A stretch of 64,000 bases of DNA, taken from assembly GCA_000004985.1 (NCBI GenBank), contig GG738896.1. One strand, written 5' to 3'. The notes below the pieces were generated by a model that did no database searches, was not told where the DNA came from, and saw only the letters and a program-made list of their open reading frames with translations. The stretch is from Naegleria gruberi. Taxonomy: Eukaryota. Positions 1-64,000 of the stretch are shown one piece after another. Both the position numbers and the translations under genes were made by a program. Each line of letters opens with the position of its first letter. Within the stretch, counting starts at the first letter, position 1.

Positions 1-3000
1 GATCCATTAGCATTGATCTTAAGCTCATCTCAAATACTTTCCAAAACAAACCTCAATCATGCTTGGTAAAGTATGAAGATGGTGTTTTGTCCATCGTTCA
101 AACATGCTCTGTTACCTATGAAAGTGGTAGCGTTACCCCCGTAGTACACATAACAACTCCATTAATGTGGTATTATGACATTGTTTTCCCAAGAATAATC
201 TCTTACTCATTCTCATTGGATGGAGGTGCTTTTTACTATACCCATGCAAATTTCAAAATTAAGATGGTGGACGATAGTGAGAATTTCATTATTCGAACTA
301 TTTATGATCAAAATATTGTTACATTTTCCAATGTTCCTTATTCTATTTTATCTGGTGTCTCACTTTCCTTCATCAAAATTGGAACAAATGGTACAAATTT
401 GCAAGAACTTGTTTTTACAAAATCTTGTAAAGCAAGCTATTGTAATCTTGATTATGGGCATATAATATTTGAAAATTTAAGACCATTTGAATACTTTGAA
501 TTTGATCGTATTAGAATCAACAAGGGAGCTTCTAGTAAGATCTTTGCAATTTCAAAGAACCTTCTTATTTTCAATCCTAATAATACTTTATCCTCAATTC
601 CTTCCGTTTCAATTTCACATTCCAAAGTTCAATTAGGAGCTAAAACAAGTGTAACAATAATTCTTCCAGCTAGTTTTAGTAGTGATCTTTCCAAGATTAG
701 CACTGTTACTGTGATTTTCAAAGCTGATGGTTCTACCAGTACCCCTTCAACCATATCCAAAGGTTGGACCTCAAAATATTCCTTCATTATTGAAATGGAT
801 TCTCTACCACCGTGGGATTTGCAAATAGCTGCTATTGCTTTCCAAAATATTAATATTAACGTTATTGCCTCTCCAACAATTACTTTAATCCCTTCATTTG
901 ACTTTTCTATTATTAATCAGTACCAAAAAGCCAAAGCATCTACAAGATCACAAACTAATCTCAGAGTTACATTTAATAGTGCAATTACTACTCAACAAGG
1001 AATAATTCCTTCAATGAAAATTTCTAATTCAAACACTAATTTATTCAAGTCCTACACTACAAATATTCAAATTGATGGAAATACCAGAACAACAAATGCT
1101 GTACAATTTACTGAATTGACAGTGACAGCTCCAGCAGCTTCATCAATTCTTACTGTTGATAAATCCCTGGTTAGATTCCCTACAAAATTTAGTATTGGCT
1201 TTGCATTCCTGGAAAACCAATATGTTATGAAGGAAATCCTTACCTATGATGATTCTATTGCTGATCCTCCAATTATAGTTAGTGTAAATCCACAGGAAGT
1301 TCCTCTAATTGATCAACCAGTTACTTTGGATATCAAAGCTTCTTCAATAGACTCACAGTCAACTCAATGTATCTTTAGGGCTAGCAAGGCATCCAGTGTT
1401 AATAACACAATAATTGTAAATGCCAATTTCATTGATCAGTATTCCATTGGTTGTACATTTGTTCCTTCTCAAATTGTTACCGAATTGGGTATTTCTAGTA
1501 CTTTAGAAATGGACATGACATTGAGATCTAATTTGGATGAAAGCAAAGAAGTTATCAATATTCCAATCTACAGACAACTTAATATTGATTCTTTCACACC
1601 TAAACAAGGTATTACAACAGGTGAATTTGAAACCACATTCATTGGAAGCTTCCCTATTCATCCTAGAGAAGAGTACTTTTTAACTCAGGGAAGAATGAAA
1701 TTCAGAGCCAAGTTCGGTATCAGAGAATCAACTGACTGCTCAAGAATAAGCTCAACAACTGTAAAATGCAAAGGTGTTAGTAACCCTATCTCTGAAGTAG
1801 ATATTTCCCTATCCAGAAATTCTGTTGATTTTGTGAAAGCATCTGAAAAGTTTGTTTATTATGGATGTGGACCTGGATATGAACAATCTAGTTTCAATGA
1901 ACTTTGTAAACCATGTAAGATTGGTTATTCAAAGAACTTTACTGGTGGTCCTTGTGTTGCATGTGATAGAGGTTACTATGCAAGTCAACCAGGTTCTTTA
2001 GAATGCACTAAATGTCCTTCCTTGCAAACTACATTAGATACTGGCTCTACAAGCATTGACTATTGTGGATGTCCTTCACAAACATATTATTATAATATTT
2101 ACAAGAATTCCTGTGTAACATGTCCAAAAGGTGCTGATTGTCCATCATTTAATACTACTTACCCTATTGCCAAGACTGGTTACTGGCATTCAAATGCAAC
2201 TGGTTATAGTCCTTACAATTTCTATGAGTGCATTCCTTCAACTTCTTGTAATGCAGGTTTGTTTGGAAACTGCACCGATGGTTATACTGGTTTCGTTTGT
2301 GGTTTGTGTGAAGATGGTTTTTATAGAAGTTCCAGATCATGTAGTAGATGTTCAAATCTTGCTCCTCTCTATTTGACACTTTTGATAGGTGGTGTAGCTG
2401 TTATTGCATTGATATTCTTCTTCTTTTCATCAATCAAGGTGCATCACATTTCATCATTGAGTATTGCACTCTTCTTCTTCCAAGTGAATAGTATGTGGAC
2501 AAAGTTTGATTTGAACCTTCCAGAAGAAATCTCTGGACTTTTCACTGCAAGTTCTGCAAGTACTTTCAACTTTGATTTTATTCAGTTCCAATGTGTTTTT
2601 CCAATTGGTTTTGTACCTCAATGGATTTTGAAAATGTTAATTCCTGTAATGCTTTTAATCTTATTCGTAGTGTTGTATTTAATGGGCGAATTGAGAAATA
2701 TTATTGCCAAGTTTGCTGGACCTAAAATTCCATGGAAGAAGTGGGATATTACCGATTTGTACAATGAGTTTATCAAGAGACAAGAAATTGAATCAGATCC
2801 AAAGCTCACTAAGATGCAAAAGTTAAAACATTCTCTCACTGGTATAATGTTCTCAGCTAGAACTGCAATCTACAAATCCCAACACAAAATTATTTGGACT
2901 CTCACCACCTATTTACCAAGAAGTGAGATGAAGAAGTTTTTGAATAATTGTATTCACTCATTCATTACTTTCCTTTCATTGGCCTACATGTATATTATTC

Positions 3001-4013
3001 AAACAAGTGCTGATATTTTCTTGTGTAAGGATCAAGCGGATGGTTCAAAGAACTTGGAACAAGCTCCACACATTACTTGTTTTGAAGGTACATGGTGGGT
3101 AATGTTCCCATTCTCAGTAATTTACTTTATCTTGTTTGGATTGGGAGCAGCTGCATTCTTCCTCTACTCTGCTATCAGATATAGAAAAGTCAAACTTACA
3201 GAAGAACATGCTTTCATTCAGAGATTCAAATTCCTATTTGTCAAATTCAAGCCAAGATATTTCTATTATGAAAGTGTTATTACCATTAGAAAGTTGGTCT
3301 TTTCAGTTCTCTACGTCTTTTTAGCTCCACTTCAAGTAATTGCTTTAGGATTTGTTTTGATTTTCCTTTCATTTGTCATTCACTTACAATTAGTTCCATA
3401 TTCAAAGAAGATGCACAACCTCATTGAATATGTAACCCTAGTTGCCACCCTCCTGACATTATTTACTGGTTTAATTTTCTTCTACGATGTTGAATCCTTG
3501 GTCGGTTTATTGTGGATTAGAACTCTTGCGCTTGTATTGACAATAATCATTTTCGTTCTCACTGCAGCTGTTCTCGTATTGGCTGTCTTGTGGGATATCA
3601 GAACTAGAAAGAGAAAAGAAGCCAAAAAGATTAAGGAAAAATTGGAAGAAATTAAAAATTCCATCAGTAATGGAACTACAGACAAGTCTGATGATAAGGT
3701 GAAGGAAACAATTGTCTTTGGTTTGGACATTGATGAATTTGATGATGATCCAGCTGGAGATAGCTCTCTCAATAGCAAACATGAAACCATTAATGATGTC
3801 TTCTCCAATCTATTCTCCCTCGAAAGAAGAAAGAAGAAAACAGACAAGATTAAACAAAAGGGAGCCAAGATCAAGTCAAAGATTACCAACAAGACCAAAT
3901 CAACATCAGAAAAGACAAATGGTGATGATAGTTTCGATTATTCTGATCAAACTCTATCCACCAACACTACCTCTGGTGACACTAAACAAACTTCCTCACA
4001 ACTTTTCCAATAA
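1..4013 (+). CDS. Large cysteine-rich-repeat multi-pass membrane protein (furin-like/TNFR-like Cys repeats, then 7-8 TM helices, then a K/E/D-rich tail); 5' partial
   Basis: The reading frame of ORF 63..4013 stays open back to base 1 and has no signal peptide, so the gene most likely starts upstream of the window or has a 5' intron. A Cys-rich block (CKPCKIGYSKNF..CVACDRGYYASQPGSLECTKCP..CGCPSQTYYY..CVTCPKGADCP) is followed by about 8 hydrophobic helices (LAPLYLTLLIGGVAVIALIFFFF ... LVLTIIIFVLTAAVLVLAVLW) and a charged tail (KRKEAKKIKEKLEEIK). Confidence 0.55.
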   Translation, partial: SISIDLKLISNTFQNKPQSCLVKYEDGVLSIVQTCSVTYESGSVTPVVHITTPLMWYYDIVFPRIISYSFSLDGGAFYYTHANFKIKMVDDSENFIIRTIYDQNIVTFSNVPYSILSGVSLSFIKIGTNGTNLQELVFTKSCKASYCNLDYGHIIFENLRPFEYFEFDRIRINKGASSKIFAISKNLLIFNPNNTLSSIPSVSISHSKVQLGAKTSVTIILPASFSSDLSKISTVTVIFKADGSTSTPSTISKGWTSKYSFIIEMDSLPPWDLQIAAIAFQNININVIASPTITLIPSFDFSIINQYQKAKASTRSQTNLRVTFNSAITTQQGIIPSMKISNSNTNLFKSYTTNIQIDGNTRTTNAVQFTELTVTAPAASSILTVDKSLVRFPTKFSIGFAFLENQYVMKEILTYDDSIADPPIIVSVNPQEVPLIDQPVTLDIKASSIDSQSTQCIFRASKASSVNNTIIVNANFIDQYSIGCTFVPSQIVTELGISSTLEMDMTLRSNLDESKEVINIPIYRQLNIDSFTPKQGITTGEFETTFIGSFPIHPREEYFLTQGRMKFRAKFGIRESTDCSRISSTTVKCKGVSNPISEVDISLSRNSVDFVKASEKFVYYGCGPGYEQSSFNELCKPCKIGYSKNFTGGPCVACDRGYYASQPGSLECTKCPSLQTTLDTGSTSIDYCGCPSQTYYYNIYKNSCVTCPKGADCPSFNTTYPIAKTGYWHSNATGYSPYNFYECIPSTSCNAGLFGNCTDGYTGFVCGLCEDGFYRSSRSCSRCSNLAPLYLTLLIGGVAVIALIFFFFSSIKVHHISSLSIALFFFQVNSMWTKFDLNLPEEISGLFTASSASTFNFDFIQFQCVFPIGFVPQWILKMLIPVMLLILFVVLYLMGELRNIIAKFAGPKIPWKKWDITDLYNEFIKRQEIESDPKLTKMQKLKHSLTGIMFSARTAIYKSQHKIIWTLTTYLPRSEMKKFLNNCIHSFITFLSLAYMYIIQTSADIFLCKDQADGSKNLEQAPHITCFEGTWWVMFPFSVIYFILFGLGAAAFFLYSAIRYRKVKLTEEHAFIQRFKFLFVKFKPRYFYYESVITIRKLVFSVLYVFLAPLQVIALGFVLIFLSFVIHLQLVPYSKKMHNLIEYVTLVATLLTLFTGLIFFYDVESLVGLLWIRTLALVLTIIIFVLTAAVLVLAVLWDIRTRKRKEAKKIKEKLEEIKNSISNGTTDKSDDKVKETIVFGLDIDEFDDDPAGDSSLNSKHETINDVFSNLFSLERRKKKTDKIKQKGAKIKSKITNKTKSTSEKTNGDDSFDYSDQTLSTNTTSGDTKQTSSQLFQ

Positions 4014-4091
4014 ATTTAATTTCTTTCTCATCAAACTCTTTTAAATCTTTTTGTAAAGTTCAAATTTAGAGAGATACAGAATTGGAGACCT

Positions 4092-5693
4092 ATGAACTTT
4101 GAAAAAAAAATGTTTGACTTGTTTCGCTCCAAAAAGAAGGATGAACATGAAGAGAAATCCCTCTCCTTTCTCGTAATACCACATGGCAAGATTCATAATG
4201 ACTCATTCAAAATGTTGCCTATTGATATTGTGCTGGAAATTTTGGATTATATTTGTGGGGACGAGCAATTGATGATGAGCTTGACGAATTGTCATGATCA
4301 GGCGTTGAATAAGCAGATTCCTAGGGAGACTCCATTCAGAGAGAGGAAATGGACGCCTCCTGCATGGGATGTCAATTCCGATTTTAATGAATTAAAATTT
4401 GATGAGAAAAAGTTTTTCAAACAATACTTTGGAAAGTTCCCGAATAGAGATTCTAGTTGTCCAAGGCTGCTATTTAGAAAATTAGATTTGGGAGTGGATA
4501 GGTATTCTCCAAAAGAATTGTGTAGACTAATTCAAATTGTAAATTATGGAAATAAGCCAATTGTGATTGAGAAAACTTTAGCTCGTCAAATATTGCAGTG
4601 TATAAGAAGATTTGGACAAGTAAACGAGGATAAAGAAAAGGATATTGAAAAGAAAATGTTTAAATATTTGAGATATGTATTAAGGAATGGTCTGTGTGAG
4701 AGAGTTATTGGATTGGATATTGCTGGTATTGAAACATTTCCTTCTTTAATTAATGAGTTAGTACTAATGTGTCCGAATATAGAACATGTTAATCTTGGTT
4801 CGTATAACCAGAAGGAAAATTACCATGCAAAGCAAATTCTGATGAAAGATGTCAATGAGTCCATGATGATCTTGAAATTGTTAAAATCCTTTAGATGGAC
4901 TGGACATCATTTTGGTGAAGGTTTTATTGATGAGTTATCGAAACATACACCTCTATTGGAGAAGCTGGTTTTAAAATGTGAAACATCTGTTATATGTTGT
5001 CACGAAGCCATCCTAAATTGGAAGAATCTCAAACTAATTGTTTCAAAAATTAGTCCACATATTTATTCAAGAAATAATGGAACAGCAGAAGATCTATACA
5101 AGTTTTTCAAGAATATAAGTCAATTAGACAAGTTGGAAAAACTTGTTTTGAATGAAAACAATATTAAGGAAGGAAATATTCAATCATTACCTCATTCTCT
5201 GACATGTTTAGATTTGAGTAATACCCAGATTCCAGACAACTTTCTTCAAATTGTCGCATCCTTGCCCCAATTAAAGTCTCTGGGATTGAACTGTTATTAT
5301 GGAGGAAGGGATTCTTTGAAGCATCTCGTTGGATTGAAACACACTCTCGAAGAATTACACATAACCCAAAGTAGTAGTTGTGGAGATGAAGGTGTGATGT
5401 ATATTTCGCAAATCGAATCTCTAAAGAGACTATTTCTAATGAACCTAAGCCAAGATCAAATCAATGACACTGGAGGTTATGAGCTAGCCAAATTGAAAAA
5501 TTTGGAAATTGTTGGTCTTGAATATTGTTACATTTCACACAAAACAGTTAACAGTATTGCAGCAAGTTGTCCTAACATTAAGAAAATCCACATTGATGGA
5601 TGCCACAACATTAAGAAACACAAATTATCAAAGCAAGCCTTCTCTTTAATAGATGATGCATCTTATGCTGTTAGAATTTCAGAAGATCTATAA
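4092..5693 (+). CDS. F-box-like / leucine-rich repeat (RNI-type) protein
   Basis: True ATG at 4092. N-terminal F-box-like LPIDIVLEILDYI. C-terminal LRR_RI repeats (LDLSNTQIPDNFLQIVASLPQLKSLGL.., NLEIVGLEYCYISHKTVNSIAASCPNIKKIHIDGC). Confidence 0.7.
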   Translation: MNFEKKMFDLFRSKKKDEHEEKSLSFLVIPHGKIHNDSFKMLPIDIVLEILDYICGDEQLMMSLTNCHDQALNKQIPRETPFRERKWTPPAWDVNSDFNELKFDEKKFFKQYFGKFPNRDSSCPRLLFRKLDLGVDRYSPKELCRLIQIVNYGNKPIVIEKTLARQILQCIRRFGQVNEDKEKDIEKKMFKYLRYVLRNGLCERVIGLDIAGIETFPSLINELVLMCPNIEHVNLGSYNQKENYHAKQILMKDVNESMMILKLLKSFRWTGHHFGEGFIDELSKHTPLLEKLVLKCETSVICCHEAILNWKNLKLIVSKISPHIYSRNNGTAEDLYKFFKNISQLDKLEKLVLNENNIKEGNIQSLPHSLTCLDLSNTQIPDNFLQIVASLPQLKSLGLNCYYGGRDSLKHLVGLKHTLEELHITQSSSCGDEGVMYISQIESLKRLFLMNLSQDQINDTGGYELAKLKNLEIVGLEYCYISHKTVNSIAASCPNIKKIHIDGCHNIKKHKLSKQAFSLIDDASYAVRISEDL

Positions 5694-5784
5694 AATTAAA
5701 CATTGAGAAGACTAACACCTTATTTAATGGATTAAATTACAAGTTTATATACAGTTAGATTTACATGGTTTTCAATTCAGTAAT

Positions 5785-7044
5785 TTAGTGAATCAAATCA
5801 ACAATGACTCTTTGAAGATCACCATTATACTTATTCAACAAAATTAAATTGGAAACTTCATCAACAAATCCCATGTCTCTCAACAATGCGAGCTCAGTTT
5901 GGTAAAGTGTTGGTTGTGGTTGAACAATTGGTTCTTGGACTACAACAACTGGTTCTTCAACAATTGGTTGTTGAATTGGGTTCAATGGATGAGGAACTTG
6001 GTAAACATTCACTGGTTCAGGAACAATAACAGGTTCTTCTACAACAACAGGTTCTTCGACAGGTTCTTCAACAACAACTGGTTGTTCTTCATATAATTGG
6101 TTATCAATAACAGTTTCTTCTTCCTTCTTTTCAGCACCAAAGATATTTCTCAAGAAACAAGCTGATCTAGGTTGTTGTTCAGTGAATGAGTGAGAACCAC
6201 CAAAGTGAGCATTTCTAACAGTTTCAGATGCAAAACAATCTTCACAAAAGTCAAAATCATCACAGTCATCACACTTGAATCTCTTTCCAACAAAAGCATA
6301 CTTTCCACAACCATCACAAGTGACACCAAAGTGTGGGACTTGAACCTTGTCAATATTTTCTCTGACAAAATCATTAACGTTCAATCCATTCTTCAATTGT
6401 TCAACATCAATATCAACTTCAAGAACATTATCACCGTCCATAGTCTTTTTGAACATGAATGGACAATGTGGATGATTTTCTGGAAGAGGATGGTGTCTTG
6501 GTCTTCTAAATGGACAACCACCTTGTCTTCTACCTTTCCAATATGGACATTCACGTTTTTCTTCTTCTGGTTGCCTTGGTTTTTCTTCTTCCTTCTTCAA
6601 CAAGATGACAGCAATTCTAAAAACTGATCTAATAGCACTTGTTCTACTTTCTCTACAAAGTTGAATACCATAAGCAAGTTCTTCATCACTAGAAATATCA
6701 ACCCAGTGATTTTCATCGTCTTGATAACGAATTAAAGCATTTTCGAGAGTTAAACCACACTTTTCAGTCAAATATCTAGTCAAGTCAGCATAATTTGTCA
6801 ATACTCTTTCACCTCTACGAATAGAAGTTGGCTTTAAAGTTTCCAAAGCAGAGAGATCTTCCTTCTTGGTTTCAAACACTAAAACCTTAACGTGAATAGG
6901 CTTTGGTTGTTGTTGTGCTGGTTGGAAAATATTGTGGAGGTTTGGAAGTTGTTGTTGATGTTGTGGCATTGGTACTTGTTGGCCGTTAGTATTATTGTTA
7001 GCAAGGATTGGATGGTAGATTAAATGTGATGATGGAAAGGACAT
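5785..7044 (-). CDS. p62/SQSTM1-NBR1-like autophagy receptor (PB1 - ZZ zinc finger - UBA)
   Basis: PB1 with OPCA motif (RYQDDENHWVDISSDEELAYGIQ). ZZ finger (CDGCGKYAFVGKRFKCDDCDDFDFCEDCF). C-terminal UBA (LALLRDMGFVDEVSNLILLNKYNGDLQRVIVDLI). Single exon with an A-rich context at the ATG. Confidence 0.8.
   Translation of the reverse strand: MSFPSSHLIYHPILANNNTNGQQVPMPQHQQQLPNLHNIFQPAQQQPKPIHVKVLVFETKKEDLSALETLKPTSIRRGERVLTNYADLTRYLTEKCGLTLENALIRYQDDENHWVDISSDEELAYGIQLCRESRTSAIRSVFRIAVILLKKEEEKPRQPEEEKRECPYWKGRRQGGCPFRRPRHHPLPENHPHCPFMFKKTMDGDNVLEVDIDVEQLKNGLNVNDFVRENIDKVQVPHFGVTCDGCGKYAFVGKRFKCDDCDDFDFCEDCFASETVRNAHFGGSHSFTEQQPRSACFLRNIFGAEKKEEETVIDNQLYEEQPVVVEEPVEEPVVVEEPVIVPEPVNVYQVPHPLNPIQQPIVEEPVVVVQEPIVQPQPTLYQTELALLRDMGFVDEVSNLILLNKYNGDLQRVIVDLIH
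5990..6100 (-). repeat. Imperfect 15-18 nt tandem repeats inside the p62-like CDS, encoding (EEPVVV)n
   Basis: Protein segment EEPVVVEEPVEEPVVVEEPVIVPEPV. On the plus strand it appears as repeated ggttcttc(a/g)acaacaac units. It also creates the antisense shadow ORF 5899..6096. Confidence 0.5.
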
Positions 7045-7292
7045 ATTTTTTCTTTGATGGCAATAGAAGTTCTAACTTGTTGGTTATTTATAGTTTTTTA
7101 AGAGGTTTCTCAGTGGTAACGTGAAGAAGGAATTGAAAATACAAATAACCTTGCAAAACTTCCGAAAACATGTTTCAATGTAATTACAATGTAGTTCATC
7201 CTGGTTACAGAGTTTGCTTGAATGTTGTACAACAAGGAATATTGATCTATTAATGTATTTTCATAAATATAAATAAGATTAAGAGAGTAATA

Positions 7293-9309
7293 TTACTTGG
7301 CTGATCTTTTAAGTTCTTCCTCTTCAATTTCTTTGAGCCATTGATTCATATGCTTTCTATTTCTCAAAAACCAGAAGGTGTACGATAGAGCAGCAATACC
7401 AACACAACATAAACTTCCACAAGCTAGGAAAACAAATCTGGATGGTGTAGAGAAGAAGAGAGCAGAGAAAAAGACAATAAGGTCAGCAATTTTGGTTAAG
7501 GAACCTTCTGTTGAGTTGACAATACCAGAATCTTTCTGATCTACCAATTGTTGCATAATTTGAATTTCCGCAAGGTCAAAGGCATATAAACCCAATCTAC
7601 TCATGATAATTCCAATAAGGAAGAAGTAAACAGCAAAGTAGAATTGCTCAGACCAGAAATTGAAAACAATAAAGCACAAAACTCCTGCCACTAGAGAGAA
7701 GAATTGGAAGTAAAGGGAAACAAGTCCTCCTCTAAAAACGTTAATTCTCATAATCAAGTAAGGTGCTATAAAGGTTGACAAGAGACCAGAGATGGCACTC
7801 AATGCTTGGAAAGTTCCCAAAACAGCAGAGTGAATTTTGTGACTCTTAAGGTAAGAAAGGAGCAATCCACTATGAGTAAGTACAGTAATAAATAAAAAGA
7901 CAAATGCCAAACTTGAGAGAAATACTTTTTGGGTGAGATATGATTTCCATCCCATAAACAGAATCTAATCAAAATGGAAGTAGATTATTATTGTAAAGTT
8001 ATTAATTCTAGTACGTACCTTGAAAACGTTTTGATGTTTCAAATTAACTGTTTCCTCCTTTTGTTCCAAATCAATTTGTTGCATTCCCTCATTGGCTGCC
8101 AATAATTCTCTTTCACGCTCTTCTTTGATTTTCAATTCTTGCTCCAATTTTGTAATGTGAAGTTCTTTCGTATTATTGTAAACATAGCGAATGCAAATAT
8201 ACTCTGGAACAAGAGAAAACACATTCCATAAACAAACTACAATGGCTCCAATCTTGTATCCTGCAAAAGTAAGAATGAGACCAAATAAAACAGGTGATAC
8301 AATGAGTGAAACCATGTCGAGACGTCTCATCATTGAGTTGATTCTTTCTAATGGAAGTTTTTCGCCTCTGGCAACCACCAAGCACCAATCTTTAGTTCTG
8401 GCCACACTTGTAACCATAGAGGATAAGTCACTTAAAGAACCAATAAGAGCACATGAAAAGAAAAGTACCATTGAAAGAACTGTTTCGAATGGCCAAATAA
8501 ATAGAGCATCTGTTTCAGTTTGAGGTTTTGAATCCTCAGATCTCCATCCAAAATATCCAAGTAAGAAAATTAAAAGAGTAGTTAATGCTACAGAGGCATT
8601 TTGTACAATAAGAGCAATTGACATGACCTTAAATCTTGGCATTGTATCAACCATGTAACCCATATGTGGCCCAAGTATTATTCCAATAAGTTTTTGTATA
8701 AATCCCATAAGTGCCATAGGTAATAATGTTTCTGGGAACATGTCACCAAATATTACAGGTAAAGCAAAAGCCCACATTCTATCACCCTTTCGTATTATTT
8801 CACAATTAATAAAATTAATTTCACACTCTTTCACTTACCCAAGATGCCAAAAAGTGACTTGCATAAAAGACATTTAACTTTCTAGATTTAAATTGAAATT
8901 CATCCTTGAAATACTTTTTAATTTTCTCAATGGTTGATTTCGGAGCAGCATCTTGTTCTGCACTCTTTTCAAATTCCAACATTTCATCGAGTTGAGTTTT
9001 TTCCTGTCCATGAACAATGATTTCATCCTCTGTATGTTCTTCCTCTATATCATCATGTAGAGAGAACATTTGAACGTTTTGTGGTTCGTAACTAATTGTC
9101 TCCTCCGTAGGAACAACAGTAACTTGTCGATTGACATCTGTTGTTTGCTGTTCAGCGATTTGATGATCATCAGCATTAACAAAATCAACAACAGCTACTC
9201 GTGGTTCATTATCAATCACCTGTGGATTATCATTCATACTCGAGTAGTCACCATCATCCTCCAAAGCAAAATGTTGCCTTAAGTTTGCTGGCTCTTCTTC
9301 GTTAAACAT
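7293..9309 (-). CDS. Ferroportin (SLC40A1) family iron exporter; 3 exons (about 9309..8839, 8786..8037, 7958..7293)
   Basis: Matches ferroportin N-terminal signatures (ASHFLASW|GDRMWAFALPVIFG.. RFKVMSIALIVQNASVAL) and has multiple TM helices. Donors read gtaagt and gtacgt. Acceptors are ..cgaaag|GGT and ..gattag|ATT. The ATG is set at about 9309 in an AAAAAAATG context. The ORF track splits the gene across 8821..9435, 7965..8834 and 7293..7955. There is an acidic N-terminal extension of about 150 aa. Confidence 0.7.
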
Positions 9310-9495
9310 TTTTTTCTTCCTTTTAATATTACTAAGCCCCTTCCAAAATACCAGAATATCAGAGCTATAATGTTGCACAAAAGGAATATTCAATACCGTA
9401 TTATTTCTAGGTGAATGATAGTAACAATATATCAATTTCTAATCAAAATTAAATTGAAGAATTGGCATCGAGAAGTAAAACAAGCCTTTAAAAAA

Positions 9496-12042
9496 ATGAG
9501 AAGAGGAATTAACACACTTTCCAAACTTTCTTCGAAGAGTTTGACAAGACAACAATCTTTGATTGCTAGATTTTTGGTGGAGCAATGTAGAATGTTTTCT
9601 TCATCGGGAGTGAAACTCTCAGAAGGTATTACAACAACACCATACCTTCCGAGAGCATCAATTGAAGAGCAATTTTTCAAAGTTTTTGCTAAAAAGAAGG
9701 ATTTGCCTGAAAGTACTGATGATGGAAAGGTTGTTGCACCAGCTGAGAAATTATCTGGAGTTTTGATTTTAGGACCAAAAGGATCTGGAAAGACAACGTT
9801 TTTAAGCAAAACGATTAGAAAAGTTAGAGAACAAGATAGTAATATTTTGGAAAACGATGGTGTACACACCATAGTAATTGATTTGGGAAGTATCAAATCA
9901 TGGATTCAAACATATTCTACAACAAACAAATTCCAAAAAGCATCAAGCATTTATTTAATTAACACTCTTACAAATCAATTGGAAAAAGAATACGAAAGAT
10001 TTAAGAAGAAACATGAAATTATGTTAAAGAATGAAAAAGTTGAACCAAGTACTACTGTCACATCATCAAATCAAGAGCAAAAACCAATAGAAAATGAACT
10101 CACCACCACAGAAGAGGAAGAGCATCACGAGACTGGACTGAAGGCTGTTGTTCAAGTTCTTGAAGCTTGGGTTGAATATTTACAAGAAGTGAGAAATGTT
10201 CAAGAAGAACTCTCAGAAAAGGATATTTCCGTAGCTCTTGCCAAGTTCATGAATTTATTAGCTCAAAATTCCTTCTCAAAGACTGTTATTTTCTGTGATG
10301 ATTACCAAGAAATGTTTGAACATCCACAAACAAATAAGGCCTATTTTACCATGTTCCCATTCATTGAAATTTTGAAACTCCCAGATAATATTGAATTCGT
10401 TTACGCTTGCGAAGAAAAAACAAATCTTTTCAAATATACAAATACATATCGTGGAAAATCGGAAAAGCATAATTTGATTAACTTCGGAAGACTTAGTAAT
10501 GAGGATGTAGACTTATTCTTGGAAAATTATAAGAAAACCAATGAGAATCCTTTATTGGAACATCCAGAAGAAATCAAAAGACTTACCAACAACTTTATCG
10601 GAGACATTGTGCACCTTCTTAATAATTATAGATCATTTGAGGATTACATTAGAGACTCTAAACAAAATTATCAACACAAGTTAGTTAAGTCAATTTTCGA
10701 AGAAAAGCTTGGTAACGTGAGAAAAGTTATAGCTTTCCAAAAGCAAAAGGATCAATTAGAATCAGGAGAATTTGCCAATATCACCATCGAAGACAAACCA
10801 TTTACTATTGGTGATATTACATTTAATAACCAAGAAGAAGTTACCATGTGTATGGATAGCAGTAGACTTAATTTTTACAATAATGCATTCGATTGGTACC
10901 TTTCTAGAAATGATTACTCTGAGAAATACAACTCTTCTCTCATGGAATCAACCTTACTGGATACAAATATTTGGTATAGAATTTCTTCGAAAAATGGAAC
11001 CAAGTACAAGTTCAGAAATTCGATGGCCGAATCTGTTTTCAAGCAAAATTTGGCAAATCACTTGTATGCCACAAAGTTCAACCTTCACTCTACTAGATCA
11101 GAAAGGATAATGTCTTTGTGGTTGGCCAAGACACCTTTCCCAAAGAAGAGAAATGCATTGATTTTGGAACTTCTTGCTCGTCTTTTGGAGGATCAATCCC
11201 AAATTATTGGAAAAGTAGAATATAGAGCTGGTAAGAAGCTAGAAATTTTGAAAGAAAAATTGAAGCAAAGAATCAAGCCAAAGACTGAAATTGATGCATT
11301 GCTTGAACAAGAGCCAAAGTTAGACATGAAGGGTTTGTCTGTTTGTTTGAATCAACCTAGTCCTCTCATTTCATTCTTCGGTAGAGATCTTTCTGACTTC
11401 TCCAAGGGGTCTCTGATATCTATTAAGCCTGGATCACCTCCATTCAATGTAAATATTCATGAGGTTTCTTCAGACAGTCAAGTTGCCGAAGCTCTCAAAT
11501 CCATTTGTGAAAAAGACTTATTGGATGACATTCATATTGTTTATCCAAAGTATAGTTTGTATAATGACATTGATGTTGTCATTGCAACAAAGGGTGAATC
11601 TGGTCTCGATGTATTTACAATAAGAATTGTTGAAGGAAATGGATTTGGTAAGAAACCAGTTGACTTCCAAGATACTTCCAATGTTAAGAATTATATTTCT
11701 GTTGTCAATAGTTTGAAATCAAATAATTTTGAATCTGTGAATCATCATTTTGCTCTCTTTGCTTTGGAAAAGACTCACACCAACGTAAAGAATTACAAAC
11801 TGTACATTCCAGAAGATTTGGCATCATTATTGCCTAAAGTAACAATCTCATATGTGGAAGATTACTTTACAGAAGATACTGAAAGAATTTCGCAATACTC
11901 CGAATATCTTCAACAATTAGAGGAAGAACTCAAACAAGAGGAGAATGATGAATTGAACTTTGGTGATACTAATACTGTTGAAGCAATGATGTCCCAAATG
12001 GGTCACAAGAATTTGCCATGGTACGATAAGGTTGACATGTAA
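9496..12042 (+). CDS. P-loop NTPase of unknown function (Walker A GPKGSGKTTFL; Walker B-like HTIVIDLGS), with a basic Ser/Arg-rich N-terminus that may be an organellar presequence
   Basis: The ORF track starts at TTG 9415. The first ATG is at about 9496 (aaaaaATGAGAAGAGG). 848 aa with no recognisable partner domains. Confidence 0.5.
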   Translation: MRRGINTLSKLSSKSLTRQQSLIARFLVEQCRMFSSSGVKLSEGITTTPYLPRASIEEQFFKVFAKKKDLPESTDDGKVVAPAEKLSGVLILGPKGSGKTTFLSKTIRKVREQDSNILENDGVHTIVIDLGSIKSWIQTYSTTNKFQKASSIYLINTLTNQLEKEYERFKKKHEIMLKNEKVEPSTTVTSSNQEQKPIENELTTTEEEEHHETGLKAVVQVLEAWVEYLQEVRNVQEELSEKDISVALAKFMNLLAQNSFSKTVIFCDDYQEMFEHPQTNKAYFTMFPFIEILKLPDNIEFVYACEEKTNLFKYTNTYRGKSEKHNLINFGRLSNEDVDLFLENYKKTNENPLLEHPEEIKRLTNNFIGDIVHLLNNYRSFEDYIRDSKQNYQHKLVKSIFEEKLGNVRKVIAFQKQKDQLESGEFANITIEDKPFTIGDITFNNQEEVTMCMDSSRLNFYNNAFDWYLSRNDYSEKYNSSLMESTLLDTNIWYRISSKNGTKYKFRNSMAESVFKQNLANHLYATKFNLHSTRSERIMSLWLAKTPFPKKRNALILELLARLLEDQSQIIGKVEYRAGKKLEILKEKLKQRIKPKTEIDALLEQEPKLDMKGLSVCLNQPSPLISFFGRDLSDFSKGSLISIKPGSPPFNVNIHEVSSDSQVAEALKSICEKDLLDDIHIVYPKYSLYNDIDVVIATKGESGLDVFTIRIVEGNGFGKKPVDFQDTSNVKNYISVVNSLKSNNFESVNHHFALFALEKTHTNVKNYKLYIPEDLASLLPKVTISYVEDYFTEDTERISQYSEYLQQLEEELKQEENDELNFGDTNTVEAMMSQMGHKNLPWYDKVDM

Positions 12043-12428
12043 TAAAGATTTAGACTTCTAACATTAATCATGATGAATTTTGCCCAAATATTCTTGTGAG
12101 CAAAAATGACAATAGATTGGCTGTAACTGGGCAAGGATAATAATTTTCCCCTTCCTTAATATTATCATTGTAAAATTTATATCAAAACGACGTTCAGCAA
12201 AATTACATTTTCAAATTGGACAATATTCCAATTATAATAAACTCACCAAAATTGTTCTCTACAAACATTTGGCTTGCCAAGGAAAAAACCTCAAAAAAAT
12301 CCTCCCAACTCTCGACTTGGCTTTAATTATCTGTTAACTTGTGTTGTTGTGTGATCATCTAGTATATAAGCCAATCAAATAGTCTTTAATTCGGAACAAT
12401 AATAACATTGTAATATTATAATTTGAAA

Positions 12429-13864
12429 ATGATTTCATCATCAAGTAGAGGAAGTTTGAGTAGTGTTAGTAGCAATGATACTACACATCAACCATTTGTT
12501 GTGGATGAGGACTTTTTAAAGGATATTGAAAAGCATTATAGTAAATCATTGAAGAGTAAATCTTTCCAATATATTGTTGGTGTTGATGTAGGTGCAACTA
12601 ATACAAGAATTGCCATCCAATTTATTGTTAATGATGAGGATGATGAAGTATTCATGACTAAATTCCCATGTAATACTGCTACCAACTTGGCAGAACATCT
12701 TACATTTTATGGTAAAGCTTTGGTTAAAATTGTTAAACAAGGAAGTGCTGCTGGTACTATTGCTCTTGCAGGTCCAGTTACTGGAGAAAAGGTTAGAATT
12801 ACAAACTACAAGGAAAATGATCAGGAATTTTACTATTCTCAACTCACTGATACTCTCTTCCCTGCTCATAAGAATACCTTGTTGAATGATCTTGAAGCCA
12901 GTTGTTATGGTATTATTAATGTTGGCACCAATAATCGTCTCCATGAATTCTTCTGTCCATATGATAGTGCTAATAATTTTGCAACACCACAAACAGTAAG
13001 ACTTTCCGATACTAGTGAATGTGAGTAGTAGTTTAATCTCAATTATTATTGAATCATTAATTTATTCATTAGATGCTGTTTTGGCTATGGGAACTGGTTT
13101 GGGAACTGGATTGATTGTTGGAGCTTCTGGAGGTAAATTTAATGTTATTCCATTGGAAGCTGGTCACGTTCATGTTGCTACTCCTGGTACTAATTCATGT
13201 GATTTCCACGAAGATCGTGAAAGAATTGAATTCCTTAGTCAAAAGATTTATAGTGGTATTTACCCAATTGAATATGAGGATATTTGTAGTGGAAGAGGTT
13301 TGGAATATTGTTATGAATTTGAAATTAGAAATATTCCCAATGCTCAAAGAAAGAATGCTGCTCAAAGTATGTGTTTATTATTATCAATTTTTGTAATAAT
13401 TTAATTATGAATATTTTTTAAAAGTTGCTGAATCTTACTCAACTGATGTACATTCAAGAGATGCCATGATTACACACTATCGTTACTTGATGCAAGCTGC
13501 TCAAAATATTGCTATTTTGATTCCAACTTGTCGTGGTGTCTTCCTTGCTGGTGACAATCAAGTATACAATGAAGATTTCTTTAAGGAACACATTAATATC
13601 CTCCAAAAGGAACTCTTCATAACTCACCAAAAGAAAAACTGGTTGACAGACTTGAAACCATACAGACAAATGAAGGAATATAACTTTAATGTTAAGGGTT
13701 GTCTTCAAAAGGCTAAGGAACTAGCCCATCTTGATGTTACTCATGTCACTACCAATACCTCTCCAGCTAAGAACAGCTTTAAGGATGCTCTTTCTGTTGT
13801 TATACCAGCTGCCTTCTTCTCTGTACTTTCCTTCTTCACTGCTAAGAATATGTATGAAAAGTAA
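12429..13864 (+). CDS. Bacterial-type glucokinase (Glk family, EC 2.7.1.2); 3 exons (about 12429..13020, 13073..13366, 13425..13864)
   Basis: N-terminal [15 protein letters not shown] aligns with the E. coli Glk motif [38 protein letters not shown] aligns with the Glk catalytic core. Intron 1 is gtgagt..cattag and intron 2 is gtatgt..ttaaaag. Phases are consistent with ORFs 12423.., 13015.. and 13466... The assembled product is about 441 aa. Confidence 0.75.
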
Positions 13865-13866
13865 AT

Positions 13867-14373
13867 CTATTTTACACTTTTTTCTGACTCGGATTTCTCA
13901 GCTTCTTGTTCATCTATCGTCTTGATTAGTAAGGACCTATCATGTTCAAAGAGAAGCACCAAAAGCACTGTTCTTCCAAGGCAATACAGAACACCAAGCA
14001 CAAATATCACTAAAAACATAGCAAAAGCCACAAAGAAACCAGTGGATGTAGTAAAAACAAAGGAATCATCAGTCTTGATTATCTTTGCTGCCTTCTCTGT
14101 AACTCTCTGCCAAACATGAAGCACTAGGAAAACTATGGAACCAATCAGAGAAATTAATGATATAAATACAGAAAAGCCAATATGCGCAAAGAAGTTTTTC
14201 CTCTCTCTCTTGATCTTATCCAAAGTATGCTCTTCTTGAATTTCATAATCATCAACTTCCTCAATTTCCACCGGGGCTAAACTACCCTTCCTTCCTCTAT
14301 TTCCAACTTTAATTTCTATTACATCATTTGATGAGTCTTGAGAGGAACGCACCATTGAGATTTTCTTCGTCAT
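13867..14373 (-). CDS. Small two-TM membrane protein, hypothetical
   Basis: 168 aa with a real ATG. Two hydrophobic helices (FFAHIGFSVFISLISLIGSIVFLVL; GFFVAFAMFLVIFVLGVLYCL) flanked by acidic tails. Confidence 0.4.
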   Translation of the reverse strand: MTKKISMVRSSQDSSNDVIEIKVGNRGRKGSLAPVEIEEVDDYEIQEEHTLDKIKRERKNFFAHIGFSVFISLISLIGSIVFLVLHVWQRVTEKAAKIIKTDDSFVFTTSTGFFVAFAMFLVIFVLGVLYCLGRTVLLVLLFEHDRSLLIKTIDEQEAEKSESEKSVK

Positions 14374-14809
14374 CTTGTTGGTTTAAAAAGTTTATAACAA
14401 AAAGGTGGTTGTATGTTGTCCTTTTTTCTTTATCTTTGAAAAACAACGAACACACAATATTTGACTATTGTTGAGAGAGATACATTAAGTTGGAACAAAA
14501 GGGGGATTTAAGGCTCCAACAAGTGAAAAAAACAATAGATTGTTAATGAGCATCATGGTCCCAATTAAGGTACCAAGCTTATTTATCTGGATAATACCTT
14601 GAACTGAAAAGATTCTTAGTTAGATGCATCAAGAAACAAAGTTTTGAGCGATCAACAACATTGTATGTTACTTGTTTTGGGTATTGTAAAAGCGATTTTC
14701 TTTGGCTGTTTTCTTACGTTATTCTCCTTTAAAACAATATCTTTTATTGATTTATTATTATATTCTAATACAAGATCAAATATTGATAGAAATGTTTCAA
14801 TCCTCCATC

Positions 14810-16768
14810 TCAATTAACTCCTGTTGATTTAAACCCATCTTTATGGTAAAAGATTCCCATTGATTCTACAGTTTCCTTGAGAGAATGGTGACGTCCAGTA
14901 TATCCCACATAAATTTCATTCAAATTATGAAAACTTGACAGAAAGTTCAAAATCTTTGCTTCTGAATATTCGTTAAAATTGTTCGGTTCCAATTTGAGAG
15001 ATTTCAGTTTTGTTAATTTTTCCATCACCCAATACAGACCTATATGTGATATTTTATCTTCATCGATAATTATCAGGTTCCTAAGCTTTCTTCCTAGTGA
15101 GCTATTGGCTAGGAGTTTCAAATCAGAATCTATCAAACCAACTCTTTTCAAAGTGAGAGATTTCAAGTTGATTAAATTAGAGCTTTCAAAAAGATTAGAT
15201 ATTCCTGTACCTTCTTCCGAAGTAATATTATTTTCTATAACCATTTCTTCAAGAGAATTGAGATTTTCACTCAGTGAGATGATATTCAAATCTATAGGTT
15301 TCAATTTACAGTTTAAAAAAGATAGATATTTCAATGATTTAGAATTATTTCCAGAAAATAACACTTCCAATCCTTCTTTTCCCATCTGAATATCGTTCAA
15401 TTCCAAACGTTGAATGTGAACTAGAAAAGAACAATCTTTCAATTCAGAAAAGTCGATCTTTGTAGTTTCTGATTGTAAAACAAGTTTTTTCAATCTGCAA
15501 AACTTTGGGTGAGATAACAGCTTAAAGAAATCATCTTTAACATCACACGCTACGCAGTCTATAGTTTCTAAACCCCTAATTGCTGATGAAAAAGCAATTG
15601 ATTTTAAAAGGTTGGTCTCAAATCTTCCATACAGACCTCTAACGTTACTAAAATTAGAGCTCATGAGATGTTGAGAGCACTCCTCGTTCTCTGATAGGCT
15701 CCTCAAATTCAAGCACAATCTGCTCAGATTTCTAATACTATTACTCATTGAAAGAGCTTTTAACCCATCAGACTTCATAAACATGTTAAGGTAAAAGATA
15801 TTCTGAATATCTTCTAATTCTTCTAAGTATTCTGATTGACTCAACGTAAGTGCAACACTATTCAAGTTATGTGCACAGCAAAAACGTTTCAATTTCCTAA
15901 AACTGGGGCTTTCAATAAAGTGTTTGAACTCGCCAATTTCTAAACTGGTCAAGTTTTTGATATACTTTCCATTACCTAAATGTTTCAAAGCTTCAGAGGA
16001 GAATTTCCCACCATTCTCAAGCAAATTCAAATCAGTTAAATGTTGAAAATTTTCAGAGTTAGCCATCAATTTAATATCCTCATCCCCAGCAGAACCAATG
16101 TCGTCAATGATATGAAGAGTTTCTAACTTGGTAATGAATGCACTTTTACACAATGCTTCCATTCCATCCGAATTGATAACACTTCCCAGCCATATCAATT
16201 TTTTCAGATTGGAAAAGTATTTACATTTGGAAATTTCACACATTAACTGATTTGAAGTATCATCAGCAGAACCACTATATTCCAACTCTAAAGATTTCAC
16301 CTTTTCCATTTCAGGAAATTTAGTAATCTTTAAATAATTCTCATCAAATTTATCTCTTAGGACGAGTGAAATTTCTTGTACATTCTTGAATATTTTGATA
16401 AATGATTGAAGATAATTAATCGAATAGCATGTCACATCAATTTCTTTTACCTTTGAAAAACATTGACAAGTGGCAAATTTATGAACATCTTGCTTGGCAA
16501 AGAGAGAATTAATTTTCACAAATTTAATACTACTGAGGAGGGGAACATGTTCTCTCTCATAAATTTCCCTATCACTAAATATTCTTCTCAAGTTACCACT
16601 TTCTAATTCTATCGGATAGTTTATCAAAGAAATTGCCAAATCACTCACACTTCTCCACTGCTTGCAAACAAGAGAATAACTATTAACAATTTCATGAAAA
16701 TCTGCAAAATTTTGAAGCAAATAACAAAGCAAATCATTGATAATAAAAGGTGGTGAAGATGAAGCCAT
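14810..16768 (-). CDS. F-box-like / LRR (RNI-type) protein
   Basis: N-terminal DLLCYLLQNFADFHEIVNSYSLVCKQWRS is F-box-like. The body is continuous LRR_RI repeats. Single exon of 652 aa. Confidence 0.65.
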   Translation of the reverse strand: MASSSPPFIINDLLCYLLQNFADFHEIVNSYSLVCKQWRSVSDLAISLINYPIELESGNLRRIFSDREIYEREHVPLLSSIKFVKINSLFAKQDVHKFATCQCFSKVKEIDVTCYSINYLQSFIKIFKNVQEISLVLRDKFDENYLKITKFPEMEKVKSLELEYSGSADDTSNQLMCEISKCKYFSNLKKLIWLGSVINSDGMEALCKSAFITKLETLHIIDDIGSAGDEDIKLMANSENFQHLTDLNLLENGGKFSSEALKHLGNGKYIKNLTSLEIGEFKHFIESPSFRKLKRFCCAHNLNSVALTLSQSEYLEELEDIQNIFYLNMFMKSDGLKALSMSNSIRNLSRLCLNLRSLSENEECSQHLMSSNFSNVRGLYGRFETNLLKSIAFSSAIRGLETIDCVACDVKDDFFKLLSHPKFCRLKKLVLQSETTKIDFSELKDCSFLVHIQRLELNDIQMGKEGLEVLFSGNNSKSLKYLSFLNCKLKPIDLNIISLSENLNSLEEMVIENNITSEEGTGISNLFESSNLINLKSLTLKRVGLIDSDLKLLANSSLGRKLRNLIIIDEDKISHIGLYWVMEKLTKLKSLKLEPNNFNEYSEAKILNFLSSFHNLNEIYVGYTGRHHSLKETVESMGIFYHKDGFKSTGVN

Positions 16769-17705
16769 TTTTTTGAGATAAAATCCGATTGACCAGATTT
16801 ACAAAATGACCTGAATGAAGTGAATAATCTGACACTATTCACCGTCATTGAATGGGAATTGTTGTACAACCAGTAATTAACATCACAAAACACTGAGGCT
16901 GTTCGAATGGAAAGAGTTCATCGTTTTCATCATCCAACCTAAAAGATAAGAAATTGAGTCGTAGCGTGGCAACCTATTGAAGACATGTTTCAATTCTTGC
17001 AAAATTGAAAGAATTTCCATATCCAAACTGCTAGCCCAACCTGGCAACATTTATGTTTCGCCACCTTCTGGAGGAGAAGTTAACTATTTAATAACAGTTT
17101 CTCATAAAAGCACTGTAACTGTTTCAGAAATTAAGAAATCTGGTATACAATTTTGTGACCCAAGGAATAACAGCTAACAATTAATAGGTTTTGAAAGATA
17201 GTTGGATCTTGTTTATTTCTACTGTTTCTTGCAGTTTCTATTGGAATGGTAACTTTTGTTGTAAAGAGAAACCAGCAACAGAAATCTCATCAAACATACG
17301 AATTGTAAATAGTAAACAACCAGATTCATTGCTTTTAACACCACTTTACATTTTCATTATCCATCATCCACCTTCTAATTGACAAGAGTTCGAGCGCCTA
17401 ATTTTTTGAATCCATTCCTTACTGTAAATTTGATTTTGGTGATGAGATTATGAAAAGCTTGCTCAACTGTAGTGGCATGAACAGAGAATACTAAAAGATT
17501 ATTCCACAGTTTCGTTCATTTCTATGGAACAAATCTCAAATTCTCAAGAAGGAAGTTTTCATTCAAGCACCGACTGATGAATCAACGACAGGCACACGAT
17601 ACTCCAACGGTTTCTTTGAGTTTTATTAATAAAAAACAAATAGCACCACATTCGCTCTCTGCCATCGAGTAAAACAAATCATCCGTTAAAATATTTACAA
17701 AAAAA

Positions 17706-18469
<764 letters not shown>

Positions 18470-18544
18470 TATAACCACATAATAAGCATTAATCAATGTT
18501 TAGTTTCACTAACTTATATGTAAATAATCAGTAAATTAGAAAGT

Positions 18545-20590
18545 TTATTCCTCATCTATTTCATCATCAAAATAAGGAACATCTAGCCCTAAATGTTGTA
18601 AAAGAACTGAGGTTGGTCCATATTCTGATCCTTGAGCTTGTAAGGATCTGAGAAGATTCTTCATCACATTAGCATCTGTAATTTCCGATCTTTGTTGAGT
18701 GTCACCGAATTGATATAATTCATCATCCATTTTTTGCATTAGGTCTTCCATTTCTGGATCAATTGTTTCTTCGTCTTCCCAATCGTCATCATCATTTTCG
18801 TTATCGTCAATGTCCTCATCTTCGTCTACTTCCTCTTCTATGTTAAACTTTTCTATCAACTCCTCAATAGGATATTTCCCAAATGTTTCCTTAAGAAAAT
18901 TGTCTAAACGAGATTGATCGTTTGGTGCAGTTGATGATGAGGATATGAATGACCAATCATCCTTACTTGTCTTATGTTTTGATTTGGTTTTTACACCTCC
19001 AATATTTGATTCTTCCTCCTCAATAAATGATTTCACTTTATCCATCATATCTTTGGCTTTCTTTTCTATATCTTGTTCTCCTTCTCCACTTTCTGAAAAT
19101 CCCTTCTGAGAGAAATACTTCTCCATCTCTTCATTGGCAGAGTCAAGCCAATCATCAGTGTCAACTATTAACTTTCTCTGTTTGATTTCTTTCATTGACA
19201 AGGTAGAACCTTCCATTAAAGCTTGCTCAATGAAATAACAATTTGCTGTCTTTCCAAACTCATCATAGTATGTTTTTGATTTGGTCACAAGATTATTGAA
19301 CTTATCAGTGCCACTCATTTCCAAACCAAAGTATCCATGATCGTAGAGATGATCCACATAATCTTCAAAGGAATCAAAAATATCGATTGGTTTTTCCGCA
19401 TGATAGTACATTTCCAGTCCACATAATATCTTGAACCCAAGTTCGTATGCTTTTTCTTGTTTGTCTGTTCTCTTATTGCTAGGTCTGTAGATTGAAGCAA
19501 GTTTTGGAACATCATTCACGTCTATTCTACTCGATATTAATTGTACATATTGACATCTATTTACATTGACAGAATAGTATGTGAAATAATCTCTTAGTGA
19601 ACCATTATCTGATGATGGCTCAGTTGGTAAAAATCTCGAAAATGATTTTAGGAATTTCTCAGTGACAGTGTTTTTACGTGTCAAGTAATAAATACACTTG
19701 GATACAATCTGAGGGTGCTTATCGAGAAGTCTAATCACATCTAAAGGAAGGTAACAAGCTATTTTTTGAGAACCAAACTCTACTGCTTCCTTTGGGAATG
19801 AAGAAAGTCGAGTTGAAATGCAATTTTGAATAGAGTCTTCACTTTGACAGTATTTGGATTCTCTGAAAACCATTTCTACTGCCTTGTGGATATTTTGTAT
19901 TGGTTTGCTAATTGGAAATACTTCATAATATGAATAGGAAGGAGTTTCTGGCTGGTCAGGCAGAATATGTAATTTTCCATTATAAATAAAAACTCTATTG
20001 GTTGTCAATTCGGGTTCGTCATTCATCCATTCTGCAATGTAATCAGCTGCTTCAATTAGAAGGAATTCACCATCTTGGTCAGAAATTTGTACCACTACTT
20101 GATCTTTGAAATTCTTAGAGAGCTCAACAAGAAGATAGGTAATGAACCATTCATCAATGTTGGTCTCTGAAAAATTAACTCTTCCACAAATGTATGGATA
20201 AACAGGTTGATTATTTCTGAGAAACATTTCCTCGGTGCAATCTTCTAATTGCTCTGGAGGAGAAACAAATGTAATATTGAACATATCACCTTGCCAAACA
20301 TAATTTTCGGGAATTCTTTCTTTGAGGAAGTTATGAATCTCGCATGATTTCTCAAAGAATAATTCTTCATTAAAATCTTCAATCGTTTTTGTTTCATCCT
20401 TAAATCTTGATGTCAATTCTGGTTGTACAATAAATATTCTATATGATACAAAGTCATGTGTAAAGTTTTCAGAATTTTTCTGGAACAGATTCTTCAATAC
20501 TTGGTCAATTGGTAGATTTGGATCATAGCAAAACGAATCCTTATTATTCTTAGACTTGGTCTTTTTCTTATTTGTTTTAGGTTTTCTCAT
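18545..20590 (-). CDS. Ecdysoneless (ECD/SGT1-family) homolog
   Basis: [58 protein letters not shown] aligns with human ECD ([55 protein letters not shown]). It has an acidic DE-rich C-terminus ending ..[19 protein letters not shown]. Confidence 0.8.
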   Translation of the reverse strand: [681 protein letters not shown]

Positions 20591-21060
20591 TTGAATAAGT
20601 TTTTAATAGTTAAAATGTAGAAATAGGTAAAAAGTGACAATAATCTCGAGTATGGAAATATATATTTCAATCTAATAATATCCAATAAAGTTAAAATAGT
20701 ATTTTCTCTATTATTCGTATTGGTTTTAATTTGTTTTTCCAAAGCGTCTTTAAATCTTAAAGTATGATAATCAATTCTATCCTGTTCAAACCAATTCGAA
20801 ACCTTATTTATCTCCTCCAAAGCAGTCTGAGTGGTAACAAATTTACGATAGGTATTATTCTTTCTAAATTCCGAATCAGCACCTGATGATTTAATTAGTG
20901 ATGAGTCGTTTGTAAATTCAATATTGGCCATAAAATCCAATGTAATTAATCCGATGATGATGATTGATTTTAAAACAACAACAGCAACACCAATAAATAG
21001 CCTTTGATGATTTTTTTTGAATTTTTTAAATAAACATTTTTGTTTTTTAATATTGAACAT
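20587..21060 (-). CDS. Hypothetical 157-aa signal-anchor protein ORF directly abutting the ECD start (ATGA overlap); coding status uncertain
   Basis: Real ATG at 21060. One TM helix (LFIGVAVVVLKSIIIIGLITL). Its stop TGA overlaps the ECD ATG. An ORF of this length could arise by chance in about 33% GC sequence, so confidence is low. Confidence 0.25.
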   Translation of the reverse strand: MFNIKKQKCLFKKFKKNHQRLFIGVAVVVLKSIIIIGLITLDFMANIEFTNDSSLIKSSGADSEFRKNNTYRKFVTTQTALEEINKVSNWFEQDRIDYHTLRFKDALEKQIKTNTNNRENTILTLLDIIRLKYIFPYSRLLSLFTYFYILTIKNLFK

Positions 21061-21181
21061 GAACTAATTTCATCTTGAAGGAGATGTTTCGGAATGACAA
21101 TAAATGTTAAATAAACACAAAGGACATTATTTTCTAAATATTAAATTAAATAAATAATTTAAATATTAAAATTAAAAAAAA

Positions 21182-22090
21182 ATGAGCAAAATCGTCAAGA
21201 ATCTAAGTTTGGGAACGATGGTTTTCCTGGTTGGAGGTCTGGGAGCCACTATGTGGATGCAAAACAAGAGATTTGAATCGGAGAGTAAGATGAAAGACCT
21301 TACCTCTCCTCAGCAGATACAAAAAATTTCCGAGTCTCTTTCACCTTCTGATTTTACTAATTATCCAATTGGACAAATAATACCACTTGATGAGGATTCA
21401 AAACTTGTTAGATTTGTACTTTCAAAGCAAGGAGAGCCATTGAGATTAAATTTAAACAAGACAATTTCTAAAGTAAATATTTTGGATCCGAGAAATAATG
21501 ATGAGAATAGCACAAAATATGTACAAGAGTTTTATCCGATTAATGCATGTGATACTGTTGGATTTTTGGATATTTTGGTGAGCAAGAAGGAACAACCAGA
21601 TTTATTTAAATCAAAAACAGGAATGAGTTTTGGAATTCAAGGACCTTTTGAATCGGAATTTCAATATGATAAAAAGGAAAATAAGAGTCCATCAATTACA
21701 TTGGTAGCTCAGGATGTGGAACATGGAATTTCTCCATCTTTTCAATTAATGTCTGAAATTTTGGTCAACTCCCAAGGAAATAAGAGTAATCAACCAAAGA
21801 TTCATCTCTATTATATTGTATCAAAATCAAATTATCTCTTGAGACAAAGTTTGGATGATTTAAAGATTCCATTCCAAGGAAAATTAGAAGTAACCACCAT
21901 CATGAATAAGGGTGATAAGAAACCATGGGAAGCTCTCTCAGAAAATCTTCACAATATCGAAAAACTCAGACAAAACTCCACCTCAGGATGTCCAATCATT
22001 ATCTGTGGAACCAAAGATTTTGAATCCAACATGAAATCCCACCTCTCCAAACATGATATTTCTTCCATTACTCTCCAAAAAGATCAATAA
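21182..22090 (+). CDS. Divergent NADH-cytochrome b5 reductase-like FAD/NAD(P)-binding oxidoreductase with an N-terminal TM anchor
   Basis: N-terminal anchor GTMVFLVGGLGATMW. EFYPINACDTVGFLDILV resembles the RxY(T/S) FAD motif region. VAQDVEHGISPSFQLM corresponds to the GGTGITPMLQ position. The PIIICGTKDFESNM motif sits where NAD(P)-binding CGPPPM would be. The canonical glycines are degenerate. Confidence 0.4.
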   Translation: MSKIVKNLSLGTMVFLVGGLGATMWMQNKRFESESKMKDLTSPQQIQKISESLSPSDFTNYPIGQIIPLDEDSKLVRFVLSKQGEPLRLNLNKTISKVNILDPRNNDENSTKYVQEFYPINACDTVGFLDILVSKKEQPDLFKSKTGMSFGIQGPFESEFQYDKKENKSPSITLVAQDVEHGISPSFQLMSEILVNSQGNKSNQPKIHLYYIVSKSNYLLRQSLDDLKIPFQGKLEVTTIMNKGDKKPWEALSENLHNIEKLRQNSTSGCPIIICGTKDFESNMKSHLSKHDISSITLQKDQ

Positions 22091-22324
22091 TCCACAAAAT
22101 TTCAAAATATATATCGAATTACTAGGATAAAATCAAATAAACCAATACAATGAAACTCAGCATTTTGACCCTTTTCAAAACCATTTCAATTCACTTGTAT
22201 TGTCTTCTAAATTAGAACCTGAAATGTCTATTCAAATTTCTTTTTATTTTTGAAAATTAAAAAACAATATCGCATCTTACTCCGAGTGTAATATATTTTC
22301 TATCCATCACAACACAGCAACAAT

Positions 22325-23032
22325 ATGAGTACGATAAGTAACGAGAGTAGTGATGATCTACCAAAATTTGTACTATATGGAAATCGTTTCTATCGTTCGA
22401 TTGGGATTTCTGTGGATGATTTAGATCCCGAAGGAGCTTTATATACCTATTTATTTAGTTTTGAAGAGGATGATGAAAATTCGCATCAACACAATACACT
22501 TGAATCATCAACAACTTCGGATCCATTATTGAATGCTACGGCAAATTCTACAAATGCCAATACAGATGTTACCACATTACGAAATGATGAAGAAAGTGAG
22601 GAGGATGATGTTGATGAAGATATGTCTGCTGGTACGTGGAGAATTAATAATTATTATAAAATTATGAAACACTTTATGATGATGATAATGCGGATTTAAT
22701 TTAATGAATTTATTCGAAAAGGAGGTGGAGCAGAATTAAGTTCTCATCAAACTCCTAATATTATACAACCTCCAAAGAGAGATGGACATGAATTTGATAT
22801 GCTACAATCAATTTATCAAGTTACAGGCCAATTATTAGCAAGTGCTGAAGAGAGAAGAGTAATTATTACCTATGTCTTGTGGTTTATTAATTTATCTTTG
22901 AAAAACGAAGAATCAGAAAGAAAAAAGATTGCCAGCTCAATTAAGAGGACTGAATTGGAACAAAATTTGATTGATATTGGTTTTAAGGAACAATCATCAA
23001 TTTACAAACATGTTAAACATATTTATGAATAA
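22325..23032 (+). CDS. Hypothetical acidic protein; probable 2 exons (about 22325..22631, 22722..23032)
   Basis: Donor ATGTCTGCTG|gtacgt. Acceptor cgaaaag|GAGGTGG. Phase 1 is consistent with ORF 22799... No recognisable domain. Confidence 0.35.
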
Positions 23033-23187
23033 TTTGTTTAACAATTTTGTGTAATTGATTCTGTAAATATTTCTATTGTATTAGTTCTTGGCAACATTGA
23101 TTCTTTTTTCAATATTGTTCGATTATCAGCCTTGACTGTAGCCCAATGGTTTTTACACCTGTCAACAATCCAAAATTATAATAAAAA

Positions 23188-25698
23188 ATGGTAATTCATC
23201 AACCACAAGACTCCGCTCAGCAGCAACAGCAACAACAAGAATTAAATTTAAAAACCGTCAAAGTACCTATCGAAGTACAAAAACCACTCCTCTCTTCCTC
23301 TATTCTAAACTCTGAAGATTCCAATGATCCACAAACTGTTCTCACTGAACAAATTGTTCAACAATTGATGGACTATAGAGAGGAAGCTATCGCCAAGGGA
23401 TACCTAACTCTGAATATTCCCTTGCCACCAAATTTAAATTCCTCAACTTCTAATTTCACAACCGACTCACAAACTCTGAAACAATTTATGAGTGAGACGA
23501 ATCCTAAAGTTGAGAAATGTAAACCACAACATCAAGATAAACTTCACAATCATGAATTGAAGAGAGTTACTAAACATATACAGGGACAAGTTGAAAAATC
23601 ACTGATTAGTCAGTCGGAAGTTTCAAATCCATTGATGGATAGAGAACAGTGGTTGGCTCGTGCATTGAAGAGAAATCCAACTGCTTTGGCTTTGATGGAA
23701 AGAATGCGTCCTCTCAGTAAACACCCTTCTAATTGTACTGCTCTGACTCAAGTTCCAAGCGTTGGTGGTGGTCTGAGAGCTAGTTCAAGTTTTAGAAAGA
23801 AGGCCTCTTCATCATCTGGAAATTTGACCGATCAAAATTCTCCAAGAATTTCCACAAATTTACAAAGAAATGGAAGTGATCATAATATTGGCGGAAGTGT
23901 GAATATGACTTTATTAAATTCAATGAATGAGAGTGGATCAAGAGATTCTGTTAGTAATTTAATTTCATCCACAACTTCAATTTCTGGTGGAAGTACCACA
24001 AATTTATTGAAATTGATGGATATGGCAGGAAATGCAACTGATAGTGCTGGTGTTTTGAACGAAGAAGGAAAGAAGAGTATTTTGGATTATTCTAGCATTT
24101 TGGGTACTGTTGAAAATAGAGAAGTTCTCTCACGTGAAGCTCTTCTCCAATTGATCTATCAACATTTTGCTCAACGTGGACTTTATAAGACTATTCAAAC
24201 TATGGAAGAAGAAACAGGTATCAGATATAACGGCTTCAGATCAGAAAAGAATGCCAATAAGGATACACTCGTTACTACACTCCTCAGTCTTGGTATTAAA
24301 GATATTGAAAAGCCATACGCAATGCCACAATCAGATTTGGTCGATTTGGAAGCTGATGTAGAGATTCAAACTTCAAGTATTTATCATCACTTTGATGAAG
24401 ATTACGTTGATGACATGAAGAAACCATTGTGGGCTGAAATTAGTCATGCAGAGGAAGATGCAGAATATGTGGATGGTCATGACTTGAGAGGTGCTACATT
24501 GAACAAACTTATTGAAAAATTGACAAGTACAAGTGCTGATGGTAAATTCATTCAGTGCTTCCTTGTCACTTATCGTTCTTTCACAGTTCCTGAAATTTTA
24601 CTTCAAAAGCTTTGTCAAAGATATAGAGTTCCAAAATCTATTCCAGAAAGCGAAAAGGTACAAATTCAATTGAGAACTGGTGTTATTTTCAACAAGTGGA
24701 TTGAAGAATACTTTTCCTTGGATTGGAACGAAAACATGATTCGTGATTTTATTGTTTTCATTGAAGATTTCCTCTTGAAATATAGAAAGTTGGCCAAGAT
24801 GGGTGAAAAACTCAAACAAAAACTCGCTCAAAAATTGGCCTCCAGAAACAGAGAAACTGCCTTGGTTTTCAGTGAACAATCCCAAGCACCTGACGTACCA
24901 AGAAATGTCTTTTCACCAAAGCTTTCCATTTGGGACATTAAGGAAGAAGAATTGGCCAAACAAATTACATTCATGGATCACAACTTGTATCGTAACATTG
25001 AAGCTCACGAATTGTTGAATTGCTCTTGGTCTAAACCAAAACTCAGACATCGTTCCAAGCACGTTTTACTCAGTAGTGAATTTTTCAACAAACTTTCCAA
25101 TTGGTTCTCATGTCAAATTATTACCGAAGATTCATTGAGAGAAAGAAAGGCCAAATTGACCAAACTCATGAAAATTGCTGTAGCCATGTTCAGACTCAAT
25201 AACTTTAATTCATTGATGGCCCTCAACTCTGTCTACTCAAGTTCAGGTGTCTTCCGTTTGAAGTATGCCATAGGTGAAATCGACGAAGGAACCAAGAAGG
25301 ACTTTACTGATGCCATTGCTGTCATGTCCAACGATTCAAGCTCCAAGAGATACCGTACCTACATTAAGCAAGAAGCTAAACCACCTTTGAATATTTATTT
25401 GGGTATTTATTTGACCGATTTGACCATGATTGAAGATGGTAATCCAGATGTGATCAAACATCCAAAGACTCAAAGAAGTTTAATTAACTGGAAGAAGAGA
25501 CAATTGGTTGCCAATACTATTTCTGAAGTTATGCAGTACAAGAATCCACCTTACAATATTCAACAAGTGCACCAAATTCAAGAATTACTCAAGAATACTT
25601 TCGAAAATCATGAAATGGTTGAAGAAAAGAAACTCTTTGAAAAATCACTCATTACCGAACCAAGAAGTGTTCAAAGAAAAGAAGATTTGAAACAATAA
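23188..25698 (+). CDS. Ras guanine-nucleotide exchange factor with LisH, RasGEF N-terminal (REM) and CDC25 catalytic domains
   Basis: LisH (ALLQLIYQHFAQRGLYKTIQTMEEETGI). REM (LRGATLNKLIEKLTSTSADGKFIQCFLVTYRSFTVPEILLQKL). CDC25 domain (EELAKQITFMDHNLYRNIEAHELL ... LNIYLGIYLTDLTMIEDGNPD). Single exon, 836 aa. Confidence 0.8.
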   Translation: MVIHQPQDSAQQQQQQQELNLKTVKVPIEVQKPLLSSSILNSEDSNDPQTVLTEQIVQQLMDYREEAIAKGYLTLNIPLPPNLNSSTSNFTTDSQTLKQFMSETNPKVEKCKPQHQDKLHNHELKRVTKHIQGQVEKSLISQSEVSNPLMDREQWLARALKRNPTALALMERMRPLSKHPSNCTALTQVPSVGGGLRASSSFRKKASSSSGNLTDQNSPRISTNLQRNGSDHNIGGSVNMTLLNSMNESGSRDSVSNLISSTTSISGGSTTNLLKLMDMAGNATDSAGVLNEEGKKSILDYSSILGTVENREVLSREALLQLIYQHFAQRGLYKTIQTMEEETGIRYNGFRSEKNANKDTLVTTLLSLGIKDIEKPYAMPQSDLVDLEADVEIQTSSIYHHFDEDYVDDMKKPLWAEISHAEEDAEYVDGHDLRGATLNKLIEKLTSTSADGKFIQCFLVTYRSFTVPEILLQKLCQRYRVPKSIPESEKVQIQLRTGVIFNKWIEEYFSLDWNENMIRDFIVFIEDFLLKYRKLAKMGEKLKQKLAQKLASRNRETALVFSEQSQAPDVPRNVFSPKLSIWDIKEEELAKQITFMDHNLYRNIEAHELLNCSWSKPKLRHRSKHVLLSSEFFNKLSNWFSCQIITEDSLRERKAKLTKLMKIAVAMFRLNNFNSLMALNSVYSSSGVFRLKYAIGEIDEGTKKDFTDAIAVMSNDSSSKRYRTYIKQEAKPPLNIYLGIYLTDLTMIEDGNPDVIKHPKTQRSLINWKKRQLVANTISEVMQYKNPPYNIQQVHQIQELLKNTFENHEMVEEKKLFEKSLITEPRSVQRKEDLKQ

Positions 25699-25836
25699 GG
25701 CTCTGTAACTTATTTTCCAATGAATTGTACCATATAATAAACCTTTAGTTTCGTATTAATCTGTATGTAATATTGAAATGGAAAATTATTTGAAATGCTT
25801 TTAGCAGATTAAGGATAGCAAAAAATTAGTAAAATT

Positions 25837-25909
25837 TATACCCTGTGGGACTCGAACCCACAACCCCCGGCTCCGTAGGCCGATGCTCTTCCAATTGAGC
25901 CAAGGGTAC
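25837..25909 (-). tRNA. tRNA-Arg (anticodon ACG)
   Basis: The reverse complement reads GTACCCT TG GCTC AATTGGAA GAGC A TCGGC CTACGGA GCCGG GGGTT GTGGG TTCGAGT CCCAC AGGGTAT A. The CTACGGA anticodon loop matches eukaryotic tRNA-Arg-ACG. The T-loop is TTCGAGT. The cloverleaf has a G1-U72 wobble. Confidence 0.8.
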
Positions 25910-26073
25910 TTTCTTTGAAGTGATATCATTATTCTTTTTATCATTTCCCTTTTTTGTACAGCTAAGGTTCAAGTTTAATAATGCAGTATTAATAATTGTG
26001 GGATTTGAACATTATCCTTAGTGCTTTGAGTTATTAATAACCGTACCAAATTGTATTACACCTCGGAAAAAAA

Positions 26074-26946
26074 ATGTCCAAAAACCAATTCGATTTGTTG
26101 GGAGATGATTCGCTAGTTAAAGATTACGAAAAACACAGAATCATTAATGAAAGAAATCAACCACTACTCTTCCGATCACTAAAAGAAAAAGAAAAATCGA
26201 AAAAGCGAACCAAAAGAGCTGAATTTGAACTAATATATGATATTGAGTATTTGTGGTTTATAGTATTGGAGTTTCTTCCTTTGAGAGATTTATTAAGATG
26301 CTCCGTAGTGAATAAATTCACATGTGGATTGATTCATTCCTATAATTGTTATGGAGAAATATTGAAAAGAGATTTCTTTAATAACAATGAAAATGATAAG
26401 AAAGAGATGGGAAAAATTGTAAAGAATATCGATAATACTGGAGTTTTTGCTTACTTGATTCAGGATTTTATTGGAAAAGCCAAGTTAACTCCTCAAAAAT
26501 TACAAACAATTAAGAATACTATTATGCAAGAACCAGACTCTAAAATGAAGAGAATATTTGGAAAGATTTATTTGGCCATTGAGGAGGAGATTGAAAGTGT
26601 ACAAGAAGAGGCAGAGCTATTGAAGCAACATGTTAGAAGCTTCTTGATTGAAAAGCTTTCTAAAAAGAAGACTGAAAATATGAAAACTAAGGTTAAGGAA
26701 TGTGCTCACAACCATTGTGCAATTTCTCAAATCAGTTTACCTCCATTTACATTCAGACTCGAGTGCTTGGATTGTAAAGTGGCTGCAAGTACCAACTTTA
26801 GGCCAGAAAATGTTTTCAGAAAGGAAGTTCGATCAAGACTATGTAGATACCGAGTTCTGGACACATCAACCAAATTTGACAAGTATGTCTTGAATACTAC
26901 TTCACATTCTTTTGAATTTGATCCAGATACTGTGTATAATTGCTAA
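26074..26946 (+). CDS. F-box domain protein, hypothetical
   Basis: LWFIVLEFLPLRDLLRCSVVNKFTCGLI is an F-box. The rest of the protein has no recognisable domain. It ends with a Cys-rich CAHNHCAISQ..CLDCKVAAS segment. Confidence 0.5.
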   Translation: MSKNQFDLLGDDSLVKDYEKHRIINERNQPLLFRSLKEKEKSKKRTKRAEFELIYDIEYLWFIVLEFLPLRDLLRCSVVNKFTCGLIHSYNCYGEILKRDFFNNNENDKKEMGKIVKNIDNTGVFAYLIQDFIGKAKLTPQKLQTIKNTIMQEPDSKMKRIFGKIYLAIEEEIESVQEEAELLKQHVRSFLIEKLSKKKTENMKTKVKECAHNHCAISQISLPPFTFRLECLDCKVAASTNFRPENVFRKEVRSRLCRYRVLDTSTKFDKYVLNTTSHSFEFDPDTVYNC

Positions 26947-26995
26947 GATAATGAATGGGATTAAATAATTCAATTTATTTCTTTATAAAACAAAA

Positions 26996-27952
26996 ATGCA
27001 CAAGCAAATACCTTCACCATCCTCAACTTTGATCAAACTTGATAAATTCTCAGATACTGATGATTGGCCAGTACAAGTTTCGGAATGGACTTGTCCAAGT
27101 TGTTCTCATCAAAATCAAAAATCATACAAGTGTTGTGAAAATTGTTCTTTCCAATCATCTCAATTCTTTTTCAATAACAGAGGAGCACACTTTAAATCGG
27201 AGAAGAAGATTGACAAGTTTTATCAAGTTTTTAAAAAGAAAAAGGTTTTCCTACCTGTAGTCCACGTTTGGGATGTTGCTCATGCTCTAAAGAATGCAAA
27301 ATTACTCTACGATCATCACGTAGATGGTCTCTTTCTCATCAATAATAATTGCTCGGCTGACATCTTGATCGATGCTATTAAAAGTGTTAGAAGGGAATTT
27401 CCAGACAAGTGGCTTGGTATTAATATTTTGGGTATTTCTATTAGGGAATTATTTCTGAAGATTGCTGATTTGGATTTTGATGGATTGTGGTTGGATAGTG
27501 CCATGATTACTGAGGAGAGTGAATTCCAGAATATTGCAGAATTCATTCAGGATCAATTGGGGAGTATGAATTTCAAAGGATTGTACTTTGGTGGAATTGC
27601 ATTTAAATATCAGAGGACTGTTATCAAAGATTTGAAAAAAGTAATTGATATTGCTAGCAGCTATGTGGATGTTATTCTCACATCAGGTGAAGCAACTGGA
27701 ATGCAAATTAAGGAGGAAAAACTGAAAAAGTTTACAGAGCTAGTCAAATGTAATCCTTTAGGAATAGCTTCTGGTGTGACGAATAAGAATTTGATCACAT
27801 CAATTAAACATGCAGATGTGTTCATTGTTGGTACATATATTGAGCACTACGTAACAGGAGATATTGTTGAGGAGAAGCTGGAAGAAATGTTAAAACTATT
27901 TCAAATGTACAATGAAATGCTAGAGAAGAGGAAGCAAGATGATATTCAGTAA
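26996..27952 (+). CDS. RanBP2-type zinc finger fused to a BtpA/SgcQ-family TIM-barrel protein
   Basis: ZnF_RBZ: WTCPSCSHQNQKSYKCCENC. BtpA-like motifs: DVILTSGEATGMQ, PLGIASGVTNKN, ADVFIVGTYIE. Confidence 0.5.
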   Translation: MHKQIPSPSSTLIKLDKFSDTDDWPVQVSEWTCPSCSHQNQKSYKCCENCSFQSSQFFFNNRGAHFKSEKKIDKFYQVFKKKKVFLPVVHVWDVAHALKNAKLLYDHHVDGLFLINNNCSADILIDAIKSVRREFPDKWLGINILGISIRELFLKIADLDFDGLWLDSAMITEESEFQNIAEFIQDQLGSMNFKGLYFGGIAFKYQRTVIKDLKKVIDIASSYVDVILTSGEATGMQIKEEKLKKFTELVKCNPLGIASGVTNKNLITSIKHADVFIVGTYIEHYVTGDIVEEKLEEMLKLFQMYNEMLEKRKQDDIQ

Positions 27953-27960
27953 GGAATAAA

Positions 27961-29429
27961 TTAAATCTTTTTTAGTTTGACAGTAAATGAATTATTGGCA
28001 GAGCTGGTAATTGTTCTTATGGAGTGACCTTGTAATTCCTCAGATTCTCCATATTGTGCTACACTCGAGGAAGAAAATTGGAAAATTTGACCACCACTTC
28101 CTTGTGATGAGAGAGGTGTGGGTATTTCTCTTCCTTGATACTCGTTCAATCTTCCAGTTTCATCCTTGAAATCTTTCACTGAGCAAATAAAATCTGGATT
28201 CATCTTGCTTACCGATTCACATACATCCAAAAAACTGTGTGGGAGGATGTATCCGCCACTGACCTCCAGTGAGTAAGGTTTGTTATTGCCATTCTCGTTA
28301 TTTGTTCTTGGGAATAATTTACATTTTTTCAAGGTGGAATTAATGAAAATATGTGGACTGATTATTTGAGGAACATCATAATCTAAAAATCTCAAATGAT
28401 AATTTCCCAAAAAGTCAATTAGTGAGTGAAGATTGCTTCGTCCAATAATAACCAAGTACCTATACTGATTGCTGATTTCCTCTGGTCTGGATGCCAACAT
28501 GACGTTATCTGCCTCAGTTCTCATCTCTGGCTTATTCACAGAATGTTCACTAAATTCAATGTCCTCAGCTTTCAATCTACTAATTAAATCCGAACTTGGC
28601 TGAGAGACGATACACCTTTTGGCTTTTGATGAAAAGGCAGATTCGTTTAAAAAGATGAAGGAACTTTTCTGGCCATAATCTGGAAGGAGGTAAAAGTAAG
28701 GGCATAGACCTTCAATGAAGGATGTGAAAACTGAAATTAATGCCTCACACCAACAATTATACCTCTCATTTAAAAACTCGATATCTAATCTTTGTAAATT
28801 CTTATCAAAAGTCTCATAAACATCTGACAAATTTTCCAAATTTTCTCTGTTATAGTTAGGTAATTCTCTTATTTTGGAATACATAGAGTGAGGTAAAAGA
28901 GATGAAGGATAAATATGATAGAGAAGGCCTTTGAAGAATTCACTTGAGGTTTGCGGTTCTTGATGAATTGGTGAAGGAGTCATTGGACTCTGACTAAAAC
29001 TTTGTGAAAATCTCGTATTCGTTACAACATTACTAGTAGAGTTACCAGTTACAAAACTGGACAATCCCACAACTTTAGAATTTCCACTAATATTATTCGT
29101 CCAAATAAAATTCGCCGATGACTTGAAAGTTATAAATGTTTTCAAAGTATAATCAATAGGAATATTCTTGATCAATTTAACATCCAATTCTCTTTCCTGA
29201 TTGGCAATCTTTTTCTTATTCGCTACTGCTGATGGCTTTCCCAAAAGAGCAAATCCTTGAAAGAGTTTCTTTTTCTGCTCTTCGGAAACTTGTCTCTTGG
29301 TAGCACCCACTCCGAGATTTAATAATTTATTGTCAGCCTCCGTCAGCTTTGGCTTCTTGCTTTCGGTGGTAGATGAGGAATCGGCAGAAGACGAGTGATG
29401 ATCATTTTCAGAAGGGGAGGATCTTTTCA
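27961..29429 (-). CDS. Hypothetical protein with a basic, probably nuclear N-terminus
   Basis: The ORF track starts at a TTG. The first ATG is at about 29429 in an aaaaaaaaATGAAAAG context. Lys-rich N-terminus (KKPKLTEADNKLLNLGVGATKRQVSEEQKKKLFQGF). No assignable domain. Confidence 0.45.
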
Positions 29430-29529
29430 TTTTTTTTTGAATTTGTTTTTTATTAAATTTTGGCGCCAAATTTGAGTTATTCAACAGTTATTTGTTAATA
29501 TCTCAAAGTGTTTAAATAGTATTTGACAA

Positions 29530-31849
29530 TTATTGTGTAATTTGGAATACTTCAATTTCTAAAACTCTAAAATTAGCACATCCAGCCAAATATTTCGAAA
29601 TAGACTTTGAACTATAATTGCCCGTATCTGGAAGGTAATACGTGTGTCCAAATTTCGAATAAGAATTGAGATTTTCATTGCAATTATCAGCAATGCAAAA
29701 GTCATTTCCACCTCCAAATATTGGTAAATAAGAAGCTTTTGCAGAAATAGCAAATCTGTGTTGACCTGGCTTGATATTGAACTTGTTAAAAATATATACC
29801 ATTCCATTGCTAGTCACTTTTTGAAATATTTTAAAGATGAAAGCTGAAGTATCAGAGACGTATTCTACACCAGTGTTAGCCCAACTTTGCATTGTGAATC
29901 CTCCAAAAATATGTCCAAAATCTGACTGAATAATTGTAAGAGTAGGTCCCTTATTATCACAAAGTTCATGGAATTTTGATGCCTTGAAACCATCTCTTGA
30001 ACCTCTGTAGAGTAGAGTGGGCTTAATACGAGATTTGGTATGAACATTAATCTCATTGAACATTCTAGAATTTGGAATAATATTTGAGTTGAAAAAAATG
30101 TTCTTGAATTTTTCAGAATTACAATCAAAGGTATCATTATCGGCATTGAAAATGGCTTGTTCGAAATTGGAATTGGCAAAATCACACATTCTCAATTTAC
30201 ATGTGGAAAAGTTGCACTTTTTCAAGTTCGAGTCAAGAAATTTGCACTTGTCGAATAGCAAGTTCTTGAATTGATAATTTTCAAAGTTAATGGAATGGAA
30301 GGAACATTCGGTGAAGGTAATGTCATACAATTGAGATTCGGGAAATACGAATTCTCTATCGAAAGAGCATCTCCAAAATTCCACACATATGATTTCACAA
30401 TTTTCAAATTTGGTTTGGAAGGAACAATCTGAAAATCCAATATTCAACAATTTGCAGTCCTTAAACTTGTTGTTTTTCAAGTTTTCTAAATGACAATTTT
30501 CAAATGTGAAATCTGAAAATATGCATTCAGTAAAGCAATACGCCAAATTTAAATTGGTTTCGAATAGAGATCCAATCTGACTGTGTTTGACTTCTATACC
30601 TTGAATTGTAAGAGAGTTAAGTAAATCAGGGGAAATTTTGGAAAGATTAATTTGACACTTTTTCAATGTACTTCCCTTAATTGTATTCGAAAAATCGAAA
30701 TGTCTCATGTCCATATCAGAAAATGTGCATACATTGAGAGTACATTCTTTGCATTGCAAACTCTTTACACCAGTAAAGAACGATCCATCAAGAGTACAAT
30801 TCACAAACCTGCAACTTTCAATATTATTTGATTGATTGAATTGAAGTTGAACTCGACATGAAATCATTTTAGCACCTGCAAAGTTTGCCTTATCAATCAA
30901 ACAATTCTCAAATCTCACATTTCTAAATGTAGTTTTGGAAAAGTCACAATTAATGAAATCATAATGATAGGAGAATGTAATTAATGCAATTTCCATTCCA
31001 CTGAATTTCATATTTCTAAAGTATTTGGAATTCATGTGATTGTTAAATAATTGACCAAGTGTACTATTGATTGGAATTTTCTTCAATTCCTTCCAATAAT
31101 TCTTCAACTTGAAAACCTTACAAGCAGAAATCAATTGTTGCTTCAAAGTTGGTGATAAATCACTACTTGCAATGATATTGCCAAACTTGAACCATTCCAA
31201 TAGGTGCTTGAATACTGTTGGATCACAATCAACAAAGAAGGAACCATTCTTTTCGGTAAAGATATTGGTTCTTTCACCTTTCAATAATTTGATGAATAGA
31301 TTGGTTTCGTCCTCTCTTTTTGTGGAGGTGAAATATTTCTTATTGGTCATTATTAGTTGACCACCAATATTGAAATATATTGGATCCAGTTCCATTTCGT
31401 CATCATCGTCATCTTCAAACTCATCTTCGGATTGTTCTTCTTCAACTTGTTTCTTTTCTGCCTCCTCAACTGCTTCTTTTTGCTTTCGTTCAATTTCTTC
31501 CAAAATTGTCTTCCTTGTTGAACATTCTTCCAAATGTTCTAGAATTCTCCCTCTAGCTTCTTCTTTATTGCAATAACTACAAACTACCATCAGCTTGTCA
31601 ATGTAGTTTTTAATGTTTTTCGGAGCAGGTTTAGTTTGAAAATTGGCATCATGACATTTAGGACAAGTTGAAAGGGACTTGGCACATGCTAAACAAAACA
31701 TATTTTCACAAATAGTATGGAAAACAGGATCAGACAATGGCAGAGAACAGGAAGAACACAGCCACTCTTCTTCTACCTTCTCCACAAACGAAAAATCGAG
31801 TATTGTCGCATGAGATTGTGGTGTCACCTGCTGCTTCACTGTCAACATT
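29530..31849 (-). CDS. RING finger + TRAF-type zinc finger + BTB/POZ (T1/KCTD-type) + pentapeptide repeats + C-terminal TLDc domain (KCTD9-like core with extra RING/TRAF and TLDc)
   Basis: RING: CSSCSLPLSDPVFHTICENMFCLACAKSLSTCPKCHD. TRAF ZnF: CSYCNKEEARGRILEHLEEC. BTB: IYFNIGGQLIMTNKKYFTSTKRED..FVDCDPTVFKHLLEWFKFGNI. More than 30 A(N/D)LxF-type pentapeptide repeats follow. TLDc: LLYRGSRDGFKASKFHELCDNKGPTLTIIQSDFGHIFGGFTMQSW. ATG at about 31849; the track's 31866 is a TTG. Confidence 0.75.
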
Positions 31850-32460
31850 TTTTTTTCAAGGAACAATTTCCATAAAAGGGTGGTTTGACTGTGATTGATT
31901 ATATTGGTTACGATTCAATAATGGAAGGTTTAACTTTAAATACCATTATTGTAAAATATTGTAAAATATGTTAACAACCGAAATACTCGTACTATTATCC
32001 AAAGAAAACCTTAATATTTCAAATAAAGTTGTCGGTAAGAGCTCCGATTATGGAATTTTATGGTATGAAATCATTAAGGTGATTTTTCATAAAAGGTTTT
32101 GCATAGAATAGCCCCTATATTGAGAGCAAACAACGTACACTCCTCAACTTCTCAGATTTTCCACTCTGGGTTGATTCTTTACTTTTGATTGATTTGTAAA
32201 ATATCCGAGTAAGATGGTTTTGAATAATGGTTCCAAAAACTCTACAAAGCATCTTATGTAGCTTCCATTAAGCCAGAAGCAAGTTGTTGTGTGCAGAACA
32301 ACACTGTATCAACACGCAAAACTCACCTTGCTCAAATTATTACTGAGAAAAAAAAGAACAAACCTATTTAACCTTATAAACTCAACAGTGCCTAATTTCC
32401 CATCTGCTTGGAGTGAATTGTGGGGTGCCATCTGTAAAAGATTCTTAGAGGATAACGAAA

Positions 32461-33111
32461 ATGTATTCTTCATCGTCATCACTGCCAGATTTTAAAAAGT
32501 CGAACAAATCATCATGCTTATCAACTGGTCAATGTGAAACCCAACTGATTCATTGTTCATCTTCTTGGTCCACCATTCTCACATCCTGTAACAATAGCCA
32601 CAAGAGTCTCCAACAACAATTCCCACCATGTAAAAATACTACTACTCATTCACCAGAAAAACAGCAGCAATTACCATCAATGCACCAAAATGCAGCATTC
32701 AACAATCAACAAACACTTCCTGGATCTTCCATCTACTTTCAAAAAGACACAACACCAATGAAAAGATTGCCATCATTTCAATCCCTTCTCTTTAATATCA
32801 GTTTGGACTCTCAGGGATTTCCTGAATCGCTTCCTTCCCTTAATTCTTCTATTTTGAATAATATCTCTCCTCATGTAGACGCAACATGTACAGACACAAC
32901 CTATTCAAATAAGGACCTTACATGTGAAATTAGTTCATCATCAACATCATCACTTGAACGTGATACTGTAGTAGTGAGAGAGGTCCTCCCAACGTATAAT
33001 TGGATCAATTTCCTCATTATTTATAAATCCCATATGGGAGTTAAATTTTGTGATGTAATCTGTGGTAATGTGTTGTGGCATTTTTTTGTAATATGTATAG
33101 AACAAGAGTAA
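32461..33111 (+). CDS. Low-complexity S/T/Q/C-rich hypothetical protein; coding status uncertain
   Basis: Real ATG. 216-aa ORF in a locally C-rich region. No domain, so weak support. Confidence 0.25.
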   Translation: MYSSSSSLPDFKKSNKSSCLSTGQCETQLIHCSSSWSTILTSCNNSHKSLQQQFPPCKNTTTHSPEKQQQLPSMHQNAAFNNQQTLPGSSIYFQKDTTPMKRLPSFQSLLFNISLDSQGFPESLPSLNSSILNNISPHVDATCTDTTYSNKDLTCEISSSSTSSLERDTVVVREVLPTYNWINFLIIYKSHMGVKFCDVICGNVLWHFFVICIEQE

Positions 33112-33230
33112 TTACAAATTTACTAAATCGGAATAGTCTTTCTAATTTAATAAATACATCCCTTTATTTTTGTAATATGTGATTCTTCAAGTCCATATAT
33201 AAAAGGGAGAAAGGCACCATTTGTGAAAAC

Positions 33231-35273
33231 TCAATACGAATTAATATCAATGTTTATTGCAAGATTTTCATCTTGTTGTGAATTGGAATGTAGGCAGAGT
33301 GATATTTCTCTCATTCTCTCATTGAATTTTTCAATAAATTGCTCCTTATCTATTGCTTTAGTGAAATAGACTGAATTATTCGAGTTATTATTGTGCTCTC
33401 CATAAAATTCATCGACGAGAGGATTTACTTTACATGCCCTTTCTAAAAATGATGGTCTGTTATTATTCCAACGATTTTTCCTATAGAGGAAATGTGTAAA
33501 TCTTGTGTATAATTGAAAATTCTCTTTCTTTTCCAGAATTTTCAGACAAGTTTCCTCATCCAAATCAGAACAATCATTAAATGCCAGGTAAGCAGATGGA
33601 TTTTTGAATAGATATATTTTCTTAATTTCACGTGGAATCGAGTTGCAATAAAGGTAGAGATTGTGTTTCGTAACACATTCTTCTAGAAATTCTAGGTCAG
33701 CAAAGATTGGATGTGTTGATAAGTCACTGATCAAAAATAAACACTTTGGGGATACCTTGATCAAATCACAATCTAATTTCAAAGTTTCACTAGCAAATGA
33801 AAATGATTGAAAATCCTGCTCAACCGCTTTCATCACTACTTCCTTGTCGTTCCAAAAATGTCTAAGGTATTGTAGTGAGCTACCAAATTTCCCAACACAT
33901 CTCAATGCAAAATTCTTATTTTGCTTAATCTCATGAGATGAATGAATAATCAAGTGAAATAGCCCTCCTGGAGTGACGCAATAATCAATCAGTAATGTTA
34001 CTTGTTCTAAGTTTGATCTTATTTCTATGGAAGCATATCTAAAGAGTTGAGGATTCAACCTCATGCATCCCTTAATCATTTCAAAATCATTTTGACAGCT
34101 TTCATCGAAATATTTAGATGGTTTTTTCAGTTTGGACATCATTTCTCTAATTAAATTTCTGTCTGTTGAATAGAGTCTTAATGCCTCTTCTATTGATTCA
34201 TTTGGGGCTAACAGCATTACATCCTTGTCCAGTCTGTATTCAGAATCTAAGGGAATCAATAAATAGTTTTTTGGATTATAGTTGATTAAACTAATTACAA
34301 AATCTTTAGATGGAATATCAAATTTGATATTCTCTTCTAGCAATCTTGAATAAAAATACATGTCACTCCTCAAATTAGATCCAATATATTGGAGAGTATC
34401 TGTAGATTTCTTAACAGCCTCAAGTGCCCAAACAGACATATTCCTCAAATTTTCCGTTGCAAATTGATATGCATTTACATTATTAGAAAGGGCTATTTCT
34501 ACAAAGGACCATTCGTTTCTTAATTTCCCTGAAGCAAATCTCAAATTCATTCCATCAAACTCAATAAATTCTTTCATAAATTCTTGGTTTCCTCTCAATG
34601 AATAACTAGCCCTAGATAAATCCACCTGTTCATATTGATTTGCATTAATCAAACAACCATACATTTCCATAAAATCCTCATCGTTAAGAATAATATCCTT
34701 TGTTCGTTCTTCCTCCAATCTGTCATATCTTTCCAATACTATAGCTCCATATTTTGATGAGAGAATTTCACGCTTTTCACTCTCATCCAAATTCTCAAAA
34801 TTATCAAGGAATTTTCTCGATACTTTCTCCATCAATTCAATTTCCTTTGTAAAAGAAATTGCTGAAAGTTTCGCAAACAGAGTAAAATTATTTTCCACAA
34901 TTTTGTAAATTAATTCTTCATCCTTCACATTCAAAGGATAGATTCTAAATTTTTGCAACATTCTTTTTGCAAATTCTACATCATTGGCAGCCACTATCGG
35001 ATACGGATTGATAAAGTTCAAACCAAGGTGACTCGTAATTATTTCATAAATTCTCGCATCACAAATAAATTCAATCGGAGTGAGTTTACTAATTGGAGCA
35101 TAATTTCTCATGAATTGCAATTGATCTTGGAGAGAACTTTCATAGGTGGCTGCTCCTTTTTGTTGATTGAAAAACCTTCTTGTGAGCAAGGTGTGAAAAT
35201 AATTATTGGGCTCAAAATCTAACACAGTAAAAACAATCGACATTTTTTTTGATATTGAAATTAATTTATTCAT
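33231..35273 (-). CDS. DUF4116-repeat protein
   Basis: Repeated ..LRFASGKLRNEWSFVEIALSNN..AYQFATENLRNMSVWALEAVKKSTDTLQYIGSNLRSD.. and ..LQYLRHFWNDKEVVMKAVEQDFQSFSFASETLKLD.. match the DUF4116 pattern AL.yAs.eLrnDkevvl.Av. Confidence 0.5.
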   Translation of the reverse strand: MNKLISISKKMSIVFTVLDFEPNNYFHTLLTRRFFNQQKGAATYESSLQDQLQFMRNYAPISKLTPIEFICDARIYEIITSHLGLNFINPYPIVAANDVEFAKRMLQKFRIYPLNVKDEELIYKIVENNFTLFAKLSAISFTKEIELMEKVSRKFLDNFENLDESEKREILSSKYGAIVLERYDRLEEERTKDIILNDEDFMEMYGCLINANQYEQVDLSRASYSLRGNQEFMKEFIEFDGMNLRFASGKLRNEWSFVEIALSNNVNAYQFATENLRNMSVWALEAVKKSTDTLQYIGSNLRSDMYFYSRLLEENIKFDIPSKDFVISLINYNPKNYLLIPLDSEYRLDKDVMLLAPNESIEEALRLYSTDRNLIREMMSKLKKPSKYFDESCQNDFEMIKGCMRLNPQLFRYASIEIRSNLEQVTLLIDYCVTPGGLFHLIIHSSHEIKQNKNFALRCVGKFGSSLQYLRHFWNDKEVVMKAVEQDFQSFSFASETLKLDCDLIKVSPKCLFLISDLSTHPIFADLEFLEECVTKHNLYLYCNSIPREIKKIYLFKNPSAYLAFNDCSDLDEETCLKILEKKENFQLYTRFTHFLYRKNRWNNNRPSFLERACKVNPLVDEFYGEHNNNSNNSVYFTKAIDKEQFIEKFNERMREISLCLHSNSQQDENLAINIDINSY

Positions 35274-35364
35274 GGTGAGATTGATCGTGGAATGGTTTCG
35301 ATCAATAGAGATGACAGTTCCATAAATTGAGTTTAAAAAAATACCATTCCAGGAATATATTTCT

Positions 35365-37326
35365 TTAAAAGCTATTGTAAAATAAATATTCTGATCTATT
35401 TGTCATTTGGCTAATATTACTCATCAAGTTAACACCGTAATCAGTCATGTCATTATTAGAAACATCAAAGATATTATAATGTCTCAAACTTTCCACATTC
35501 TCTGAGAAGACCTCAGCTCCTCTATCACAGATATTGTTATCATACAATACAAGGATGGAAAGATTTGGCAAACCACTCTTGCTCACAATGTATTGTGCTG
35601 ATATTGCTGTAATGGTGTTACCACAACAAAACAATGAGACTAAATTATTAAGATAAATGCTGGAACAAAGCAGTTGAATGCAATCATCATCAATAATATT
35701 CTTGAAATTTTGAATTTCCTGAGAGTTACCCAAATTAAGGTAGGCCAATTTTGACATGGTCTTACAGGATGTCAAGTACTTCACTCCATCTATTCCAATA
35801 CCATTATTTTCCACATCCAAACTTCTTAGGTTGCAACAGTTTGTACATATATTGTAAAGGCCCTCATTTCCAATGTTATTGTCACATAATATCAATTGGC
35901 TCATGTTTCTCAAGATGGTGCTATTAAAAATAGATGGAAAGCCAGTTAGTGAGCAGGAGAACATTTTCAATTTTCTCAATTTCTTCAATGATTCGGATTT
36001 GAATAAAGAACTCATCATTTCCAATGTTATTACAGAACAGTCATTCACTTCAATTTCTTCAAGATTTCCCAATACCTTACTCGTACCAATTTTTTCAAAT
36101 AGTTCATTATCTATGAGTGTAAATATTTGGAGAGACTTGGTTGTTCTAAAAAAATTATGGGAGAAGGAGTGTATTGAATGAATACCAAATTTAGGACAGT
36201 AGGCTTGAATCTTCTCCAAATCATCTAAACAATCTAGCCCGTTAGGATAATATGAAAACAATAATTCCATGCCCTTCTCCTTACTAGTATTGAGTGCTTT
36301 AACAGAAGAATTCAATGAATGAAACCAATTATTTCCCAATAACGAGAATAGTTTCAAATTTTCAAACTTATCAATTAATAATTGACATGTTTCGTGTGCT
36401 ATAAAATTTGATTCCAAAATTAGCTCCTCTAAATTTCTCAATGTAAAGCAATCATTTAAAACTAGAAAGTCTTGGCCAAGACGATTTTTGCTCAAGTTCA
36501 AATATTTCAGATTTGAAAGCTTATTCAAAAGTGGGATAATGTCATATTTTTTCAATGAACATTGAATAAGTGATAAGCTTGTGATAGTATTGTTCTCTAC
36601 ACAAGCATTGCAATAATCTTCTATCCGTTTGTATTCTGTATCCTCAAATAACAATCTTTCTAATTTGCAAATTAGTGTAGAGGTTTGAGAAATCTCAGTA
36701 ACACTTGAACCATTACCCAAACTCGCACTGAAATCTCTCAAATTATTAAAAGCAGAATGATAAAATATATTATCCAAAGTTTTCGTTGTAATTCTATTAC
36801 TTCTGACATCCAATTTTGTAAGATTTTGCAAATTCTTGCACGATGTAAGTAATTCCATCATGTCATCATTTAGAGAACAATTCATTAATTCCAAACTTTC
36901 AAAAGTCAATGTCAGTTTTTCATCGCTTAACAAACAATTTAAATTCTGCCAATCCAACACCACATAATTCAAACACAAATGTCTCAAGCTTTGCAATCTG
37001 CTTGTCAACGTTTCAAAATGACAATAATCTATACAATTAAATGACAAATTCAACATTTTAACTTTCTTGAAAATCAACCACTCATCCATCCTATTACCAA
37101 TCAAATCATAAGCTCCTCCGTCACCATCATCATAACATAAGAAATTATTTTCGTCTTTATATAAATTACCAGAAAAATCAAATTTCCATTCCAATCGTTC
37201 AGTGATGATTTTGTAAAATTGTGATGAAATAGAAACATAGGATTTCAAGGTTTCCGGTGAGATGAATGTAAAAATTGAATAAATGACATCATCAGGAAGG
37301 TATGTTTGGTCTTTCATTTTTTTGAA
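35365..37326 (-). CDS. F-box / LRR (RNI-type) protein
   Basis: The first ATG is at about 37326 (aaaaaaATGAAAGACC). The track's start at 37440 is a GTG. N-terminal F-box LPDDVIYSIFTFISPETLKSYVSISSQFYKIITERLEW, then LRR_RI repeats. Confidence 0.65.
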   Translation of the reverse strand, partial: FKKMKDQTYLPDDVIYSIFTFISPETLKSYVSISSQFYKIITERLEWKFDFSGNLYKDENNFLCYDDGDGGAYDLIGNRMDEWLIFKKVKMLNLSFNCIDYCHFETLTSRLQSLRHLCLNYVVLDWQNLNCLLSDEKLTLTFESLELMNCSLNDDMMELLTSCKNLQNLTKLDVRSNRITTKTLDNIFYHSAFNNLRDFSASLGNGSSVTEISQTSTLICKLERLLFEDTEYKRIEDYCNACVENNTITSLSLIQCSLKKYDIIPLLNKLSNLKYLNLSKNRLGQDFLVLNDCFTLRNLEELILESNFIAHETCQLLIDKFENLKLFSLLGNNWFHSLNSSVKALNTSKEKGMELLFSYYPNGLDCLDDLEKIQAYCPKFGIHSIHSFSHNFFRTTKSLQIFTLIDNELFEKIGTSKVLGNLEEIEVNDCSVITLEMMSSLFKSESLKKLRKLKMFSCSLTGFPSIFNSTILRNMSQLILCDNNIGNEGLYNICTNCCNLRSLDVENNGIGIDGVKYLTSCKTMSKLAYLNLGNSQEIQNFKNIIDDDCIQLLCSSIYLNNLVSLFCCGNTITAISAQYIVSKSGLPNLSILVLYDNNICDRGAEVFSENVESLRHYNIFDVSNNDMTDYGVNLMSNISQMTNRSEYLFYNSF

Positions 37327-37562
37327 ACTTTTCGAGCTTGATATCTTGAGTTTAAAATCTATTTTAAATTTAAATTCTAAATATTTGGGTTTCCCAGTTT
37401 CTTGTTGTAAAGGGATAATAAATGGTGAAATATTACTCACCCATCAACCAATCAGTGACTAAGTGAAGCACTGACAAAACCAAATAACCTTAAGAACCAC
37501 AGCTCATTTCAACAAGTCCAAAACCAATCAAAAAAACAAAGACACAACAATTAAACTGAACA

Positions 37563-37721
37563 ATGGCCAAGTGTGACTGGTGTAGTTTCAATGCTTCAAC
37601 TTTGGGTTCAATCTCTTGTAAGAATGGTTGCTCTCACAAGGTTTGTCCTGGATGTAAGAGTTCTCCTTCTGGAAAGGTTGGATTGAAATGTCCAACATGT
37701 GGTAAACCAGCTGGTTGGTAA
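37563..37721 (+). CDS. 52-aa cysteine-rich small protein (zinc-ribbon-like CxxC pairs), below the ORF-track cutoff
   Basis: MAKCDWCSFNASTLGSISCKNGCSHKVCPGCKSSPSGKVGLKCPTCGKPAGW*. It lies in the 390-nt gap between two minus-strand genes and is preceded by a CA-rich leader. Confidence 0.3.
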   Translation: MAKCDWCSFNASTLGSISCKNGCSHKVCPGCKSSPSGKVGLKCPTCGKPAGW

Positions 37722-37827
37722 TTGAATCTGATGATCAATATGACAAGAATTGTAAATAAAGTTTCTTCTTTATCTAAACTGTTGGAAAGTATTTTAAATA
37801 GTTTTGTAAAAAATTGTGGAGTGATAT

Positions 37828-40800
37828 TTAGGCCTTAGTAGCACATTTTGTTCCTTTCCATCCCTCATTACACGAACACTTTCCATCAGTAATGCAAATT
37901 CCATGTTTCGAACAAACCAATGGATTCGAAGCTCCATAACCAAAACAAACGAATTCTGTCGTTTCACATTCATTTCCAATTCTTCCTAGAGGACAAGCAC
38001 ATGTATCTGGACTAGTACAATTACCAACTCCACTACAAACTAATCCACTTACAATTTTTCCATAACAAATTGGTAAGGAACATTGAGTAGCTCCATAACC
38101 AGAGTTACATAGACAAGTATCAGGAGATATGCATTGACCTCGATTGGTACAATTCAGGGAACAGATTGGAGTGTTACAAGTTTCACCAATCCATCCTTGG
38201 TTGCATTGACATGTGAAAGGAGCTGTACAGTTGCCATTACCATTGCAAGATTGAGCACAGAATGGTGGTTCGTAAATTCGTTGATGGAGAGCATCAATAT
38301 CTGGATCAGAAACTGAATCACCACAAACAGATTGAAAACCTGAAATGTCAGAAGGTAAAATTGGACTTGATGTCAAGTTGGCATCTGTCATTTGGGCATA
38401 TGATTCAGTAATGAAACGAACATCATCCATAATAAACTCTCTATAATCCAATGTGATGTCATCAACTGGTTTTTGCATAAAGGTTACTCTTTGAATTGAG
38501 TTCAAACCTGTTTGATTTGTGAAAGGAATGTCACTAACTGGAATTCTGACACGAGTTACTCTTGTGTGATCAATCTTGAAATGTTGAATATACTTTGGAT
38601 CAATGTAAATTGCTGGAATATCAGTGAATGCAGTATTCTTAATTTCAGAAAAGAAAATATTCAAATTTAATTGACCTTCAGAAATGGATTGGATAAAGAA
38701 TTCGAAATATCTAAATTTAGAAAGGTCAATTAATTGAACAGGGCCTCCTTTAGTATAACTTTTAGTAATCTGAACTTTACCCATTCCCATTCCAAATCTA
38801 ATACTTGTACTTCCACAAATTGCTGCGGTTGAGTAATCTTTCTGAGCTAGTGGAACATCTTGTTTGGCTACAGTTTGTAAAACCCATCCAGTTTGAGTTG
38901 AGATATCAGTCGATTCACTGTAGAACTTGAACATGTCATCAGAAGAAATAGCTCCACATGGTTGACTGGCAGAAATTGAAATAGGAAGTGAACATCTTGG
39001 TGTACCAAATTGAGTAATACCATTGTTACAAAATAATTGGGCTCTCAAATGACCATTTGGATTAGTACTTGTTCTCAACAAGACGAAAACTTCTCCCTTC
39101 AAAAGTGAGATAATTTCATCATATGAAAAATCCATTGAAAATCTTGAAACTGAATAAGGACTTGGATAAATTGATGGTTCTTGTAAAAATCTGACAATTT
39201 CACCAATTTTACCAATTCCAACTTGAATTTGAGTTGCTAAATGAGATAGATCATGATAAACTGTAAAATCAACTGTTCTCTTATTTGCTAATAAGCCAGC
39301 AAGAACTTTACCGTTTCCTCCAGCATTGATCATGCTTGAGCTTACTTGGCAAGGTTGTAAAATTCCAGAGAATCTTTCTTCAAGAGTTACCTTTTTGATT
39401 CTATCAATGCTTGCGGTTGGGAAATCCCAATTATAGACTTGACAATTATTATTTGGACATGTGGCAGTGATTGAAAACTTGGTGGAATAACCAGTATATA
39501 GAGAATATTCATCATAATATTCAGCAAAGGCAGTTCTTCCACCAGTGTTCTTAAAATGCAAGAATAAATGTTCAGTTTGATTTTCATAGAAATAAGAATT
39601 TGGGTTGACCATTAAATCGTCAATAGAATTGACACGAGGCAATGCTCTCTGACTCATTGATGCTGTTTCATATCTGATATCGAGAACGGCAGTTCTTGGA
39701 TATTGAACAGCTAATACAATCCAATCATTATTTGCAATCGATCTCAAATAATATTGCAAGTCATTTGGAGTTCCAATATTTAAGGCCCATCTCAATACAT
39801 AAACATTCTTCAAAACTAAATTAGAATCCATCCAGAAACCTCTTGTTCCCATATTCCATCCATGTACTTGATCATATTTACCAGGATTAGAAGTATCGTG
39901 AATGAAAAGTCTTGGCATTTTAACAGTCAACTTGTTAAGGTTGGGATCACTTCCAAGAGGTGAACTAGTTGAGAAACCTGCATAATTGACAAGAGTTAAA
40001 GCACCGTAACCTTCTTTAAAGACAGGACAATTATAACTATTCCAATCTGGTTGAGCATTACAACCTGGAACAGTCAAGAAAGAATTATTAGAAACTGACC
40101 ATCCCCCTCCGGTGAATCCTGTCTTACTTCCATCAGTATCCAAAACAGTCATACCTCTATTACCATCTGTAGGTGCTTCCAAGTAGAATGCACTGTTTGA
40201 ATTTACAAAAGTCAAATTTCTCAATCTTCCTCCAGTTTCGTATTTGAAATTAGCATTTGACAAGTTTGTAATAGCTCCTGCCTTTCTATACGAATTGGAC
40301 TTGTAATTTCTAAATACGGTATTTCTTACGTAGGAAGGTCCTCCATTATCATAAAACTCATATGCCTTAAACTCCTCAGTGTTAGAGAAGAAACCAGGAT
40401 AGGAACGTGAAACATCAATGCCAGCTCTGTAAGTCTCGCCTACATTATCACTTTCCGCCTCAAATACTGAATCTTCCACAACACTTGGTTCACCAGCGAC
40501 ATCAATACCAATTCTAGAGTCACCAACAAACATATTTCTCAAAGTAATTGTGTCTGCTCTCAACCACAAAGCCCACTTTCTAATTTTGAAAGCAACAAAG
40601 TTTTCAATAATGCTTTCAACGATGGGTTTACTTTTTGAGCCACGAACTGGATAAGGAGGTTCTACAGGAACCCAGGTGTCATTTTCAGGAAATCCATTGA
40701 CATCTACAAAGTCATCAATGTGAAGACCGACATGATTAGCAGAGTGAACAACGTTATTCTTGAATGAACCAAGTGGAAGCATTCTAGGTCTAATCAATGT

Positions 40801-42263
40801 GGTATTGGCATATTTATCTTGAACTAGACCGATAGCATACTCTGGAAGTGAAAACCAATAGCCAAATTTACCACCAATAGCTCTGTTTCCCTCAAAATAA
40901 TTCATTGCCTTTTGTTGTGTAAGAATTGTGTAAAATTAAGGAATTACTTACATTGGTAATCCAGAAAACTGATACATCGTTATCTGTAGGTATTATTTGA
41001 AGCGGGTCTGAATCGATAATTGGTAAAACTTTAGCTCCCAAATTATTTTTGAACAAGTTGTACATTTCTGATCCATTTTCCAAGAAAAAGGCATGTCCAT
41101 TGATATTATAACAAACATTATTCTCAATTTGAATATAATTTGAATCATGAACAGTGATACATCTTTGATAAGAATTATAAATACTGTTATCCTTTAGAAT
41201 AAAAGGTTTGACAGTAGAGTTCAATGCCTTATCTCCTAATAAGTGAAAGTGAATTGAATAACGTCCCATTAAACCCTTTAAAATATAATTGTTAATCATT
41301 ATAATTCAATAGAATAAACTCACCTTTTGTCCCATTCGTCTCAATTCCACACCAACCATTTCGAATTGTTCAACAAGACGAATGATAACATGACCACCAA
41401 ATGAAGAAGAAGCACTGGATACATCCCCTTCAAACACAATATTCCTATTGAGTTTGGCAACTTCTCCTCTTGTAACTCCACTTGCATAGTGAGTGAACAA
41501 GAGTGTTTGGTTGACTATAAAAGTAGTCGAGTTAATAATTGAAACAATGGTTCTTTCCTCACTCTGATCAGGAAATGGAACACCAACTCGCCAAGTTGGA
41601 AGGGTGACTTTAGTTTTATCTAGAAGTTCTCCGTAATCTGTCGAGGTCAATAAGATGGAATCGCCAACTTTCCAATTGGTTGGAGAACGAGTCTTGATAA
41701 TGGTTGTTCCTTTGACGGCACTTTCAGCCAATTCTACCCAAGATAAACCATCAACAGAACCAACGATTTGAATGAAAGAACCTGAACAAGATGTAAAATT
41801 CATTCAAATGTCAAAACTTACCTGACATGGCAGCAAGACCTTTGGCTCCACCACTACTTCCATCAAATGGATCAATTCCAATAATATTGGAAGCAGTTCT
41901 ATTTCCATAGAAAGTAACCACAATTTTACCAGTAATTGGACAACTAGAGCTGCCAGCAATCAATTTACCTCCCTTGTCAACTCTAATAAATTGGAGAGTC
42001 AAATTTAAATTGACATTGTTAAATATCAAGCTTGCATTTTGTTGGACAATAATTCCATACAACAAAACACCAGGTGACTTATCCAAAAGCGTATTTTGTG
42101 AAATGGTAATGGTAGAATTGACCTTGTTCCAATCAGCAATCGAAGAAAACATTTTCAAGCCAGATTGTTGATGTGGACATTGACCAACTACCATCTTTAC
42201 ATTTCCAGCTACTAAAAACAAGATAGTTATTAGTAGAATAGTTTGTAAGAAACGGTTTAACAT
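37828..42263 (-). CDS. Secreted G8-domain / right-handed beta-helix (PbH1) protein with C-terminal EGF-like modules (CEMIP/TMEM2/PKHD1-like architecture); 4 exons (about 42263..41832, 41791..41324, 41275..40952, 40908..37828)
   Basis: Signal peptide MLNRFLQTILLITILFLVAGNV. G8 domain in exon 1. Beta-helix segments (IHFHLLGDKALNS.., NNVCYNINGHAFFLENGSE). C-terminal Cys-rich EGF-like modules (CNGNGNCTAPFTCQCNQGWIGETCNTPIC..). Introns are gtaagt..ttcag (40 nt), gtgagt..ttaaag (48 nt) and gtaagt..aaaag (43 nt). All phases were checked against ORFs 41811.., 41306.., 40892.. and 37828... Confidence 0.7.
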
Positions 42264-43071
42264 TTTTTTTTGATAATCTTTGAGTTGACTGTCTCAGTTC
42301 AATGTGACTAGATTGAAATTGTTCCACAATGAAAAATAACAAGCACTTTCTAGTATGAACTTGTCCAGAACTTGAAAGAATTAGTACCTGCCATATCAGA
42401 TATTCTGTATTTGTTAAAATCTTTGATAAGCCAAATCTTTTGAACTCCAAAACTGAACTCATCAACAAGCATTGTGAACATTTGCAATATTACAATTAAC
42501 TAATTTACAATTCTGTACAGAGTTTCAACACCGAACTCAAGTGAATATTTTGTATCAGAGAGCAGTTTCCTTCAAGTTAGATAGAACTTGGATACATTCG
42601 AGGAGCTTTACAAAATAGAAATGCTCTCAACTGTGAGAAGTATTTTTCAATAGGAGATAGAATTACTTTCATTGTGTAGATGAATCTTGGCTGATGTTCT
42701 CCCTTTGCTTGTAGCATGATGAAGGTTGGTATTTGGCAGGGTGATATCATGTTTGTTGTTTTTTTGTTGAAAATTTAACGGTCAGAACAGGCAATTTTCA
42801 GCGGTTTTTTTGTTAGAGAGAAATTGCAGGACTGTCTACTGAAGAAAATCAACATTTATGAGTTTATGTTTTTTATTAACAAACTTTGAATTTTCTCAAA
42901 TAAATTGGTTAGACGAAGTACAAGTATTTTCATCTTAGGCCAGTTTCAATATTCATTGTAAAGTTGGCATTCAAAATATTTTTAGATTTTATTTTTAGAT
43001 TGTAGCTTCATGTTAAAAGTAGCAAATGTACAACCTTGAATTTGAAACAAAAGAAGAACAACAATAACACA

Positions 43072-43464
43072 ATGGTCGTCCAATACCAAACTTCCGATAA
43101 TCAATACTTAATCATTGTTGGTGAAAACGCCAAGGAAAACGACAAAATTCGTCAAGAAGCCTCTCAAAATGATTTGTGGTTTCACTTGGAAGATGTATCA
43201 TCACCACACGTAATTTTGAAACCAAATAATAGTTCATCATCCTCATCGTCATTTCCTGCCCAGGCTATTTATTATGCCGGCGTGTTGTGTAAAGCCTACA
43301 GTAAACAAAAGGCCACACAAACTTCATCCGTTATTTATGCACCAAGAAAATCAGTCAAAACTGTAAAGGAAATTGACGGGAGAGTTGAAGTGAAAGGACA
43401 TGTGGAGAAGATGAAGGTTTATCGGGATGATACTATCAAGGAAACATTGAAGAAAGTTGTTTAA
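43072..43464 (+). CDS. CCDC25 / NFACT-R (DUF814) family protein
   Basis: MVVQYQTSDNQYLIIVGENAKENDKIRQEASQNDLWFHLEDVSSPHVIL..VIYAPRKSVK aligns with human CCDC25 ([49 protein letters not shown]). Start is at the first ATG; the track's 43036 is a TTG. Confidence 0.65.
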   Translation: MVVQYQTSDNQYLIIVGENAKENDKIRQEASQNDLWFHLEDVSSPHVILKPNNSSSSSSSFPAQAIYYAGVLCKAYSKQKATQTSSVIYAPRKSVKTVKEIDGRVEVKGHVEKMKVYRDDTIKETLKKVV

Positions 43465-43933
43465 ATAATTCAAAATAGAACATGTAGACATTAGAAAACT
43501 ATTGTTTAACAATTACTTGATGGTCGCTACTACCAATAAGCAAAATTATAAGATGAAAAGTTTTTCAACAAAAGCCTTCGGAAACTAGTAAATTCATCAC
43601 AGGAAAAAATACTAAAATCTGTATGCACTAGAAAAAAAGATATTCCCTTTGAATATATTTATGATGATCCAAAATAAAATAGAAGGAAGATGAATACAGT
43701 ATCCTCACAGATGTATTAAAATATTGTGTTGCTATTAAATAATAGAATAATTGTGGTATACACTTCGTGCCTTCATAGTATACTTCTGTGAAGGTAAGTC
43801 GCCTTTCCTATTTGGTGCGATATGCCAGCTTTAATGAAGCAACATATTTCAAAGTGTCATCCATCTGTGCATGGACTTCTCCAAATTCGATTTCATTTGT
43901 CAACTGGCCTGAACATCATTTGAAACAAAAAAA

Positions 43934-46900
43934 ATGCAACAACCACATTCCAGAACGTTTCTCTATTTGCTTTTCATATTAATATTGCAAGTGTGTTTGC
44001 AAGTTCAACAACATTCCACCACACTAGCTGTCAACACATGTTGGGGATATTCAGCTACTGACATTTCGAATGTATGTGGAGGTCATGGTTTCTGTCAAAG
44101 TACTGATTCTTGCTATTGTGTAGATTCAACGAGTAGTAATACTTTATATTCATCAGGAGGATCCAACACTCTCTATCAGGAAACTTCTCTATGGTCCACC
44201 AACTCTCAATTCGAATTGAAACAACAAAATGATGGTAATTTGGTAGTTTATACGAGAAGTGGAGGAGTGGTTTTCTCTTTCTCAACTTGGCAACAAACAC
44301 CTGATACTCCCTATACTTTAGTTCTTTCTGGGGATGGTACATTACAAGTTAAAAGTGGTGGAGGTGCCATTATAAAGACAATTTCAGGAGCATGTGGTGG
44401 TACAGCCCCTTACAAATTACTAGTCCAAAATGATGGTAATATAGTGCTCTATGGAGCACAGAGAGAAGTTTGTTTTGCTTCTGGAACATCTCAAGGTGGT
44501 TATTCACTTACGTATAATTGGGGTGGAGACCAGTGCAATCAATATCTTTGTTACGGGTTGACTGGTGCTAATGCATGTAATGGTCACGGCTCTTGTAATT
44601 CGAGGGATAGTTGCTCATGTAATAATGGATACAGTGGAAGTCAATGTACTGAGTACTACTGCAATAGTGTACTGTATTCTCAGATTGGTACAGTTTGTAA
44701 TGGTCATGGAACGTGTACGGCTCCAAATACTTGTCAATGTACTGGTGGATATAATGGTACTTTTTGTGCTTCATATCAATGTTATGGATTTGAATCGAAT
44801 GACCCAGGAGCATGTAGTGGATTTGGAACTTGTTCTTCACCAAATACTTGTACTAATTGTCTTGCTGGAAGATATGGATCTGAGTGCCAATATTATGATT
44901 GCGGTGGAATTAGATTTGATCAACCAAACGTATGCTCTGGAAGAGGAGAATGTGGTTCTAAAAACAATTGTACTTGTTCAGAGCCATACTTTGGAGATAA
45001 TTGTGAAAATTTTATGTGTAATGGAATCATTAACAATTCTACGCTCGTTTGTTCAGGCCATGGAGCATGTTCTTCACCAGAGAATTGTACTTGCCAAGAG
45101 GGTTACTTTGGAGAGAATTGTGAATTGTTTGAATGCAGTGGAATTTTGAAAAATGAATCAAATGTGTGCACTGGATTTGGTAATTGCACAGCATTTGATA
45201 GTTGTCAATGTGATGAGCAACATTATGGTAAATTCTGTGAAATTAATATTTGCAATGGAGTACTCTCAAACAGTCCAAGTGTTTGCTCTTCACATGGTCA
45301 ATGTAACTCATTCAATAATTGTACTTGTGATGAAAATTATAGTGGACAAAATTGTGAAATTTATGATTGTTATGGAGCTTCTAAAAATTCCTCCTCCGTA
45401 TGCTCTGGAAGAGGAACATGTTCAGCATATAACAATTGTAGTTGCTCTGCACCTTTTTATGGATCTGATTGTGGATTATATAATTGTTTTGGAGTAGAGC
45501 ACTTGAACGACAGTTCATGTTCATCCCATGGTTCATGTGATTCACCAAACAATTGTACATGTAAACCTGGATATTATGGAAACCGTTGTGAGTTTCATAA
45601 TTGTTATGGCACTCTCTTCAACAGCTCAGGTGTTTGTTCCACTCATGGACAATGCTTATCACCAAATAATTGTTTCTGTGAAGCAGGATTCTATGGACCA
45701 GAATGTGCAGAATATGATTGTTTTGGAGTTCATAAGAATTCTTCAAATGTTTGTTTCCAACATGGAGCTTGTTTGAGTCCAAATAATTGTTCTTGCCAGG
45801 AAGGATACTTTTCGTTTGATTGTTCTAATCATAGATGTTATGGATATTTATTTAATGATACTACAAATGTTTGTAATGGCCATGGCTCATGTCCTTATCC
45901 AAATAATTGTACATGTCAATCAGGATATTATGGATATCAGTGTGAATCTCATGAATGCTTTGGAAAGTTATTCAATATCTCGACTGTTTGTTCCACCCAT
46001 GGACAATGTTTGTCACCAAATAATTGTTTCTGTGAAGCAGGATATTATGGACCAGAATGTGCAGAATATGATTGTTTTGGAGTTCATAAGAATTCTTCAA
46101 ATGTATGCTTCCAGCACGGTACATGTTTGAGTCCTAACAATTGCTCATGCCAAGAAGGATACTACGGATTCGATTGTTCTAATCACAACTGTTTTGGAAT
46201 TCTGTTTAATGATACCATGAATGTTTGTAATGGTCATGGTTCTTGTTTTGTTCCAGATAATTGTACATGTCATCCAGGATATTATGGAAAAACCTGTGAA
46301 ATGCACAATTGTTTCAATATTTTGTTCAATGACTCAAATGTTTGCTCAGGAAAAGGTCAATGCTTATCACCAAATAACTGTTCCTGTGTTGATGGTTTTA
46401 CCAATAAGGATTGCTCAGTGAATATCAGTCCTTTCCAAATCAACCTCACAAAATACGAAGAAGTTGTTTATTTGGAGTTTGATAACAAGACTATTAGTGT
46501 TGAAATTCAATTGACAGATCGAGTATTGAGCCAAAGTCCAAATATTTCCTACACTTGGTCTTGTGCTCAGTGCGATGGACAAAATGTGGTGTATTATGTT
46601 GATTCTAATCGTTTGTTCATCAACTCTACATTAACTGATGTTACTCAAGCAGGCAATTACACTTTCATTGCAAACGCATCCATTGCTAATATTCAACCAT
46701 TCCAAAGTAGAAAATCCAACATTGAGCAATTCAAATTGGTTGTAAAGTATGATTTGAATCAGCCAACTTTGGGCTCCTTTGGCTTACCTTCTGTACTTGT
46801 ATCTAATACTCAAGATCAAACTATTTCAACTGTTATTAATAGTATCACTCTTAATCAAACAACTGTAAGATACTTTTTGGGTTGTGGTAGAAATTGCTCA

Positions 46901-49900
46901 ACTTTGGTTTCGTATTTATACGAAGTGAAGGCTGGAGTGTTTTATTACAAAAAATCAGGTTCTGTAATGGCACAATTTGAGAGCTCTAATCTATTGACCT
47001 TTTCTCCATCTGTTCCTATTCAAGCAACCATTCCATCTGATTATTTGAATGAAACAGTCTCATTCACATTTACAGTTATCAATAACAAGCAACAGAATAT
47101 CAGTTCAACTGTACAAATTCAAATTGTCTCCTCTGCAAGCCCACCAACACGACTGACAAACATAGTGGATGTTGTACCAACATATGGTATTTCAATGAGT
47201 GAAAAGTTTACAATTAAGGTTTCGGAGTGGGTTGCATCACCTGAACTGTTACCACTAAAATACGCTTTTGGATATTTTGATAAATCCAAGGCAGAAGCTG
47301 TGAGATTGACCGAATATGGTCTTAATACTACGTTTTCATCTTATCTACCTTATATTAGATCATCATCTAGCTCTAAGGCAAGAAGCATCTTGGAAGCTAC
47401 AGAGACAATTGCTTTGGTTGTCTTTGTACAAGACTCTCTTGGAAATGTCGAAACTGAAACGGCAGCTAATGTAACAGTATCTCCATTTAATGGAACTCAA
47501 GAGCAATATATTGAGGTTGTTAAATCTTTGAGCGGAGAATCACTATTGGTTGCCTCAGTGGATCAAACATTCACAAGCTTAGCATCATCATCATTGGTTT
47601 CAGCCCTCATTTCTAATATTGAAATTGATCCAAAGAATCCTTCTTCTTCTCTTTCCAGCTTGGAAACGCTCACGTCCAACAATGAAACACTCACAGCCAA
47701 TACAGTTACTCAGGTCATCAACAAATTGGATTCATTTATCTCCAATCTAACAGAGCTCTATTTAAGTGAACTTGCTCTATATGGCTATGTGAAATCCGGG
47801 ATGTCCAGTACAGACATTAGCAAAACAGTTCAAATTATTTCGAACTGTTTCTCTACTTCATATGATGCCGAAAAAACCAAATCAACAGCAAGTCTCGTCA
47901 CAGGTCTGATTTATTATGGAACTATTCCTTCTGTTGTAGACACAACATCCACAGAATTACCAACAACCTCTTACAAATCAACTTCTATTAACATTACTGT
48001 TTCTAGTTTCAACATGCCAACACCGAGTACGAATCTACAATCAGTCTCAGATACTGAAAGCAAGGTAGCAATGAATTTGACATCTATTTTGTCCAAATAT
48101 GGTGCCTATTCGACAACATGTGGTGCAACAATGATAATTTATTCAAAGAACACTAATTATGATTCCTCTGTTAGTAACATGACTATCAGTTCCTCTGTTA
48201 CTGACTTTAAATTCATGAGAAAACTGGATATTTTAGTATTGAAAAATTTGGATTCACCGCTCATACTTTCCTTCAATGCAGCCACAATCCCAAGCTCAGT
48301 GATCGCCAACTCCACAGTTACCAACAGTACGTATCATTGTAAGTATTGGGATGAGAGTCTTAAATTGTGGAGCAGCAATGGATGTTTATTGAATAGAGTT
48401 TCATCAAATTCAATTGAATGCGCTTGCTCTCATACAACTATGTTTACAACTTTCCTTGAATCCAAGACCACAGCACTTACTGTTCAACTCAAGGATCAGG
48501 TTTCGTCTTTATACTATGCCCAAATATCATTCGGTATTATTTACTTGATTGCCGCCAGTGCTATTTTGGTTGGATTGATTGTTTTGAGAAAATCGCAACC
48601 TGTTAGCTCTAGATTACTGACTCCATATGTTGGTTTGATTGCCTTAATTGTGGAATGTACATTGATTTACATAGTACAAAGATCTGTTCTCGTTGATCAA
48701 TTGAACTCTGCCAATACTCAAATGTGGGAAAATGGAGATACTGCTGCCAACATTATTGCAAACATTGTAATGATTATTGTAAACACTCTCAATTTAACTG
48801 CCATTTTCTGTTACGTCATGCAAGTTTTCAGATTCCAATTCATGAAATTGCTTTACAAGAAACTTTCTGATAATAGAACTCAAGCTCAAAGTGCAACAGT
48901 TTTGAAAGTATTGAAGTATACCACTTCTCAAATATTATTTTATTCATTGATTGGAATTTTTACTGCCCTAAATATTGCCTATTGGGTTATTTGGGTCATT
49001 CTGAGAAGAACTGGAGTTCTCACATCAACACAGTACACCTATGTTGTATCCCTTTCTTATACGGTTTGCATTTTGGCATTTGGTTTGATAATTACTGCTG
49101 TTGCAATCCTTGACATGATTCTCTCCTCAAAGAAGGAAGTTGAGCAAAAGAAAAATAGAAGAAAAGCTATTAACTTTTCACAACCAACCAGCAACTTTAG
49201 TCTTGATAATGCTGAAAATGTACATGAAAAGAAGAAAATTAATAGGAATGTATTCTTGAATGCTTTCAATTGGTTTACATCAATGGATGGACCACTCTAT
49301 TTCAGAATGGAAATGTTCATTTATATCGTGTCTTTCATTTTGCTAATATTGAATCAAGTTATTGGATTGAGTAGCTTAGCATACAGATTTGAGAGTTTGA
49401 CAATGTTTAAACTTGCTTTGACTTTTGATTCCATTTCCTTCATCTTTGAGGTACTCTATGTGGTCTCATATATTTTAGTATTTGGTGGTTATGCACTCAT
49501 TGTCGCAATCATTTACAAGGTTAGACAACGTAGAACAAGAAAGGAAGAACAAAAGAAACAAAATGAGGAAATTATGAATCAAGAACTTTACAATACTTTG
49601 GAATCTGAAGAAGGTTATGAACTCTTTGCCAACTTTTGCGAAAAAGAATTCAGTTCAGAAAATCTATTCCTCTTCTCTGATATCAAAGCAAGTCCAGATG
49701 TGGCCTCTGGTGAAAATCTAGGAGGATTACTCTTCTTTGCTGAGAGAATTTATGAAAAGTACATCAAGACAGGTGCAGAAATGGAAGTTAACATTCCATC
49801 AAAGAGTAGAACTGCTTTTGTCCAACTCTATGAAAAATGTAAGAAAGTTGAAACAAACTCTTCATTGGAATTATTAGATTCTAATTCTCTAGCTAAATCT

Positions 49901-50077
49901 GGAATTGAAACCAATATTGTAAAGGATTGTTTCGATTTAATGATGAGACAAGTAGTAATGAATTTAGGAGATACCTTTTCTAGATTTGTTTTCACACCAG
50001 AATATGTTAATTTCAAGGCGGTTAGAGACGTTCAAATGCAAATTATCGAGAAGGCCAATGTTGTCTATGATATTTAA
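43934..50077 (+). CDS. Giant adhesion-GPCR-like receptor: signal peptide - bulb-type (B) lectin - about 20 EGF-like modules - S/T-rich stalk - GAIN/GPS motif - 7TM - C-terminal RGS domain
   Basis: Signal peptide FLYLLFILILQVCLQV. B-lectin QNDGNLVVYT and VQNDGNIVLYG. EGF units have a CxxxxxCxC..GYxGxxC periodicity of about 40 aa. GPS: CKYWDESLKLWSSNGCLLNRVSSNSIECACSHTTMFTTF. Seven hydrophobic helices. RGS: FANFCEKEFSSENLFLFSDIKA .. AEMEVNIPSKSRTAF .. DCFDLMMRQVVMNLGDTFSRFVFTPEY. Single 6.1-kb exon with an A-rich context at the ATG. Confidence 0.8.
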   Translation: MQQPHSRTFLYLLFILILQVCLQVQQHSTTLAVNTCWGYSATDISNVCGGHGFCQSTDSCYCVDSTSSNTLYSSGGSNTLYQETSLWSTNSQFELKQQNDGNLVVYTRSGGVVFSFSTWQQTPDTPYTLVLSGDGTLQVKSGGGAIIKTISGACGGTAPYKLLVQNDGNIVLYGAQREVCFASGTSQGGYSLTYNWGGDQCNQYLCYGLTGANACNGHGSCNSRDSCSCNNGYSGSQCTEYYCNSVLYSQIGTVCNGHGTCTAPNTCQCTGGYNGTFCASYQCYGFESNDPGACSGFGTCSSPNTCTNCLAGRYGSECQYYDCGGIRFDQPNVCSGRGECGSKNNCTCSEPYFGDNCENFMCNGIINNSTLVCSGHGACSSPENCTCQEGYFGENCELFECSGILKNESNVCTGFGNCTAFDSCQCDEQHYGKFCEINICNGVLSNSPSVCSSHGQCNSFNNCTCDENYSGQNCEIYDCYGASKNSSSVCSGRGTCSAYNNCSCSAPFYGSDCGLYNCFGVEHLNDSSCSSHGSCDSPNNCTCKPGYYGNRCEFHNCYGTLFNSSGVCSTHGQCLSPNNCFCEAGFYGPECAEYDCFGVHKNSSNVCFQHGACLSPNNCSCQEGYFSFDCSNHRCYGYLFNDTTNVCNGHGSCPYPNNCTCQSGYYGYQCESHECFGKLFNISTVCSTHGQCLSPNNCFCEAGYYGPECAEYDCFGVHKNSSNVCFQHGTCLSPNNCSCQEGYYGFDCSNHNCFGILFNDTMNVCNGHGSCFVPDNCTCHPGYYGKTCEMHNCFNILFNDSNVCSGKGQCLSPNNCSCVDGFTNKDCSVNISPFQINLTKYEEVVYLEFDNKTISVEIQLTDRVLSQSPNISYTWSCAQCDGQNVVYYVDSNRLFINSTLTDVTQAGNYTFIANASIANIQPFQSRKSNIEQFKLVVKYDLNQPTLGSFGLPSVLVSNTQDQTISTVINSITLNQTTVRYFLGCGRNCSTLVSYLYEVKAGVFYYKKSGSVMAQFESSNLLTFSPSVPIQATIPSDYLNETVSFTFTVINNKQQNISSTVQIQIVSSASPPTRLTNIVDVVPTYGISMSEKFTIKVSEWVASPELLPLKYAFGYFDKSKAEAVRLTEYGLNTTFSSYLPYIRSSSSSKARSILEATETIALVVFVQDSLGNVETETAANVTVSPFNGTQEQYIEVVKSLSGESLLVASVDQTFTSLASSSLVSALISNIEIDPKNPSSSLSSLETLTSNNETLTANTVTQVINKLDSFISNLTELYLSELALYGYVKSGMSSTDISKTVQIISNCFSTSYDAEKTKSTASLVTGLIYYGTIPSVVDTTSTELPTTSYKSTSINITVSSFNMPTPSTNLQSVSDTESKVAMNLTSILSKYGAYSTTCGATMIIYSKNTNYDSSVSNMTISSSVTDFKFMRKLDILVLKNLDSPLILSFNAATIPSSVIANSTVTNSTYHCKYWDESLKLWSSNGCLLNRVSSNSIECACSHTTMFTTFLESKTTALTVQLKDQVSSLYYAQISFGIIYLIAASAILVGLIVLRKSQPVSSRLLTPYVGLIALIVECTLIYIVQRSVLVDQLNSANTQMWENGDTAANIIANIVMIIVNTLNLTAIFCYVMQVFRFQFMKLLYKKLSDNRTQAQSATVLKVLKYTTSQILFYSLIGIFTALNIAYWVIWVILRRTGVLTSTQYTYVVSLSYTVCILAFGLIITAVAILDMILSSKKEVEQKKNRRKAINFSQPTSNFSLDNAENVHEKKKINRNVFLNAFNWFTSMDGPLYFRMEMFIYIVSFILLILNQVIGLSSLAYRFESLTMFKLALTFDSISFIFEVLYVVSYILVFGGYALIVAIIYKVRQRRTRKEEQKKQNEEIMNQELYNTLESEEGYELFANFCEKEFSSENLFLFSDIKASPDVASGENLGGLLFFAERIYEKYIKTGAEMEVNIPSKSRTAFVQLYEKCKKVETNSSLELLDSNSLAKSGIETNIVKDCFDLMMRQVVMNLGDTFSRFVFTPEYVNFKAVRDVQMQIIEKANVVYDI
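45600..46400 (+). repeat. Intragenic higher-order tandem duplication (about 360 nt, or 3 EGF modules) with high nucleotide identity
   Basis: ..caccaaataattgtttctgtgaagcagga(t/a)t(c/t)tatggaccagaatgtgcagaatatgattgttttggagttcataagaattcttcaaatgt.. occurs at about 45660 and again at about 46020. At the protein level, HGQCLSPNNCFCEAGFYGPECAEYDCFGVHKNSSNVCFQHG..CLSPNNCSCQEGY.. is repeated. Confidence 0.7.
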
Positions 50078-50099
50078 TAAATGTAGAGTTTGAAATATT

Positions 50100-50858
50100 T
50101 TATTGATCTTTAATGCCGATGGTAACTGGTTGTAAAGTGACTGGTTGAGTAACCATACCTGGTGGATTGATAGTGCCGTAACCTTGTGGCATTGGTTGAC
50201 TAGAGGCTGATGATGGTGTAGGAATGAATTGTTGCTGTTGTGGTGGAACTAGCATTGGTTGTTGTTGATACGGTTGACCATATGGTTGTTGAATCATCAT
50301 TGGTTGTTGGGGTGGCATTGTCAAATTAGCTGTTCCAGTATAAACCAATCTCAATACGATACCAGTAGAAACATGAATCAATTTCCATTCGAAACCATTG
50401 CTAGTCAATTGAGAATTATTCAATCCTTGGAACATCTTATTCACTTCTTGTTTAACTTCAAGTTGTTTTTGCTGTTGTTGATAAATCATGTAAAACATTA
50501 CAAAAATATAAACAAATATCCACAATCCACATGTCAATACTATCAAAATAATATTGATCATCATTATCATGAAATATTTGCTTTTAATCTCACCAACAGT
50601 CCTATCAAGATAAGTATTCAAACTATTCATCGTGTCAGTAAACAATTGTCCATCAAGTGAATACGATTGTACCAAATTAGGAGCCAACTGATTATTGAAA
50701 GTTTTCATAGTGTGAGCGTAGGAATCTTCATAGACAACTTGTTGTCCTGGTTGAATGGCCAAAAGTTGTTGATCCATTGCCATGGCCATAGCAGCACGAG
50801 CTGCATAATTTCCACCATGATGATGATGGTGATGGCGATGGTGATGCATTCTTGTCAT
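50100..50858 (-). CDS. Single-pass membrane protein with an N-terminal poly-His tract and a Q/P-rich C-terminus, hypothetical
   Basis: MTRMHHHRHHHHHHGG.. TM helix FMIMMINIILIVLTCGLWIFVYIFVMFYMIY. C-terminal PQQPMMIQQPYGQPYQQQP. Confidence 0.45.
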   Translation of the reverse strand: MTRMHHHRHHHHHHGGNYAARAAMAMAMDQQLLAIQPGQQVVYEDSYAHTMKTFNNQLAPNLVQSYSLDGQLFTDTMNSLNTYLDRTVGEIKSKYFMIMMINIILIVLTCGLWIFVYIFVMFYMIYQQQQKQLEVKQEVNKMFQGLNNSQLTSNGFEWKLIHVSTGIVLRLVYTGTANLTMPPQQPMMIQQPYGQPYQQQPMLVPPQQQQFIPTPSSASSQPMPQGYGTINPPGMVTQPVTLQPVTIGIKDQ

Positions 50859-51025
50859 TTTTTTTAACTGTCACTCTGAACAGGTTCATAGATGGTTCTA
50901 TTTAGAAGATAGATCACTTTTTTACAATAACTATTTTGTAAATGGTTTAAGAACAGTATTATAATTTTATTTCCATTTCCAAATTTAAGGTTCTCTAAAT
51001 TTAAATTGAATATTTATTAAAAAAA

Positions 51026-52039
51026 ATGTCGCAACAAGCAACAATTGATTCATCATCATCGCCAGCAAACATGTATTTTCCGGTGCAAACAAAAATTTCA
51101 TGCCTCTTTGAAATTGAATTTTTAGAGAAGGAGAAGAAAGTTCTTGCTGTCAATAGATTATATAAGAAGGTTGTTAATTTACCAACCAATTCTGATGATA
51201 TCCGAGTGAATCCGACCATAAAAATTGATGGCACTTGTTGTCTTGTTCGTCAAGAGAAATTATTTAAACGTTATGATAGAAAATTGAATGCTTCGGGATC
51301 GAAGAAGAATAAGCAATTTCAAAAAGAAATTTCTCAAGGTACTGCCGATACTAATATTTTACAATTTGATATTTCAAAGGATTTTAAGGAGGGACCAAAA
51401 GGATGGATACCTTGTGATAGTATTGCTCATTTATTTACTGAGGAGAATAATTCAAATGTGGTTTCGTCTCAACATTTAGTGGGATGGATTCCTGTGGATT
51501 CTAATGATGCTGCAGATAAATGGCATTCTTCTGCGATAGTTTCGATTAATAATGAGCCACATGCCATAATGTTAATTCCCTATTTTGACCAAAATGATGA
51601 ACAAGCCAAGTTTTCAGTTGAATTTAGAAAGTTATCAAGTTTAGAAAATCAAACATTGGAATTAATTGGATCAAAAATTAATGGTAACGTTTATAACTTT
51701 CCTGCAAATGAAAAACAACACTTTTTAGTTCCACATGGATGGGCTTCCTATTCTTGGAAAGCAAGTAATGCATTTTTGGAGAATGTTAAAGAGCTCACCG
51801 TGGAAAAGCTTAAATCTTGGTTCGAAGATGAATCCAATATCATGAGTAAAAGTGAAGGTATTGTATTTCACATAATGTACAAAACAGAGGAAGGTAAGGA
51901 TAAGGAAATGCTGATCAAAATACACAGACACCACCTTAATTTGGATTGGCCTTTGAAGGGCTCTGCCATTCCACAATTTCAATATCAGTTGCAATGGATA
52001 GAAGAAGTTTTGAGACTCAAGAGTGAAAATAAACTCTAA
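51026..52039 (+). CDS. C12orf29-like (Rnl-family) 5'-3' RNA ligase homolog
   Basis: NPTIKIDGTCCLVRQEKLFKRYDRK matches the KxDG nucleotidyltransferase motif and flanks of human C12orf29 (..IPTEKVDGTCCYV..RLDRK) as recalled. Similar length, 337 aa against about 325. The N-terminal ..ISCLFEIEFLEK..KVLAV.. is also similar. Confidence 0.6.
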   Translation: MSQQATIDSSSSPANMYFPVQTKISCLFEIEFLEKEKKVLAVNRLYKKVVNLPTNSDDIRVNPTIKIDGTCCLVRQEKLFKRYDRKLNASGSKKNKQFQKEISQGTADTNILQFDISKDFKEGPKGWIPCDSIAHLFTEENNSNVVSSQHLVGWIPVDSNDAADKWHSSAIVSINNEPHAIMLIPYFDQNDEQAKFSVEFRKLSSLENQTLELIGSKINGNVYNFPANEKQHFLVPHGWASYSWKASNAFLENVKELTVEKLKSWFEDESNIMSKSEGIVFHIMYKTEEGKDKEMLIKIHRHHLNLDWPLKGSAIPQFQYQLQWIEEVLRLKSENKL

Positions 52040-52185
52040 TATTATTTCTTCTTGCTGAATTTTTCTTGTAATGTGTCATTCATCTCAATGGCTTCTCTGG
52101 TTTTTTCAGGTTTTAATTTATAGACACTATGATAAATAAGTCTATCAAATATTAGAATTTTTCTTCAATTAATATTGTGAAATAC

Positions 52186-53826
52186 TTACTCGGGATAATC
52201 TTTAACAAGATTTTTCCATGTAGGACCGAATCTTTTTTGGGCCAATTTCTTGTTCCATTCCTTCTCCAGTCTCTTTCCTTCTGATCTTGGTGTGTTTAAA
52301 AGCACAAGTTCGCAAACATCTTCATTACACATCTCGTCTATTGACATACCATTCAAAGACTTGAAAATGGCTGTTAACAGTCTCTGATCATCACAATAAG
52401 GTCCAAATTTCATAATAAGATTAACAAGAGCATTGGTTGACACTCCCCTCATTTTTTCTCCTTTAACAATTCCTGCATTGGATGAAGAAGGATCTGAAGG
52501 AGGGTGATTAGTTTCGACTGGAACAGTACTGGCACTAGGGCCATTGGATGCCTCAGGAACACTCTGTTGATGACTTGTACTATTAAGATCAATTGGTGGT
52601 ACAGAACTAATTGGAAACTCGATAATAGGTTGTTCTTGAATTTGATGTTGTAGAGATTGAATTGGTGGAGGAAGAATTTGATCATTGGTTGGATGTGGAA
52701 TCATATTGTGTAAATGTTGAGGGTGTTGAGGGTGTTGAGGCATTGATGGAGGCATTTGGATAGTGTGTTGGATCATTTGGGAATGTTGGATTGCAAAATC
52801 ATTGAAAGATGGTCCAACAGTGGAAGCTGAAGCTCCAAATTGTTGGAATGGATAACTGAGTGCTCTGAAGTGATCTGGTGGAGGTAGTGAATGAGGATGA
52901 GCACCTATTGGAATTGGTTGATTTTGCATGTGCAAAGCATGTTGTAGTGATGCACTTGGTGGAGTTAATTTTGTTTTGGATGGATGGCTGTGACGTTTCT
53001 TCTTTTTCATTCTTTCAACAAACTTTACAATCTTCTTTGAATCACTTATGAAAGGTTGTGTCTTGTTTGATTTTTTAACCTTTTTTGGTGGTGGTGTTTG
53101 AGAAGATACCTCGGTTCTCAATGTAAGAACTGAATCCATTTCCAAATCAGAAACTTCTTCATCATCATCAGAAGATGAATAATAAAGTGAAGGAGTTGGT
53201 GCACTTCCTGTTAATTTTCTCTTTCGTTGTGTTTTGACTGGTGTGAGTGTGATTTGGCTAACTTCATCAGAGTCGCTGTCACTGTTCTGCTCACTTGCTC
53301 TTCCATTATTTGGTGATGGATTAGTAAAGCAAGGAGGTGGTTGACTACCAAGAAAAACCACATCATCATCCGAGTCATCAAAAACATCAGAATTATTTCC
53401 TTCTTCTTGTTGAACGGGTGTCAAGGCTTCCTCCTCTTGTACTACTGTTGTTCTTTTTGGTGTTTGGAATGATGGTGATTTACCAAAGGTAATAATGGGA
53501 CTAATTTCTTCTTCCTGTTGACTGTCGGGTACTATTGAATTATTAATTGTTTGTTGCTGTGTTATTAATTGATTATTATTATTTGTTGGTTGGCTTTTAC
53601 CATTTGCTAATTGATTATTATTATTATTGTTGGAAGGTTTGTTATTATTTCCTACTGATGGCGATTTTGAATTATTTTGTTGTTGATGGTTAGTTGTTGA
53701 TAAAGATGAGGATGAGCCATTATTATTATTAGTAGAAGCACCACGAGGTTTTGGTGGAGAGTTGGAGACGAGATTCGGAACAGTAAACAAATCACCAAGA
53801 CTCGATAGGGAATGTGAGACTGACAT
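52186..53826 (-). CDS. N/Q/S/H/P-rich low-complexity protein with a conserved-looking C-terminal globular region, hypothetical
   Basis: The first ATG (MSVSHS..) is at about 53826; the track starts at a TTG. Poly-N and poly-Q tracts, HPQHPQH repeats. C-terminal LVNLIMKFGPYCDDQRLLTAIFKSLNGMSIDEMCNEDVCELVLLNTP. Confidence 0.45.
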   Translation of the reverse strand: MSVSHSLSSLGDLFTVPNLVSNSPPKPRGASTNNNNGSSSSLSTTNHQQQNNSKSPSVGNNNKPSNNNNNNQLANGKSQPTNNNNQLITQQQTINNSIVPDSQQEEEISPIITFGKSPSFQTPKRTTVVQEEEALTPVQQEEGNNSDVFDDSDDDVVFLGSQPPPCFTNPSPNNGRASEQNSDSDSDEVSQITLTPVKTQRKRKLTGSAPTPSLYYSSSDDDEEVSDLEMDSVLTLRTEVSSQTPPPKKVKKSNKTQPFISDSKKIVKFVERMKKKKRHSHPSKTKLTPPSASLQHALHMQNQPIPIGAHPHSLPPPDHFRALSYPFQQFGASASTVGPSFNDFAIQHSQMIQHTIQMPPSMPQHPQHPQHLHNMIPHPTNDQILPPPIQSLQHQIQEQPIIEFPISSVPPIDLNSTSHQQSVPEASNGPSASTVPVETNHPPSDPSSSNAGIVKGEKMRGVSTNALVNLIMKFGPYCDDQRLLTAIFKSLNGMSIDEMCNEDVCELVLLNTPRSEGKRLEKEWNKKLAQKRFGPTWKNLVKDYPE

Positions 53827-54103
53827 TCTTGTGCTGTAAAGCAAATGAATTTTTTTTGCTTGAGATTTGCTGAATTTTCAGAAAGCATATTGTTTAGCAG
53901 TTTGGTAATTATTTAATAACTCAAAGTTTTTTCCTACGACAAAGTTTTGTGACTGGAATCCAAGAATACTGTATTAGAAAGTTGACTGTGGATTCAATCC
54001 CATCTGATGTGTTCCAATATTGATTGACCTGATGGTGACTTAATTTTTGAGCTTTTAATTCATGTCTCTTGCAAAAATTTTAATATTTTTAAATTAAAAA
54101 AAA

Positions 54104-56778
54104 ATGAAGAGAAACATATTACCAAATGTACTTCACTTTCTTCAAAAACAATCAGAGGGCAAGATGTTGTTAACAAATAAGTCCAACAACAAAACTTTTA
54201 ATTCAAATACTTCTTCTCTCAATTTCAGTAATTGGACCTCAGAACAAGTAGCAAAATGTCTTTCCAAACCTAAGGAAGAAGGTGGTATTGGTTTGTCTGA
54301 GAACCAATATGCTCCACTCATTAAGGCAAATATTGACGGACTTGTTCTTGATATTATTTACTCATCAGCTGATGCTAACAAAAGACAAAACATTCTTCCA
54401 AAATTTGGTGTAGAAATTACACCAGAAATTAAACAAGCCTTACCCATTATCATGAATTGGTTGAAATCTTACTCTCAAGAATCCTACTTACAAAGGATCA
54501 ACAAGGCAGAAAATATCTTTGGAGTTCTGAATATTTCTTTCGAATGGCAAGGCAATGGTTTAGAGAAAATACGACCTCCTTTTGTTGGCAGATATGAAGC
54601 AATTTTAGAAACCATAGAAACAATTTTCAAGCTTGGAACATATGAAAAACCCAAAATGTCACTTATTTCAACCACCATGGGAATGGGTAAATCTTCTTTT
54701 CTTTTTGAATGCATTAGTCAATTTCTAACTAGTAAGTTTTATATTTATTTTTCAACTTCTAATCTTTCCAGACCATAAGTTAATTAATAGCTTCTTATTT
54801 CAAACACCAATTAATGCAAATATTAATACTAGTAATCTGAAAAGGCAATTAGAGGTGTTTAATTCACCTGAATGCTACTTACGTGCTGATTTTGTTAACA
54901 AATTGAACAGGGCTTTTAAAATTAGACACATAATTCCTTTTAAGTGCAATACAAAACGAGTGGATGTGAATGGTTGTAAGTATCGAATTTTTTACTATTA
55001 GAAATATTATTTCAAAAGTGTTTCGTGAAATAGTGTTGGGGCAATTAGAATGCCTTTTTTTAAATGTTGCTATTAGAATTAACAAAAAAAAAGATTTAGT
55101 AATTTTCAACACGATGGATGAATTATTGGGTAATAATACACACAAATCTACTGCAAACTTAATACAGAAATTCTCGGAATTGGTGCAACTTAATGCACCT
55201 TTTGTAGCAGATATATTTGATATTCCCTATAAATATCAAACTCATCCATTACCTTTGATAATATTGGTAGATTCATTCCATAATATCAATATGGACACAA
55301 GTTCAAGAGGTTCTTTATACAAACTTGGCCAACAATTTTTTACAACTAATTTAGAAGTTTTAAACTTGGATAAGAATATATCTTTGTCTCTCATAATTAC
55401 AGCAAACTCATTACCAAATCAGTTCGTCTCTAAAGATAATACAATATTTTCTCTTAAAGTTATTAATTTGGAGTTATTATTTGGGGTAAATATATTTCAA
55501 CAAATTACAAACGATTTATTTTTGGCAAGCCTTAATAGAAAAATATTTGAGGAATTTGGAAGTTATTATTTTGCTGAAAACAATAATTACCTTTCTCCAT
55601 ATCTCTCAAAAATCATTATATCAATTTTAATCATGTGTAGTGGTAATGGAAGGGCAATAGAAATAATGTATAGAAAATGTGGTCAAGATATTAAAAATTT
55701 AGTTACAAAGGAATTGGCAATGGATATAACAACAAGGTTTGCTATTACCTATAATGCAGAGTACTTATTGATTTTACAAAAATGCAAAGAAGTGATTGTA
55801 GAATTTGTGACACATTTTGCAGAAAAAACCTTAGAACATTGTAATGATCGCTCCAAAAAGTATTTCAAGGTATTCAGAATAATGGGTATTACAACATCAC
55901 CAAATCATTTATTATTTCCCTATCACTTTAATTCAAACCAGAACTTGACTGTTGAAGAATTACAAAGACTTGGATTGCTAGTTAAAATTGGTGTTGATGA
56001 AAAGAAAAGCAATGCAAGTTATGTGGGATCTTTTATGATGCTTGATACTTTAGATTCAAACAAAGAGATAATTGAACTGAAGAATTTAACAGAAGTATCA
56101 AATAGTGATTATTATTATTTACCAATATATTACAATGATCTTTTAACACCTTTTGCAGATCTTGGGAAATTTAAAAACCAAGGTGACCGATTTGAAAAAA
56201 CAGTAGCTTCTTCAATATGGGCTAGGTATTACTTGGGCTGTATGGAATCTAACATACCAATTGGGTCAAGCATTCCAATTACAAAGATTCTCCCTTCTAA
56301 CATGATACCTGATAATTGCTTACAAGGTTCGGTTTCTCTTAAAGGAGTGATAAAATTACACAAACCATTTACTGTGGAGTCAGATATTAACGGTCTTCCT
56401 TTTGATCGAGTGATCTTAAATTCTGACCAAACCGTATTCTCTGACATTATTTTACCTTTAACCGTTAATGGAGAACAAAGATTCATTGGTATTCAAGTTT
56501 GTTATGTAAAATCAAAAAGAACACAACCTAAGCCCTTAAAAATTGTAAGCAACATGAAACAAGTGTTGAATTATTCTTCTTTTTCGTACCTATTTATTTC
56601 CACTTACTTACCTCCAAGTATTCTTTTATTAGGTCAAGAAAAGGTAAAAAGGGTTAAGGATGGTCAATTTCTTTTTCAAAATAGACAAAAGTTTCAAACT
56701 GCCCTACCAGACAAACTTGTATCCTATTGGTGGAGCCAATTGATGTTCAAGTATTATCCTGAATTTTATGAAAATTAG
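54104..56778 (+). CDS. SAM domain + P-loop NTPase (STAND/NACHT-like) protein; split by at least one intron (tentative exons 54104..54731, 54772..54975, 55019..56778)
   Basis: SAM: FSNWTSEQVAKCLSKPKEEGGIGLSENQYAPLIKANIDGLVLDI. Walker A at the end of ORF1 (LISTTMGMGKSSFLFECISQFLT), then donor gtaagt. Walker B hhhhD in ORF2 (PLPLIILVDSFHN). Frame 0 stays open for 76 codons between 54772 and 54999, which suggests an intervening exon. The exact junctions are uncertain. Confidence 0.45.
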
Positions 56779-56888
56779 TCTCGTCTTTGGATAGAAGATT
56801 CCATAGTGGACAAATTAGTTGAAGTAACATTAGTTTGTACTGTATGACTTTTTCACAAGGAAGCAAAGAATGTAAAGATTGAATAAAT

Positions 56889-58143
56889 TTATTCCTCAAT
56901 GGCACGAACAATAAATTCCTCCACAAATTCGAAAAATGATAAACTACCATCTAGTTCAAAAGGATTTTCATGATCAAAATCTCCTGTAAATGGATCCTTA
57001 TCAGAGCTACCTGAATCTCTAATAAAGGATTGGCCATTACCAGCTCCATCATTGTTAAATTGGAGTACCTCTTTCTCCATATCCTCACCTGAATCCATGG
57101 GTGTCAAGAATTCTGATCTGAAAATGCCAGACTCCCAAGAATCTAATCTTATTCCAAAAGTTGTTAACCCATTGTTAACAGTATAGAATTTTGCTAACGA
57201 GGTTGGAATTTTTCCCCAACCATCAACTTCGAATTCTTCTGAATTCTTGAGTGGCGGTTCCGCAGAGAAGAATTCGAGCTTTTTTTCATTGAGAATATAG
57301 AGAAGATACCAAGTTTCGTCCTCACTCTTTTCTCTAGTTACATACAGTGATTTGACTTTTTCAACTAAAAGCTCAATAAGATCCGGTACCTCAGAGGCAA
57401 TTGGTTTCCAAATTTCCTCAATTATTTGTGGAACTGTCTTGCCTTTCAAATGGGACCAAGGTGAGTTGACTTGATCAATTGGAGCCAAAACTGAAACCTT
57501 TTGAAAAAAAGAAGGTTCCAAGAGGTATGGTTTCTTTTCAAATTCAGCCAATGAACAATCCCTCATCCTAGATGTGCTGCTAATTTCCTTTGCCTGATCC
57601 TGCCATACAGAACGAACACTCTTATCTCCAACAAATGTTTGCAAAGCTTGTTTGCCATACTTGGTGATATAGAGATTCTTCCACACACTTTCTTCACTTG
57701 CAATCTTGTTGAATGATTTACAAGTTGTTCCAAACTTTGAAACATCGGAAGGTGTGAGATATTGTGAAATATGTGAAAAGATAAATTCAGTTTCCAAGAT
57801 TGATTTGGCTTCACTAGTGAGAGGAGGCCATTTCTTTTCCTCTACAATTGGTTTCCTCTTCTTTCTTGGATTTTCGTATTCTTCTTGTTTTGCCAACTCC
57901 TCCAATCTTTTCTTTGTATTCTCCTCTTCAATCTTTTTCACCTTCTCCTCATGAGCTTTCTTCCACTGATCAAAATCATCAGTGGTGACTTGATCGGATG
58001 GCAACTTTTTAAAACATTGTGAACAATATCCTAAAGTTACACAACAACAACAACAATACGTGATCAATGATTATTGTGAATGACAACAAACCCTTGTTAG
58101 CTTCAGAACCAAAAAAACCACAACCTCCTCTGCAATTACTCAT
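56889..58143 (-). CDS. A20-type zinc finger + F-box protein; 2 exons (about 58143..58092, 58030..56889)
   Basis: The ORF track starts at a TTG and has no in-frame ATG for more than 150 codons. An upstream exon, aaaaaaaATGAGTAATTGCAGAGGAGGTTGTGGTTTTTTTGGTTCTGAAGCTAACAAGG|gtttgt.., joins through ..ttgttgtgtaactttag|GATATTGTTCACAATGTTTTAAAAAG. The product MSNCRGGCGFFGSEANKGGYCSQCFKK matches the A20 finger consensus CxxGCGFxG..CSxCyk. The F-box is ISQYLTPSDVSKFGTTCKSFNKIASEESVWKNLY. Confidence 0.55.
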
Positions 58144-58455
58144 TTTTTTTAATTTTTGATTATATTTAAAACTCTTTGATGGCGGGAAACTGATATTGTA
58201 ATCATGGTATGTAAATCCTGTTAATGGAGGAATATTTAAAATATTACAATAACAAAAGCTGATAATGATTCATAATGAAACTGACTTATTTAGAGTTTGA
58301 TGATACATTGTAAAGTGCATCAAATCTTTTAGTATGAAAAGAATTTAGTGAGCCAGTTCTTTCACTACACTTGCAAAAATTTTATATTCTTGGAAAGTAA
58401 GATGACAGTCCTGATATGAAATTCAACAAGCTCAAAAAAAACTCGACTATTTAAT

Positions 58456-59729
58456 TTAGAAAGTATCAATATCAACAGCCTTCAAAGTTTGACATTCTTC
58501 TCTCAAATCACTGAACAAGACAGTACTCAAGTAACGTTCACCAAAGCTAGGAATGATGGCAACAATCAATTTACCTTCATTTTCTGGTCGTTTAGCAACT
58601 TCCAATGCAGCATAAATAGCAGCACCAGAACTGATACCAACAAACAAACCTTCCTTCAATGCAGCTTCCTTAGCAAATTTAACAGCATTGTCAGAGTGAA
58701 CCTTAAAGATTTCATCAATGAGGGATGTATCCAAAGTGTTTGGAATGAATCCAGCACCAATACCTTGAATCTTGTGTGGGCTTGGGGTATTTCCACTAAT
58801 GACAGCACTTTCTTCTGGTTCAAGAACAATACCTCTAACCTTTGCACGACCTTCCTTTTCAGTTTGTTCATTGAAATACTTCATACATCCTGAAAAGGTA
58901 CCACCTGTACCGGCTCCACTGACGAAAATATCAATTTTGCCATCAGTATCTCTGTAAATTTCTGGACCAGTTGTATTGTAGTGAATCAATGGATTAGCTG
59001 GATTATCAAATTGACCCAAAATGAATGAATTTTCAGTTCTTTGGGCAAGCTTTTCAGCAACAGCAACAGCTCCCTTCATACCCTTGGCAGCAGGAGTCAA
59101 AATCAACTTGGCACCAAGTGATCTCAAGACAACTCTTCTTTCAATACTCATAGAATCAGGCATGATAATAGTACACTATTTTTACACAGCATTTCACATG
59201 TGGTTAACAATTTGTTCAAACACAAACAGCTAATGTTAGTGTGATTAATTCTAAACACTACACATACCTCATATCCCTTGCTAGCAGCAATAAAAGCAAT
59301 ACCAATACCAGTATTACCAGATGTTGGTTCAATCAAGACAGTTTTTCCAGGTTGAATTTTTCCTTCCTTTTCGGCGACTTCAATCATTGACAAGGCAATT
59401 CTGTCTGTTAATAATAATATAAAGGATTCCAATTTGTACAACAGCAGTACAAGGATGAACATTGAATCAATCCATAGATCAATTTTTAATTCATCATCAT
59501 CATCAAATTGAAATAGGAAATTAATTCCATCATCATGATCATCAATTGAAAACTATTAAAAACAATATGATCATCATCAGAATAACATACCCTTGACACT
59601 GCTCATTGGTTCCAAAGATTCCAACTTTAATGCAATCTTGGCTACAGCACCATGTTCCGCAGTGAGTTTATTCAAATATAAGAGTGGTGTGTTACCAATC
59701 AATTCAGTGATGGAATTAGCAATCTTCAT
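58456..59729 (-). CDS. Cysteine synthase / O-acetylserine sulfhydrylase (PLP-dependent, CysK family); 3 exons (about 59729..59591, 59404..59268, 59175..58456)
   Basis: [35 protein letters not shown]|[45 protein letters not shown]|[27 protein letters not shown].. aligns end-to-end with bacterial CysK ([51 protein letters not shown]). Introns are gtatgt..aacag (about 186 nt) and gtatgt..aaatag (about 92 nt). The assembled product is about 331 aa. Confidence 0.8.
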
Positions 59730-59947
59730 CGTGTTTTTGAAATATGATACAAAAGGTGTGAGTTGTTTTTTTTTGATTTTTCTTGATCATTTCACGGATT
59801 CCAGGTATTTTTAGTGTGAAAGTTTCCAGGTCATGTTCATCAATCAATGAAATCAAGGTTGGAAGTTTCTAATATCACCGTGCTCAATGGGTGGAATAAT
59901 TAAATGGGGAATTTTATTAAGAGTGTGTGGAATGGTTTTAACACAGG

Positions 59948-61352
59948 TTAAGGAAAATCATATTCAAAGACAACATCTGACAAACTGGAAGATTGAAGGG
60001 ATTTGAAAAGGAGAGATTTCAATCTTTTTTCTGCTTCCAATTTAGTGTAATGATTCGAAAAGATGATGGCTGTTGAATATTGACCTGCTGCCACGAGTGA
60101 TAGATTGGCGGTGTGTTCAATAACTAGCTCTCTATTGACACCAGGGGATCTTGGAATCATATCGTCATCATTAAAACCACATTGTGCACAATCATTGACA
60201 CCGAGAGGATAAAACTTTTTGTCATCAATTACCAAAATGCAATGATAGTATCCAGCACTGATTCTTGAAACATTTTCCAATTTGATTTTCTTTGCATTTG
60301 GGTAATTTGATAATTTTTCCACATCTGTTTCAGGAAGCAAGAATCTAGTACCAAATACGTAAACTGTTCCATCTTTTGTCAAAATTAGAGAAAAGTCATA
60401 ACCAAGTGCAATGTCCTTAATATCTGGTACGAAAGGTAGCTTATTTTCTGTTATTGTGAAAATATTATTGGTGTGGGTGAGACCTAGTTGGTTATCTTCA
60501 TTCCATCCCTAAGTCAAGAAAATGGTCAATCTCATCAAATTATGATCTACTTACACAGACGAACAATTTAGTCTCCATTTCCATTGTTTTAACTAGGTAA
60601 TAGACGTGAGAATATCCTGTAAAAATCTTTTCAATTGTCAGATTTCTTTCACTAAAAAATGTTTCCTTCCTTGGCACTTGCTTATCACTTTTGGTCGAAA
60701 GCTCTCCTCTATAACTCCATCCAAAGACAATCAAGTTGTTAAAATTGGTCTTGCAAATAGTACCTTGTCCTAAACAGTGTACAGAAACAATTTTTTCATA
60801 TTGATCCAAATGATGTTCCACCTCGATTCTGTAACATTTTACATTATAGAACTGACTAAACATTCTAGATACCATATCTTCCATATTTACAGCTTCATGT
60901 GAAACACCTAGTCTGCAGTTTCCATTTGTACCGAATCCATAGAGCATATTCTCATTCTTTGTTAAAAACACACAATGTGAAAAACCAATAGCTACATCGA
61001 TAACATTTTTCTTCAAAATGTAAATATCATTACTGATATTCTCAAAATGAGTATGTGGAATAGGCTTCTTAGAGTCTGATCCTTTAGGTTCAGCACAAAT
61101 TTTACAAGCATTATAGGTAGATGGATTGTTGTTTCTATAATCGTTCAGAGTAATGATTAAATTATTTTCATATGTTATAAAGGCCAATCTATTTCCGCCC
61201 ATCTTCACAACTTTAATTCCTTCTTGTTCTAAATAATCATAATTTACAGTATTCTTAAAATTTAATTTGGTTGGTAGACATTTACTAGTCCTAACGTTCA
61301 ATCCCAATTGTTCATTTTCATTTCTTCCGAAAATAACAAATTCAATATTCAT
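59948..61352 (-). CDS. RCC1-like repeat (RLD) protein; 2 exons (about 61352..60555, 60508..59948)
   Basis: RCC1 repeat signatures: IFGRNENEQLGL, GFGTNGNCRLGV, FGWSYRGELS, GWNEDNQLGL. A 46-nt intron (gtaagt..acttag) joins ..KLFVC|GWNEDNQLGLTHTNNIFT..ILTKDGTVYVFG in frame. Confidence 0.65.
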
Positions 61353-61597
61353 TTCCCTATGATTATTATATTATTTTTGATATTGATCAATAATTATTTT
61401 AAATAAATTGATGATGACGTGATGATAGGTTTCTCTCAAATGACGCTATTTTTTTTGTTGTTGTTATAAATAGATTGATGAATAACAATTTGGGATTTTC
61501 GTGGAATTCAAGATTGGGAAATTGAATGATTAGCTAATAATTCGAATAGAGCTTTTCGAATAAATTTACTTTATTTACAGTATCTGTAGATAGATAA

Positions 61598-63124
61598 TTA
61601 ATGATAGGTGGATTGTTGAGTGTTGACAATGTTTCTAACACATTGTTCGATACTATCGACGAATATATTCAAATCTCTTTCATGAATATTGAAGGGTGGA
61701 GTGATGAGAACAACTCTATCATTTTGTCTGGAATAATCTACGAGAATGTGATAACAGGTTGCCAATTCTTCATGGATTCTCTTGGCACTTACATGTTCAT
61801 CGAAAATCAATCCAAGCATGAAACCCATTCCACTAACTTCCTTGAAATGTGGAATGCCCTGAAGTCTTTGAACGAGTGTGGATTTGAGTTGAGTTCCCAT
61901 CACTGCAGCTCTCTGTACAAGATTTTCATCGAACATAATCTCTAAATTCTTCATTACAATTTCACAACATACTGGATGTCCAGAGAAGGTAAATTCATGA
62001 AGGAATGGATGTTCAATATTTGCCTTGAAGAGAACTTGACATAGGTGTCTTGCTAGCATCATTCCTCCCAATGGAAGATAGCCACTAGTGACTCCCTTTC
62101 CAAAAACAACAATATCTGGCTCAATTCCATAATGAGAGAGACCAAACCATTTACCAGTTTTACCAAATCCTGTCATGACTTCATCTGCAATGAGTAGAAC
62201 ACCATACTTGTCACAAATTCTTCTGGCTAATGGGAAGAAATCCTTATGTGGTTCAAGAGCTCCATTCACTCCTTGAATTGGTTCTGCAATGAATGCTGCA
62301 ATATTTTCTGGACCTTCAAGTTTGATGAGATTTTCCAATTGTTCAGCAATGAAGAAACCATTATTTGCATGTTGAGTGTGTTTCTGGAAGGAATTAACAA
62401 TAAAATCATGAGGGAAATCAATACTCAAAAAGATGCTATCCTTTGAGAAACGATCGGTTGGGCCTTTGAGATTCTGATAACCATACTCATCCTTTCCAAC
62501 TTGCTCATTGAGTGAAGAGCTGACGAAAGTGGAGCCATGATAGCAATTTCTGAATGAGATAATCTTCTTCTTTGTTTGACTATTATTTAACAAGGACCAG
62601 TATCTCTCAGCAAGGTGGATTGAAGCTTCCACTGCCTCACTTCCACCAGATGTGAAATAAACCCTCTCCATGGACGGATACTCATGTTTGGTAATGGATA
62701 CTAACTTTTCAGCACACTTGATAGCACTTGAATGAGAATAATTGTAAATATTGGGAGCAAATTCCATTGTTTTCATTTGGTTGTAAGCAACTTGAGCCAT
62801 TTCTTCTCTACCATGACCAATATGACACGTGTGTAATCCACCAATCATGTCTAAATATTGAACATTGTTAACATCCCAATAGTAAGAGTCCTTTGCTTTT
62901 TGGAAGACGATTGAGTGGACACTACTTCCCAATTCATGATTAGAATGAATGAGAGAACGATTGTCACGGAAAACCCACTCCTCTCTGGATGGAGATTCTT
63001 CAGAACTGGATGGAAAGTTTGCAGTTGATTCCAAGAATGAAGAAGGAGCTGTTAAATCAGTGGAGAGTGGAGGTTTAAGTTGGTCCTGTATTGGATTTTG
63101 TTGATATAATTTGCTTTCGACCAT
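61598..63124 (-). CDS. Class-III (omega) aminotransferase, PLP-dependent
   Basis: Signature LIADEVMTGFGKTGKWFGLSHYG (class-III D-E-V-x-T-G-F-G-R/K-T-G). GGLHTCHIGHG N-terminal motif. 508 aa in one exon. Confidence 0.8.
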   Translation of the reverse strand: MVESKLYQQNPIQDQLKPPLSTDLTAPSSFLESTANFPSSSEESPSREEWVFRDNRSLIHSNHELGSSVHSIVFQKAKDSYYWDVNNVQYLDMIGGLHTCHIGHGREEMAQVAYNQMKTMEFAPNIYNYSHSSAIKCAEKLVSITKHEYPSMERVYFTSGGSEAVEASIHLAERYWSLLNNSQTKKKIISFRNCYHGSTFVSSSLNEQVGKDEYGYQNLKGPTDRFSKDSIFLSIDFPHDFIVNSFQKHTQHANNGFFIAEQLENLIKLEGPENIAAFIAEPIQGVNGALEPHKDFFPLARRICDKYGVLLIADEVMTGFGKTGKWFGLSHYGIEPDIVVFGKGVTSGYLPLGGMMLARHLCQVLFKANIEHPFLHEFTFSGHPVCCEIVMKNLEIMFDENLVQRAAVMGTQLKSTLVQRLQGIPHFKEVSGMGFMLGLIFDEHVSAKRIHEELATCYHILVDYSRQNDRVVLITPPFNIHERDLNIFVDSIEQCVRNIVNTQQSTYH

Positions 63125-63352
63125 TTTGTTTTGTCTTTGTTCAATGATGGTGTTCGAAACTGAAATGTTATCGAAACGAAAGTGTTTGGTTATTTAGTAT
63201 ATTTCCAAAATGGGAAAATTTCTTTCTTGAAATTTCTTTAGTAGTATTATGCTCCAGATAATTCAAGTCACAGTAAAAGGTTTCTAATAAAAACCATAAC
63301 ACATCTTAGTCTTAATCAAATTATTTGGGGTATATTTTCTTAATGAACATAA

Positions 63353-63426
63353 GCAGCGATAGATCAGTTGGTTAGATCGTAAGCCTAACACGCTTAAGGT
63401 CGCGGGTTCAAGCCCCGCTCACTGTA
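63353..63426 (+). tRNA. tRNA-Val (anticodon AAC)
   Basis: GCAGCGA TA GATC AGTTGGTTA GATC G TAAGC CTAACAC GCTTA AGGTC GCGGG TTCAAGC CCCGC TCACTGT A. The anticodon arm GCCTAACACGC..AAGGTC is the eukaryotic tRNA-Val-AAC signature. The acceptor stem has one C-A mismatch and a G1-U72 wobble. Confidence 0.75.
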
Positions 63427-63463
63427 TCCTTTTGCTTTTGAAAAATTCTTTATTTTTTTCCAT

Positions 63464-64000
63464 TTACAAGATAAAATCTGTTTCAGTCTTAATTAGATTC
63501 TTACTTCCTTCCCACAATTCCAGTTGCTTGGAAACTTCGTAGGACTCATCAGAGGATGGAATAATTTCATTTCCATCATAGTAAACACCATTCGAAACCT
63601 TATCTAATTGTGGATTCACCAAATCGGCCAAATATCTCGAGGAGTTTGCGATTGGTTTTCTATATTTCTTGCCTTCTCCCTCAACAATCATATTGAAAAG
63701 CTTTGGATCCAAATATCTTGCCAAACTATTTCATGTTTTAACAATTCGAAACCAAACTGAAATACTTACGAAGTTTCTGGCATAAATCCTGGATTGAAAC
63801 AATTGACACGAAAATGATTCTTAAATTCATCAGACTTATCCAATCTGTTTTTCAATTCGTAAGTAAATAAAATGTTACACAACTTTGATGTGGCATATCT
63901 GCTATCTCTTTTTGGAGTTTCTTGTGGTGGAATAATGAGCTTGTCAACTGGGCCATAGGTTGGTACTGGAACTGGAGTTCCATTCTTTGGGTCTTCTTTT
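63464..64000 (-). CDS. Short-chain dehydrogenase/reductase (SDR); 3' exons only, and the gene runs off the window end
   Basis: The upstream exon encodes ..YATSKLCNILFTYEL.. (YxxxK catalytic motif) and ..NCFNPGFMPET. A 44-nt intron (gtaagt..aaatag) joins it to the last exon ..SLARYLDPKLFNMIVEG..* in phase 2. Confidence 0.6.

Follow-up and report, generated by a model that had tools for sequence, protein, structure and literature searches.

A three-exon Glk-family glucokinase gene of Naegleria gruberi with intron positions shared across eukaryotes and a probable C-terminal tail anchor

Results

Gene structure and genomic setting

The window analyzed here is a 64,000-nucleotide stretch of N. gruberi DNA (contig GG738896.1, assembly GCA_000004985.1), AT-rich throughout and dense in long ORFs on both strands. 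A glucokinase gene occupies positions 12429 to 13864 of the plus strand as three ORF pieces lying in different frames. Exon 1 (12429..13020) comprises codons 1-197 and the first base of Tyr198, and encodes a disordered N-terminus rich in Ser, together with the phosphate-1 motif for ATP and the catalytic Asn-Asp pair. It is followed by intron 1 (13021..13072), 52 nt of 21% GC that begin with GTGAGT, end with TTAG and split the Tyr198 codon in phase 1 (T/AT; slashes mark intron positions). Exon 2 (13073..13366) completes the Tyr198 codon, extends to the first base of the Ile296 codon and supplies the GTGLG phosphate-2 loop, E226, H229 and, together with SGRG, E266. Intron 2 (13367..13424), 58 nt long and 12% GC, extends from GTATGT to AAAG and is likewise in phase 1, splitting the Ile296 codon (A/TT). 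Exon 3 (13425..13864) continues from the remainder of Ile296 through Lys441 to a TAA stop at 13862-13864, and encodes the remaining, C-terminal portion of the kinase and, beyond it, a linker and a hydrophobic tail. All exons and introns are on the plus strand.

Splicing yields a coding sequence of 1326 nt, or 441 codons plus the stop. Its ATG at 12429 is the first one downstream of an in-frame stop in the ORF list. Retention of either intron closes the reading frame early: with intron 1 kept, ORF 12423-13028 stops after SECE, and with intron 2 kept, ORF 13015-13404 stops after SIFVII. Removal of both, at U2-type boundaries (GTGAGT..AG and GTATGT..AG), restores a continuous frame that is collinear with homologs.

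An exact-sequence look-up found all 441 residues of the spliced product to be identical to XP_002672587.1 (EFC39843.1; UniProt D2VTD5), named "glucokinase [Naegleria gruberi]", so the exon-intron model is the same as that of the reference annotation. The product also aligns end to end and without gaps with the N. fowleri glucokinase chain 6DA0 across both junctions (SDTSE/YAVLAMG and AQ/IAESYSTD), and its N-terminus, MISSSSR, agrees with that of the N. fowleri protein. Since the crystallized N. fowleri construct was amplified from RNA, this agreement provides cDNA-level support for the homologous junctions. The two phase-1 GT..AG introns that the earlier note had proposed from the letters of the DNA, with junctions at 13020/13073 and 13366/13425, thus proved exact. 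A transcript search for further support returned P0082 (199 aa; contig L103), the second member of the 90% cluster to which the protein belongs. It is a gene called in prokaryote style on a metagenome contig of genomic DNA and reads through into intron 1 with the same SECE ending, so it is not a cDNA.

A convergent gene on the minus strand (13867..14373) lies tail to tail with the glucokinase gene, the two stop codons being 2 nt apart. This 168-aa ORF contains two hydrophobic helices and belongs to the surroundings of the gene, with no share in the enzyme itself; its homolog in Willaertia (tblastn 1.3e-12) likewise lies tail to tail with the glucokinase gene. The next ORF, at 14813-16768 on the minus strand, is N. 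gruberi NAEGRDRAFT_72262, which is on the same contig as the glucokinase gene. The identities of these two genes indicate that the window is N. gruberi nuclear DNA, and the GC content of the exons (34-37%) is close to that of the window (about 33-34%).

On this evidence it is nearly certain that the feature is the nuclear glucokinase gene of N. gruberi, a member of the Glk family with three exons and two short U2-type GT-AG introns. The gene is not new, being already annotated, and the structure of its N. fowleri ortholog has been published. Two minor points described below are new, namely the ancient introns shared with other eukaryotes and a probable tail anchor; the gene itself adds nothing new. 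The earlier note was silent on this prior publication.

Family membership and active site

The only family recovered in a Pfam search at E <= 0.1 was PF02685 (Glucokinase), matched over residues 53-338 with 96.3 bits against a gathering score of 22.1 (E = 2.3e-27). The search returned neither a hexokinase family (PF00349 or PF03727) nor the ROK family (PF00480). No CxC, and hence no CxCGxxGC zinc motif of ROK, occurs anywhere in the glucokinase sequence, and there is no hexokinase among the top 50 Foldseek structural matches. Membership in the hexokinase family and in the ROK family was rejected on these grounds; ROK kinases share the actin-like ATPase fold as distant structural relatives (TM about 0.5, Foldseek E about 1e-12). 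The enzyme falls in "group A" of the hexokinase/ROK/Glk superfamily. The earlier note had called it a Glk-type enzyme and not a eukaryotic hexokinase, which is borne out; its further description as ROK-unrelated agrees with the missing PF00480 match but is too strong in view of the structural kinship.

Within the family, the protein stands apart from bacterial enzymes. It scores 68.4 bits against the bacterial glk equivalog model TIGR00749, whose trusted cut-off is 225.45, and all matches to PRK00292 models are likewise far under their cut-offs (NCBIfam). These scores indicate a divergent eukaryotic subgroup and no close copy of a bacterial Glk.

Active-site residues were located by comparison with E. 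coli K-12 Glk, whose reference sequence was taken from NC_000913.3. The phosphate-1 ATP motif, D53-V-G-A-T-N-T-R60 (12585..12608, plus strand), aligns with D9-R16 of the E. coli enzyme, and its D, G, T, N and R are each conserved in 42-45 of the 46 aligned sequences. The GTGLG loop corresponds to G204-G208, and the DxGxTNxR and GTGLG columns are invariant, or nearly so, in both alignments. N153-D154 (12885..12890, plus strand) correspond to the glucose-binding Asn99 and the catalytic base Asp100 of E. coli Glk, in a column that is invariant in both alignments. Altogether E. coli N99, D100, E157, H160 and E187 are kept as N153, D154, E226, H229 and E266; H229 is the counterpart of His231 of the N. 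fowleri enzyme, a hydrogen-bonding partner of glucose in 6DA0. By homology, ATP would be bound through the DVGATNTR and GTGLG loops and glucose via N153, E226, H229 and E266, with D154 as the presumed catalytic base in the formation of glucose-6-phosphate.

The AlphaFold2 model of the protein (mean pLDDT 87.9) gives target-normalized Foldseek TM-scores of 0.95 to 6DA0, 0.86-0.87 to amoebozoan Glks and 0.83 to E. coli Glk (1SZ2). Ranking of PDB entries by sequence similarly places 6DA0 best (E = 4.8e-237, full length), followed by 8DTC, 6VZZ and the T. cruzi, Leishmania and E. coli Glks.

Comparison with characterized glucokinases

The closest characterized relative is the N. fowleri enzyme NfGlck (AmoebaDB NF0035880, PDB 6DA0; Milanes et al. 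2019), with about 81% full-length identity. Both proteins are of the same length class and share the active-site residues, the Ser-rich N-terminus and the hydrophobic C-terminal tail. They come from different species, of which N. gruberi is the non-pathogenic one, and differ in the linker (residues 400-415), which has diverged; NfGlck is the one that has been characterized biochemically and structurally. It shows its greatest activity with glucose, with a Km of 42.5 uM for this sugar and of 141.6 uM for ATP, and its crystal 6DA0 has glucose bound. The N. gruberi product is presumably a 441-aa ATP:D-glucose 6-phosphotransferase as well, an activity that we infer from this 81%-identical enzyme. 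Reviews describe Naegleria, N. gruberi included, as having no hexokinase and relying on this glucokinase (PMC7729029), and glucokinase is reported as the sole glucose-phosphorylating enzyme encoded in Naegleria.

Amoebozoan Glks (Acanthamoeba castellanii 8DTC, Balamuthia mandrillaris 6VZZ and "Glucokinase 1" of Pelomyxa schiedti) belong to the same clade and have the same fold at 30-37% identity. The hydrophobic tail at the C-terminus of the N. gruberi protein is missing from them; in its place, one Pelomyxa paralog has a hydrophobic segment at the N-terminus. Their genes contain more introns than the two of N. gruberi (7 in Pelomyxa). The nearest solved homologs outside amoebae are the kinetoplastid Glks (T. 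cruzi 2Q2R, L. braziliensis 6EDI), of the same family and topology. They are about 24-27% identical, reach glycosomes through a C-terminal PTS1 and not through a hydrophobic tail, and have Ser in place of the glucose-contacting His. E. coli Glk (P0A6V8, PDB 1Q18/1SZ2) has the same fold and ATP motif at about 21-22% identity, and its residues for glucose binding and catalysis are identical; in contrast to the N. gruberi enzyme, it is 321 aa long and has no N-terminal extension, extra C-terminal helices, tail or introns. The stramenopile GKIII-type glucokinases are protist Glk enzymes with a C-terminal transmembrane segment reported as conserved, as is probable here, but they form another branch of the family and their introns are elsewhere (Ser2, Asp68) (PMC8879444).

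The earlier note had also pointed to such enzymes as drug-target candidates. This relevance is real and has already been acted on: work on Glk-type glucokinases is under way for N. fowleri, Acanthamoeba and Balamuthia, and inhibitor series exist for the N. fowleri enzyme. The absence of the family from humans is an existing motive for this drug discovery.

Conservation of the intron positions

To compare intron positions, the exon structures of relatives were reconstructed exactly from annotated products and their genomic loci. The Willaertia magna gene (L001) has two introns in the same alignment columns and phases as those of N. gruberi. Both positions are also occupied in a metagenomic eukaryote (L003) whose protein is 37% identical, by introns of 33 and 32 nt. 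In Amoebozoa, two Pelomyxa schiedti paralogs (L002, L007) have 7 introns each, of which introns 4 and 6 coincide with the Naegleria introns in column and phase. A metagenome scan added 13 relatives; most were bacterial Glks or contigs of transcript length with no introns, and only L096 and L099 were informative. This Acanthamoeba-like, intron-rich locus (L099/L096) has the intron 1 position in common with Naegleria. Two more of its introns, one preceding VE[IV]TN and one following GDNQ, match Pelomyxa in position, and the one near Naegleria position 2 sits seven codons downstream. Three further relatives (L004, L005 and L008) have no intron at either Naegleria site.

In every case, intron 1 splits a Tyr codon as T/AY. 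The exon flanks of the two introns (..T/AY and ..A/TY) differ from MAG/R proto-splice sites. By our own estimate, the chance of both Naegleria introns hitting two of the seven Pelomyxa introns is about 3e-5 when positions are random over some 1,100 nt, and about 4e-3 when only about 100 sites are eligible. The recurrence of both positions and phases in four other eukaryotic loci is far above chance.

Both introns would accordingly be older than the split between Naegleria and Willaertia. The simplest reading of these gene structures is that the ancestral gene from which the heterolobosean and amoebozoan copies descend already had both introns, and that Naegleria, which is poor in introns, has retained the two. 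Intron positions shared between Heterolobosea and Amoebozoa offer an alignment-independent argument for an old eukaryotic "bacterial-type" glucokinase with no recent transfer.

Phylogenetic placement

A database search collected 80 relatives. Those with 31-67% identity are labeled as eukaryotic or are transcript-like (Willaertia, Pelomyxa and EukProt transcriptomes), and the bacterial-type proteins in the set are only 24-29% identical. In a scan of bacterial genomes, where the choice of peptide pattern skewed the sample, MAGs of Atribacterota and Cloacimonadota gave the closest full-length proteins (28-30% identity), with Rhodobacteraceae next.

We built a neighbor-joining tree from Kimura distances over 324 columns with 100 bootstraps. 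N. gruberi, N. fowleri and Willaertia group together with a bootstrap of 100, and this group lies inside a eukaryote-only clade with Pelomyxa, again with a bootstrap of 100. A kinetoplastid-like group bearing PTS1 adjoins this clade, and the bacteria are elsewhere. The deep nodes, with bootstraps of 7-47, are unsupported and not to be trusted, and the placement of a Spirochaetaceae ORF was disregarded because it was wrongly extracted, at 105 aa. The phylogeny with bacterial and kinetoplastid Glks that the earlier note had suggested as a check places the N. gruberi enzyme in a eukaryote-only Glk clade. Neither the tree nor the genome scan resolved a bacterial donor among the sampled bacteria, the best of which reach <= 30% identity. 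For the stramenopile branch of the family, a published study likewise could trace no bacterial donor (PMC8879444).

Origin of the gene and alternative explanations

Long residence of the glucokinase gene in eukaryotes, as the earlier note had proposed, is strongly supported by these sequence comparisons, given the introns common to Willaertia and Pelomyxa and the neighbor gene syntenic with Willaertia. The note's companion claim, that the gene was probably derived by HGT, fared less well. We considered a bacterial transfer specific to Naegleria or Heterolobosea, with the two introns gained afterwards. The Glk family is overwhelmingly bacterial, animals, fungi and plants using hexokinases (PMC1665464, PMC8879444), and the Atribacterota and Cloacimonadota proteins align over nearly the full length at 28-30% identity. 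However, later gain does not readily account for both introns being at the same codon and phase in Pelomyxa, with intron 1 also in the Acanthamoeba-like locus, nor do the exon flanks look like proto-splice sites. The gene is moreover nested in a eukaryote-only clade with full bootstrap support, apart from every sampled bacterium, and the stramenopile branch has no traceable donor either. Introns shared across two eukaryotic supergroups, together with this clade, make a lineage-specific bacterial transfer unlikely, and we judge it to be very much so; an HGT origin is possible, conceivable only as a very ancient event. Still less probable, to the point of being negligible, is a bacterial contaminant or decaying pseudogene in which GT..AG pairs occur by chance and pass for "introns". 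All that speaks for it is that the Glk family has bacterial affinities. Against it are the exon GC content, which fits the window, the flanking N. gruberi genes, the very AT-rich introns with consensus donors, the gap-free match of the spliced product to the RNA-derived N. fowleri ortholog, the intact frame and active site, the introns shared with Pelomyxa and the identity with XP_002672587.1. Both the contamination and the pseudogene readings were therefore rejected.

A different question is whether this long-resident gene might encode a Glk-fold kinase with another physiological substrate, such as another hexose or an amino sugar, and no true glucokinase. The protein does score under the NCBIfam glk equivalog cut-offs, its attribution to glucose draws on sequence and ortholog comparison, and glucosamine is handled differently by T. 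cruzi Glk and NfGlck. Yet every glucose-contacting residue is kept in the N. gruberi protein, the 81%-identical N. fowleri enzyme is most active with glucose and holds it in the crystal, and no other glucose-phosphorylating enzyme is reported to be encoded in Naegleria. We regard another substrate as highly improbable, and take the product to be a glucokinase.

A probable C-terminal tail anchor

The protein ends in a hydrophobic helix, A417-A435, followed by KNMYEK (13787..13861, plus strand), which is probably a tail-anchor transmembrane segment. Residues 417-435 form its most hydrophobic 19-residue window, with a Kyte-Doolittle mean of 2.02, an Eisenberg <H> of 0.71 and a hydrophobic moment of 0.15. 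The AlphaFold2 model has a disordered linker at 401-412 (pLDDT < 50) and then a helix at 414-440 (pLDDT 60-74). The tail is nearly identical in N. fowleri and Willaertia (ending in SFFTAKN[ML]YEK), the preceding linker not being conserved; a similar tail is present in P0008 and absent from the other 77 relatives. The layout is that of a tail-anchored protein: a single segment of transmembrane length lies no more than about 30 residues from the C-terminus, and the sequence at the N-terminus is hydrophilic and rich in Ser. In 6DA0 the region from Gly401 to the C-terminus is unmodeled, and the accompanying paper is silent on the tail. A literature search found no report of a tail-anchored or membrane-bound Naegleria glucokinase, no localization data and no paper naming the accession numbers. 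Full-length N. fowleri enzyme has been purified in active, recombinant form from E. coli, a counterpoint to membrane anchoring.

Hydropathy, conservation and a helix of moderate confidence (pLDDT 60-74) are the whole basis for proposing an anchor. Behind its flexible linker, the helix would probably hold the glucokinase on the cytosolic face of an organelle membrane or the ER. Its moderate hydrophobicity and an end that is short and weakly basic would be compatible with either the ER or the outer membrane of mitochondria. Other members of the family carry different terminal features: C-terminal -SKL/-AKL (PTS1) occurs in the kinetoplastid-like group and in P0005, P0009 and P0025, and N-terminal hydrophobic segments occur in Pelomyxa P0028 and in L003, P0033 and P0046.

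Taken with the intron data, these observations lead us to a tentative proposal, one that we consider possible but would not favor if pressed. The ancestor of the heterolobosean and amoebozoan gene copies might already have been intron-bearing, either by inheritance from the age of LECA or through an ancient eukaryote-to-eukaryote transfer, with no bacterial import specific to the Naegleria lineage. In vahlkampfiid amoebae a C-terminal tail anchor might then fix the enzyme to the membrane of an organelle, for which mitochondria with their outer membrane are one possibility, making it a functional analogue of mitochondria-bound hexokinase, with relatives using PTS1 or N-terminal anchors for other compartments. 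The conserved tail suggests membrane tethering in vivo, which, if so, would bear on how glycolysis is organized in Naegleria. The tail is also relevant to construct design and to inhibitor assays with the full-length recombinant protein.

Intron positions and bacterial relatives

We found intron-bearing homologs of the Naegleria glucokinase among amoebozoans, namely two Pelomyxa schiedti paralogs (L002 3001-4523 and L007 2001-3748) and an Acanthamoeba-like locus (L099 1330-2560). The intron positions common to these homologs lie before a VE[IV]TN motif (phase 0), within a Tyr codon (phase 1) and after GDNQ (phase 0). Two intron positions of the amoebozoan homologs coincide with those of the Naegleria gene, suggesting that the ancestral eukaryotic Glk gene was rich in introns. 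A further eukaryotic glucokinase, in JGI metagenome 3300037860 (L003 3001-4296), is 37% identical to the N. gruberi enzyme and its two ultra-short introns, 33 and 32 nt long, coincide exactly in position with those of Naegleria. Its protein has an N-terminal hydrophobic segment, and an RCC1/WD40 gene lies upstream, as in Willaertia. The gene call deposited for this locus (P0036) ends early, at intron 2.

The nearest bacterial relatives that we found, in a sample skewed by the search pattern, come from Atribacterota and Cloacimonadota MAGs (L009-L013). They align over residues 43-395, C-terminal helices included, whereas the alignment of proteobacterial Glks mostly stops at about residue 338. 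Atribacterota and Cloacimonadota might serve as informative outgroups or include candidate donors.

An exon 1 like that of the N. gruberi gene is also present in a metagenome contig (L103 144-743, ENA ERZ929261), whose translation is identical to the N. gruberi exon. The prokaryote-style gene call on this contig, P0082, runs into intron 1 (...SECE*). As P0082 represents its protein cluster, the N. gruberi protein may for that reason be missing from the homology-search list.

C-terminal tail and targeting features

At its C-terminus (residues 417-441; window 13787-13861, + strand), the glucokinase has a conserved hydrophobic helix followed by KNMYEK, preceded by a disordered, non-conserved linker. 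This segment resembles a tail anchor; the N. fowleri structure, PDB 6DA0, leaves it unmodelled. The papers on Naegleria glucokinase that we consulted make no mention of it. A comparable C-terminal transmembrane segment has been reported for stramenopile glucokinases (PMC8879444). Other relatives end in -SKL or -AKL (PTS1; P0005, P0009, P0025 and P0067-P0074) or carry N-terminal hydrophobic segments (P0028, P0033 and P0046). The targeting features are thus varied, and among protists the subcellular location of this enzyme has apparently changed repeatedly.

Convergent neighbour

The gene converging on the glucokinase (13867-14373, - strand) is an ORF of 168 aa whose product has two hydrophobic helices. 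Since the two stop codons are 2 nt apart, each 3' UTR must run into the opposite gene. The ORF is homologous to a Willaertia gene lying tail to tail with the glucokinase there (L001 5541-5951; tblastn 1.3e-12), and by this homology the two genes form a conserved pair in Naegleria and Willaertia. No entry of the protein collection matched the 168-aa sequence exactly; the gene model used at this locus in the reference annotation may therefore differ. Two tRNA genes, tRNA-Arg(ACG) (25837-25909, - strand) and tRNA-Val(AAC) (63353-63426, + strand), are interspersed with the protein-coding genes of the window.

What the first reader, a model, noticed from the sequence alone, without database searches (positions are those of the whole stretch)
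29530..31849. Five-module fusion: RING + TRAF-ZnF + BTB(T1) + pentapeptide repeats + TLDc
KCTD9-type BTB-pentapeptide proteins are known, as are TLDc proteins (the OXR1/NCOA7 family). I am not aware of a described architecture that combines these with an N-terminal RING/TRAF zinc-finger pair on one chain. This looks like a self-contained cullin-3 adaptor / E3-like module with an oxidative-stress-type TLDc effector.
Basis: partly seen in the sequence, partly recalled or inferred. Interest (0 to 1): 0.6.

Follow-up and report, generated by a model that had tools for sequence, protein, structure and literature searches.

The report
Naegleria RING-BTB-pentapeptide-TLDc fusion protein
This is a real, intact single-exon gene of the amoeba Naegleria gruberi that strings five known protein modules on one chain; it belongs to a small, fast-turning-over family confined so far to Naegleria and Willaertia, and it is an uncharacterised domain combination rather than a new kind of system.

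Summary
Window 29530-31848 (-) is one uninterrupted 772-codon ORF, identical to Naegleria gruberi XP_002672659.1 / D2VTE4 ('TLDc domain-containing protein').

All five modules are present:
- Pentapeptide repeats and TLDc are highly significant in Pfam.
- The T1/KCTD-type BTB just passes Pfam. With a family profile it reaches 1.7e-12 to KCTD1.
- The RING and the TRAF-type C2HC finger fail Pfam on the single sequence. A profile of seven relatives matches the LNX2 RING+ZnF at 1.7e-16 and TRAF5/6 at 4e-9 to 1e-6. An AlphaFold model matches the same folds.

The fusion is not unique. N. gruberi D2VDD4 and D2VNL9 and single-exon N. fowleri A0A6A5C0N9 have the same order. Sub-architectures occur in Naegleria and Willaertia.

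- The RING has a family-invariant shifted ligand pattern (C2-H-C5).
- This copy has Ser where the E2-contacting Ile/Leu sits.
- A sister-strain contig carries a premature stop.
- N. fowleri has a broken tandem copy.

The function (an oligomeric TRAF/LNX-like E3 or scaffold that uses TLDc as a docking end) is inferred. Cul3 binding and an 'oxidative-stress effector' role are untested. I found no paper describing the architecture. Interest is modest.

The parts
29530..31848 (-). Complete single-exon CDS, 772 aa plus TAA stop; identical to N. gruberi XP_002672659.1 / D2VTE4
   Evidence: chance of a stop-free run of this length is about 6e-27
31654..31758 (-). Variant RING finger, aa 31-65: C31-x2-C34-x9-H44-x2-C47-x4-C52-x2-C55-x6-C62-P-x-C65. 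The canonical His position is Asn49. The E2-contact position is Ser33.
   Evidence: Ligands are invariant in 7 family members. Profile hits LNX2 1.7e-16, TRIM21 2e-11, TRAF5 3.8e-9. Fold hits LNX2, TRAF5 and TRAF6. Pfam RING models are sub-threshold only.
31522..31581 (-). TRAF/LNX-type C2HC zinc finger, aa 90-109: C90-x2-C93-x11-H105-x3-C109
   Evidence: The four ligands are invariant in the family. Alignments to TRAF5, LNX2, LNX1 and TRAF6 extend through this finger. There is no Pfam zf-TRAF hit.
31387..31521 (-). Helical (coiled-coil-like) linker ending in an acidic tract (EDEFEDDDDDEMELD), aa 110-154. It is about 90 aa longer in the paralogues.
   Evidence: AlphaFold helix 110-144; alignment A3
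31075..31386 (-). T1/KCTD-type BTB domain, aa about 155-258
   Evidence: Pfam BTB_2 21.7 bits against cut-off 21.4. KCTD17 1.4e-4 with the single sequence. Family profile: KCTD1 1.7e-12, KCTD15/16 about 4e-11, KCTD9 4e-8. Foldseek TM about 0.75.
30109..31002 (-). Pentapeptide-repeat region (predicted right-handed quadrilateral beta-helix), aa about 283-580, about 55-60 units with register shifts
   Evidence: Pfam Pentapeptide_4 5e-23, Pentapeptide_3 1e-12, Pentapeptide 3e-10; period-5 analysis
29539..30090 (-). C-terminal TLDc domain, aa 587-770
   Evidence: Pfam TLD 1.2e-21. mEAK7 1.3e-3 with the single sequence. Profile hits Skywalker 8.6e-9, mEAK7 9e-8, OXR2 3e-4. More than 10,000 homologues, mostly through this domain.

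Best explanation
Shown.
- This is an intact, single-exon N. gruberi gene for a 772-aa modular protein.
- The module order is variant RING, TRAF/LNX-type C2HC zinc finger, helical/acidic linker, T1 (KCTD-type) BTB, a pentapeptide-repeat region of about 300 aa, then a C-terminal TLDc.
- It belongs to a family found so far only in Naegleria and Willaertia. That family keeps the order RING-ZnF / coiled coil / BTB / TLDc, with or without the pentapeptide insert.

Inferred.
- The N-terminal half works like a TRAF/LNX-type RING module. The coiled coil and the T1 BTB hold it in an oligomer.
- The pentapeptide beta-helix acts as a rigid spacer or binding surface.
- The TLDc domain is the docking end. 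By analogy with every characterised TLDc protein, its most likely partner is the V1 sector of the V-ATPase.
- The protein would then be an oligomeric ubiquitin-ligase or scaffold acting at a TLDc-bound target.
- In this particular copy the RING is probably weakened for direct E2 recruitment, because Ser33 replaces the Ile/Leu contact. It may therefore act with a partner or only as a scaffold.
- The family appears to evolve by gene birth and death.
For: Gene identity and intactness.

Domains. The structure model of aa 1-262 has pLDDT 79-90 over RING-ZnF-helix.

Same order in other proteins (segment phmmer, Pfam, names):
- Full order: N. gruberi D2VDD4, N. gruberi D2VNL9, N. fowleri A0A6A5C0N9.
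- RING-ZnF-BTB-TLDc: N. gruberi D2VZ46, Willaertia KAL9651469.
- RING-ZnF-BTB-pentapeptide: D2VR88.
- BTB-pentapeptide-TLDc: D2VQJ8.
- The N. fowleri gene is 3300 nt, which is 1099 codons plus a stop, so it is also a single exon.

Zinc ligands: all are invariant across the family, including His44.

LNX2/TRAF6 RING+ZnF as an active E3 unit: PMC4741457.

TLDc and the V-ATPase: PMC8608904, PMC12139955.

Turnover: a broken tandem copy in N. fowleri and a nonsense allele in a 97.6%-identical strain.
Against: - No expression, interaction or activity data exist for any member.
- The RING fails Pfam thresholds and lacks the canonical His (Asn49).
- Ser33 replaces the hydrophobic E2 contact. From my own knowledge, BRCA1 I26, c-Cbl I383 and TRAF6 I72 are the equivalents, and BARD1, which does not bind E2, has Arg there.
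- The TLDc is only distantly related to the V-ATPase-binding ones, and profile matches cover mainly its first half.
- Oligomer orders of RING dimers, coiled coils and T1 BTB tetramers or pentamers need not be compatible.
Confidence: 0.55

Rival explanations
1. It is a KCTD-style Cullin-3 substrate adaptor. The T1 BTB oligomer recruits Cul3-Rbx1, which supplies the catalytic RING. The pentapeptide and TLDc regions bind the substrate. The protein's own RING-ZnF is non-catalytic: a dimerisation or regulatory module, BARD1-like.
For: The BTB is KCTD-like. KCTD5 binds Cul3 and KCTD9 carries pentapeptide repeats (PMC8127222). Ser33 sits at the E2-contact position and the canonical His is missing. 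The single-sequence RING hits include BARD1 at 8e-4.
Against: The best BTB profile matches are KCTD1, KCTD15 and KCTD16. From my own knowledge (Pinkas et al. 2017), these are the KCTDs that do not bind Cul3. Six relatives keep Ile/Leu at the E2 contact, so the family RING looks functional. Cul3-contact residues are not defined well enough in KCTDs to score here.
Confidence: 0.2
2. It is a decaying or functionally dispensable paralogue in a rapidly turning-over family. The ORF is still intact in strain NEG-M but is under relaxed constraint.
For: In a 97.6%-identical environmental Naegleria contig the same gene has TTG to TAG at codon 552. It also has 4 nonsynonymous against 2 synonymous changes in 880 nt. 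Ser33 is a derived loss. N. fowleri carries a broken tandem copy. The best relative in the 50%-clustered library is only 35% identical.
Against: 772 stop-free codons in AT-rich DNA (about 6e-27 by chance). Every zinc ligand and every invariant TLDc column is retained. The nonsense change rests on a single metagenome contig with a chimeric end, and the counts are too small for a dN/dS test. Neighbouring genes show similarly noisy ratios.
Confidence: 0.15
3. It is a gene-model artefact. The RING/ZnF part and the BTB-TLDc part are made as separate transcripts or proteins, and the long ORF is only a read-through of two adjacent genes.
For: No transcript data could be consulted. Family members with only part of the architecture exist: RING-ZnF alone in Willaertia (110 aa) and BTB-pentapeptide-TLDc in D2VQJ8.
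Against: There is no stop codon or frame change anywhere between the modules. The same order on one ORF recurs in two more N. gruberi genes and in a single-exon N. fowleri gene. The RING-ZnF-BTB-TLDc order is also kept in Willaertia.
Confidence: 0.05

Closest known systems
TRAF (TRAF5/TRAF6) and LNX1/LNX2 N-terminal RING + zinc-finger E3 modules
   Same: A RING is immediately followed by a C2HC finger and then a helical or coiled-coil segment. Profile matches span both elements (LNX2 1.7e-16, TRAF5 3.8e-9, TRAF6 1.3e-6). The fold matches too.
   Different: There is no MATH/TRAF-C or PDZ domain and only one finger. LNX's extra N-terminal finger is absent. The zinc-ligand pattern is shifted (His44-x2-Cys47 replaces Cys-x-His). 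This copy lacks the E2-contact Ile.
KCTD family, especially KCTD9 (T1 BTB followed by pentapeptide repeats)
   Same: A T1-type BTB is followed directly by pentapeptide repeats. KCTD9 is described as the only human protein with pentapeptide repeats (PMC8127222).
   Different: The repeat region is far longer, at about 300 aa. It has an N-terminal RING-ZnF and a C-terminal TLDc that no KCTD has. The BTB is not specifically closest to KCTD9 (4e-8 against 1.7e-12 for KCTD1).
TLDc proteins (OXR1, NCOA7, TBC1D24/Skywalker, mEAK7/Rtc5p, TLDC2, IFI44)
   Same: It has a C-terminal TLDc domain (Pfam 1.2e-21; PDB profile hits).
   Different: The N-terminal partners differ: LysM/GRAM, TBC and EF-hand in the known proteins. 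This TLDc belongs to a divergent protist-rich subgroup with an invariant FH..CD motif. V-ATPase binding is untested.
Insect BTB-BACK-TLDc proteins (Bombyx Bmmp, Drosophila CG7102)
   Same: BTB and TLDc sit on one chain (bioRxiv 10.1101/2021.07.26.453796).
   Different: Those have the classical BTB+BACK type, not T1. They have no RING, zinc finger or pentapeptide repeats.

Membership tests
RING finger (C3HC4 / RING-HC) | Eight zinc ligands with spacing C-x2-C-x(9-39)-C-x(1-3)-H-x(2-3)-C-x2-C-x(4-48)-C-x2-C | tested here: not met
   Seven Cys are in place, but the C-x-H histidine is Asn49 (N/Q/M in all relatives). An invariant His44 lies 3 residues before Cys47, giving C2-H-C5 with a 4-residue gap to Cys52. 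Whether His44 binds zinc was not tested.
RING finger (C3HC4 / RING-HC) | Significant match to RING models or structures | tested here: met
   Pfam is sub-threshold only. The family profile hits more than 100 RING chains, with LNX2 at 1.7e-16. Foldseek hits LNX, TRAF5 and TRAF6.
RING finger (C3HC4 / RING-HC) | Hydrophobic E2-contact residue between ligands 1 and 2, and Pro after ligand 7 | tested here: inconclusive
   Pro63 is present and invariant. The C-x-(I/L)-C position is Ser33 here but I/L in six relatives. The functional consequence is inferred from other RINGs.
TRAF-type zinc finger | C-x2-C-x11-12-H-x3-5-C finger directly after the RING, matching zf-TRAF or TRAF structures | tested here: inconclusive
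   The pattern C90-x2-C93-x11-H105-x3-C109 is invariant. Alignments to TRAF5, TRAF6 and LNX run through it and the fold matches. There is no Pfam zf-TRAF hit at E<=1, and there is only one finger, not a series.
KCTD / T1-type BTB (Pfam BTB_2) | Match to BTB_2 above the gathering score, and the T1 fold | tested here: met
   21.7 bits against 21.4. Profile to KCTD1 1.7e-12. TM about 0.75 to KCTD17/1/10.
Cullin-3 substrate adaptor | Direct binding of the BTB oligomer to the Cul3 N-terminal domain | not testable with these tools
   No sequence rule separates Cul3-binding KCTDs from non-binding ones. Needs a pull-down.
Pentapeptide repeat proteins | Tandem A(D/N)LXX-like units, significant Pfam match | tested here: met
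   Pentapeptide_4 5e-23 in 5 stretches, plus two more models; period-5 signal over aa 283-575.
TLDc proteins | Pfam TLD above threshold, with conserved glycines and the C-terminal E-x-W/F strand | tested here: met
   77.8 bits against 24.5. Invariant G, FGG, GG and EIEVF columns are kept. PDB TLDc hits.
TLDc proteins | Binding to the V-ATPase (V1-B/A) | not testable with these tools
   Shown only for yeast and mammalian members (PMC8608904, PMC12139955).

The most novel reading that the evidence does not exclude
The Naegleria/Willaertia family is a previously undescribed class of oligomeric RING E3 ligases. It would use a new zinc-ligand arrangement (C2-H-C5, with His44 replacing the canonical His). 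It would also use a TLDc domain as substrate receptor, coupling ubiquitination directly to the V-ATPase or another TLDc target, for example at the contractile vacuole. That would be the first link between TLDc proteins and the ubiquitin system.
Probability: 0.12. Interest if true: 0.55.

Novelty: new variant of a known kind. Interest (0 to 1): 0.3.

Why it matters
The biochemical role of TLDc domains is still being worked out, with V-ATPase regulation as the current lead. A natural fusion of TLDc to a TRAF/LNX-like RING module and a KCTD-type oligomerisation domain suggests a concrete, testable link between TLDc targets and ubiquitination. The family-invariant shifted RING ligand (His-x2-Cys in place of Cys-x-His) is a small structural curiosity. 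Otherwise this is a lineage-specific shuffle of well-known domains in a protist rich in such shuffles. It is already present in public databases and has no functional data, so its immediate importance is limited.

Tried and rejected
- The search for homologous proteins never returned the Naegleria relatives. It gave one TLDc fragment, bacterial pentapeptide proteins and two short Willaertia-like RING-ZnF proteins, so the family was assembled from the search of protein representatives.
- Single-sequence AlphaFold of the full protein was useless (pLDDT 38). Only aa 1-262 with 5 relatives gave a usable model. No model was obtained for the pentapeptide and TLDc parts.
Alignments A3 and A1 were too divergent for pattern search.
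- The afdb50 fold library was unavailable, so architecture relatives outside the top 150 HMMER hits could not be surveyed.
- Exact-sequence contig look-ups for this protein and for D2VDD4 were not on record, so no transcript assemblies were found.
- Literature searches for the domain combination, for TLDc or pentapeptide in Naegleria, and for the accession numbers found nothing relevant.
- No second family member lies in the window or elsewhere in it (six-frame search).
- Neighbouring genes are functionally unrelated, as expected for a eukaryote.
- I considered a specific KCTD9 orthology and rejected it. The BTB is no closer to KCTD9 than to other KCTDs.
- My first dN/dS attempt used a wrong frame and was replaced.
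Full report
**What is there**

The window is Naegleria gruberi NEG-M nuclear DNA. It is about 33% GC and densely packed with long ORFs that encode eukaryotic domains.

The finding corresponds to one minus-strand ORF. The ATG is at 31848 and the TAA at 29532-29530, giving 772 codons.

The translated product is identical, residue for residue, to XP_002672659.1 / EFC39915.1 / UniProt D2VTE4. That entry is auto-named 'TLDc domain-containing protein' and sits on a 331,721-bp scaffold.

With this base composition, a stop-free run of 778 codons has a chance probability of about 6e-27.

**Testing the five modules**

The Pfam results on the single sequence were:

| Module | Pfam result |
|---|---|
| Pentapeptide_4 | 5e-23, five stretches |
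| Pentapeptide_3 | 1e-12 |
| Pentapeptide | 3e-10 |
| TLD | 1.2e-21, aa 587-770 |
| BTB_2 | 21.7 bits, cut-off 21.4 |
| zf-RING_5 / zf-RING_6 | sub-threshold only, E 0.017-0.033 |
| zf-TRAF | no hit |

On Pfam alone, three modules pass and two fail. Other evidence rescues the two that fail.

- The N-terminal 139 aa match the TRAF5 RING+ZnF1 crystal chain 7l3l at 6.6e-5, across aa 17-112. They match the BARD1 RING at 8e-4.
- I aligned the N-terminal module with six relatives (alignment A1). The resulting profile matches LNX2 RING+ZnF (5din) at 1.7e-16, LNX1 at 5e-12, TRIM21 at 2e-11, TRAF5 at 3.8e-9 and TRAF6 at 1.3e-6. It also matches RAG1 and RNF125.
- For LNX, TRAF, RAG1 and RNF125 the alignments run through both the RING and the following C2HC finger.
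- An AlphaFold model of aa 1-262, built with five relatives, has pLDDT 79-90 over aa 21-140 and 50-84 over the BTB.
- Foldseek against the PDB returns LNX2, LNX1, TRAF5 and TRAF6 for the first part. It returns KCTD17, KCTD16, KCTD1, KCTD5, KCTD9 and KCTD10 T1 domains for the second part, with TM about 0.7-0.79 on the target.
- The LNX2 paper states that its RING plus C-terminal finger is the structural equivalent of TRAF6 RING+ZnF1 and is an active E3 unit (PMC4741457).

The BTB family profile matches KCTD1 at 1.7e-12, KCTD15/16 at about 4e-11 and KCTD9 at 4e-8.

The TLDc family profile matches the solved TLDc domains of Skywalker/TBC1D24 (8.6e-9), mEAK7 (9e-8) and zebrafish OXR2 (3e-4).

The period-5 hydrophobic signal runs from about aa 283 to 575 with several register shifts. 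That corresponds to roughly 55-60 pentapeptide units.

Between the finger and the BTB lies a predicted long helix (aa 110-144) that ends in an acidic tract.

**The fusion is conserved, so it is real**

An exhaustive HMMER search found 10,424 relatives at E<=1e-3, nearly all through the TLDc domain.

I searched the best 150 hits with each segment separately. I took Pfam assignments and source names. The results were:

| Architecture | Proteins |
|---|---|
| RING-ZnF / BTB / pentapeptide / TLDc (full order) | N. gruberi D2VDD4 (710 aa); N. gruberi D2VNL9 (685 aa, gene model starts inside the RING); N. fowleri A0A6A5C0N9 (1099 aa) |
| RING-ZnF-BTB-TLDc, no repeats | N. gruberi D2VZ46; Willaertia magna KAL9651469 |
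| RING-ZnF-BTB-pentapeptide, no TLDc | D2VR88 |
| RING-ZnF-TLDc | N. fowleri / N. lovaniensis |
| BTB-pentapeptide-TLDc | D2VQJ8 |
| BTB-TLDc | other N. gruberi genes; a Rhizamoeba transcript; a cluster that includes the sponge Oscarella |

The N. fowleri gene spans exactly 3300 nt for 1099 codons plus a stop, so it too is a single exon. Its neighbours differ from those here, so it is not a syntenic orthologue.

Recurrence of the same module order on uninterrupted ORFs, in several genes and three genera, argues strongly against a fused gene model. I could not obtain transcript data.

1. *The RING is a conserved variant.*
   - In all seven aligned members the ligand pattern is C-x2-C-x9-H-x2-C-x4-C-x2-C-x(5-8)-C-P-x-C.
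   - The canonical 'C-x-H' histidine is N, Q or M (Asn49 here).
   - A histidine three residues before that cysteine (His44) is invariant.
   - The simplest reading is that His44 has taken over as a zinc ligand, giving C2-H-C5. This is an inference and was not tested. I could not inspect model coordinates.
2. *This copy lacks the E2-contact hydrophobe.*
   - All six relatives have C-x-(I/L)-C. So do LNX2 and TRIM21, and TRAF5 has Phe at that position.
   - This protein has C31-S-S33-C34.
   - From my own knowledge, this is the key E2-contact position (BRCA1 I26, c-Cbl I383, TRAF6 I72). BARD1, which does not recruit E2, has Arg there.
   - This copy may therefore be a weak or partner-dependent E3.
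3. *The family turns over quickly.*
   - Four kilobases downstream of the N. fowleri full-length gene lies a broken copy: a RING-ZnF-coiled-coil ORF, an in-frame stop, a BTB ORF, a pentapeptide ORF, and no TLDc.
   - A metagenome contig from a second Naegleria strain is 97.6% identical over 4.6 kb. In it, this very gene has TTG to TAG at codon 552, with four nonsynonymous and two synonymous differences in 880 nt.
   - That rests on a single contig with an odd end, so it may be an error. The numbers are too small for a selection test.

**How it most likely works**

- Shown: the anatomy, and its conservation in a family so far confined to Naegleria and Willaertia (Heterolobosea).
- Inferred: the RING-ZnF-helix is a TRAF/LNX-like ubiquitin-ligase head.
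- Inferred: the T1 BTB, whose relatives form tetramers or pentamers, multimerises the protein together with the coiled coil. KCTD5 is a Cul3-binding pentamer (PMC8127222).
- Inferred: the pentapeptide beta-helix is a rigid spacer or interaction surface. It is dispensable in some paralogues.
- Inferred: the TLDc is the docking end. The only experimentally supported activity of TLDc domains is binding the V-ATPase V1 sector and driving its disassembly or assembly (PMC8608904; PMC12139955). An oligomeric E3 or scaffold acting at the V-ATPase is therefore my leading guess, held at low confidence.
- Caveat: this TLDc belongs to a divergent subgroup with an invariant LLYRGSRDGF..FH..CD signature. 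Nothing has been tested for that subgroup.

The main rival is a KCTD-like Cul3 adaptor whose own RING is non-catalytic. Lesser rivals are a decaying paralogue and separate transcripts.

**Comparison with what is known, and novelty**

Each module is ordinary, and several pairs of them are already known:

- RING+ZnF in TRAF and LNX.
- T1 BTB plus pentapeptide in KCTD9.
- BTB-BACK-TLDc in insects (Bmmp / CG7102).

I found no paper that mentions the combination, TLDc in Naegleria, or any of the accession numbers. However, the proteins have been in public databases since the genome releases, under automatic names.

I rate it a new variant of known kinds: an undescribed, lineage-restricted domain architecture with a conserved RING ligand variant. 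It is not a new system.

My survey was limited to the top 150 HMMER hits.

**Verdict**

The architecture claim is right. The claims of uniqueness, 'self-contained Cul3 adaptor/E3' and 'oxidative-stress effector' are not established.
- Interest is 0.3.

Noticed in passing
L001 (ENA ERZ929261 contig k127_510745) 1-917, matching window 29530-30409: A metagenome contig from a second Naegleria strain is 97.6% identical to window 25836-30409. It carries TTG to TAG at codon 552 of this gene. Its first about 40 nt match window 30959-31003 out of frame, which could be a deletion or an assembly chimera.
   Followed up: partly
L002 (N. fowleri VFQX01000027.1) 17241-18891: This is a broken tandem copy of the family, 4 kb downstream of the intact single-exon member at 10001-13300. 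It consists of a RING-ZnF-coiled-coil ORF, an in-frame stop, a BTB ORF and a pentapeptide ORF, with no TLDc. Several further family genes lie on the same 730-kb contig (FDP41_001763, _001771/2, _001798).
   Followed up: partly
window 31750-31758 (aa 31-34): This copy has C-S-S-C where all six relatives have C-x-I/L-C, so the usual E2-contacting hydrophobe of RING domains is missing.
   Followed up: partly
window 43934-50077 (+): A 2047-aa ORF has many EGF/teneurin-like repeats and a C-terminal RGS domain (Pfam RGS 2.6e-9), giving a receptor-like RGS architecture. A related EGF/CEMIP-like ORF lies at 37828-40905 (-).
   Followed up: no
window 27961-29484 (-): The gene immediately downstream starts 46 nt after the stop. 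It has no Pfam hit in my scan. Its near-identical copy on L001 is recorded with PF27662 DONSON.
   Followed up: no
P0004 (JGI metagenome protein, 1833 aa): The second-best hit overall is a protein made of seven tandem TLDc domains (Pfam TLD 3e-151, 7 stretches). TLDc is heavily expanded and shuffled in uncultured eukaryotes.
   Followed up: no
alignment A6 (TLDc domains of 14 relatives): This TLDc subgroup has invariant F-H-x2-C-D and near-invariant D-x-C-N motifs that are not highlighted in the OXR1/NCOA7 literature. A conserved His/Cys pair might indicate a metal or catalytic site.
   Followed up: no

What the first reader, a model, noticed from the sequence alone, without database searches (positions are those of the whole stretch)
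37828..42263. Four-exon secreted G8/beta-helix/EGF protein (hyaluronidase-like CEMIP/TMEM2 fold) in a protist
The G8 and PbH1 combination is characteristic of metazoan CEMIP/TMEM2/PKHD1-like proteins. Here it is fused to tandem EGF modules and a signal peptide. It could be an extracellular polysaccharide-binding or -cleaving factor. All three introns are 40-48 nt with strong GTAAGT/GTGAGT donors.
Basis: partly seen in the sequence, partly recalled or inferred. Interest (0 to 1): 0.5.

Follow-up and report, generated by a model that had tools for sequence, protein, structure and literature searches.

The report
Naegleria secreted CEMIP-like beta-helix/EGF protein
This is a real four-exon gene of the amoeba Naegleria gruberi, already in the databases as an unnamed "predicted protein", that encodes a secreted relative of the animal hyaluronan-degrading proteins CEMIP/TMEM2; it lacks their hyaluronan-linked lectin domains and most likely binds or cuts some other polysaccharide.

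Summary
On the minus strand, 42263-37828 holds a four-exon CDS with introns of 40, 48 and 43 nt. It encodes 1434 aa. The product is exactly identical to N. gruberi NAEGRDRAFT_72273 (XP_002672662.1, UniProt D2VTE7, "predicted protein").

Architecture, in order:
- signal peptide
- G8 domain (E=5e-17)
- CEMIP-type beta-helix (E=1e-61)
- domain X
- CHRD-like domain
- four EGF modules

Both GG/lectin domains of CEMIP/TMEM2 are absent. These include the one that carries the only residues known to be needed for hyaluronan breakdown. The protein therefore shares the fold but is not a hyaluronidase orthologue.

It belongs to a small family of amoeboid-protist and Flavobacteriia proteins. The bacterial members sit in sulfatase/rhamnosidase clusters. 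Among the family members whose domains I checked, the EGF tail occurs only in this gene.

Most likely function: a secreted enzyme or binder for an anionic polysaccharide. Catalysis is inferred, not shown. This is an ordinary, uncharacterised member of a known superfamily, of modest interest.

The parts
41822..42263 (-). Exon 1 (aa 1-147 plus 1 nt): start ATG at 42263, signal peptide aa 1-27 (42263-42183), first part of G8
   Evidence: exact match to XP_002672662.1
41782..41821 (-). Intron 1, 40 nt, GTAAGT...CAG, phase 1; contains an in-frame TGA if retained
   Evidence: junction restores the KGLAAMSG|SFIQ motif alignment
41324..41781 (-). Exon 2 (aa 148-300): end of G8, small beta-sandwich insert (aa 167-273), start of the CEMIP beta-helix
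41276..41323 (-). Intron 2, 48 nt, GTGAGT...AAG, phase 0
   Evidence: junction restores MGQK|GLMGRY
40952..41275 (-). Exon 3 (aa 301-408): core of the CEMIP beta-helix, with the conserved motifs YSIHFH, QRCITVH, GHAFFLENGSE, PTDND and FWITN
40909..40951 (-). Intron 3, 43 nt, GTAAGT...AAG, phase 0
   Evidence: the 43-nt version (not the 61-nt alternative) gives a gap-free FWITN|AMNYF alignment
37828..40908 (-). Exon 4 (aa 409-1434 plus TAA stop at 37830-37828): rest of the beta-helix, domain X, CHRD-like domain, CBM-like domain, four EGF modules
41726..42116 (-). G8 domain, aa 50-166 (spans intron 1)
   Evidence: Pfam PF10162, E=5e-17, 62.4 bits against cut-off 22.9
40723..41404 (-). CEMIP-type right-handed beta-helix, aa 274-470 (spans introns 2 and 3). 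It carries the residues that are invariant or nearly so across the family: H278, E293, Q299, Y306, H309, H311, R338, H343, N353, H361, E366, E370, N378, D398, N416, N460, H463
39529..39819 (-). Domain X beta-sandwich (Pfam match aa 772-868; the structural domain is roughly aa 700-905)
39034..39360 (-). CHRD-like beta-sandwich, aa 925-1033
   Evidence: PF07452 is weak here (E=0.063). The colinear region of paralogues P0002, P0007, P0011, P0191 and P0194 passes the cut-off. Modelled pLDDT about 74-89
38398..38955 (-). Carbohydrate-binding-module-like beta-sandwich, about aa 1060-1245
37840..38262 (-). Four tandem six-cysteine EGF modules, aa 1291-1320, 1323-1352, 1355-1390 and 1395-1431; three more residues, then the stop
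   Evidence: EGF_TEN E=1e-21, EGF_Teneurin, EGF_2; 24 Cys in a 4x6 pattern. Absent from all 14 homologues whose Pfam domains were scanned here and from the precomputed domain lists of the hits

Best explanation
The locus is N. gruberi gene NAEGRDRAFT_72273. Its product enters the secretory pathway through a cleaved N-terminal signal peptide. It is probably heavily N-glycosylated and disulphide-bonded, and it is released outside the cell, because it has no membrane anchor.

Its working part is a long right-handed beta-helix. The G8 domain is the first turns of that helix, as in TMEM2. One face of the helix carries a ladder of residues conserved from bacteria to animals, rich in His, Glu, Asp and Asn. 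This groove binds, and probably cleaves, a polysaccharide. The substrate is most likely anionic (uronic or sulphated) and comes from prey or biofilm matrix or from the amoeba's own coat or cyst wall. It is unlikely to be hyaluronan.

The CBM-like sandwich near the C-terminus would help target the glycan. The four EGF modules sit where paralogues carry a mucin stalk, a hydrophobic anchor or nothing. They probably act as a protein-protein tether to the cell surface or matrix.

Shown here: gene structure, identity, domain content, fold, and absence of the GG domains.
Inferred: secretion, glycan binding, catalysis, the substrate class, and the role of the EGF tail.
For: Gene model and identity.

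Secretory features: a single hydrophobic segment at aa 1-27, followed by the QCPHQ motif shared with all homologues; 19 sequons; an even number of cysteines.

Fold:
- The AF2 model has pLDDT 90.7 and pTM 0.91.

Functional core:
- 62 of the 70 columns that are at least 85% conserved in 35 relatives (bacterial, amoebozoan, heterolobosean and one mollusc) are kept.
- These include nearly all the polar ones.
- By DSSP, the conserved histidines fall in or next to one strand (the first of three) in each of five successive coils. This points to a single face of the helix.

Groove access: the loop that occludes the mid-helix groove in human TMEM2 (residues 627-662) is 19 residues shorter here (alignment).

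Glycan targeting: the C-terminal domain is CBM-like.

Context of bacterial homologues: in three Flavobacteriia, the T9SS-secreted homologues lie among sulfatases, a GH78-like rhamnosidase, rhaM, rhamnose catabolism genes, GH43 and GH3. That is a polysaccharide-degradation setting.
Against: - No activity has been shown for any non-animal member.
- Even for TMEM2, catalysis by the purified ectodomain is disputed: no activity and no assignable active site in PMC10206443, activity reported in PMC10474455.
- Two well-conserved positions are changed here (H333Y and N539S), and this is the longest branch among the Naegleria paralogues.
- G8/beta-helix proteins such as fibrocystin are regarded as receptors.
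- EGF repeats are typical of adhesion proteins.
- I could not inspect model coordinates, so the claim that the conserved residues share one face rests on strand periodicity only.
- No expression or localisation data were found.
Confidence: 0.55

Rival explanations
1. It is a non-catalytic adhesin or lectin. The beta-helix and the CBM-like domain only bind glycans, for example on bacterial prey, the substrate or the cyst wall. The EGF modules mediate protein contacts. The protein would then serve adhesion, prey capture or matrix assembly rather than depolymerisation.
For: - The active site of TMEM2 could not be assigned, and purified TMEM2 ectodomain was inactive in one careful study (PMC10206443).
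- Related G8 proteins (fibrocystin/PKHD1L1) are treated as receptors (general knowledge), and G8 domains were grouped under cell adhesion in a bacterivorous flagellate transcriptome study.
- Adhesins such as PfbA and Vag8 appear among the beta-helix fold matches.
- The EGF tail and the membrane-anchored paralogues suggest cell-surface biology.
Against: - About 30 polar residues are conserved from Flavobacteria to animals in the helix core. That is more typical of a catalytic site than of a binding surface that follows varying ligands.
- The bacterial members sit in catabolic clusters with sulfatases and glycosidases.
- Nearly all the close fold matches are depolymerases.
Confidence: 0.3
2. It is a true hyaluronidase orthologue of CEMIP/TMEM2 that depolymerises hyaluronan.
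For: Strong fold and sequence similarity to the TMEM2 ectodomain. [quoted passage not shown]
Against: - GG-1, the domain carrying R187/R265, D273, D286 and the His248/Ala303 positions on which hyaluronan degradation depends (PMC12423501), is absent, and so is GG-2.
- The closest relatives come from free-living amoebae and marine bacteria.
- N. gruberi is a free-living bacterivore that is not known to meet or make hyaluronan (general knowledge).
- The bacterial homologue loci point to sulphated rhamnose-containing glycans.
Confidence: 0.04
3. It is a gene-model artefact or pseudogene. The EGF tail or the upstream exons would belong to separate genes, or the locus would be decaying.
For: A 97.6%-identical metagenomic strain copy (L002) has its frame broken between the CBM-like and EGF parts. 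A prokaryotic gene caller split that copy into five ORFs.
Against: - In the window, the helix, X, CHRD, CBM and EGF parts are one uninterrupted 1025-codon ORF.
- The upstream exons complete conserved motifs.
- The break in L002 is a roughly 30-bp local inversion in a short-read metagenome assembly.
- Between the two copies, exon divergence (1.07%) is lower than flank divergence (2.1-3.7%), and all other indels lie outside the exons.
- 62 of 70 family-conserved positions are intact.
Confidence: 0.03

Closest known systems
Human/mouse TMEM2 (CEMIP2) and CEMIP (KIAA1199/HYBID); TMEM2 ectodomain structure PDB 8c6i
   Same: - G8 merging into a continuous right-handed beta-helix, with a small beta-sandwich insert, followed by domain X.
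- Shared motifs GRYxxHFH, QRCxTVH, GHxxFLEDGxE and FWITN.
- Extracellular location; like CEMIP, it has a signal peptide and no anchor.
   Different: - No GG-1 lectin-like domain inserted in the helix and no GG-2 after domain X.
- A CHRD-like domain, a CBM-like sandwich and four EGF modules follow domain X instead.
- The loop corresponding to TMEM2 627-662 is 19 residues shorter.
- The substrate is unlikely to be hyaluronan.
Naegleria/Willaertia 'G8 domain-containing proteins' (N. lovaniensis C9374_010443, N. gruberi NAEGRDRAFT_46431 and _66848, W. magna ABK040_007917), plus relatives in Planoprotostelium and in unnamed protist metagenome sequences
   Same: Colinear over aa 1-1290 at 38-44% identity: signal peptide, QCPHQ motif, G8, beta-helix, X, CHRD, C-terminal sandwich, ending near a CG...DPD motif.
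   Different: None carries EGF modules. Their tails are either absent or are Ser/Thr/Pro-rich stalks with a C-terminal hydrophobic anchor. This gene is the most divergent Naegleria paralogue. The intron positions seen in the N. lovaniensis gene do not obviously coincide with the three here.
Flavobacteriia T9SS-secreted G8/CEMIP-beta-helix proteins (Polaribacter, Nonlabens, Algibacter)
   Same: G8 plus CEMIP beta-helix with the same invariant residues, at about 25-30% identity. Secreted.
   Different: - Bacterial, with a Por_Secre_tail sorting domain.
- Different C-terminal modules.
- Encoded in sulfatase/rhamnosidase/rhamnose-catabolism clusters.
- Only the helix part matches.
Beta-helix polysaccharide lyases and hydrolases (K1 capsule lyase 7w1c, phage capsule depolymerases, GH87 alpha-1,3-glucanase, PL6 alginate lyase, chondroitinase B 1dbg)
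   Different: Only 7-12% identity. No G8, domain X or CHRD. Their catalytic residues (for example the Ca2+ site of chondroitinase B) have no established counterpart in the CEMIP family.
CBM8 (D. discoideum endoglucanase, 7t7z), CBM30 and CBM11
   Different: 14-17% identity. No Pfam CBM family is hit. Ligand-binding residues were not examined. The model confidence there is moderate (block pLDDT about 52-91).

Membership tests
CEMIP/TMEM2 (HYBID) hyaluronan-depolymerising proteins | N-terminal G8 domain | tested here: met
   PF10162, 62.4 bits against cut-off 22.9, E=5e-17, aa 50-166
CEMIP/TMEM2 (HYBID) hyaluronan-depolymerising proteins | CEMIP-type right-handed beta-helix continuous with G8 | tested here: met
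CEMIP/TMEM2 (HYBID) hyaluronan-depolymerising proteins | Domain X beta-sandwich after the helix | tested here: met
   PF24605 scores 27.0 bits, just under the 27.6 cut-off. However, the region (aa ~700-905) is modelled with good confidence and lies inside the 780 of 879 residues superposed on TMEM2. Paralogues pass the Pfam cut-off
CEMIP/TMEM2 (HYBID) hyaluronan-depolymerising proteins | GG-1 lectin-like domain inserted in the helix, carrying R187 (CEMIP) / R265, D273, D286 (TMEM2), which are required for hyaluronan degradation | tested here: not met
   No lectin/ILEI-type family is hit even at E<=1. The G8 domain and the CEMIP beta-helix match are 108 aa apart here, against about 290 aa in a mollusc TMEM2-like protein. 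About 210 TMEM2 residues have no real counterpart in the pairwise alignment. The requirement comes from PMC12423501 and PMC10206443
CEMIP/TMEM2 (HYBID) hyaluronan-depolymerising proteins | GG-2 lectin-like domain after domain X | tested here: not met
   A CHRD-like and a CBM-like domain occupy this position
CEMIP/TMEM2 (HYBID) hyaluronan-depolymerising proteins | Binds or depolymerises hyaluronan | not testable with these tools
   Needs biochemistry
G8 + CEMIP_beta-hel superfamily (Pfam PF10162 + PF24606; includes fibrocystins and bacterial T9SS proteins) | Both profile matches above the curated cut-offs, with the family-invariant residues retained | tested here: met
   All 18 invariant columns and 62 of 70 columns that are at least 85% conserved are retained
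Amoeboid-protist G8-helix-X-CHRD-sandwich subfamily (Naegleria, Willaertia, Planoprotostelium and others) | Full-length colinearity from the signal peptide to the C-terminal sandwich | tested here: met
   97-100% query coverage at 38-44% identity. Exhaustive phmmer finds about 20 representatives that match aa 409-1250 end to end
Amoeboid-protist G8-helix-X-CHRD-sandwich subfamily (Naegleria, Willaertia, Planoprotostelium and others) | CHRD domain | tested here: inconclusive
   14.6 bits against cut-off 24.1 in this protein. The aligned region passes in P0002, P0007, P0011, P0191, P0194 and P0198
EGF-like modules (EGF_2 / teneurin type) | Tandem units with six cysteines each, with profile matches | tested here: met
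   EGF_TEN 78 bits (cut-off 65), EGF_Teneurin 57.3 (24.3), EGF_2 40.2 (22.1); 24 Cys in four units
Carbohydrate-binding modules (CBM8/30/11-like beta-sandwich) | Beta-sandwich fold similarity | tested here: met
Carbohydrate-binding modules (CBM8/30/11-like beta-sandwich) | Conserved ligand-binding residues or demonstrated glycan binding | not tested
   No coordinates could be inspected and there is no biochemistry
PL6 / chondroitinase B type lyases | Ca2+-binding acidic pair and Lys/Arg catalytic residues in the groove | not tested

The most novel reading that the evidence does not exclude
The GG-less protist and bacterial proteins may represent the ancestral, self-sufficient form of the CEMIP/TMEM2 enzyme. 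On this reading, the ladder of His, Glu, Asp and Asn residues that is invariant across kingdoms on one face of the helix would be the active site that could not be assigned in the TMEM2 crystal structure. In this protein the ladder is H278, H309, H311, H343, H361, E366, E370, D398, N416 and H463. The Naegleria protein would then be a secreted depolymerase of an anionic microbial or algal polysaccharide, with a more open groove. It would offer a tractable model for settling whether the CEMIP-family helix is catalytic.
Probability: 0.2. Interest if true: 0.6.

Novelty: new member of a known kind. Interest (0 to 1): 0.3.

Why it matters
In itself the finding matters little. The gene is already deposited (as 'predicted protein'), its domains are found by standard profile searches, and mixing of extracellular modules is common.

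Its value is comparative. Whether the beta-helix of CEMIP/TMEM2 is catalytic, and where the active site lies, is disputed. These are medically important proteins in hyaluronan turnover, cancer and deafness. This protein belongs to a small set of homologues (about 300 cluster representatives among 1.84 billion) from amoebae and marine bacteria. They keep the helix core but lack the lectin domains. They define about 30 polar residues conserved across kingdoms. In bacteria, they sit in clear polysaccharide-degradation loci. That gives concrete residues to mutate and simpler proteins to assay.

For Naegleria biology, it adds a candidate secreted glycan-active factor for feeding, adhesion or wall remodelling.

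Tried and rejected
1. The first homologue search found no identical protein, which suggested an unannotated gene or another genus. This was wrong. The exact look-up showed that the protein is XP_002672662.1. Its 90% cluster is represented by a 200-aa fragment.

2. Exact-product contig look-ups for five window ORFs and for P0056 all failed. That index evidently lacks the N. gruberi assembly, so the deposited gene table for the locus could not be read.

3. Synteny with the nearest N. lovaniensis paralogue: none. Its introns are at other positions, so intron conservation gives no support.

4. I used the 97.6%-identical strain contig L002 to test exon against intron constraint. There is too little divergence: 0 substitutions in 130 intron bases, and only a mild third-position excess (23 against 13 and 10). 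Only the contrast between exons and flanks is informative.

5. A downstream exon encoding a membrane anchor: none. The TAA is followed by a convergent small ORF and then the next gene.

6. Generic Pfam Beta_helix (PbH1): below its cut-off.

7. Literature searches found nothing. I searched for the accession numbers, for G8 domain with Naegleria, for G8 domain with polysaccharide utilisation, and for ulvan or rhamnan with CEMIP/TMEM2/G8. The Naegleria pangenome paper does not mention these proteins.

8. Recent exon shuffling from the neighbouring EGF-rich gene: its EGF modules are only 35-39% identical to these, so there is no evidence for it.

Full report
**1. The observation**

The minus strand between 42263 and 37828 carries four ORFs of 150, 165, 135 and 1025 codons. 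They lie in different frames or are separated by stops. Reading the sequence and testing every GT...AG combination gives one best open frame:
- Exons: 42263-41822, 41781-41324, 41275-40952 and 40908-37828.
- Introns: 40 nt (GTAAGT...CAG), 48 nt (GTGAGT...AAG) and 43 nt (GTAAGT...AAG).
- Product: 1434 aa.

Three alternative acceptor combinations also stay open. However, they delete conserved residues.

In a MAFFT alignment with 11 homologues, the three junctions fall inside strongly conserved motifs. The chosen splice sites give gap-free alignment through KGLAAMSG|SFIQ, MGQK|GLMGRY and FWITN|AMNYF.

The decisive check is an exact-sequence look-up. The 1434-aa product is identical to EFC39918.1 / XP_002672662.1 / UniProt D2VTE7, 'predicted protein' NAEGRDRAFT_72273 of Naegleria gruberi, on a 331,721-bp scaffold. 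No cDNA evidence was available to me.

**2. The organism**

A class-III aminotransferase ORF in the window is 100% identical to an N. gruberi protein. Four further window ORFs are exact N. gruberi entries. G+C is 30-37% throughout, and the window is gene-dense. 'Protist' is correct.

My first homologue search did not list the protein itself. The reason is that its 90% cluster is represented by a 200-aa fragment. For a while this wrongly suggested an unannotated gene.

**3. What the protein contains**

Pfam results:
- G8, aa 50-166: E=5e-17, 62.4 bits against a cut-off of 22.9.
- CEMIP_beta-hel, aa 274-470: E=1.2e-61.
- CEMIP_X, aa 772-868: 27.0 bits, just under the 27.6 cut-off.
- CHRD, aa 925-1033: weak, E=0.063.
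- EGF_TEN, EGF_Teneurin and EGF_2, aa 1291-1432: all above their cut-offs.

The EGF part is four six-cysteine units.

The only hydrophobic segment is aa 1-27. It is followed by the QCPHQ motif with which the mature part of every homologue starts. There are 19 N-x-S/T sequons and 38 cysteines. The stop codon is followed by a convergent small ORF and then the next gene, with no further exon encoding an anchor. A secreted, glycosylated, disulphide-rich protein is therefore the natural reading. No signal-peptide predictor was available.

**4. Structure**

The model of aa 895-1434 is only moderate (pLDDT 62), and its EGF part is poor. Two beta-sandwiches in it are reasonably predicted. The larger one (about aa 1060-1245) matches carbohydrate-binding modules:
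- Further matches to CBM29, CBM22 and CBM4.

**5. What is missing**

In TMEM2 the G8 domain is the start of the helix. A small sandwich and a lectin-like (GG-1) domain are inserted after three turns. Domain X follows the helix, and a second lectin-like (GG-2) domain follows that (PMC10206443).

The only mutations known to reduce or abolish hyaluronan degradation lie in GG-1: R187 in CEMIP, and R265, D273, D286 and the His248/Ala303 positions in TMEM2 (PMC12423501).

The Naegleria protein has the small sandwich but no GG-1:
- No lectin family is hit even at E<=1.
- The G8 domain and the CEMIP beta-helix match are 108 aa apart, against about 290 aa in a mollusc TMEM2-like protein.
- About 210 TMEM2 residues lack a counterpart in the pairwise alignment.

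GG-2 is replaced by the CHRD-like and CBM-like domains. The protein therefore shares the fold and the core of CEMIP/TMEM2. It fails two defining features of that family as a hyaluronan-degrading system.

**6. Relatives**

Relatives by identity over aa 1-1290:

| Relative | Identity |
|---|---|
| N. lovaniensis C9374_010443 | 44% |
| Willaertia magna protein | 41% |
| Further N. lovaniensis paralogues; N. gruberi NAEGRDRAFT_46431 and _66848 | 38-39% |
| Unnamed protist-like metagenome and transcriptome proteins | 28-33% |
| Planoprotostelium protein (53% of the query covered) | 33% |
| Flavobacteriia T9SS proteins (helix only) | about 30% |
| A mollusc 'cell surface hyaluronidase-like' protein | 29% |

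The protist proteins share the architecture G8, helix, X, CHRD, sandwich.

An exhaustive phmmer scan with aa 409-1290 against 1.84 billion cluster representatives finds only 301 at E<=1e-3 and 37 at E<=1e-30. About 20 of them match end to end. The family is small.

None of the 14 homologues I scanned has EGF modules. Their tails are either absent or consist of Ser/Thr/Pro-rich stalks with a hydrophobic C-terminus. The EGF tail is thus a lineage-specific replacement of a variable 'address' module. This gene is also the longest branch among the Naegleria paralogues.

The same gene, EGF part included, is present at 97.6% identity on a metagenomic contig, ENA ERZ929261. Exon divergence there is 1.07%, against 2.1-3.7% in the flanks. 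All indels lie outside the exons except a roughly 30-bp local inversion that breaks the frame in that assembly.

**7. How it probably works**

Across 36 sequences from bacteria, amoebae and a mollusc, 18 columns are invariant. A further set is nearly invariant. In the numbering of this protein these include E222, H245, E254, H278, E293, Q299, Y306, H309, H311, R338, H343, N353, H361, E366, E370, N378, D398, N416, N460 and H463.

This protein keeps 62 of the 70 columns that are at least 85% conserved in the others. It loses only H333 (to Y) and N539 (to S) among the polar ones.

By the DSSP strand pattern of the model, the conserved histidines fall in or next to the first strand of five successive coils: FGGH, SIHFH, CITVH, GHAFFLE and FWITN. 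This suggests one face of the helix. [quoted passage not shown] That the residues share one face is an inference from periodicity, because I could not inspect coordinates.

Of the two loops said to occlude the mid-helix region in human TMEM2, the first (627-662) is 19 residues shorter here (alignment).

In three Flavobacteriia, the homologues lie next to two to four sulfatases. Their other neighbours include a GH78-like rhamnosidase, rhamnose mutarotase, rhamnose catabolism genes, GH43 and GH3. One locus has three tandem copies. This is the setting of degradation of a sulphated, rhamnose-containing polysaccharide.

Taken together, the best explanation is a secreted, glycan-targeted beta-helix protein that binds, and probably cleaves, an anionic polysaccharide other than hyaluronan. 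The CBM-like domain would aid targeting and the EGF modules would act as a tether.

Catalysis is not shown for any non-animal member. It is disputed even for TMEM2 (PMC10206443 against PMC10474455). A purely adhesive role therefore remains a serious rival.

**8. Novelty and verdict**

Two corrections apply:
1. The G8/helix combination is not metazoan-specific.
2. The resemblance to hyaluronidases is one of fold, not of the hyaluronan-specific apparatus.

The gene is already deposited, though unnamed, and no paper I could search mentions it. It is a new, uncharacterised member of a known superfamily with an unusual tail.

Its main interest is comparative. Together with its bacterial and protist relatives, it defines a conserved polar ladder in the helix that could be tested as the unassigned active site of CEMIP/TMEM2.

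Noticed in passing
window 43934-50077 (+): The neighbouring gene, divergently oriented with one small ORF between, is D2VTE9 'B-lectin domain-containing protein', 2047 aa. It has a signal peptide, a lectin region, about 20 EGF modules, seven hydrophobic peaks (aa 1533-1860) and a C-terminal RGS domain. This is a 7TM-RGS receptor-like protein with a giant EGF ectodomain. Its EGF modules are 35-39% identical to those of the G8 protein.
   Followed up: partly
window 37563-37721 (+): A 52-aa cysteine-rich ORF (MAKCDWCSF...CPGC...CPTCGKPAGW), zinc-ribbon-like, lies convergent with the G8 gene, about 100 bp beyond its stop. The same 52-aa ORF is called on the strain contig L002 (5423-5581). I did not check whether it is annotated in N. 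gruberi.
   Followed up: no
L002 about 4660-4720, corresponding to window 38504-38471: A 97.6%-identical metagenomic copy of the locus (ENA ERZ929261, k127_505999) carries a roughly 30-bp segment that is the reverse complement of the window sequence. This causes a net 11-nt loss and a broken frame between the CBM-like and EGF parts. It may be an assembly artefact or a real micro-inversion in that strain.
   Followed up: partly
L003, L004, L005 (Polaribacter aestuariivivens, Nonlabens xiamenensis, Algibacter lectus-like contigs): Bacterial G8/CEMIP-beta-helix T9SS proteins sit directly downstream of a sulfatase, inside clusters holding further sulfatases. Depending on the locus, the clusters also hold a Bac_rhamnosid6H (GH78-like) gene, rhaM, an FGE-sulfatase, rhamnose catabolism genes, GH43 and GH3. 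L005 has three tandem G8 paralogues. This looks like an ulvan or sulphated-rhamnan utilisation locus. I found no paper linking G8 proteins to it.
   Followed up: partly
one search hit list: No N. fowleri protein appears among the homologues, although N. lovaniensis contributes four paralogues and N. gruberi three, and N. fowleri proteins are in the database. The family may be absent from the pathogen, or it may be hidden by clustering.
   Followed up: no
(method note): The window's own protein was invisible to the homologue search. Its 90%-identity cluster is represented by a 200-aa ORF fragment from a metagenome assembly. An exact-sequence look-up was needed to find it.
   Followed up: yes
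window 51026-52039 (+) and 29530-31866 (-): Two other genes were noted. One is an RNA ligase 1 (RLIG1) family protein, D2VTF0 (E=1.6e-42). The other is a 778-aa protein that combines BTB, pentapeptide repeats and a TLDc domain.
   Followed up: no

What the first reader, a model, noticed from the sequence alone, without database searches (positions are those of the whole stretch)
51026..52039. Homolog of the human C12orf29-type ATP-dependent RNA ligase (KIDGTCC motif)
The motif lysine in TIKIDGTCCLV and the flanking residues resemble the recently characterised human C12orf29 5'-3' RNA ligase family. That family has a patchy eukaryotic distribution. A protist ortholog would extend it and mark a candidate RNA-repair enzyme.
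Basis: partly seen in the sequence, partly recalled or inferred. Interest (0 to 1): 0.65.

Follow-up and report, generated by a model that had tools for sequence, protein, structure and literature searches.

The report
Naegleria RLIG1 (C12orf29-type) RNA ligase gene
This gene in the amoeboflagellate Naegleria gruberi encodes a genuine, apparently catalytically intact relative of the human RNA ligase RLIG1/C12orf29, but public databases already label it that way, so it is a correct call rather than a discovery.

The parts
51026..52039 (+). Complete single-exon CDS (337 aa plus stop) of the N. gruberi RLIG1/C12orf29-family RNA ligase
   Evidence: ORF listing. 100% identical to the N. gruberi predicted protein that UniRef names 'RNA ligase 1'. 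Pfam PF17720 at 146 bits.
51221..51232 (+). Motif I, KIDG (K66-G69). K66 is the predicted AMP-accepting lysine and D68 a predicted metal ligand.
   Evidence: Invariant in 14/14 and 15/15 aligned homologues. Equivalent to human K57/D59 and Yasminevirus K73/D75.
51269..51271 (+). R82, predicted to contact the ATP ribose 3'-OH
   Evidence: Invariant in A1. Equivalent to vertebrate R77 and Yasminevirus R89.
51281..51403 (+). Residues 86-126: the helix-containing segment after motif I. It is present in vertebrate RLIG1 (human aa 81-111) and largely absent from the viral and short bacterial-type forms.
   Evidence: Alignment A1. The Yasminevirus chain has about 16 residues where Naegleria has about 60. 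The paper notes the viral enzyme lacks human aa 81-111. The model shows a helix at 89-103.
51659..51661 (+). E212 in TLELIG, the predicted ATP-ribose/metal-binding glutamate
   Evidence: Invariant. Equivalent to human E195 and Yasminevirus E174.
51734..51736 (+). H237 in PHG, predicted to belong to the ribose 2'-OH hydrogen-bond network
   Evidence: Invariant. Equivalent to Yasminevirus H195.
51854..51856 (+). E277 in SEGIV, the predicted Mg2+-binding glutamate
   Evidence: Invariant. Equivalent to human E250 and Yasminevirus E240.
51917..51919 (+). K298 in IKIHRHH, the predicted phosphate-neutralising lysine (motif V equivalent)
   Evidence: Invariant. Equivalent to human K263 and Yasminevirus K253.
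51989..52027 (+). C-terminal amphipathic helix (residues 322-334). It is conserved within the heterolobosean clade and differs from the metazoan C-terminal tail.
   Evidence: Model secondary structure H322-334 at high pLDDT. Alignment A1 columns 538-604.
50859..51025 (.). 167-bp AT-rich intergenic region shared with the divergently transcribed gene at 50100..50858 (-). It presumably holds the promoter. This is inferred only.
   Evidence: ORF coordinates and sequence. No promoter test was run.

Best explanation
The ORF encodes the Naegleria gruberi member of the RLIG1 (C12orf29, Pfam PF17720, formerly DUF5565) family. This family consists of minimal single-domain ATP-dependent 5'-to-3' RNA ligases of the covalent nucleotidyltransferase / atypical ATP-grasp superfamily. 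The inferred mechanism is the classical three-step pathway. (1) K66 attacks the alpha-phosphate of ATP to give a lysyl-AMP enzyme, with R82, E212 and H237 positioning the ribose and D68, E212, E277 and K298 handling Mg2+ and phosphate. (2) AMP is transferred to an RNA 5'-phosphate to give AppRNA. (3) An RNA 3'-OH attacks AppRNA to seal the break and release AMP. By analogy with the human and viral enzymes, the likely substrates are broken structured RNAs with 5'-P and 2',3'-OH ends, such as tRNA anticodon loops or oxidatively damaged rRNA, which makes it an RNA-repair enzyme. Family membership, fold and active-site conservation are shown here. Catalysis, substrate and physiological role are inferred.
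Against: No biochemical or expression data exist for this protein. No end-healing partner (polynucleotide kinase/phosphatase, cyclic phosphodiesterase) or other RNA-repair gene lies in the 64-kb window, so context gives no functional support. Even for human RLIG1 the physiological substrate is unsettled: tRNA, 28S rRNA and Ap2N capping have all been proposed. The Naegleria protein carries clade-specific insertions (about residues 239-262 and 283-294) and a distinct C-terminal helix of unknown effect.
Confidence: 0.9

Rival explanations
1. It has RLIG1 chemistry, but its physiological product is the 5'-adenylylated RNA (AppRNA, i.e. an Ap2N 'cap') rather than a sealed phosphodiester. On this reading it acts mainly as an RNA 5'-adenylyltransferase.
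For: Human RLIG1 converts 5'-pRNA to Ap2A/Ap2G-RNA in vitro. Its knockout lowers basal Ap2N-RNA by about 20%. The same catalytic residues are present here.
Against: AppRNA is the obligatory step-2 intermediate of every ligase of this superfamily. Human, bacterial, phage and Yasminevirus homologues all complete ligation in vitro. Nothing in the Naegleria sequence suggests loss of step 3.
Confidence: 0.07
2. The gene is a recent horizontal acquisition from a giant virus of amoebae (Klosneuvirinae such as Yasminevirus) or from a bacterium, not a native eukaryotic gene.
For: The family is dominated by short forms that are probably bacterial or phage: 2,007 representatives, most 190-230 aa. Giant viruses of amoebae encode it. 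The eukaryotic distribution is patchy.
Against: GC content (about 0.33) is indistinguishable from the flanking Naegleria genes. Orthologues exist in three Naegleria species and Willaertia, forming a clade with 97-100 bootstrap that is nested in neither the virus-like group nor the short forms. The protein is closer to vertebrate RLIG1 (34% identity) than to the viral enzyme, and it shares the human-type segment after motif I that the virus lacks. An ancient transfer cannot be excluded because deep nodes are unresolved, with bootstraps 6-22.
Confidence: 0.1
3. It belongs to a different ligase family, for example the Naegleria nick-sealing ligase NgrRnl (Rnl5), an Rnl1/Rnl2/Trl1-type ligase or a DNA ligase.
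Confidence: 0.01
4. It is a chance ORF, a decayed pseudogene or a catalytically dead pseudo-enzyme.
For: No expression or activity data are available here.
Against: The reading frame is intact over its full length and identical to the deposited gene model. All eight active-site residues are conserved. It is conserved across Naegleria species at about 60% identity. The model is confident and compact.
Confidence: 0.02

Closest known systems
Human/vertebrate RLIG1 (C12orf29), Pfam PF17720
   Same: Same Pfam family. Similar length (337 aa against 325). 31-35% identity over about 86% of the protein. Identical catalytic set (K57/D59/R77/E195/E250/K263 correspond to K66/D68/R82/E212/E277/K298). It shares the segment after motif I (human aa 81-111). 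It is a single-domain ligase with no OB or C-terminal RNA-binding domain.
   Different: The Naegleria clade has its own insertions (about residues 239-262 and 283-294). It also has a short C-terminal helix in place of the metazoan C-terminal tail. Activity, substrates and stress phenotype are known only for the human, mouse and zebrafish enzymes.
Yasminevirus sp. GU-2018 RLIG1 (PDB 9c6l/9c6m)
   Different: The viral protein is shorter (277 aa) and lacks the segment after motif I, about 16 residues against about 60. In the NJ tree the virus-like representative P0144 falls outside the heterolobosean clade.
NgrRnl, the Naegleria gruberi nick-sealing RNA ligase (Rnl5 family, PDB 5cot)
   Different: It is a different gene and a different family. 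There is no sequence match at E<=1, and only 18% identity over 131 aligned residues. NgrRnl has an N-terminal OB domain, which RLIG1 lacks and which is not seen in this model. N. gruberi therefore encodes at least two unrelated ATP-dependent RNA ligases.
Phage T4 Rnl1 (tRNA anticodon-loop repair ligase)
   Different: Rnl1 has an additional C-terminal tRNA-binding domain and works with T4 Pnk. No such domain or partner gene is seen here.

Membership tests
RLIG1 / C12orf29 (Pfam PF17720, ex-DUF5565) | Whole-protein score above the Pfam gathering threshold, with near full-length coverage | tested here: met
   146 bits against a cutoff of 25, E 1.6e-42, protein 19-314 aligned to profile 6-279 of 324.
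RLIG1 / C12orf29 (Pfam PF17720, ex-DUF5565) | Motif I KxDG with the adenylylated lysine (human K57) | tested here: met
   K66-I-D68-G69 is invariant across homologues and aligns to vertebrate K57/D59/G60.
RLIG1 / C12orf29 (Pfam PF17720, ex-DUF5565) | ATP- and Mg-binding residues proven by mutagenesis (human E195, E250, K263; viral R89, H195) | tested here: met
   E212, E277, K298, R82 and H237 are all present and invariant.
RLIG1 / C12orf29 (Pfam PF17720, ex-DUF5565) | Minimal atypical ATP-grasp/nucleotidyltransferase fold as in PDB 9c6l, with no OB or extra RNA-binding domain | tested here: met
RLIG1 / C12orf29 (Pfam PF17720, ex-DUF5565) | ATP-dependent auto-adenylylation on the motif lysine | not testable with these tools
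   Requires recombinant protein with [alpha-32P]ATP or intact-mass measurement, and a K66A/M control.
RLIG1 / C12orf29 (Pfam PF17720, ex-DUF5565) | Ligation of RNA 5'-phosphate to 3'-hydroxyl ends through AppRNA | not testable with these tools
   Requires an in vitro ligation assay. It has been shown for human, tunicate, hemichordate, bacterial, phage and Yasminevirus homologues only.
Rnl5 (NgrRnl-type nick-sealing RNA ligase) | Sequence similarity to NgrRnl and an N-terminal OB domain fused to the nucleotidyltransferase domain | tested here: not met
Rnl1 / Rnl2 / Trl1 ligase families | Family-specific sequence signature and appended C-terminal domain | tested here: not met

The most novel reading that the evidence does not exclude
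RLIG1 is not a metazoan (plus viral and bacterial) speciality. It may be an old eukaryotic RNA-repair ligase already present in the common ancestor of Discoba and Opisthokonta and lost many times. Supporting this, a well-supported heterolobosean clade exists (three Naegleria species, Willaertia, environmental relatives), and homologues occur in Percolomonas, a euglenid (Jenningsia) and a choanoflagellate (Salpingoeca kvevrii). Alternatively it has moved between amoebae, their giant viruses and animals. Either way, Naegleria would offer a tractable unicellular system, already carrying a second characterised ligase (NgrRnl), in which to find the true substrate of RLIG1.
Probability: 0.3. Interest if true: 0.4.

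Novelty: already known. Interest (0 to 1): 0.2.

Why it matters
The call is correct, and the practical value is modest. It shows that the RLIG1 family, whose physiological substrate in humans is still debated, has catalytically intact members in free-living and pathogenic Naegleria and in other protists. The two founding papers do not say this in their text. One states that no orthologues were found in eukaryotes outside chordates and some molluscs. The other lists bacteria, viruses and metazoans. This gives a unicellular model for RLIG1 biology and a data point on the family's origin. It also documents that N. gruberi encodes two unrelated ATP-dependent RNA ligases. It does not reveal a new kind of enzyme, because UniProt and Pfam already carry the assignment.

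Tried and rejected
(1) NCBIfam scan: no family matched, as expected for a prokaryote-oriented library. (2) Genomic context as a clue to function: all large ORFs in the window were scanned against Pfam. No polynucleotide kinase/phosphatase, cyclic phosphodiesterase, RtcB, Hen1 or similar partner was found, so context is uninformative, as is usual in eukaryotes. (3) Foreign-origin test by composition: there is no GC anomaly. (4) Synteny with the N. fowleri/lovaniensis-type contig L001: the upstream neighbours differ (NFACT-R, DONSON). The downstream convergent gene shows only a weak C-terminal match (E 0.003), so the result is inconclusive. (5) NJ phylogeny to decide between vertical descent and transfer: shallow clades are robust, but deep nodes have bootstraps of 6-22, so no conclusion can be drawn about the sister group. 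(6) A third named homologue search with a non-metazoan profile returned almost no additional named taxa. (7) I looked for the exact Yasminevirus sequence among the representatives and did not find it. P0144 is a related but unnamed 277-aa sequence. (8) I looked for any mention of a Naegleria or protist RLIG1 in the RLIG1 literature. Naegleria appears only as NgrRnl/5cot. The distribution figure (SI Fig. S3) is not held as text and could not be read.

Full report
Observation. The window carries an uninterrupted ORF at 51026..52039 on the + strand, encoding 337 aa. The gene lies between a divergent gene at 50100..50858 (-) and a convergent gene at 52186..53844 (-), with a 167-bp AT-rich spacer upstream. 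The translated ORF is 100% identical over its full length to a Naegleria gruberi 'predicted protein' on a 331,721-bp contig. UniRef already names this protein 'RNA ligase 1', with Pfam PF17720 precomputed. The window is therefore N. gruberi nuclear DNA and the ORF equals the deposited gene model.

Is it more than a KxDG motif? Yes. Pfam RLIG1 (PF17720) matches at 146 bits (E 1.6e-42, gathering cutoff 25) across residues 19-314, and no other family appears at E<=1. Against all PDB sequences, the only real hits are the two Yasminevirus 'RNA ligase1' entries 9c6l/9c6m (E 6e-12). No other ligase reaches E<=1. Vertebrate RLIG1 proteins, including Swiss-Prot RLIG1_DANRE, align at 31-35% identity over about 86% of the query.

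Active site. In a 14-sequence alignment spanning Heterolobosea, vertebrates, invertebrates and short bacterial-type forms, the invariant columns include K66, D68, G69, R82, E212, H237, E277 and K298. The same holds in a second alignment of 15 non-metazoan sequences, except that R82 is conserved in at least 90% of sequences rather than all. Mapping through a 325-aa vertebrate sequence, whose numbering matches the positions reported for the human enzyme, gives K57, D59, G60, R77, E195, H221, E250 and K263. Yuan et al. list K57, D59, E195, E250 and K263 as the conserved catalytic residues, and K57A abolishes auto-AMPylation. Hu et al. identify E195 and E250 as the ATP- and Mg-binding glutamates and K57 as the adenylylated lysine. 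In the Yasminevirus structure they describe K73, D75, R89, E174, H195, E240 and K253 as the nucleotide and metal ligands, and mutating them reduces adenylylation and ligation. Counting through the HMMER alignment (chain index = native + 1), each of these seven aligns with an identical Naegleria residue. Nothing in the sequence suggests a dead enzyme.

Not to be confused with NgrRnl. N. gruberi is famous among RNA-ligase researchers for NgrRnl, the Rnl5 nick-sealing ligase (PDB 5cot). Both RLIG1 papers used it as the structural analogue of C12orf29. The present protein is a different gene. It shows no sequence match to 5cot and only 18% identity over 131 structurally aligned residues. Its best match is the single-domain viral RLIG1, not an OB-plus-NTase architecture. 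N. gruberi therefore encodes at least two unrelated ATP-dependent RNA ligases.

Long form against short form. An exhaustive profile search finds 2,007 representatives at 50% identity with E<=1e-3, and 183 at E<=1e-30. Most are 190-230 aa and a minority are 300-350 aa. The Naegleria protein belongs to the long form. It shares with vertebrates the roughly 40-residue segment after motif I (Naegleria 86-126, human 81-111), which Hu et al. note is missing from the Yasminevirus enzyme. It also shares the beta-hairpin region before the TLELIG strand, which the short forms lack. Clade-specific features are insertions at about 239-262 and 283-294, and a C-terminal helix (322-334) that replaces the metazoan tail.

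Distribution and origin. The closest relatives are N. fowleri and N. lovaniensis (in the same 90% cluster as P0002, which is about 60% identical to the query, also named 'RNA ligase 1' by UniRef), Willaertia magna (40%) and four environmental sequences. More distant long-form homologues come from Percolomonas sp. (Heterolobosea), Jenningsia fusiforme (a euglenid) and Salpingoeca kvevrii (a choanoflagellate), all from transcriptome-based collections. A bootstrapped NJ tree on 205 trimmed columns supports the vahlkampfiid clade (100) and the wider heterolobosean-like clade (97). That clade is not nested within metazoans, the giant-virus-like group or the short forms. Deep nodes have bootstraps of only 6-22, so the sister group is unresolved. 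GC content of the gene (about 0.33) equals that of its neighbours. A recent transfer from a giant virus or bacterium is therefore unlikely. Ancient transfer versus vertical descent with losses remains open.

Context. All large ORFs in the window were scanned. The neighbours are an EGF-repeat/RGS receptor-like protein, several proteins with no Pfam family, an F-box protein, ferroportin, RasGEF, SGT1, an aminotransferase and others. No end-healing enzyme or other RNA-repair gene is present. Two tRNA genes in the window are far away and carry no implication. In an N. fowleri/lovaniensis-type contig the upstream neighbours differ, and the downstream gene is only weakly similar.

Mechanism. Membership, fold and active site are shown. 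From these, and from the established enzymology of the family, the most likely mechanism has three steps. K66 is adenylylated by ATP/Mg2+. AMP is transferred to an RNA 5'-phosphate. A 3'-OH then attacks the AppRNA to seal the break. The likely role is repair of broken structured RNA, by analogy with the human, mouse and viral data on tRNA anticodon loops and on rRNA under oxidative stress. This last step is inference only. A minority alternative is that AppRNA ('Ap2N cap') is itself a product, as recently shown in vitro for human RLIG1.

Comparison with what is known, and novelty. However, the assignment already exists in public databases (UniRef name and Pfam domain), so this is not a discovery. 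The papers do not say it: Yuan et al. could not find orthologues in eukaryotes outside chordates and some molluscs. [quoted passage not shown] In the RLIG1 literature I could search, Naegleria appears only as NgrRnl, although their SI Fig. S3 could not be read. The protist distribution is thus a small, real addition, and no protist RLIG1 has been tested biochemically. I rate the feature as already known, with low interest (0.2). The most novel reading still open is an ancient eukaryotic origin, or amoeba-virus-animal gene flow, with Naegleria as a model for RLIG1 function. I give this a probability of about 0.3 and moderate interest if true.

Noticed in passing
window 43934..50077 (+): A 2,047-aa ORF immediately upstream. 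It has many teneurin/Jagged-type EGF repeats in its N-terminal half, hydrophobic segments that look like transmembrane helices by eye in the translation, and a C-terminal RGS domain (residues 1887-2026). This looks like a receptor-RGS fusion and is unusual-looking for a protist.
   Followed up: partly
window 37828..42263 (-): Three consecutive same-strand ORFs carry a G8 domain, a CEMIP beta-helix, CEMIP domain X and EGF repeats. This is probably one intron-split gene for a CEMIP/KIAA1199-like protein.
   Followed up: no
window 7293..8834 (-): Ferroportin (FPN1) is split across two adjacent ORFs, 7965..8834 (profile 14-226) and 7293..7955 (profile 249-430). This is consistent with a very short intron or a frameshift.
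   Followed up: no
window 50100..50858 (-): The gene divergently transcribed from the ligase encodes a 252-aa protein. It has an N-terminal His run (HHHRHHHHHH), a central hydrophobic segment and a Q/P-rich C-terminus. It matches no Pfam family.
   Followed up: partly
window 25837..25909 (-) and 63353..63426 (+): Two tRNA genes, tRNA-Arg(ACG) and tRNA-Val(AAC). Neither is near the ligase gene.
   Followed up: no
L001 1..6591 (Logan SRR29240419 contig): In this contig of the N. fowleri/lovaniensis-type orthologue, RLIG1 sits next to NFACT-R and DONSON genes. This differs from the N. gruberi upstream neighbours. Only the C-terminus of the downstream convergent gene is weakly similar (E 0.003).
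   Followed up: partly
P0039, P0045, P0042 (related proteins, not in the window): RLIG1-family long forms are present in transcriptome collections of the euglenid Jenningsia fusiforme, the heterolobosean Percolomonas sp. WS and the choanoflagellate Salpingoeca kvevrii. In the crude NJ tree, Percolomonas did not group with the Naegleria clade. Contamination was not excluded.
   Followed up: partly
window 29530..31866 (-): A 778-aa ORF combines pentapeptide repeats with a C-terminal TLDc domain.
   Followed up: no

Follow-up and report, generated by a model that had tools for sequence, protein, structure and literature searches.

An orphan 863-aa protein of Naegleria gruberi with a predicted STAND/AAA+-like NTPase and a restriction-endonuclease-fold domain is encoded by a three-exon gene

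General features of the gene

ORF1, a small middle frame, and ORF2 on the plus strand of a Naegleria gruberi contig form one intact three-exon protein-coding gene within the 64-kb stretch of DNA analyzed here (the window). The family of its product is eukaryotic, very small, and fast evolving, and combines a fixed core with a variable N terminus. The orphan 863-aa protein is probably a switch ATPase, in which a STAND/AAA+-like P-loop domain with a helical lid is followed by a winged helix and a restriction-endonuclease (REase)-fold domain. Such an ATPase-plus-REase-fold layout is typical of immune or conflict proteins, and the gene may have a role of this kind. The public gene set seems to lack the 863-aa gene, which appears to be unannotated, because the protein databases contain no self-match.

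Joining positions 54104 to 54731, 54772 to 54975, and 55019 to 56778 of the plus strand yields a 2,592-nt coding sequence of 863 aa without internal stop codons. Exon 1 (54104 to 54731) encodes aa 1 to 209 and the first base of codon 210 and carries the variable N terminus, a pre-P-loop helix, and the Walker A motif. Exon 2 (54772 to 54975; 204 nt, phase 1-1) encodes aa 210 to 278, which form a conserved insert separating Walker A from Walker B, and exon 3 (55019 to 56778) encodes aa 278 to 863, followed by a TAG stop codon. Both introns are in phase 1, with intron 1 (54732 to 54771; 40 nt) running from GTAAGT to CCAG and intron 2 (54976 to 55018; 43 nt) from GTAAGT to AAAG. Elsewhere in the window, five GTAAGT introns, each restoring a long ORF, are 40 to 52 nt long, so that introns of 40 and 43 nt are likely to be typical of the N. 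gruberi genome.

The first-pass annotation of this region had ORF1 (54104 to 54778) end at a GTAAGT donor right after GMGKSS. The donor is present at 54732 to 54737, but it lies 11 codons past the P-loop. The same annotation considered a 228-nt stop-free third frame unlikely by chance; this frame reads through without a stop codon from 54774 to 54998 (ORF2 spans 54970 to 56778), and an equally long open stretch between the ORFs occurred in 27 of 20,000 mononucleotide shuffles, which agrees with that view. Two of the three acceptors suggested earlier were supported, namely, that at about 54770 for intron 1 (AG at 54770 to 54771) and that at about 55018 for intron 2. The AG at 55000 to 55001, the third candidate, was ruled out as the intron 2 acceptor because the split codon turns into TAA. 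The AG at 55032 to 55033 is a possible in-frame alternative acceptor for intron 2 and would drop only the residues FREIV. In exon 2, codon-usage log-odds are above zero in the predicted frame only, and the G+C content is 19 to 23% in the introns versus 30 to 33% in the exons.

Relatives and conservation of exon-intron structure

Only nine relatives were found among 1.8 billion cluster representatives. An exhaustive phmmer search with exon 3 gave eight matches in 1.84 billion representatives (best E value, 1.9e-68), none of them a self-match, and the ninth relative, P0009, was the sole match of a word-indexed protein search queried with the family alignment; a word-indexed protein search with the full 863-aa protein gave no match. 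The relatives sit on metagenome contigs. A search for related loci with A5 returned no relatives from metagenome, viral, or prokaryotic genome collections, and A2 contained no conserved stretch suited to such a search.

Comparison with the relatives' loci by tblastn revealed that Walker A, the middle exon, Walker B, and the C terminus occur in identical order in locus L001, and that exon 1 is homologous to positions 4983 to 5180 of this locus (E value, 2e-11). All segments follow one another in the same order in four independent loci, and in-frame GT-AG gene models of 806, 882, and 750 aa were built for L001, L006, and L005, respectively. The middle exons are 204, 204, 201, and 210 nt long and of phase 1-1 in every case, and in L001, L002, and L006, as in the Naegleria gene, intron 1 falls exactly 13 codons past the GK of the P-loop and has the same phase. 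In L005, Walker A and the exon 2 equivalent lie inside one uninterrupted ORF. In addition, an HMM built from the relatives' middle exons matched the predicted exon 2 frame only (22.3 bits; E value, 2.9e-5), the best of 5,000 shuffles reaching 15.3 bits. At the level of sequence comparison, the conserved exon-intron structure provides decisive support for the three-exon model, and together with the in-frame join it confirms the earlier proposal of a single gene whose middle exon is small.

The N termini vary among the family members. The JGI organism has two intact paralogs and one decayed copy (a pseudogene), all in different neighborhoods. The window contains no paralog of the gene and shares no synteny with L001, L002, or L006. 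The neighboring ORF, which encodes an aminotransferase, is 100% identical to N. gruberi XP_002672667.1.

Motifs and probable class of the NTPase core

All of the NTPase motifs lie on the plus strand. The pre-P-loop helix RPPFVGRYEAIL (54572 to 54607) and the Walker A motif STTMGMGKSS (54668 to 54697; aa 189 to 198, with K196 and S197) are encoded by exon 1. The hhhhD Walker B previously noticed in ORF2 was confirmed as LPLIILVDSF (aa 355 to 364), within LPLIILVDSFH (55249 to 55281), with D362 as the conserved acid and Ser at the position of the catalytic Glu. A sensor-1-like strand, SLSLIITANSLPNQ (55381 to 55422), ends in A-N-S with N407; the corresponding sequence is AANS(L/M)P(N/G)Q in L001, L002, and L006 and ends in G-T in L005. 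The lid-helix motif CSGNGRAIE (55636 to 55662; R489) occupies the place of the STAND GxP motif or the AAA+ sensor 2 and was modeled by AlphaFold as a helix-loop-helix with a pLDDT of 70 to 88. At the GxP position, the Naegleria protein has G-N-G-R, L001 has G-N-P-R, and L005 has G-L-P-R. A motif-level comparison showed that GMGKS and hhhhD are conserved across all full-length relatives, the equivalents in the distant relative L005 being GSGKS (Walker A), LGLDEC (Walker B), and FGLPRAIE (lid motif). In the Naegleria protein, the first Gly of Walker A and the acidic catalytic residue of Walker B are missing.

In 2004, Leipe et al. reportedly defined STAND NTPases by the Walker A and B motifs of an ASCE P-loop domain, a GxP-bearing helical domain followed by a winged helix, and a sensor-1 Arg. 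Walker A and Walker B of an ASCE P-loop domain are present at the motif level, and the position of the TSR/TTR-type sensor-1 arginine after Walker B is taken by Asn or Thr, which is more AAA+-like. The first-pass annotation had called the protein a STAND-like NTPase of the SAM-NACHT type. Only the order of the motifs and an AlphaFold model of part of the protein, in which a lid and a winged helix follow the NTPase, speak for the first part of this claim; the HMMs for NACHT and AAA_16 do not, and membership in a SAM-NACHT family is unsupported: the Pfam models of NACHT, NB-ARC, and AAA_16 matched neither the assembled protein nor its NTPase segment at E values of up to 10. Searches of the protein, its segments, and all relatives with Pfam, NCBIfam, and PADLOC models gave nothing usable, and the only exception from a curated model among the nine members was a match of the L006 P-loop to nSTAND_NTPase5 (E value, 0.036; 14 bits, against a cutoff of 34). 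Sequence and profile searches of the PDB returned noise only. The AAA_16-like ORF at 9415 to 12042 in the window matched the Naegleria protein in the P-loop only. Judging from its motifs, we infer that the NTPase is a P-loop domain of the STAND/ORC-Cdc6-like AAA+ type, and a STAND/AAA+-like NTPase with a helical lid and a winged helix would fit both the motif order and the AlphaFold model.

The family shares with STAND proteins (NACHT, NB-ARC, AAA_16, and Avs/NLR-like) the FVGR-type pre-P-loop helix, Walker A and B, the lid motif at the GxP position, a predicted winged helix after the lid, and an organization in three parts, of which a terminal one is variable. SeAvs3, a prokaryotic defense protein with a nuclease effector, and plant NLRs are among the weak structural matches. 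However, the STAND HMMs score below significance, Asn or Thr replaces the sensor-1 Arg, and the Arg of G-x-(G/P)-R resembles the AAA+ sensor 2. The Naegleria protein also differs in the 160 residues inserted between its two Walker motifs, in having no C-terminal repeat sensors, and in carrying its nuclease-fold domain at the C terminus and not at the N terminus.

Predicted fold of the C-terminal region

The best-conserved part of the protein, overlooked by the first-pass annotation, is the C-terminal REase-fold domain. The fold of aa 435 to 860 was predicted by an AlphaFold model of the exon 3 sequence with an alignment of 10 sequences (pLDDT, 73; pTM, 0.78); from the single sequence, AlphaFold reached a pLDDT of only 31. 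In the model, the NTPase is followed by a helical bundle and then by helices and a beta hairpin (pLDDT, 55 to 88), and a Foldseek comparison with NLRs gave an E value of about 1. The helices and beta hairpin at aa about 557 to 616 (55855 to 56034, plus strand; pLDDT, 55 to 85) may constitute a winged-helix-like unit, as suggested by topology only.

The predicted REase-fold domain (56182 to 56607, plus strand; aa about 666 to 807) was modeled with a pLDDT of about 90 and shows the alpha-beta-beta-beta-alpha-beta core topology of the PD-(D/E)xK fold. It consists, in order, of a helix with E670, a strand with D753 (FSDIILPL), the strand RFIGIQVC, a helix, and the strand FSYLFIST. In RFIGIQVC, Q770 is followed by C772 at the expected Lys position, with K775 nearby. 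PD-(D/E)xK nucleases are enriched among the weak structural matches, and the same core, with an acid in the first helix (E670), an Asp opening the second core strand (D753), and a polar residue in the third strand (Q770), is shared with the FokI cleavage domain, BspD6I, MspJI/AspBHI, and the nuclease domain of LlaBIII. D753 is invariant in the family, and E670 and Q770 are mostly conserved. The nuclease activity of this domain is doubtful, since the (D/E/Q)xK motif varies among the members, reading QVC in the Naegleria protein, KTK in L001, QTH in L002, and HSC in L006; only L005 and P0005 retain QxK. DNA binding by the Naegleria protein, like cleavage, is putative.

Putative N-terminal SAM-like segment

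A SAM domain had also been proposed, and the N terminus does bear a weak resemblance to the first half of such a profile, whereas the curated models and the N termini of the relatives lent it no support. The putative SAM-like segment spans aa 41 to 121 (54224 to 54466, plus strand), and the profile alignment covers aa 41 to 82 only. Comparison by hhalign with a noncurated SAM profile gave a P value of 0.0016 and a probability of 16% over about half a domain, with a score of 22.0 that exceeded all 300 of 300 shuffles. The profile scored 8.9 bits in hmmsearch, above all 5,000 shuffles, yet the match was broken into two pieces. The segment shares with SAM domains the pattern W-x(3)-V-x(2)-C-L ... 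G-L-x(3)-Y-x(2)-L-I-x(2)-N-I-D-G-x(2)-L of helices 1 to 3 but differs in aligning over about half a domain, in an insertion of 6 to 7 residues, and in the silence of Pfam, whose curated SAM models matched neither aa 1 to 140 nor the full protein at E values of up to 10. Among the family members, only the Naegleria protein carries this putative SAM segment, which is found neither in the L001, L005, and L006 gene models nor in any relative.

Alternative explanations

Separate ATG starts and separate listing of the two ORFs could suggest two independent genes, a 224-aa ORF1 with the SAM-like segment and P-loop and a 602-aa ORF2 starting at ATG 54970, with the middle frame open by chance; prokaryote-style gene callers fragment the relatives similarly. 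This arrangement is extremely improbable. It would split a single P-loop domain over two polypeptides and leave no intergenic space between the ORFs, and the first 17 residues of ORF2 correspond to intron or out-of-frame sequence, which is not conserved. It is also at odds with the collinearity of all segments in four loci, with the conserved length, phase, and sequence of the middle exon, and with the single L005 ORF holding Walker A and the exon 2 equivalent.

The remaining alternatives accept the three-exon gene and concern its product. A SAM-STAND receptor of the NACHT/NB-ARC class, acting in immunity or cell death with a polymerizing SAM effector and a C-terminal ligand sensor, would account for the SAM-profile similarity above all shuffles, for the tripartite layout, in which the NTPase and its lid and winged helix stand between a variable N terminus and a C-terminal domain, and for the weak similarity to plant NLR resistosomes in Foldseek. 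NACHT and NB-ARC domains carry DGxDE and a sensor-1 Arg in TSR/TTR. Both signatures are absent here, the sensor-1 residue being Asn or Thr as in AAA+ proteins; the NACHT, NB-ARC, AAA_16, and SAM models are silent, and the aligned half SAM domain, from a noncurated profile, recurs in no relative. Such a receptor is accordingly considered unlikely. A domesticated or still selfish Crinkler-type or transposon-derived NTPase-HTH-REase module, i.e., a toxin or mobile-element relic and not a host receptor, would match the predicted domain order, and the several paralogs and one pseudogene in separate neighborhoods of the JGI organism fit it as well. We regard this origin as quite improbable, since the Crinkler header and any Pfam Crinkler match are absent, no terminal repeats or transposase were found around the gene, viral and prokaryotic collections hold no relatives, and the gene is a single copy in the window, tightly packed amid ordinary host genes. 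The NTPase-HTH-REase combination is the commonest C-terminal layout of Crinklers in the account of Zhang et al. 2016 given in PMC5289972, and Crinkler homologues are present in free-living eukaryotes/protists (PMC5289972, PMC12957317). Like Crinklers, the Naegleria protein is eukaryotic and has a modular variable N terminus and a predicted order of P-loop NTPase, helical/winged-helix unit, and REase fold, but it lacks the ubiquitin-like header, LxLFLAK (aa 1 to 150), and a secretion signal, and its nuclease motif is eroded; the likeness is one of described layout, and the Pfam models gave no match. By likeness, Crinkler NTPase-HTH-REase modules and STAND-nuclease defense proteins are the closest known layouts.

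Proposed mechanism and biological implications

In the favored reading of a STAND/AAA+-like switch ATPase, the core would comprise, in order, the pre-P-loop FVGR helix, Walker A, the long conserved insert, Walker B, and the sensor-1-like strand, followed by the helical lid with G-x-(G/P)-R, the winged-helix-like unit, and the C-terminal REase-fold domain. Nucleotide binding at the P-loop would serve as a conformational and oligomerization switch that couples the nuclease-fold domain, which would bind and may cleave nucleic acid, to a lineage-specific N-terminal adaptor. STAND immune and cell-death proteins and NTPase-HTH-REase conflict modules follow the same logic. Because Ser replaces the Walker B Glu and Cys the catalytic Lys, the Naegleria copy is less likely to be a processive nuclease than a switch that hydrolyzes slowly and carries a nucleic-acid-sensing domain.

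The reference N. gruberi genome gains an apparently unannotated 863-aa gene whose model is backed by comparative evidence. The tiny orphan family would link a STAND/AAA+-like switch with a nuclease-fold domain, a layout that recurs in bacterial antiviral Avs proteins and Crinkler toxins. Variable N termini and the birth and death of paralogs are signatures of conflict or immune genes, and we infer such a significance for the gene and its family, in which the catalytic motifs appear eroded. Giant viruses and intracellular bacteria have hosts among the heterolobosean amoebae, whose innate immunity is, to our knowledge, essentially uncharted. A bolder proposal, for which we see a small chance, is that the protein is the founding member of an undescribed eukaryotic lineage of STAND/AAA+-like switches with a catalytically dead REase-fold sensor and swappable N-terminal outputs. 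If true, it would represent a class of intracellular immune receptors, analogous to NLRs, that arose or was acquired outside animals, plants, and fungi and is invisible to all current domain libraries. The gene may offer a Naegleria-specific immune candidate that is testable in a culturable organism.

Gene structure

The gene at 54104-56778 (+) is spread over two ORFs, ORF1 (54104-54778; 224 aa), with the Walker A motif STTMGMGKSS at aa 189 to 198 (nt 54668-54697), and ORF2 (54970-56778; 602 aa), where the expected Walker B was found as LPLIILVDSF. Between them, a third frame is stop-free from 54774 to 54998. Splicing of 54104-54731, 54772-54975, and 55019-56778 yields a 2592-nt coding sequence of 863 aa with zero internal stops, and the two introns (40 and 43 nt) are both GTAAGT...AG and both in phase 1. 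The first-pass annotation had ORF1 ending at a GTAAGT donor directly after the P-loop; the donor is present (54732-54737) but lies 11 codons further on. Among the acceptors proposed there, those at about 54770 and 55018 are usable in the joined reading frame, and that at about 55001 was ruled out because the split codon turns into TAA. An alternative AG at 55032-55033 is also in frame, with a 58-nt intron and a loss of only FREIV, so that 55018 and 55033 are both possible acceptors for exon 3. With the latter, the junction reads ...NGL/LGQ, like ...KSL/LGV in L001, a metagenome contig locus encoding a relative.

The open middle frame was suspected to be improbable by chance, and an inter-ORF open stretch of this length occurred in just 27 of 20,000 shuffles. 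With 16 long ORFs from the window as the training set, the log-odds of codon usage were +0.06 for exon 2 in the predicted frame, close to the +0.12 of exon 3, and -1.07 and -1.89 in the other frames. The G+C content is 19 to 23% in the introns versus 30 to 33% in the exons. The intron sizes are typical for the genome, since five other GTAAGT introns that restore long ORFs in the window measure 40, 43, 44, 46, and 52 nt when the nearest acceptor is taken.

Relatives and comparative test of the gene model

An exhaustive phmmer search of 1.84 billion protein representatives with exon 3 returned only 8 proteins (P0001 to P0008; E values of 1.9e-68 to 9.5e-4), the best of which was 35% identical; a ninth, P0009, came from a profile search. 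Each of the nine is an unnamed fragment on a eukaryote-like contig. Contigs with relatives comprise L001, L002, and L006 from one JGI sample, L005 from Logan, and two short contigs. The window protein aligns collinearly to three segments of L001, which cover Walker A (E value of 2e-11), Walker B, and the C-terminal 450 residues (E value of 5e-76). In-frame GT-AG gene models were obtained for L001 (4 exons, 806 aa), L006 (6 exons, 882 aa), and L005 (6 exons, 750 aa).

In L001, L002, and L006, an intron splits the codon 13 residues past the P-loop GK, as in the window, and a second phase-1 intron likewise follows the middle exon, which is 204 nt in the window (54772-54975), 204 nt in L001 (5255-5458), 201 nt in L002 (4984-5184), and 210 nt in L006 (6370-6579). 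A middle-exon HMM built from the three metagenomic exons alone, with the window left out, gave the predicted frame 22.3 bits (E value of 2.9e-5); no other window frame that scored went above 3.2 bits, and 5000 shuffles peaked at 15.3 bits. The shared intron position and the conserved middle exon of these three loci speak against ORF1 and ORF2 as two independent genes, and in the distant L005 one unbroken ORF holds both Walker A and the exon-2 equivalent; two genes are essentially excluded. The conserved layout, the middle-exon HMM, and the L005 ORF together strongly support, at the sequence level, a single gene of three exons. The first-pass observation is confirmed, and the comparative data strengthen the gene model with its small middle exon. 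The middle exon is divisible by three and in phase 1-1 in all four loci, so that the frame would survive its skipping and a cassette-exon isoform is possible.

NTPase core

The full protein matched nothing in Pfam, NCBIfam, or PADLOC. Pfam run on its NTPase segment and N-terminus, with E values as high as 10 allowed, was negative too, as was PDB by sequence and by profile. Pfam, NCBIfam, and PADLOC gave no usable curated match on any family member either, except for the L006 P-loop against nSTAND_NTPase5 (14 bits, E value of 0.036; cutoff, 34 bits). In the full-length model alignment, R-(A/P)-P-F-(V/L)-(G/N)-R ahead of the P-loop is followed by (S/T)-x-M-G-M-G-K-(S/T) (GSGKS in L005), an insert of ~160 residues that includes exon 2, hhhhVDSF (LGLDEC in L005), hh(A/T)ANS-x-P-x-Q, and C-S-G-N-(G/P)-R-A-I-E (F-G-L-P-R-A-I-E in L005). 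An order of pre-P-loop FVGR helix, Walker A, Walker B, polar sensor-1, and, in the GxP/sensor-2 position, a motif of the lid helix is the one known from ASCE NTPases of the ORC/Cdc6-STAND branch. The sensor-1 Asn/Thr and the conserved Arg are closer to AAA+ than to classical STAND proteins, and NACHT signatures are absent. The first-pass interpretation is partly supported: a STAND-like NTPase is upheld by motif order and a partial structural model, but the NACHT or AAA_16 HMM check on the assembled product was negative. In the Naegleria clade, Ser rather than Glu follows the Walker B Asp, from which weak nucleotide hydrolysis is predicted.

Predicted structure of the C-terminus

Exon 3 modeled alone reached a pLDDT of 31, and aa 398-863 modeled with a 10-sequence alignment reached a mean pLDDT of 73 and a pTM of 0.78. 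In the latter model, helices form a bundle around GNGR (pLDDT of 70 to 88), and there are also a winged-helix-like unit of helices and a beta-hairpin (aa ~557-616), and a confidently folded C-terminal domain (aa ~666-807; pLDDT of ~90). This domain runs helix (E670), strands, FSDIILPL strand (D753), RFIGIQVC strand (Q770, C772), helix, and FSYLFIST strand, which in the model corresponds to the PD-(D/E)xK core topology. Foldseek matches in PDB were weak, with none below an E value of 0.066, and listed Cdn1, MspJI, Can2, MunI, BamHI, HincII, and FokI, with the NLRs NRC2/3/4 and Sr35 for the helical part. The best match in BFVD was the uncharacterized gp146 of Bacillus phage G (E value of 4.7e-4, probability of 0.99), and several annotated nucleases were also returned. 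An uncharacterized Bacillus phage JL protein was among the BFVD matches. The model provides good evidence for a restriction-endonuclease fold at the C-terminus, the chief addition to the first-pass interpretation, and is suggestive of a lid and winged helix arranged as in STAND proteins. Only part of the nuclease signature is kept: D753 does not vary, and E670 and Q770 are largely conserved. At the Lys position two residues past Q770, the window has Cys and L002 has His, and the Lys is lost from the HSC motif of L006. L001 has KTK at this motif, and QxK is retained only by L005 and P0005.

N-terminal segment

The SAM domain proposed for the N-terminus is plausible but unproven. Residues 41-82 (FSNWTSEQVAKCL...YAPLIKANIDGLVL) match the first half of SAM profile A4, an uncurated alignment of 11 SAM sequences, by hhalign (P of 0.0016, probability of 16%), with a score above 300 of 300 shuffles. 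The SAM profile scored 8.9 bits in hmmsearch, above all 5000 shuffles, yet in two short pieces. Curated Pfam SAM models gave no match on the protein, and the segment is absent from the relatives, whose N-termini are different or short in the full-length model alignment, which leaves the assignment weak.

Genomic context

The public N. gruberi gene set seems to lack the target gene, which is apparently unannotated, because no self-match was found by a word-indexed search of 5.8 billion clusters or by exhaustive phmmer of the 1.84 billion representatives, and exact look-ups of the spliced product, ORF1, and ORF2 were empty. It is a Naegleria gene without mobile-element signs. Among the products of the window's large ORFs are eukaryotic RasGEF, SGT1, EGF/teneurin with RGS, F-box, and ZZ/PB1 proteins, and an aminotransferase ORF (61598-63124, -) is 100% identical to the N. 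gruberi predicted protein XP_002672667.1. No terminal repeats were found around the gene, no paralog within the 64-kb window, and no synteny with L001, L002, or L006; a pattern scan of limited sensitivity found no relatives in viral and prokaryotic collections.

The divergent upstream neighbor (52186-53844, -), separated by a common 260-bp intergenic region, is a 552-aa ORF with Asn, Gln, Ser, and Pro runs. An F-box-like gene lies directly downstream of the family member both in the window (56889-58067, -) and in L002 (7145-8929, +); tblastn revealed no similarity between the two proteins, and the shared neighbor is probably a coincidence. An 875-aa ORF at 9415-12042 (+) has a sub-threshold Pfam AAA_16 match (E value of 9e-5, 23 bits; cutoff, 32.6) and matches the target family by hhalign in the P-loop only (P of 0.008); it is a second, unrelated STAND/AAA_16-like NTPase gene within the 64 kb.

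Possible function and evolution

After an N-terminus that varies between members, the conserved core would consist of an NTPase, a lid, a winged helix, and a nuclease fold. In the working model considered most likely, the protein would act as a nucleotide-dependent switch or oligomerizer and couple the nuclease-fold domain, nucleic-acid-binding and possibly cleaving, to an N-terminal adaptor specific to the lineage. For the Naegleria copy, sensing or switching is favored over robust catalysis, since its Walker B Glu and nuclease Lys are eroded. This predicted organization is shared by STAND signaling proteins, prokaryotic STAND-nuclease defense proteins, and, as outlined in the summary of Zhang et al. 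2016 within PMC5289972, NTPase-HTH-REase Crinkler C-termini.

L002 (4084-6783; JGI 3300062347 Ga0606064_0024) is a paralog in decay, in which the frame shifts near 5826 and ~55 codons are deleted near 5990; its presence beside intact L001 and L006 in the same sample suggests birth-and-death turnover. Such decay next to two intact copies in one organism, the marked rarity of the family, and its differing N-termini are consistent with genes of conflict or immunity. The family is an orphan eukaryotic NTPase-nuclease-fold family, apparently unannotated in a reference genome, and its interest would rise if the protein did represent an NLR-analogous receptor class.
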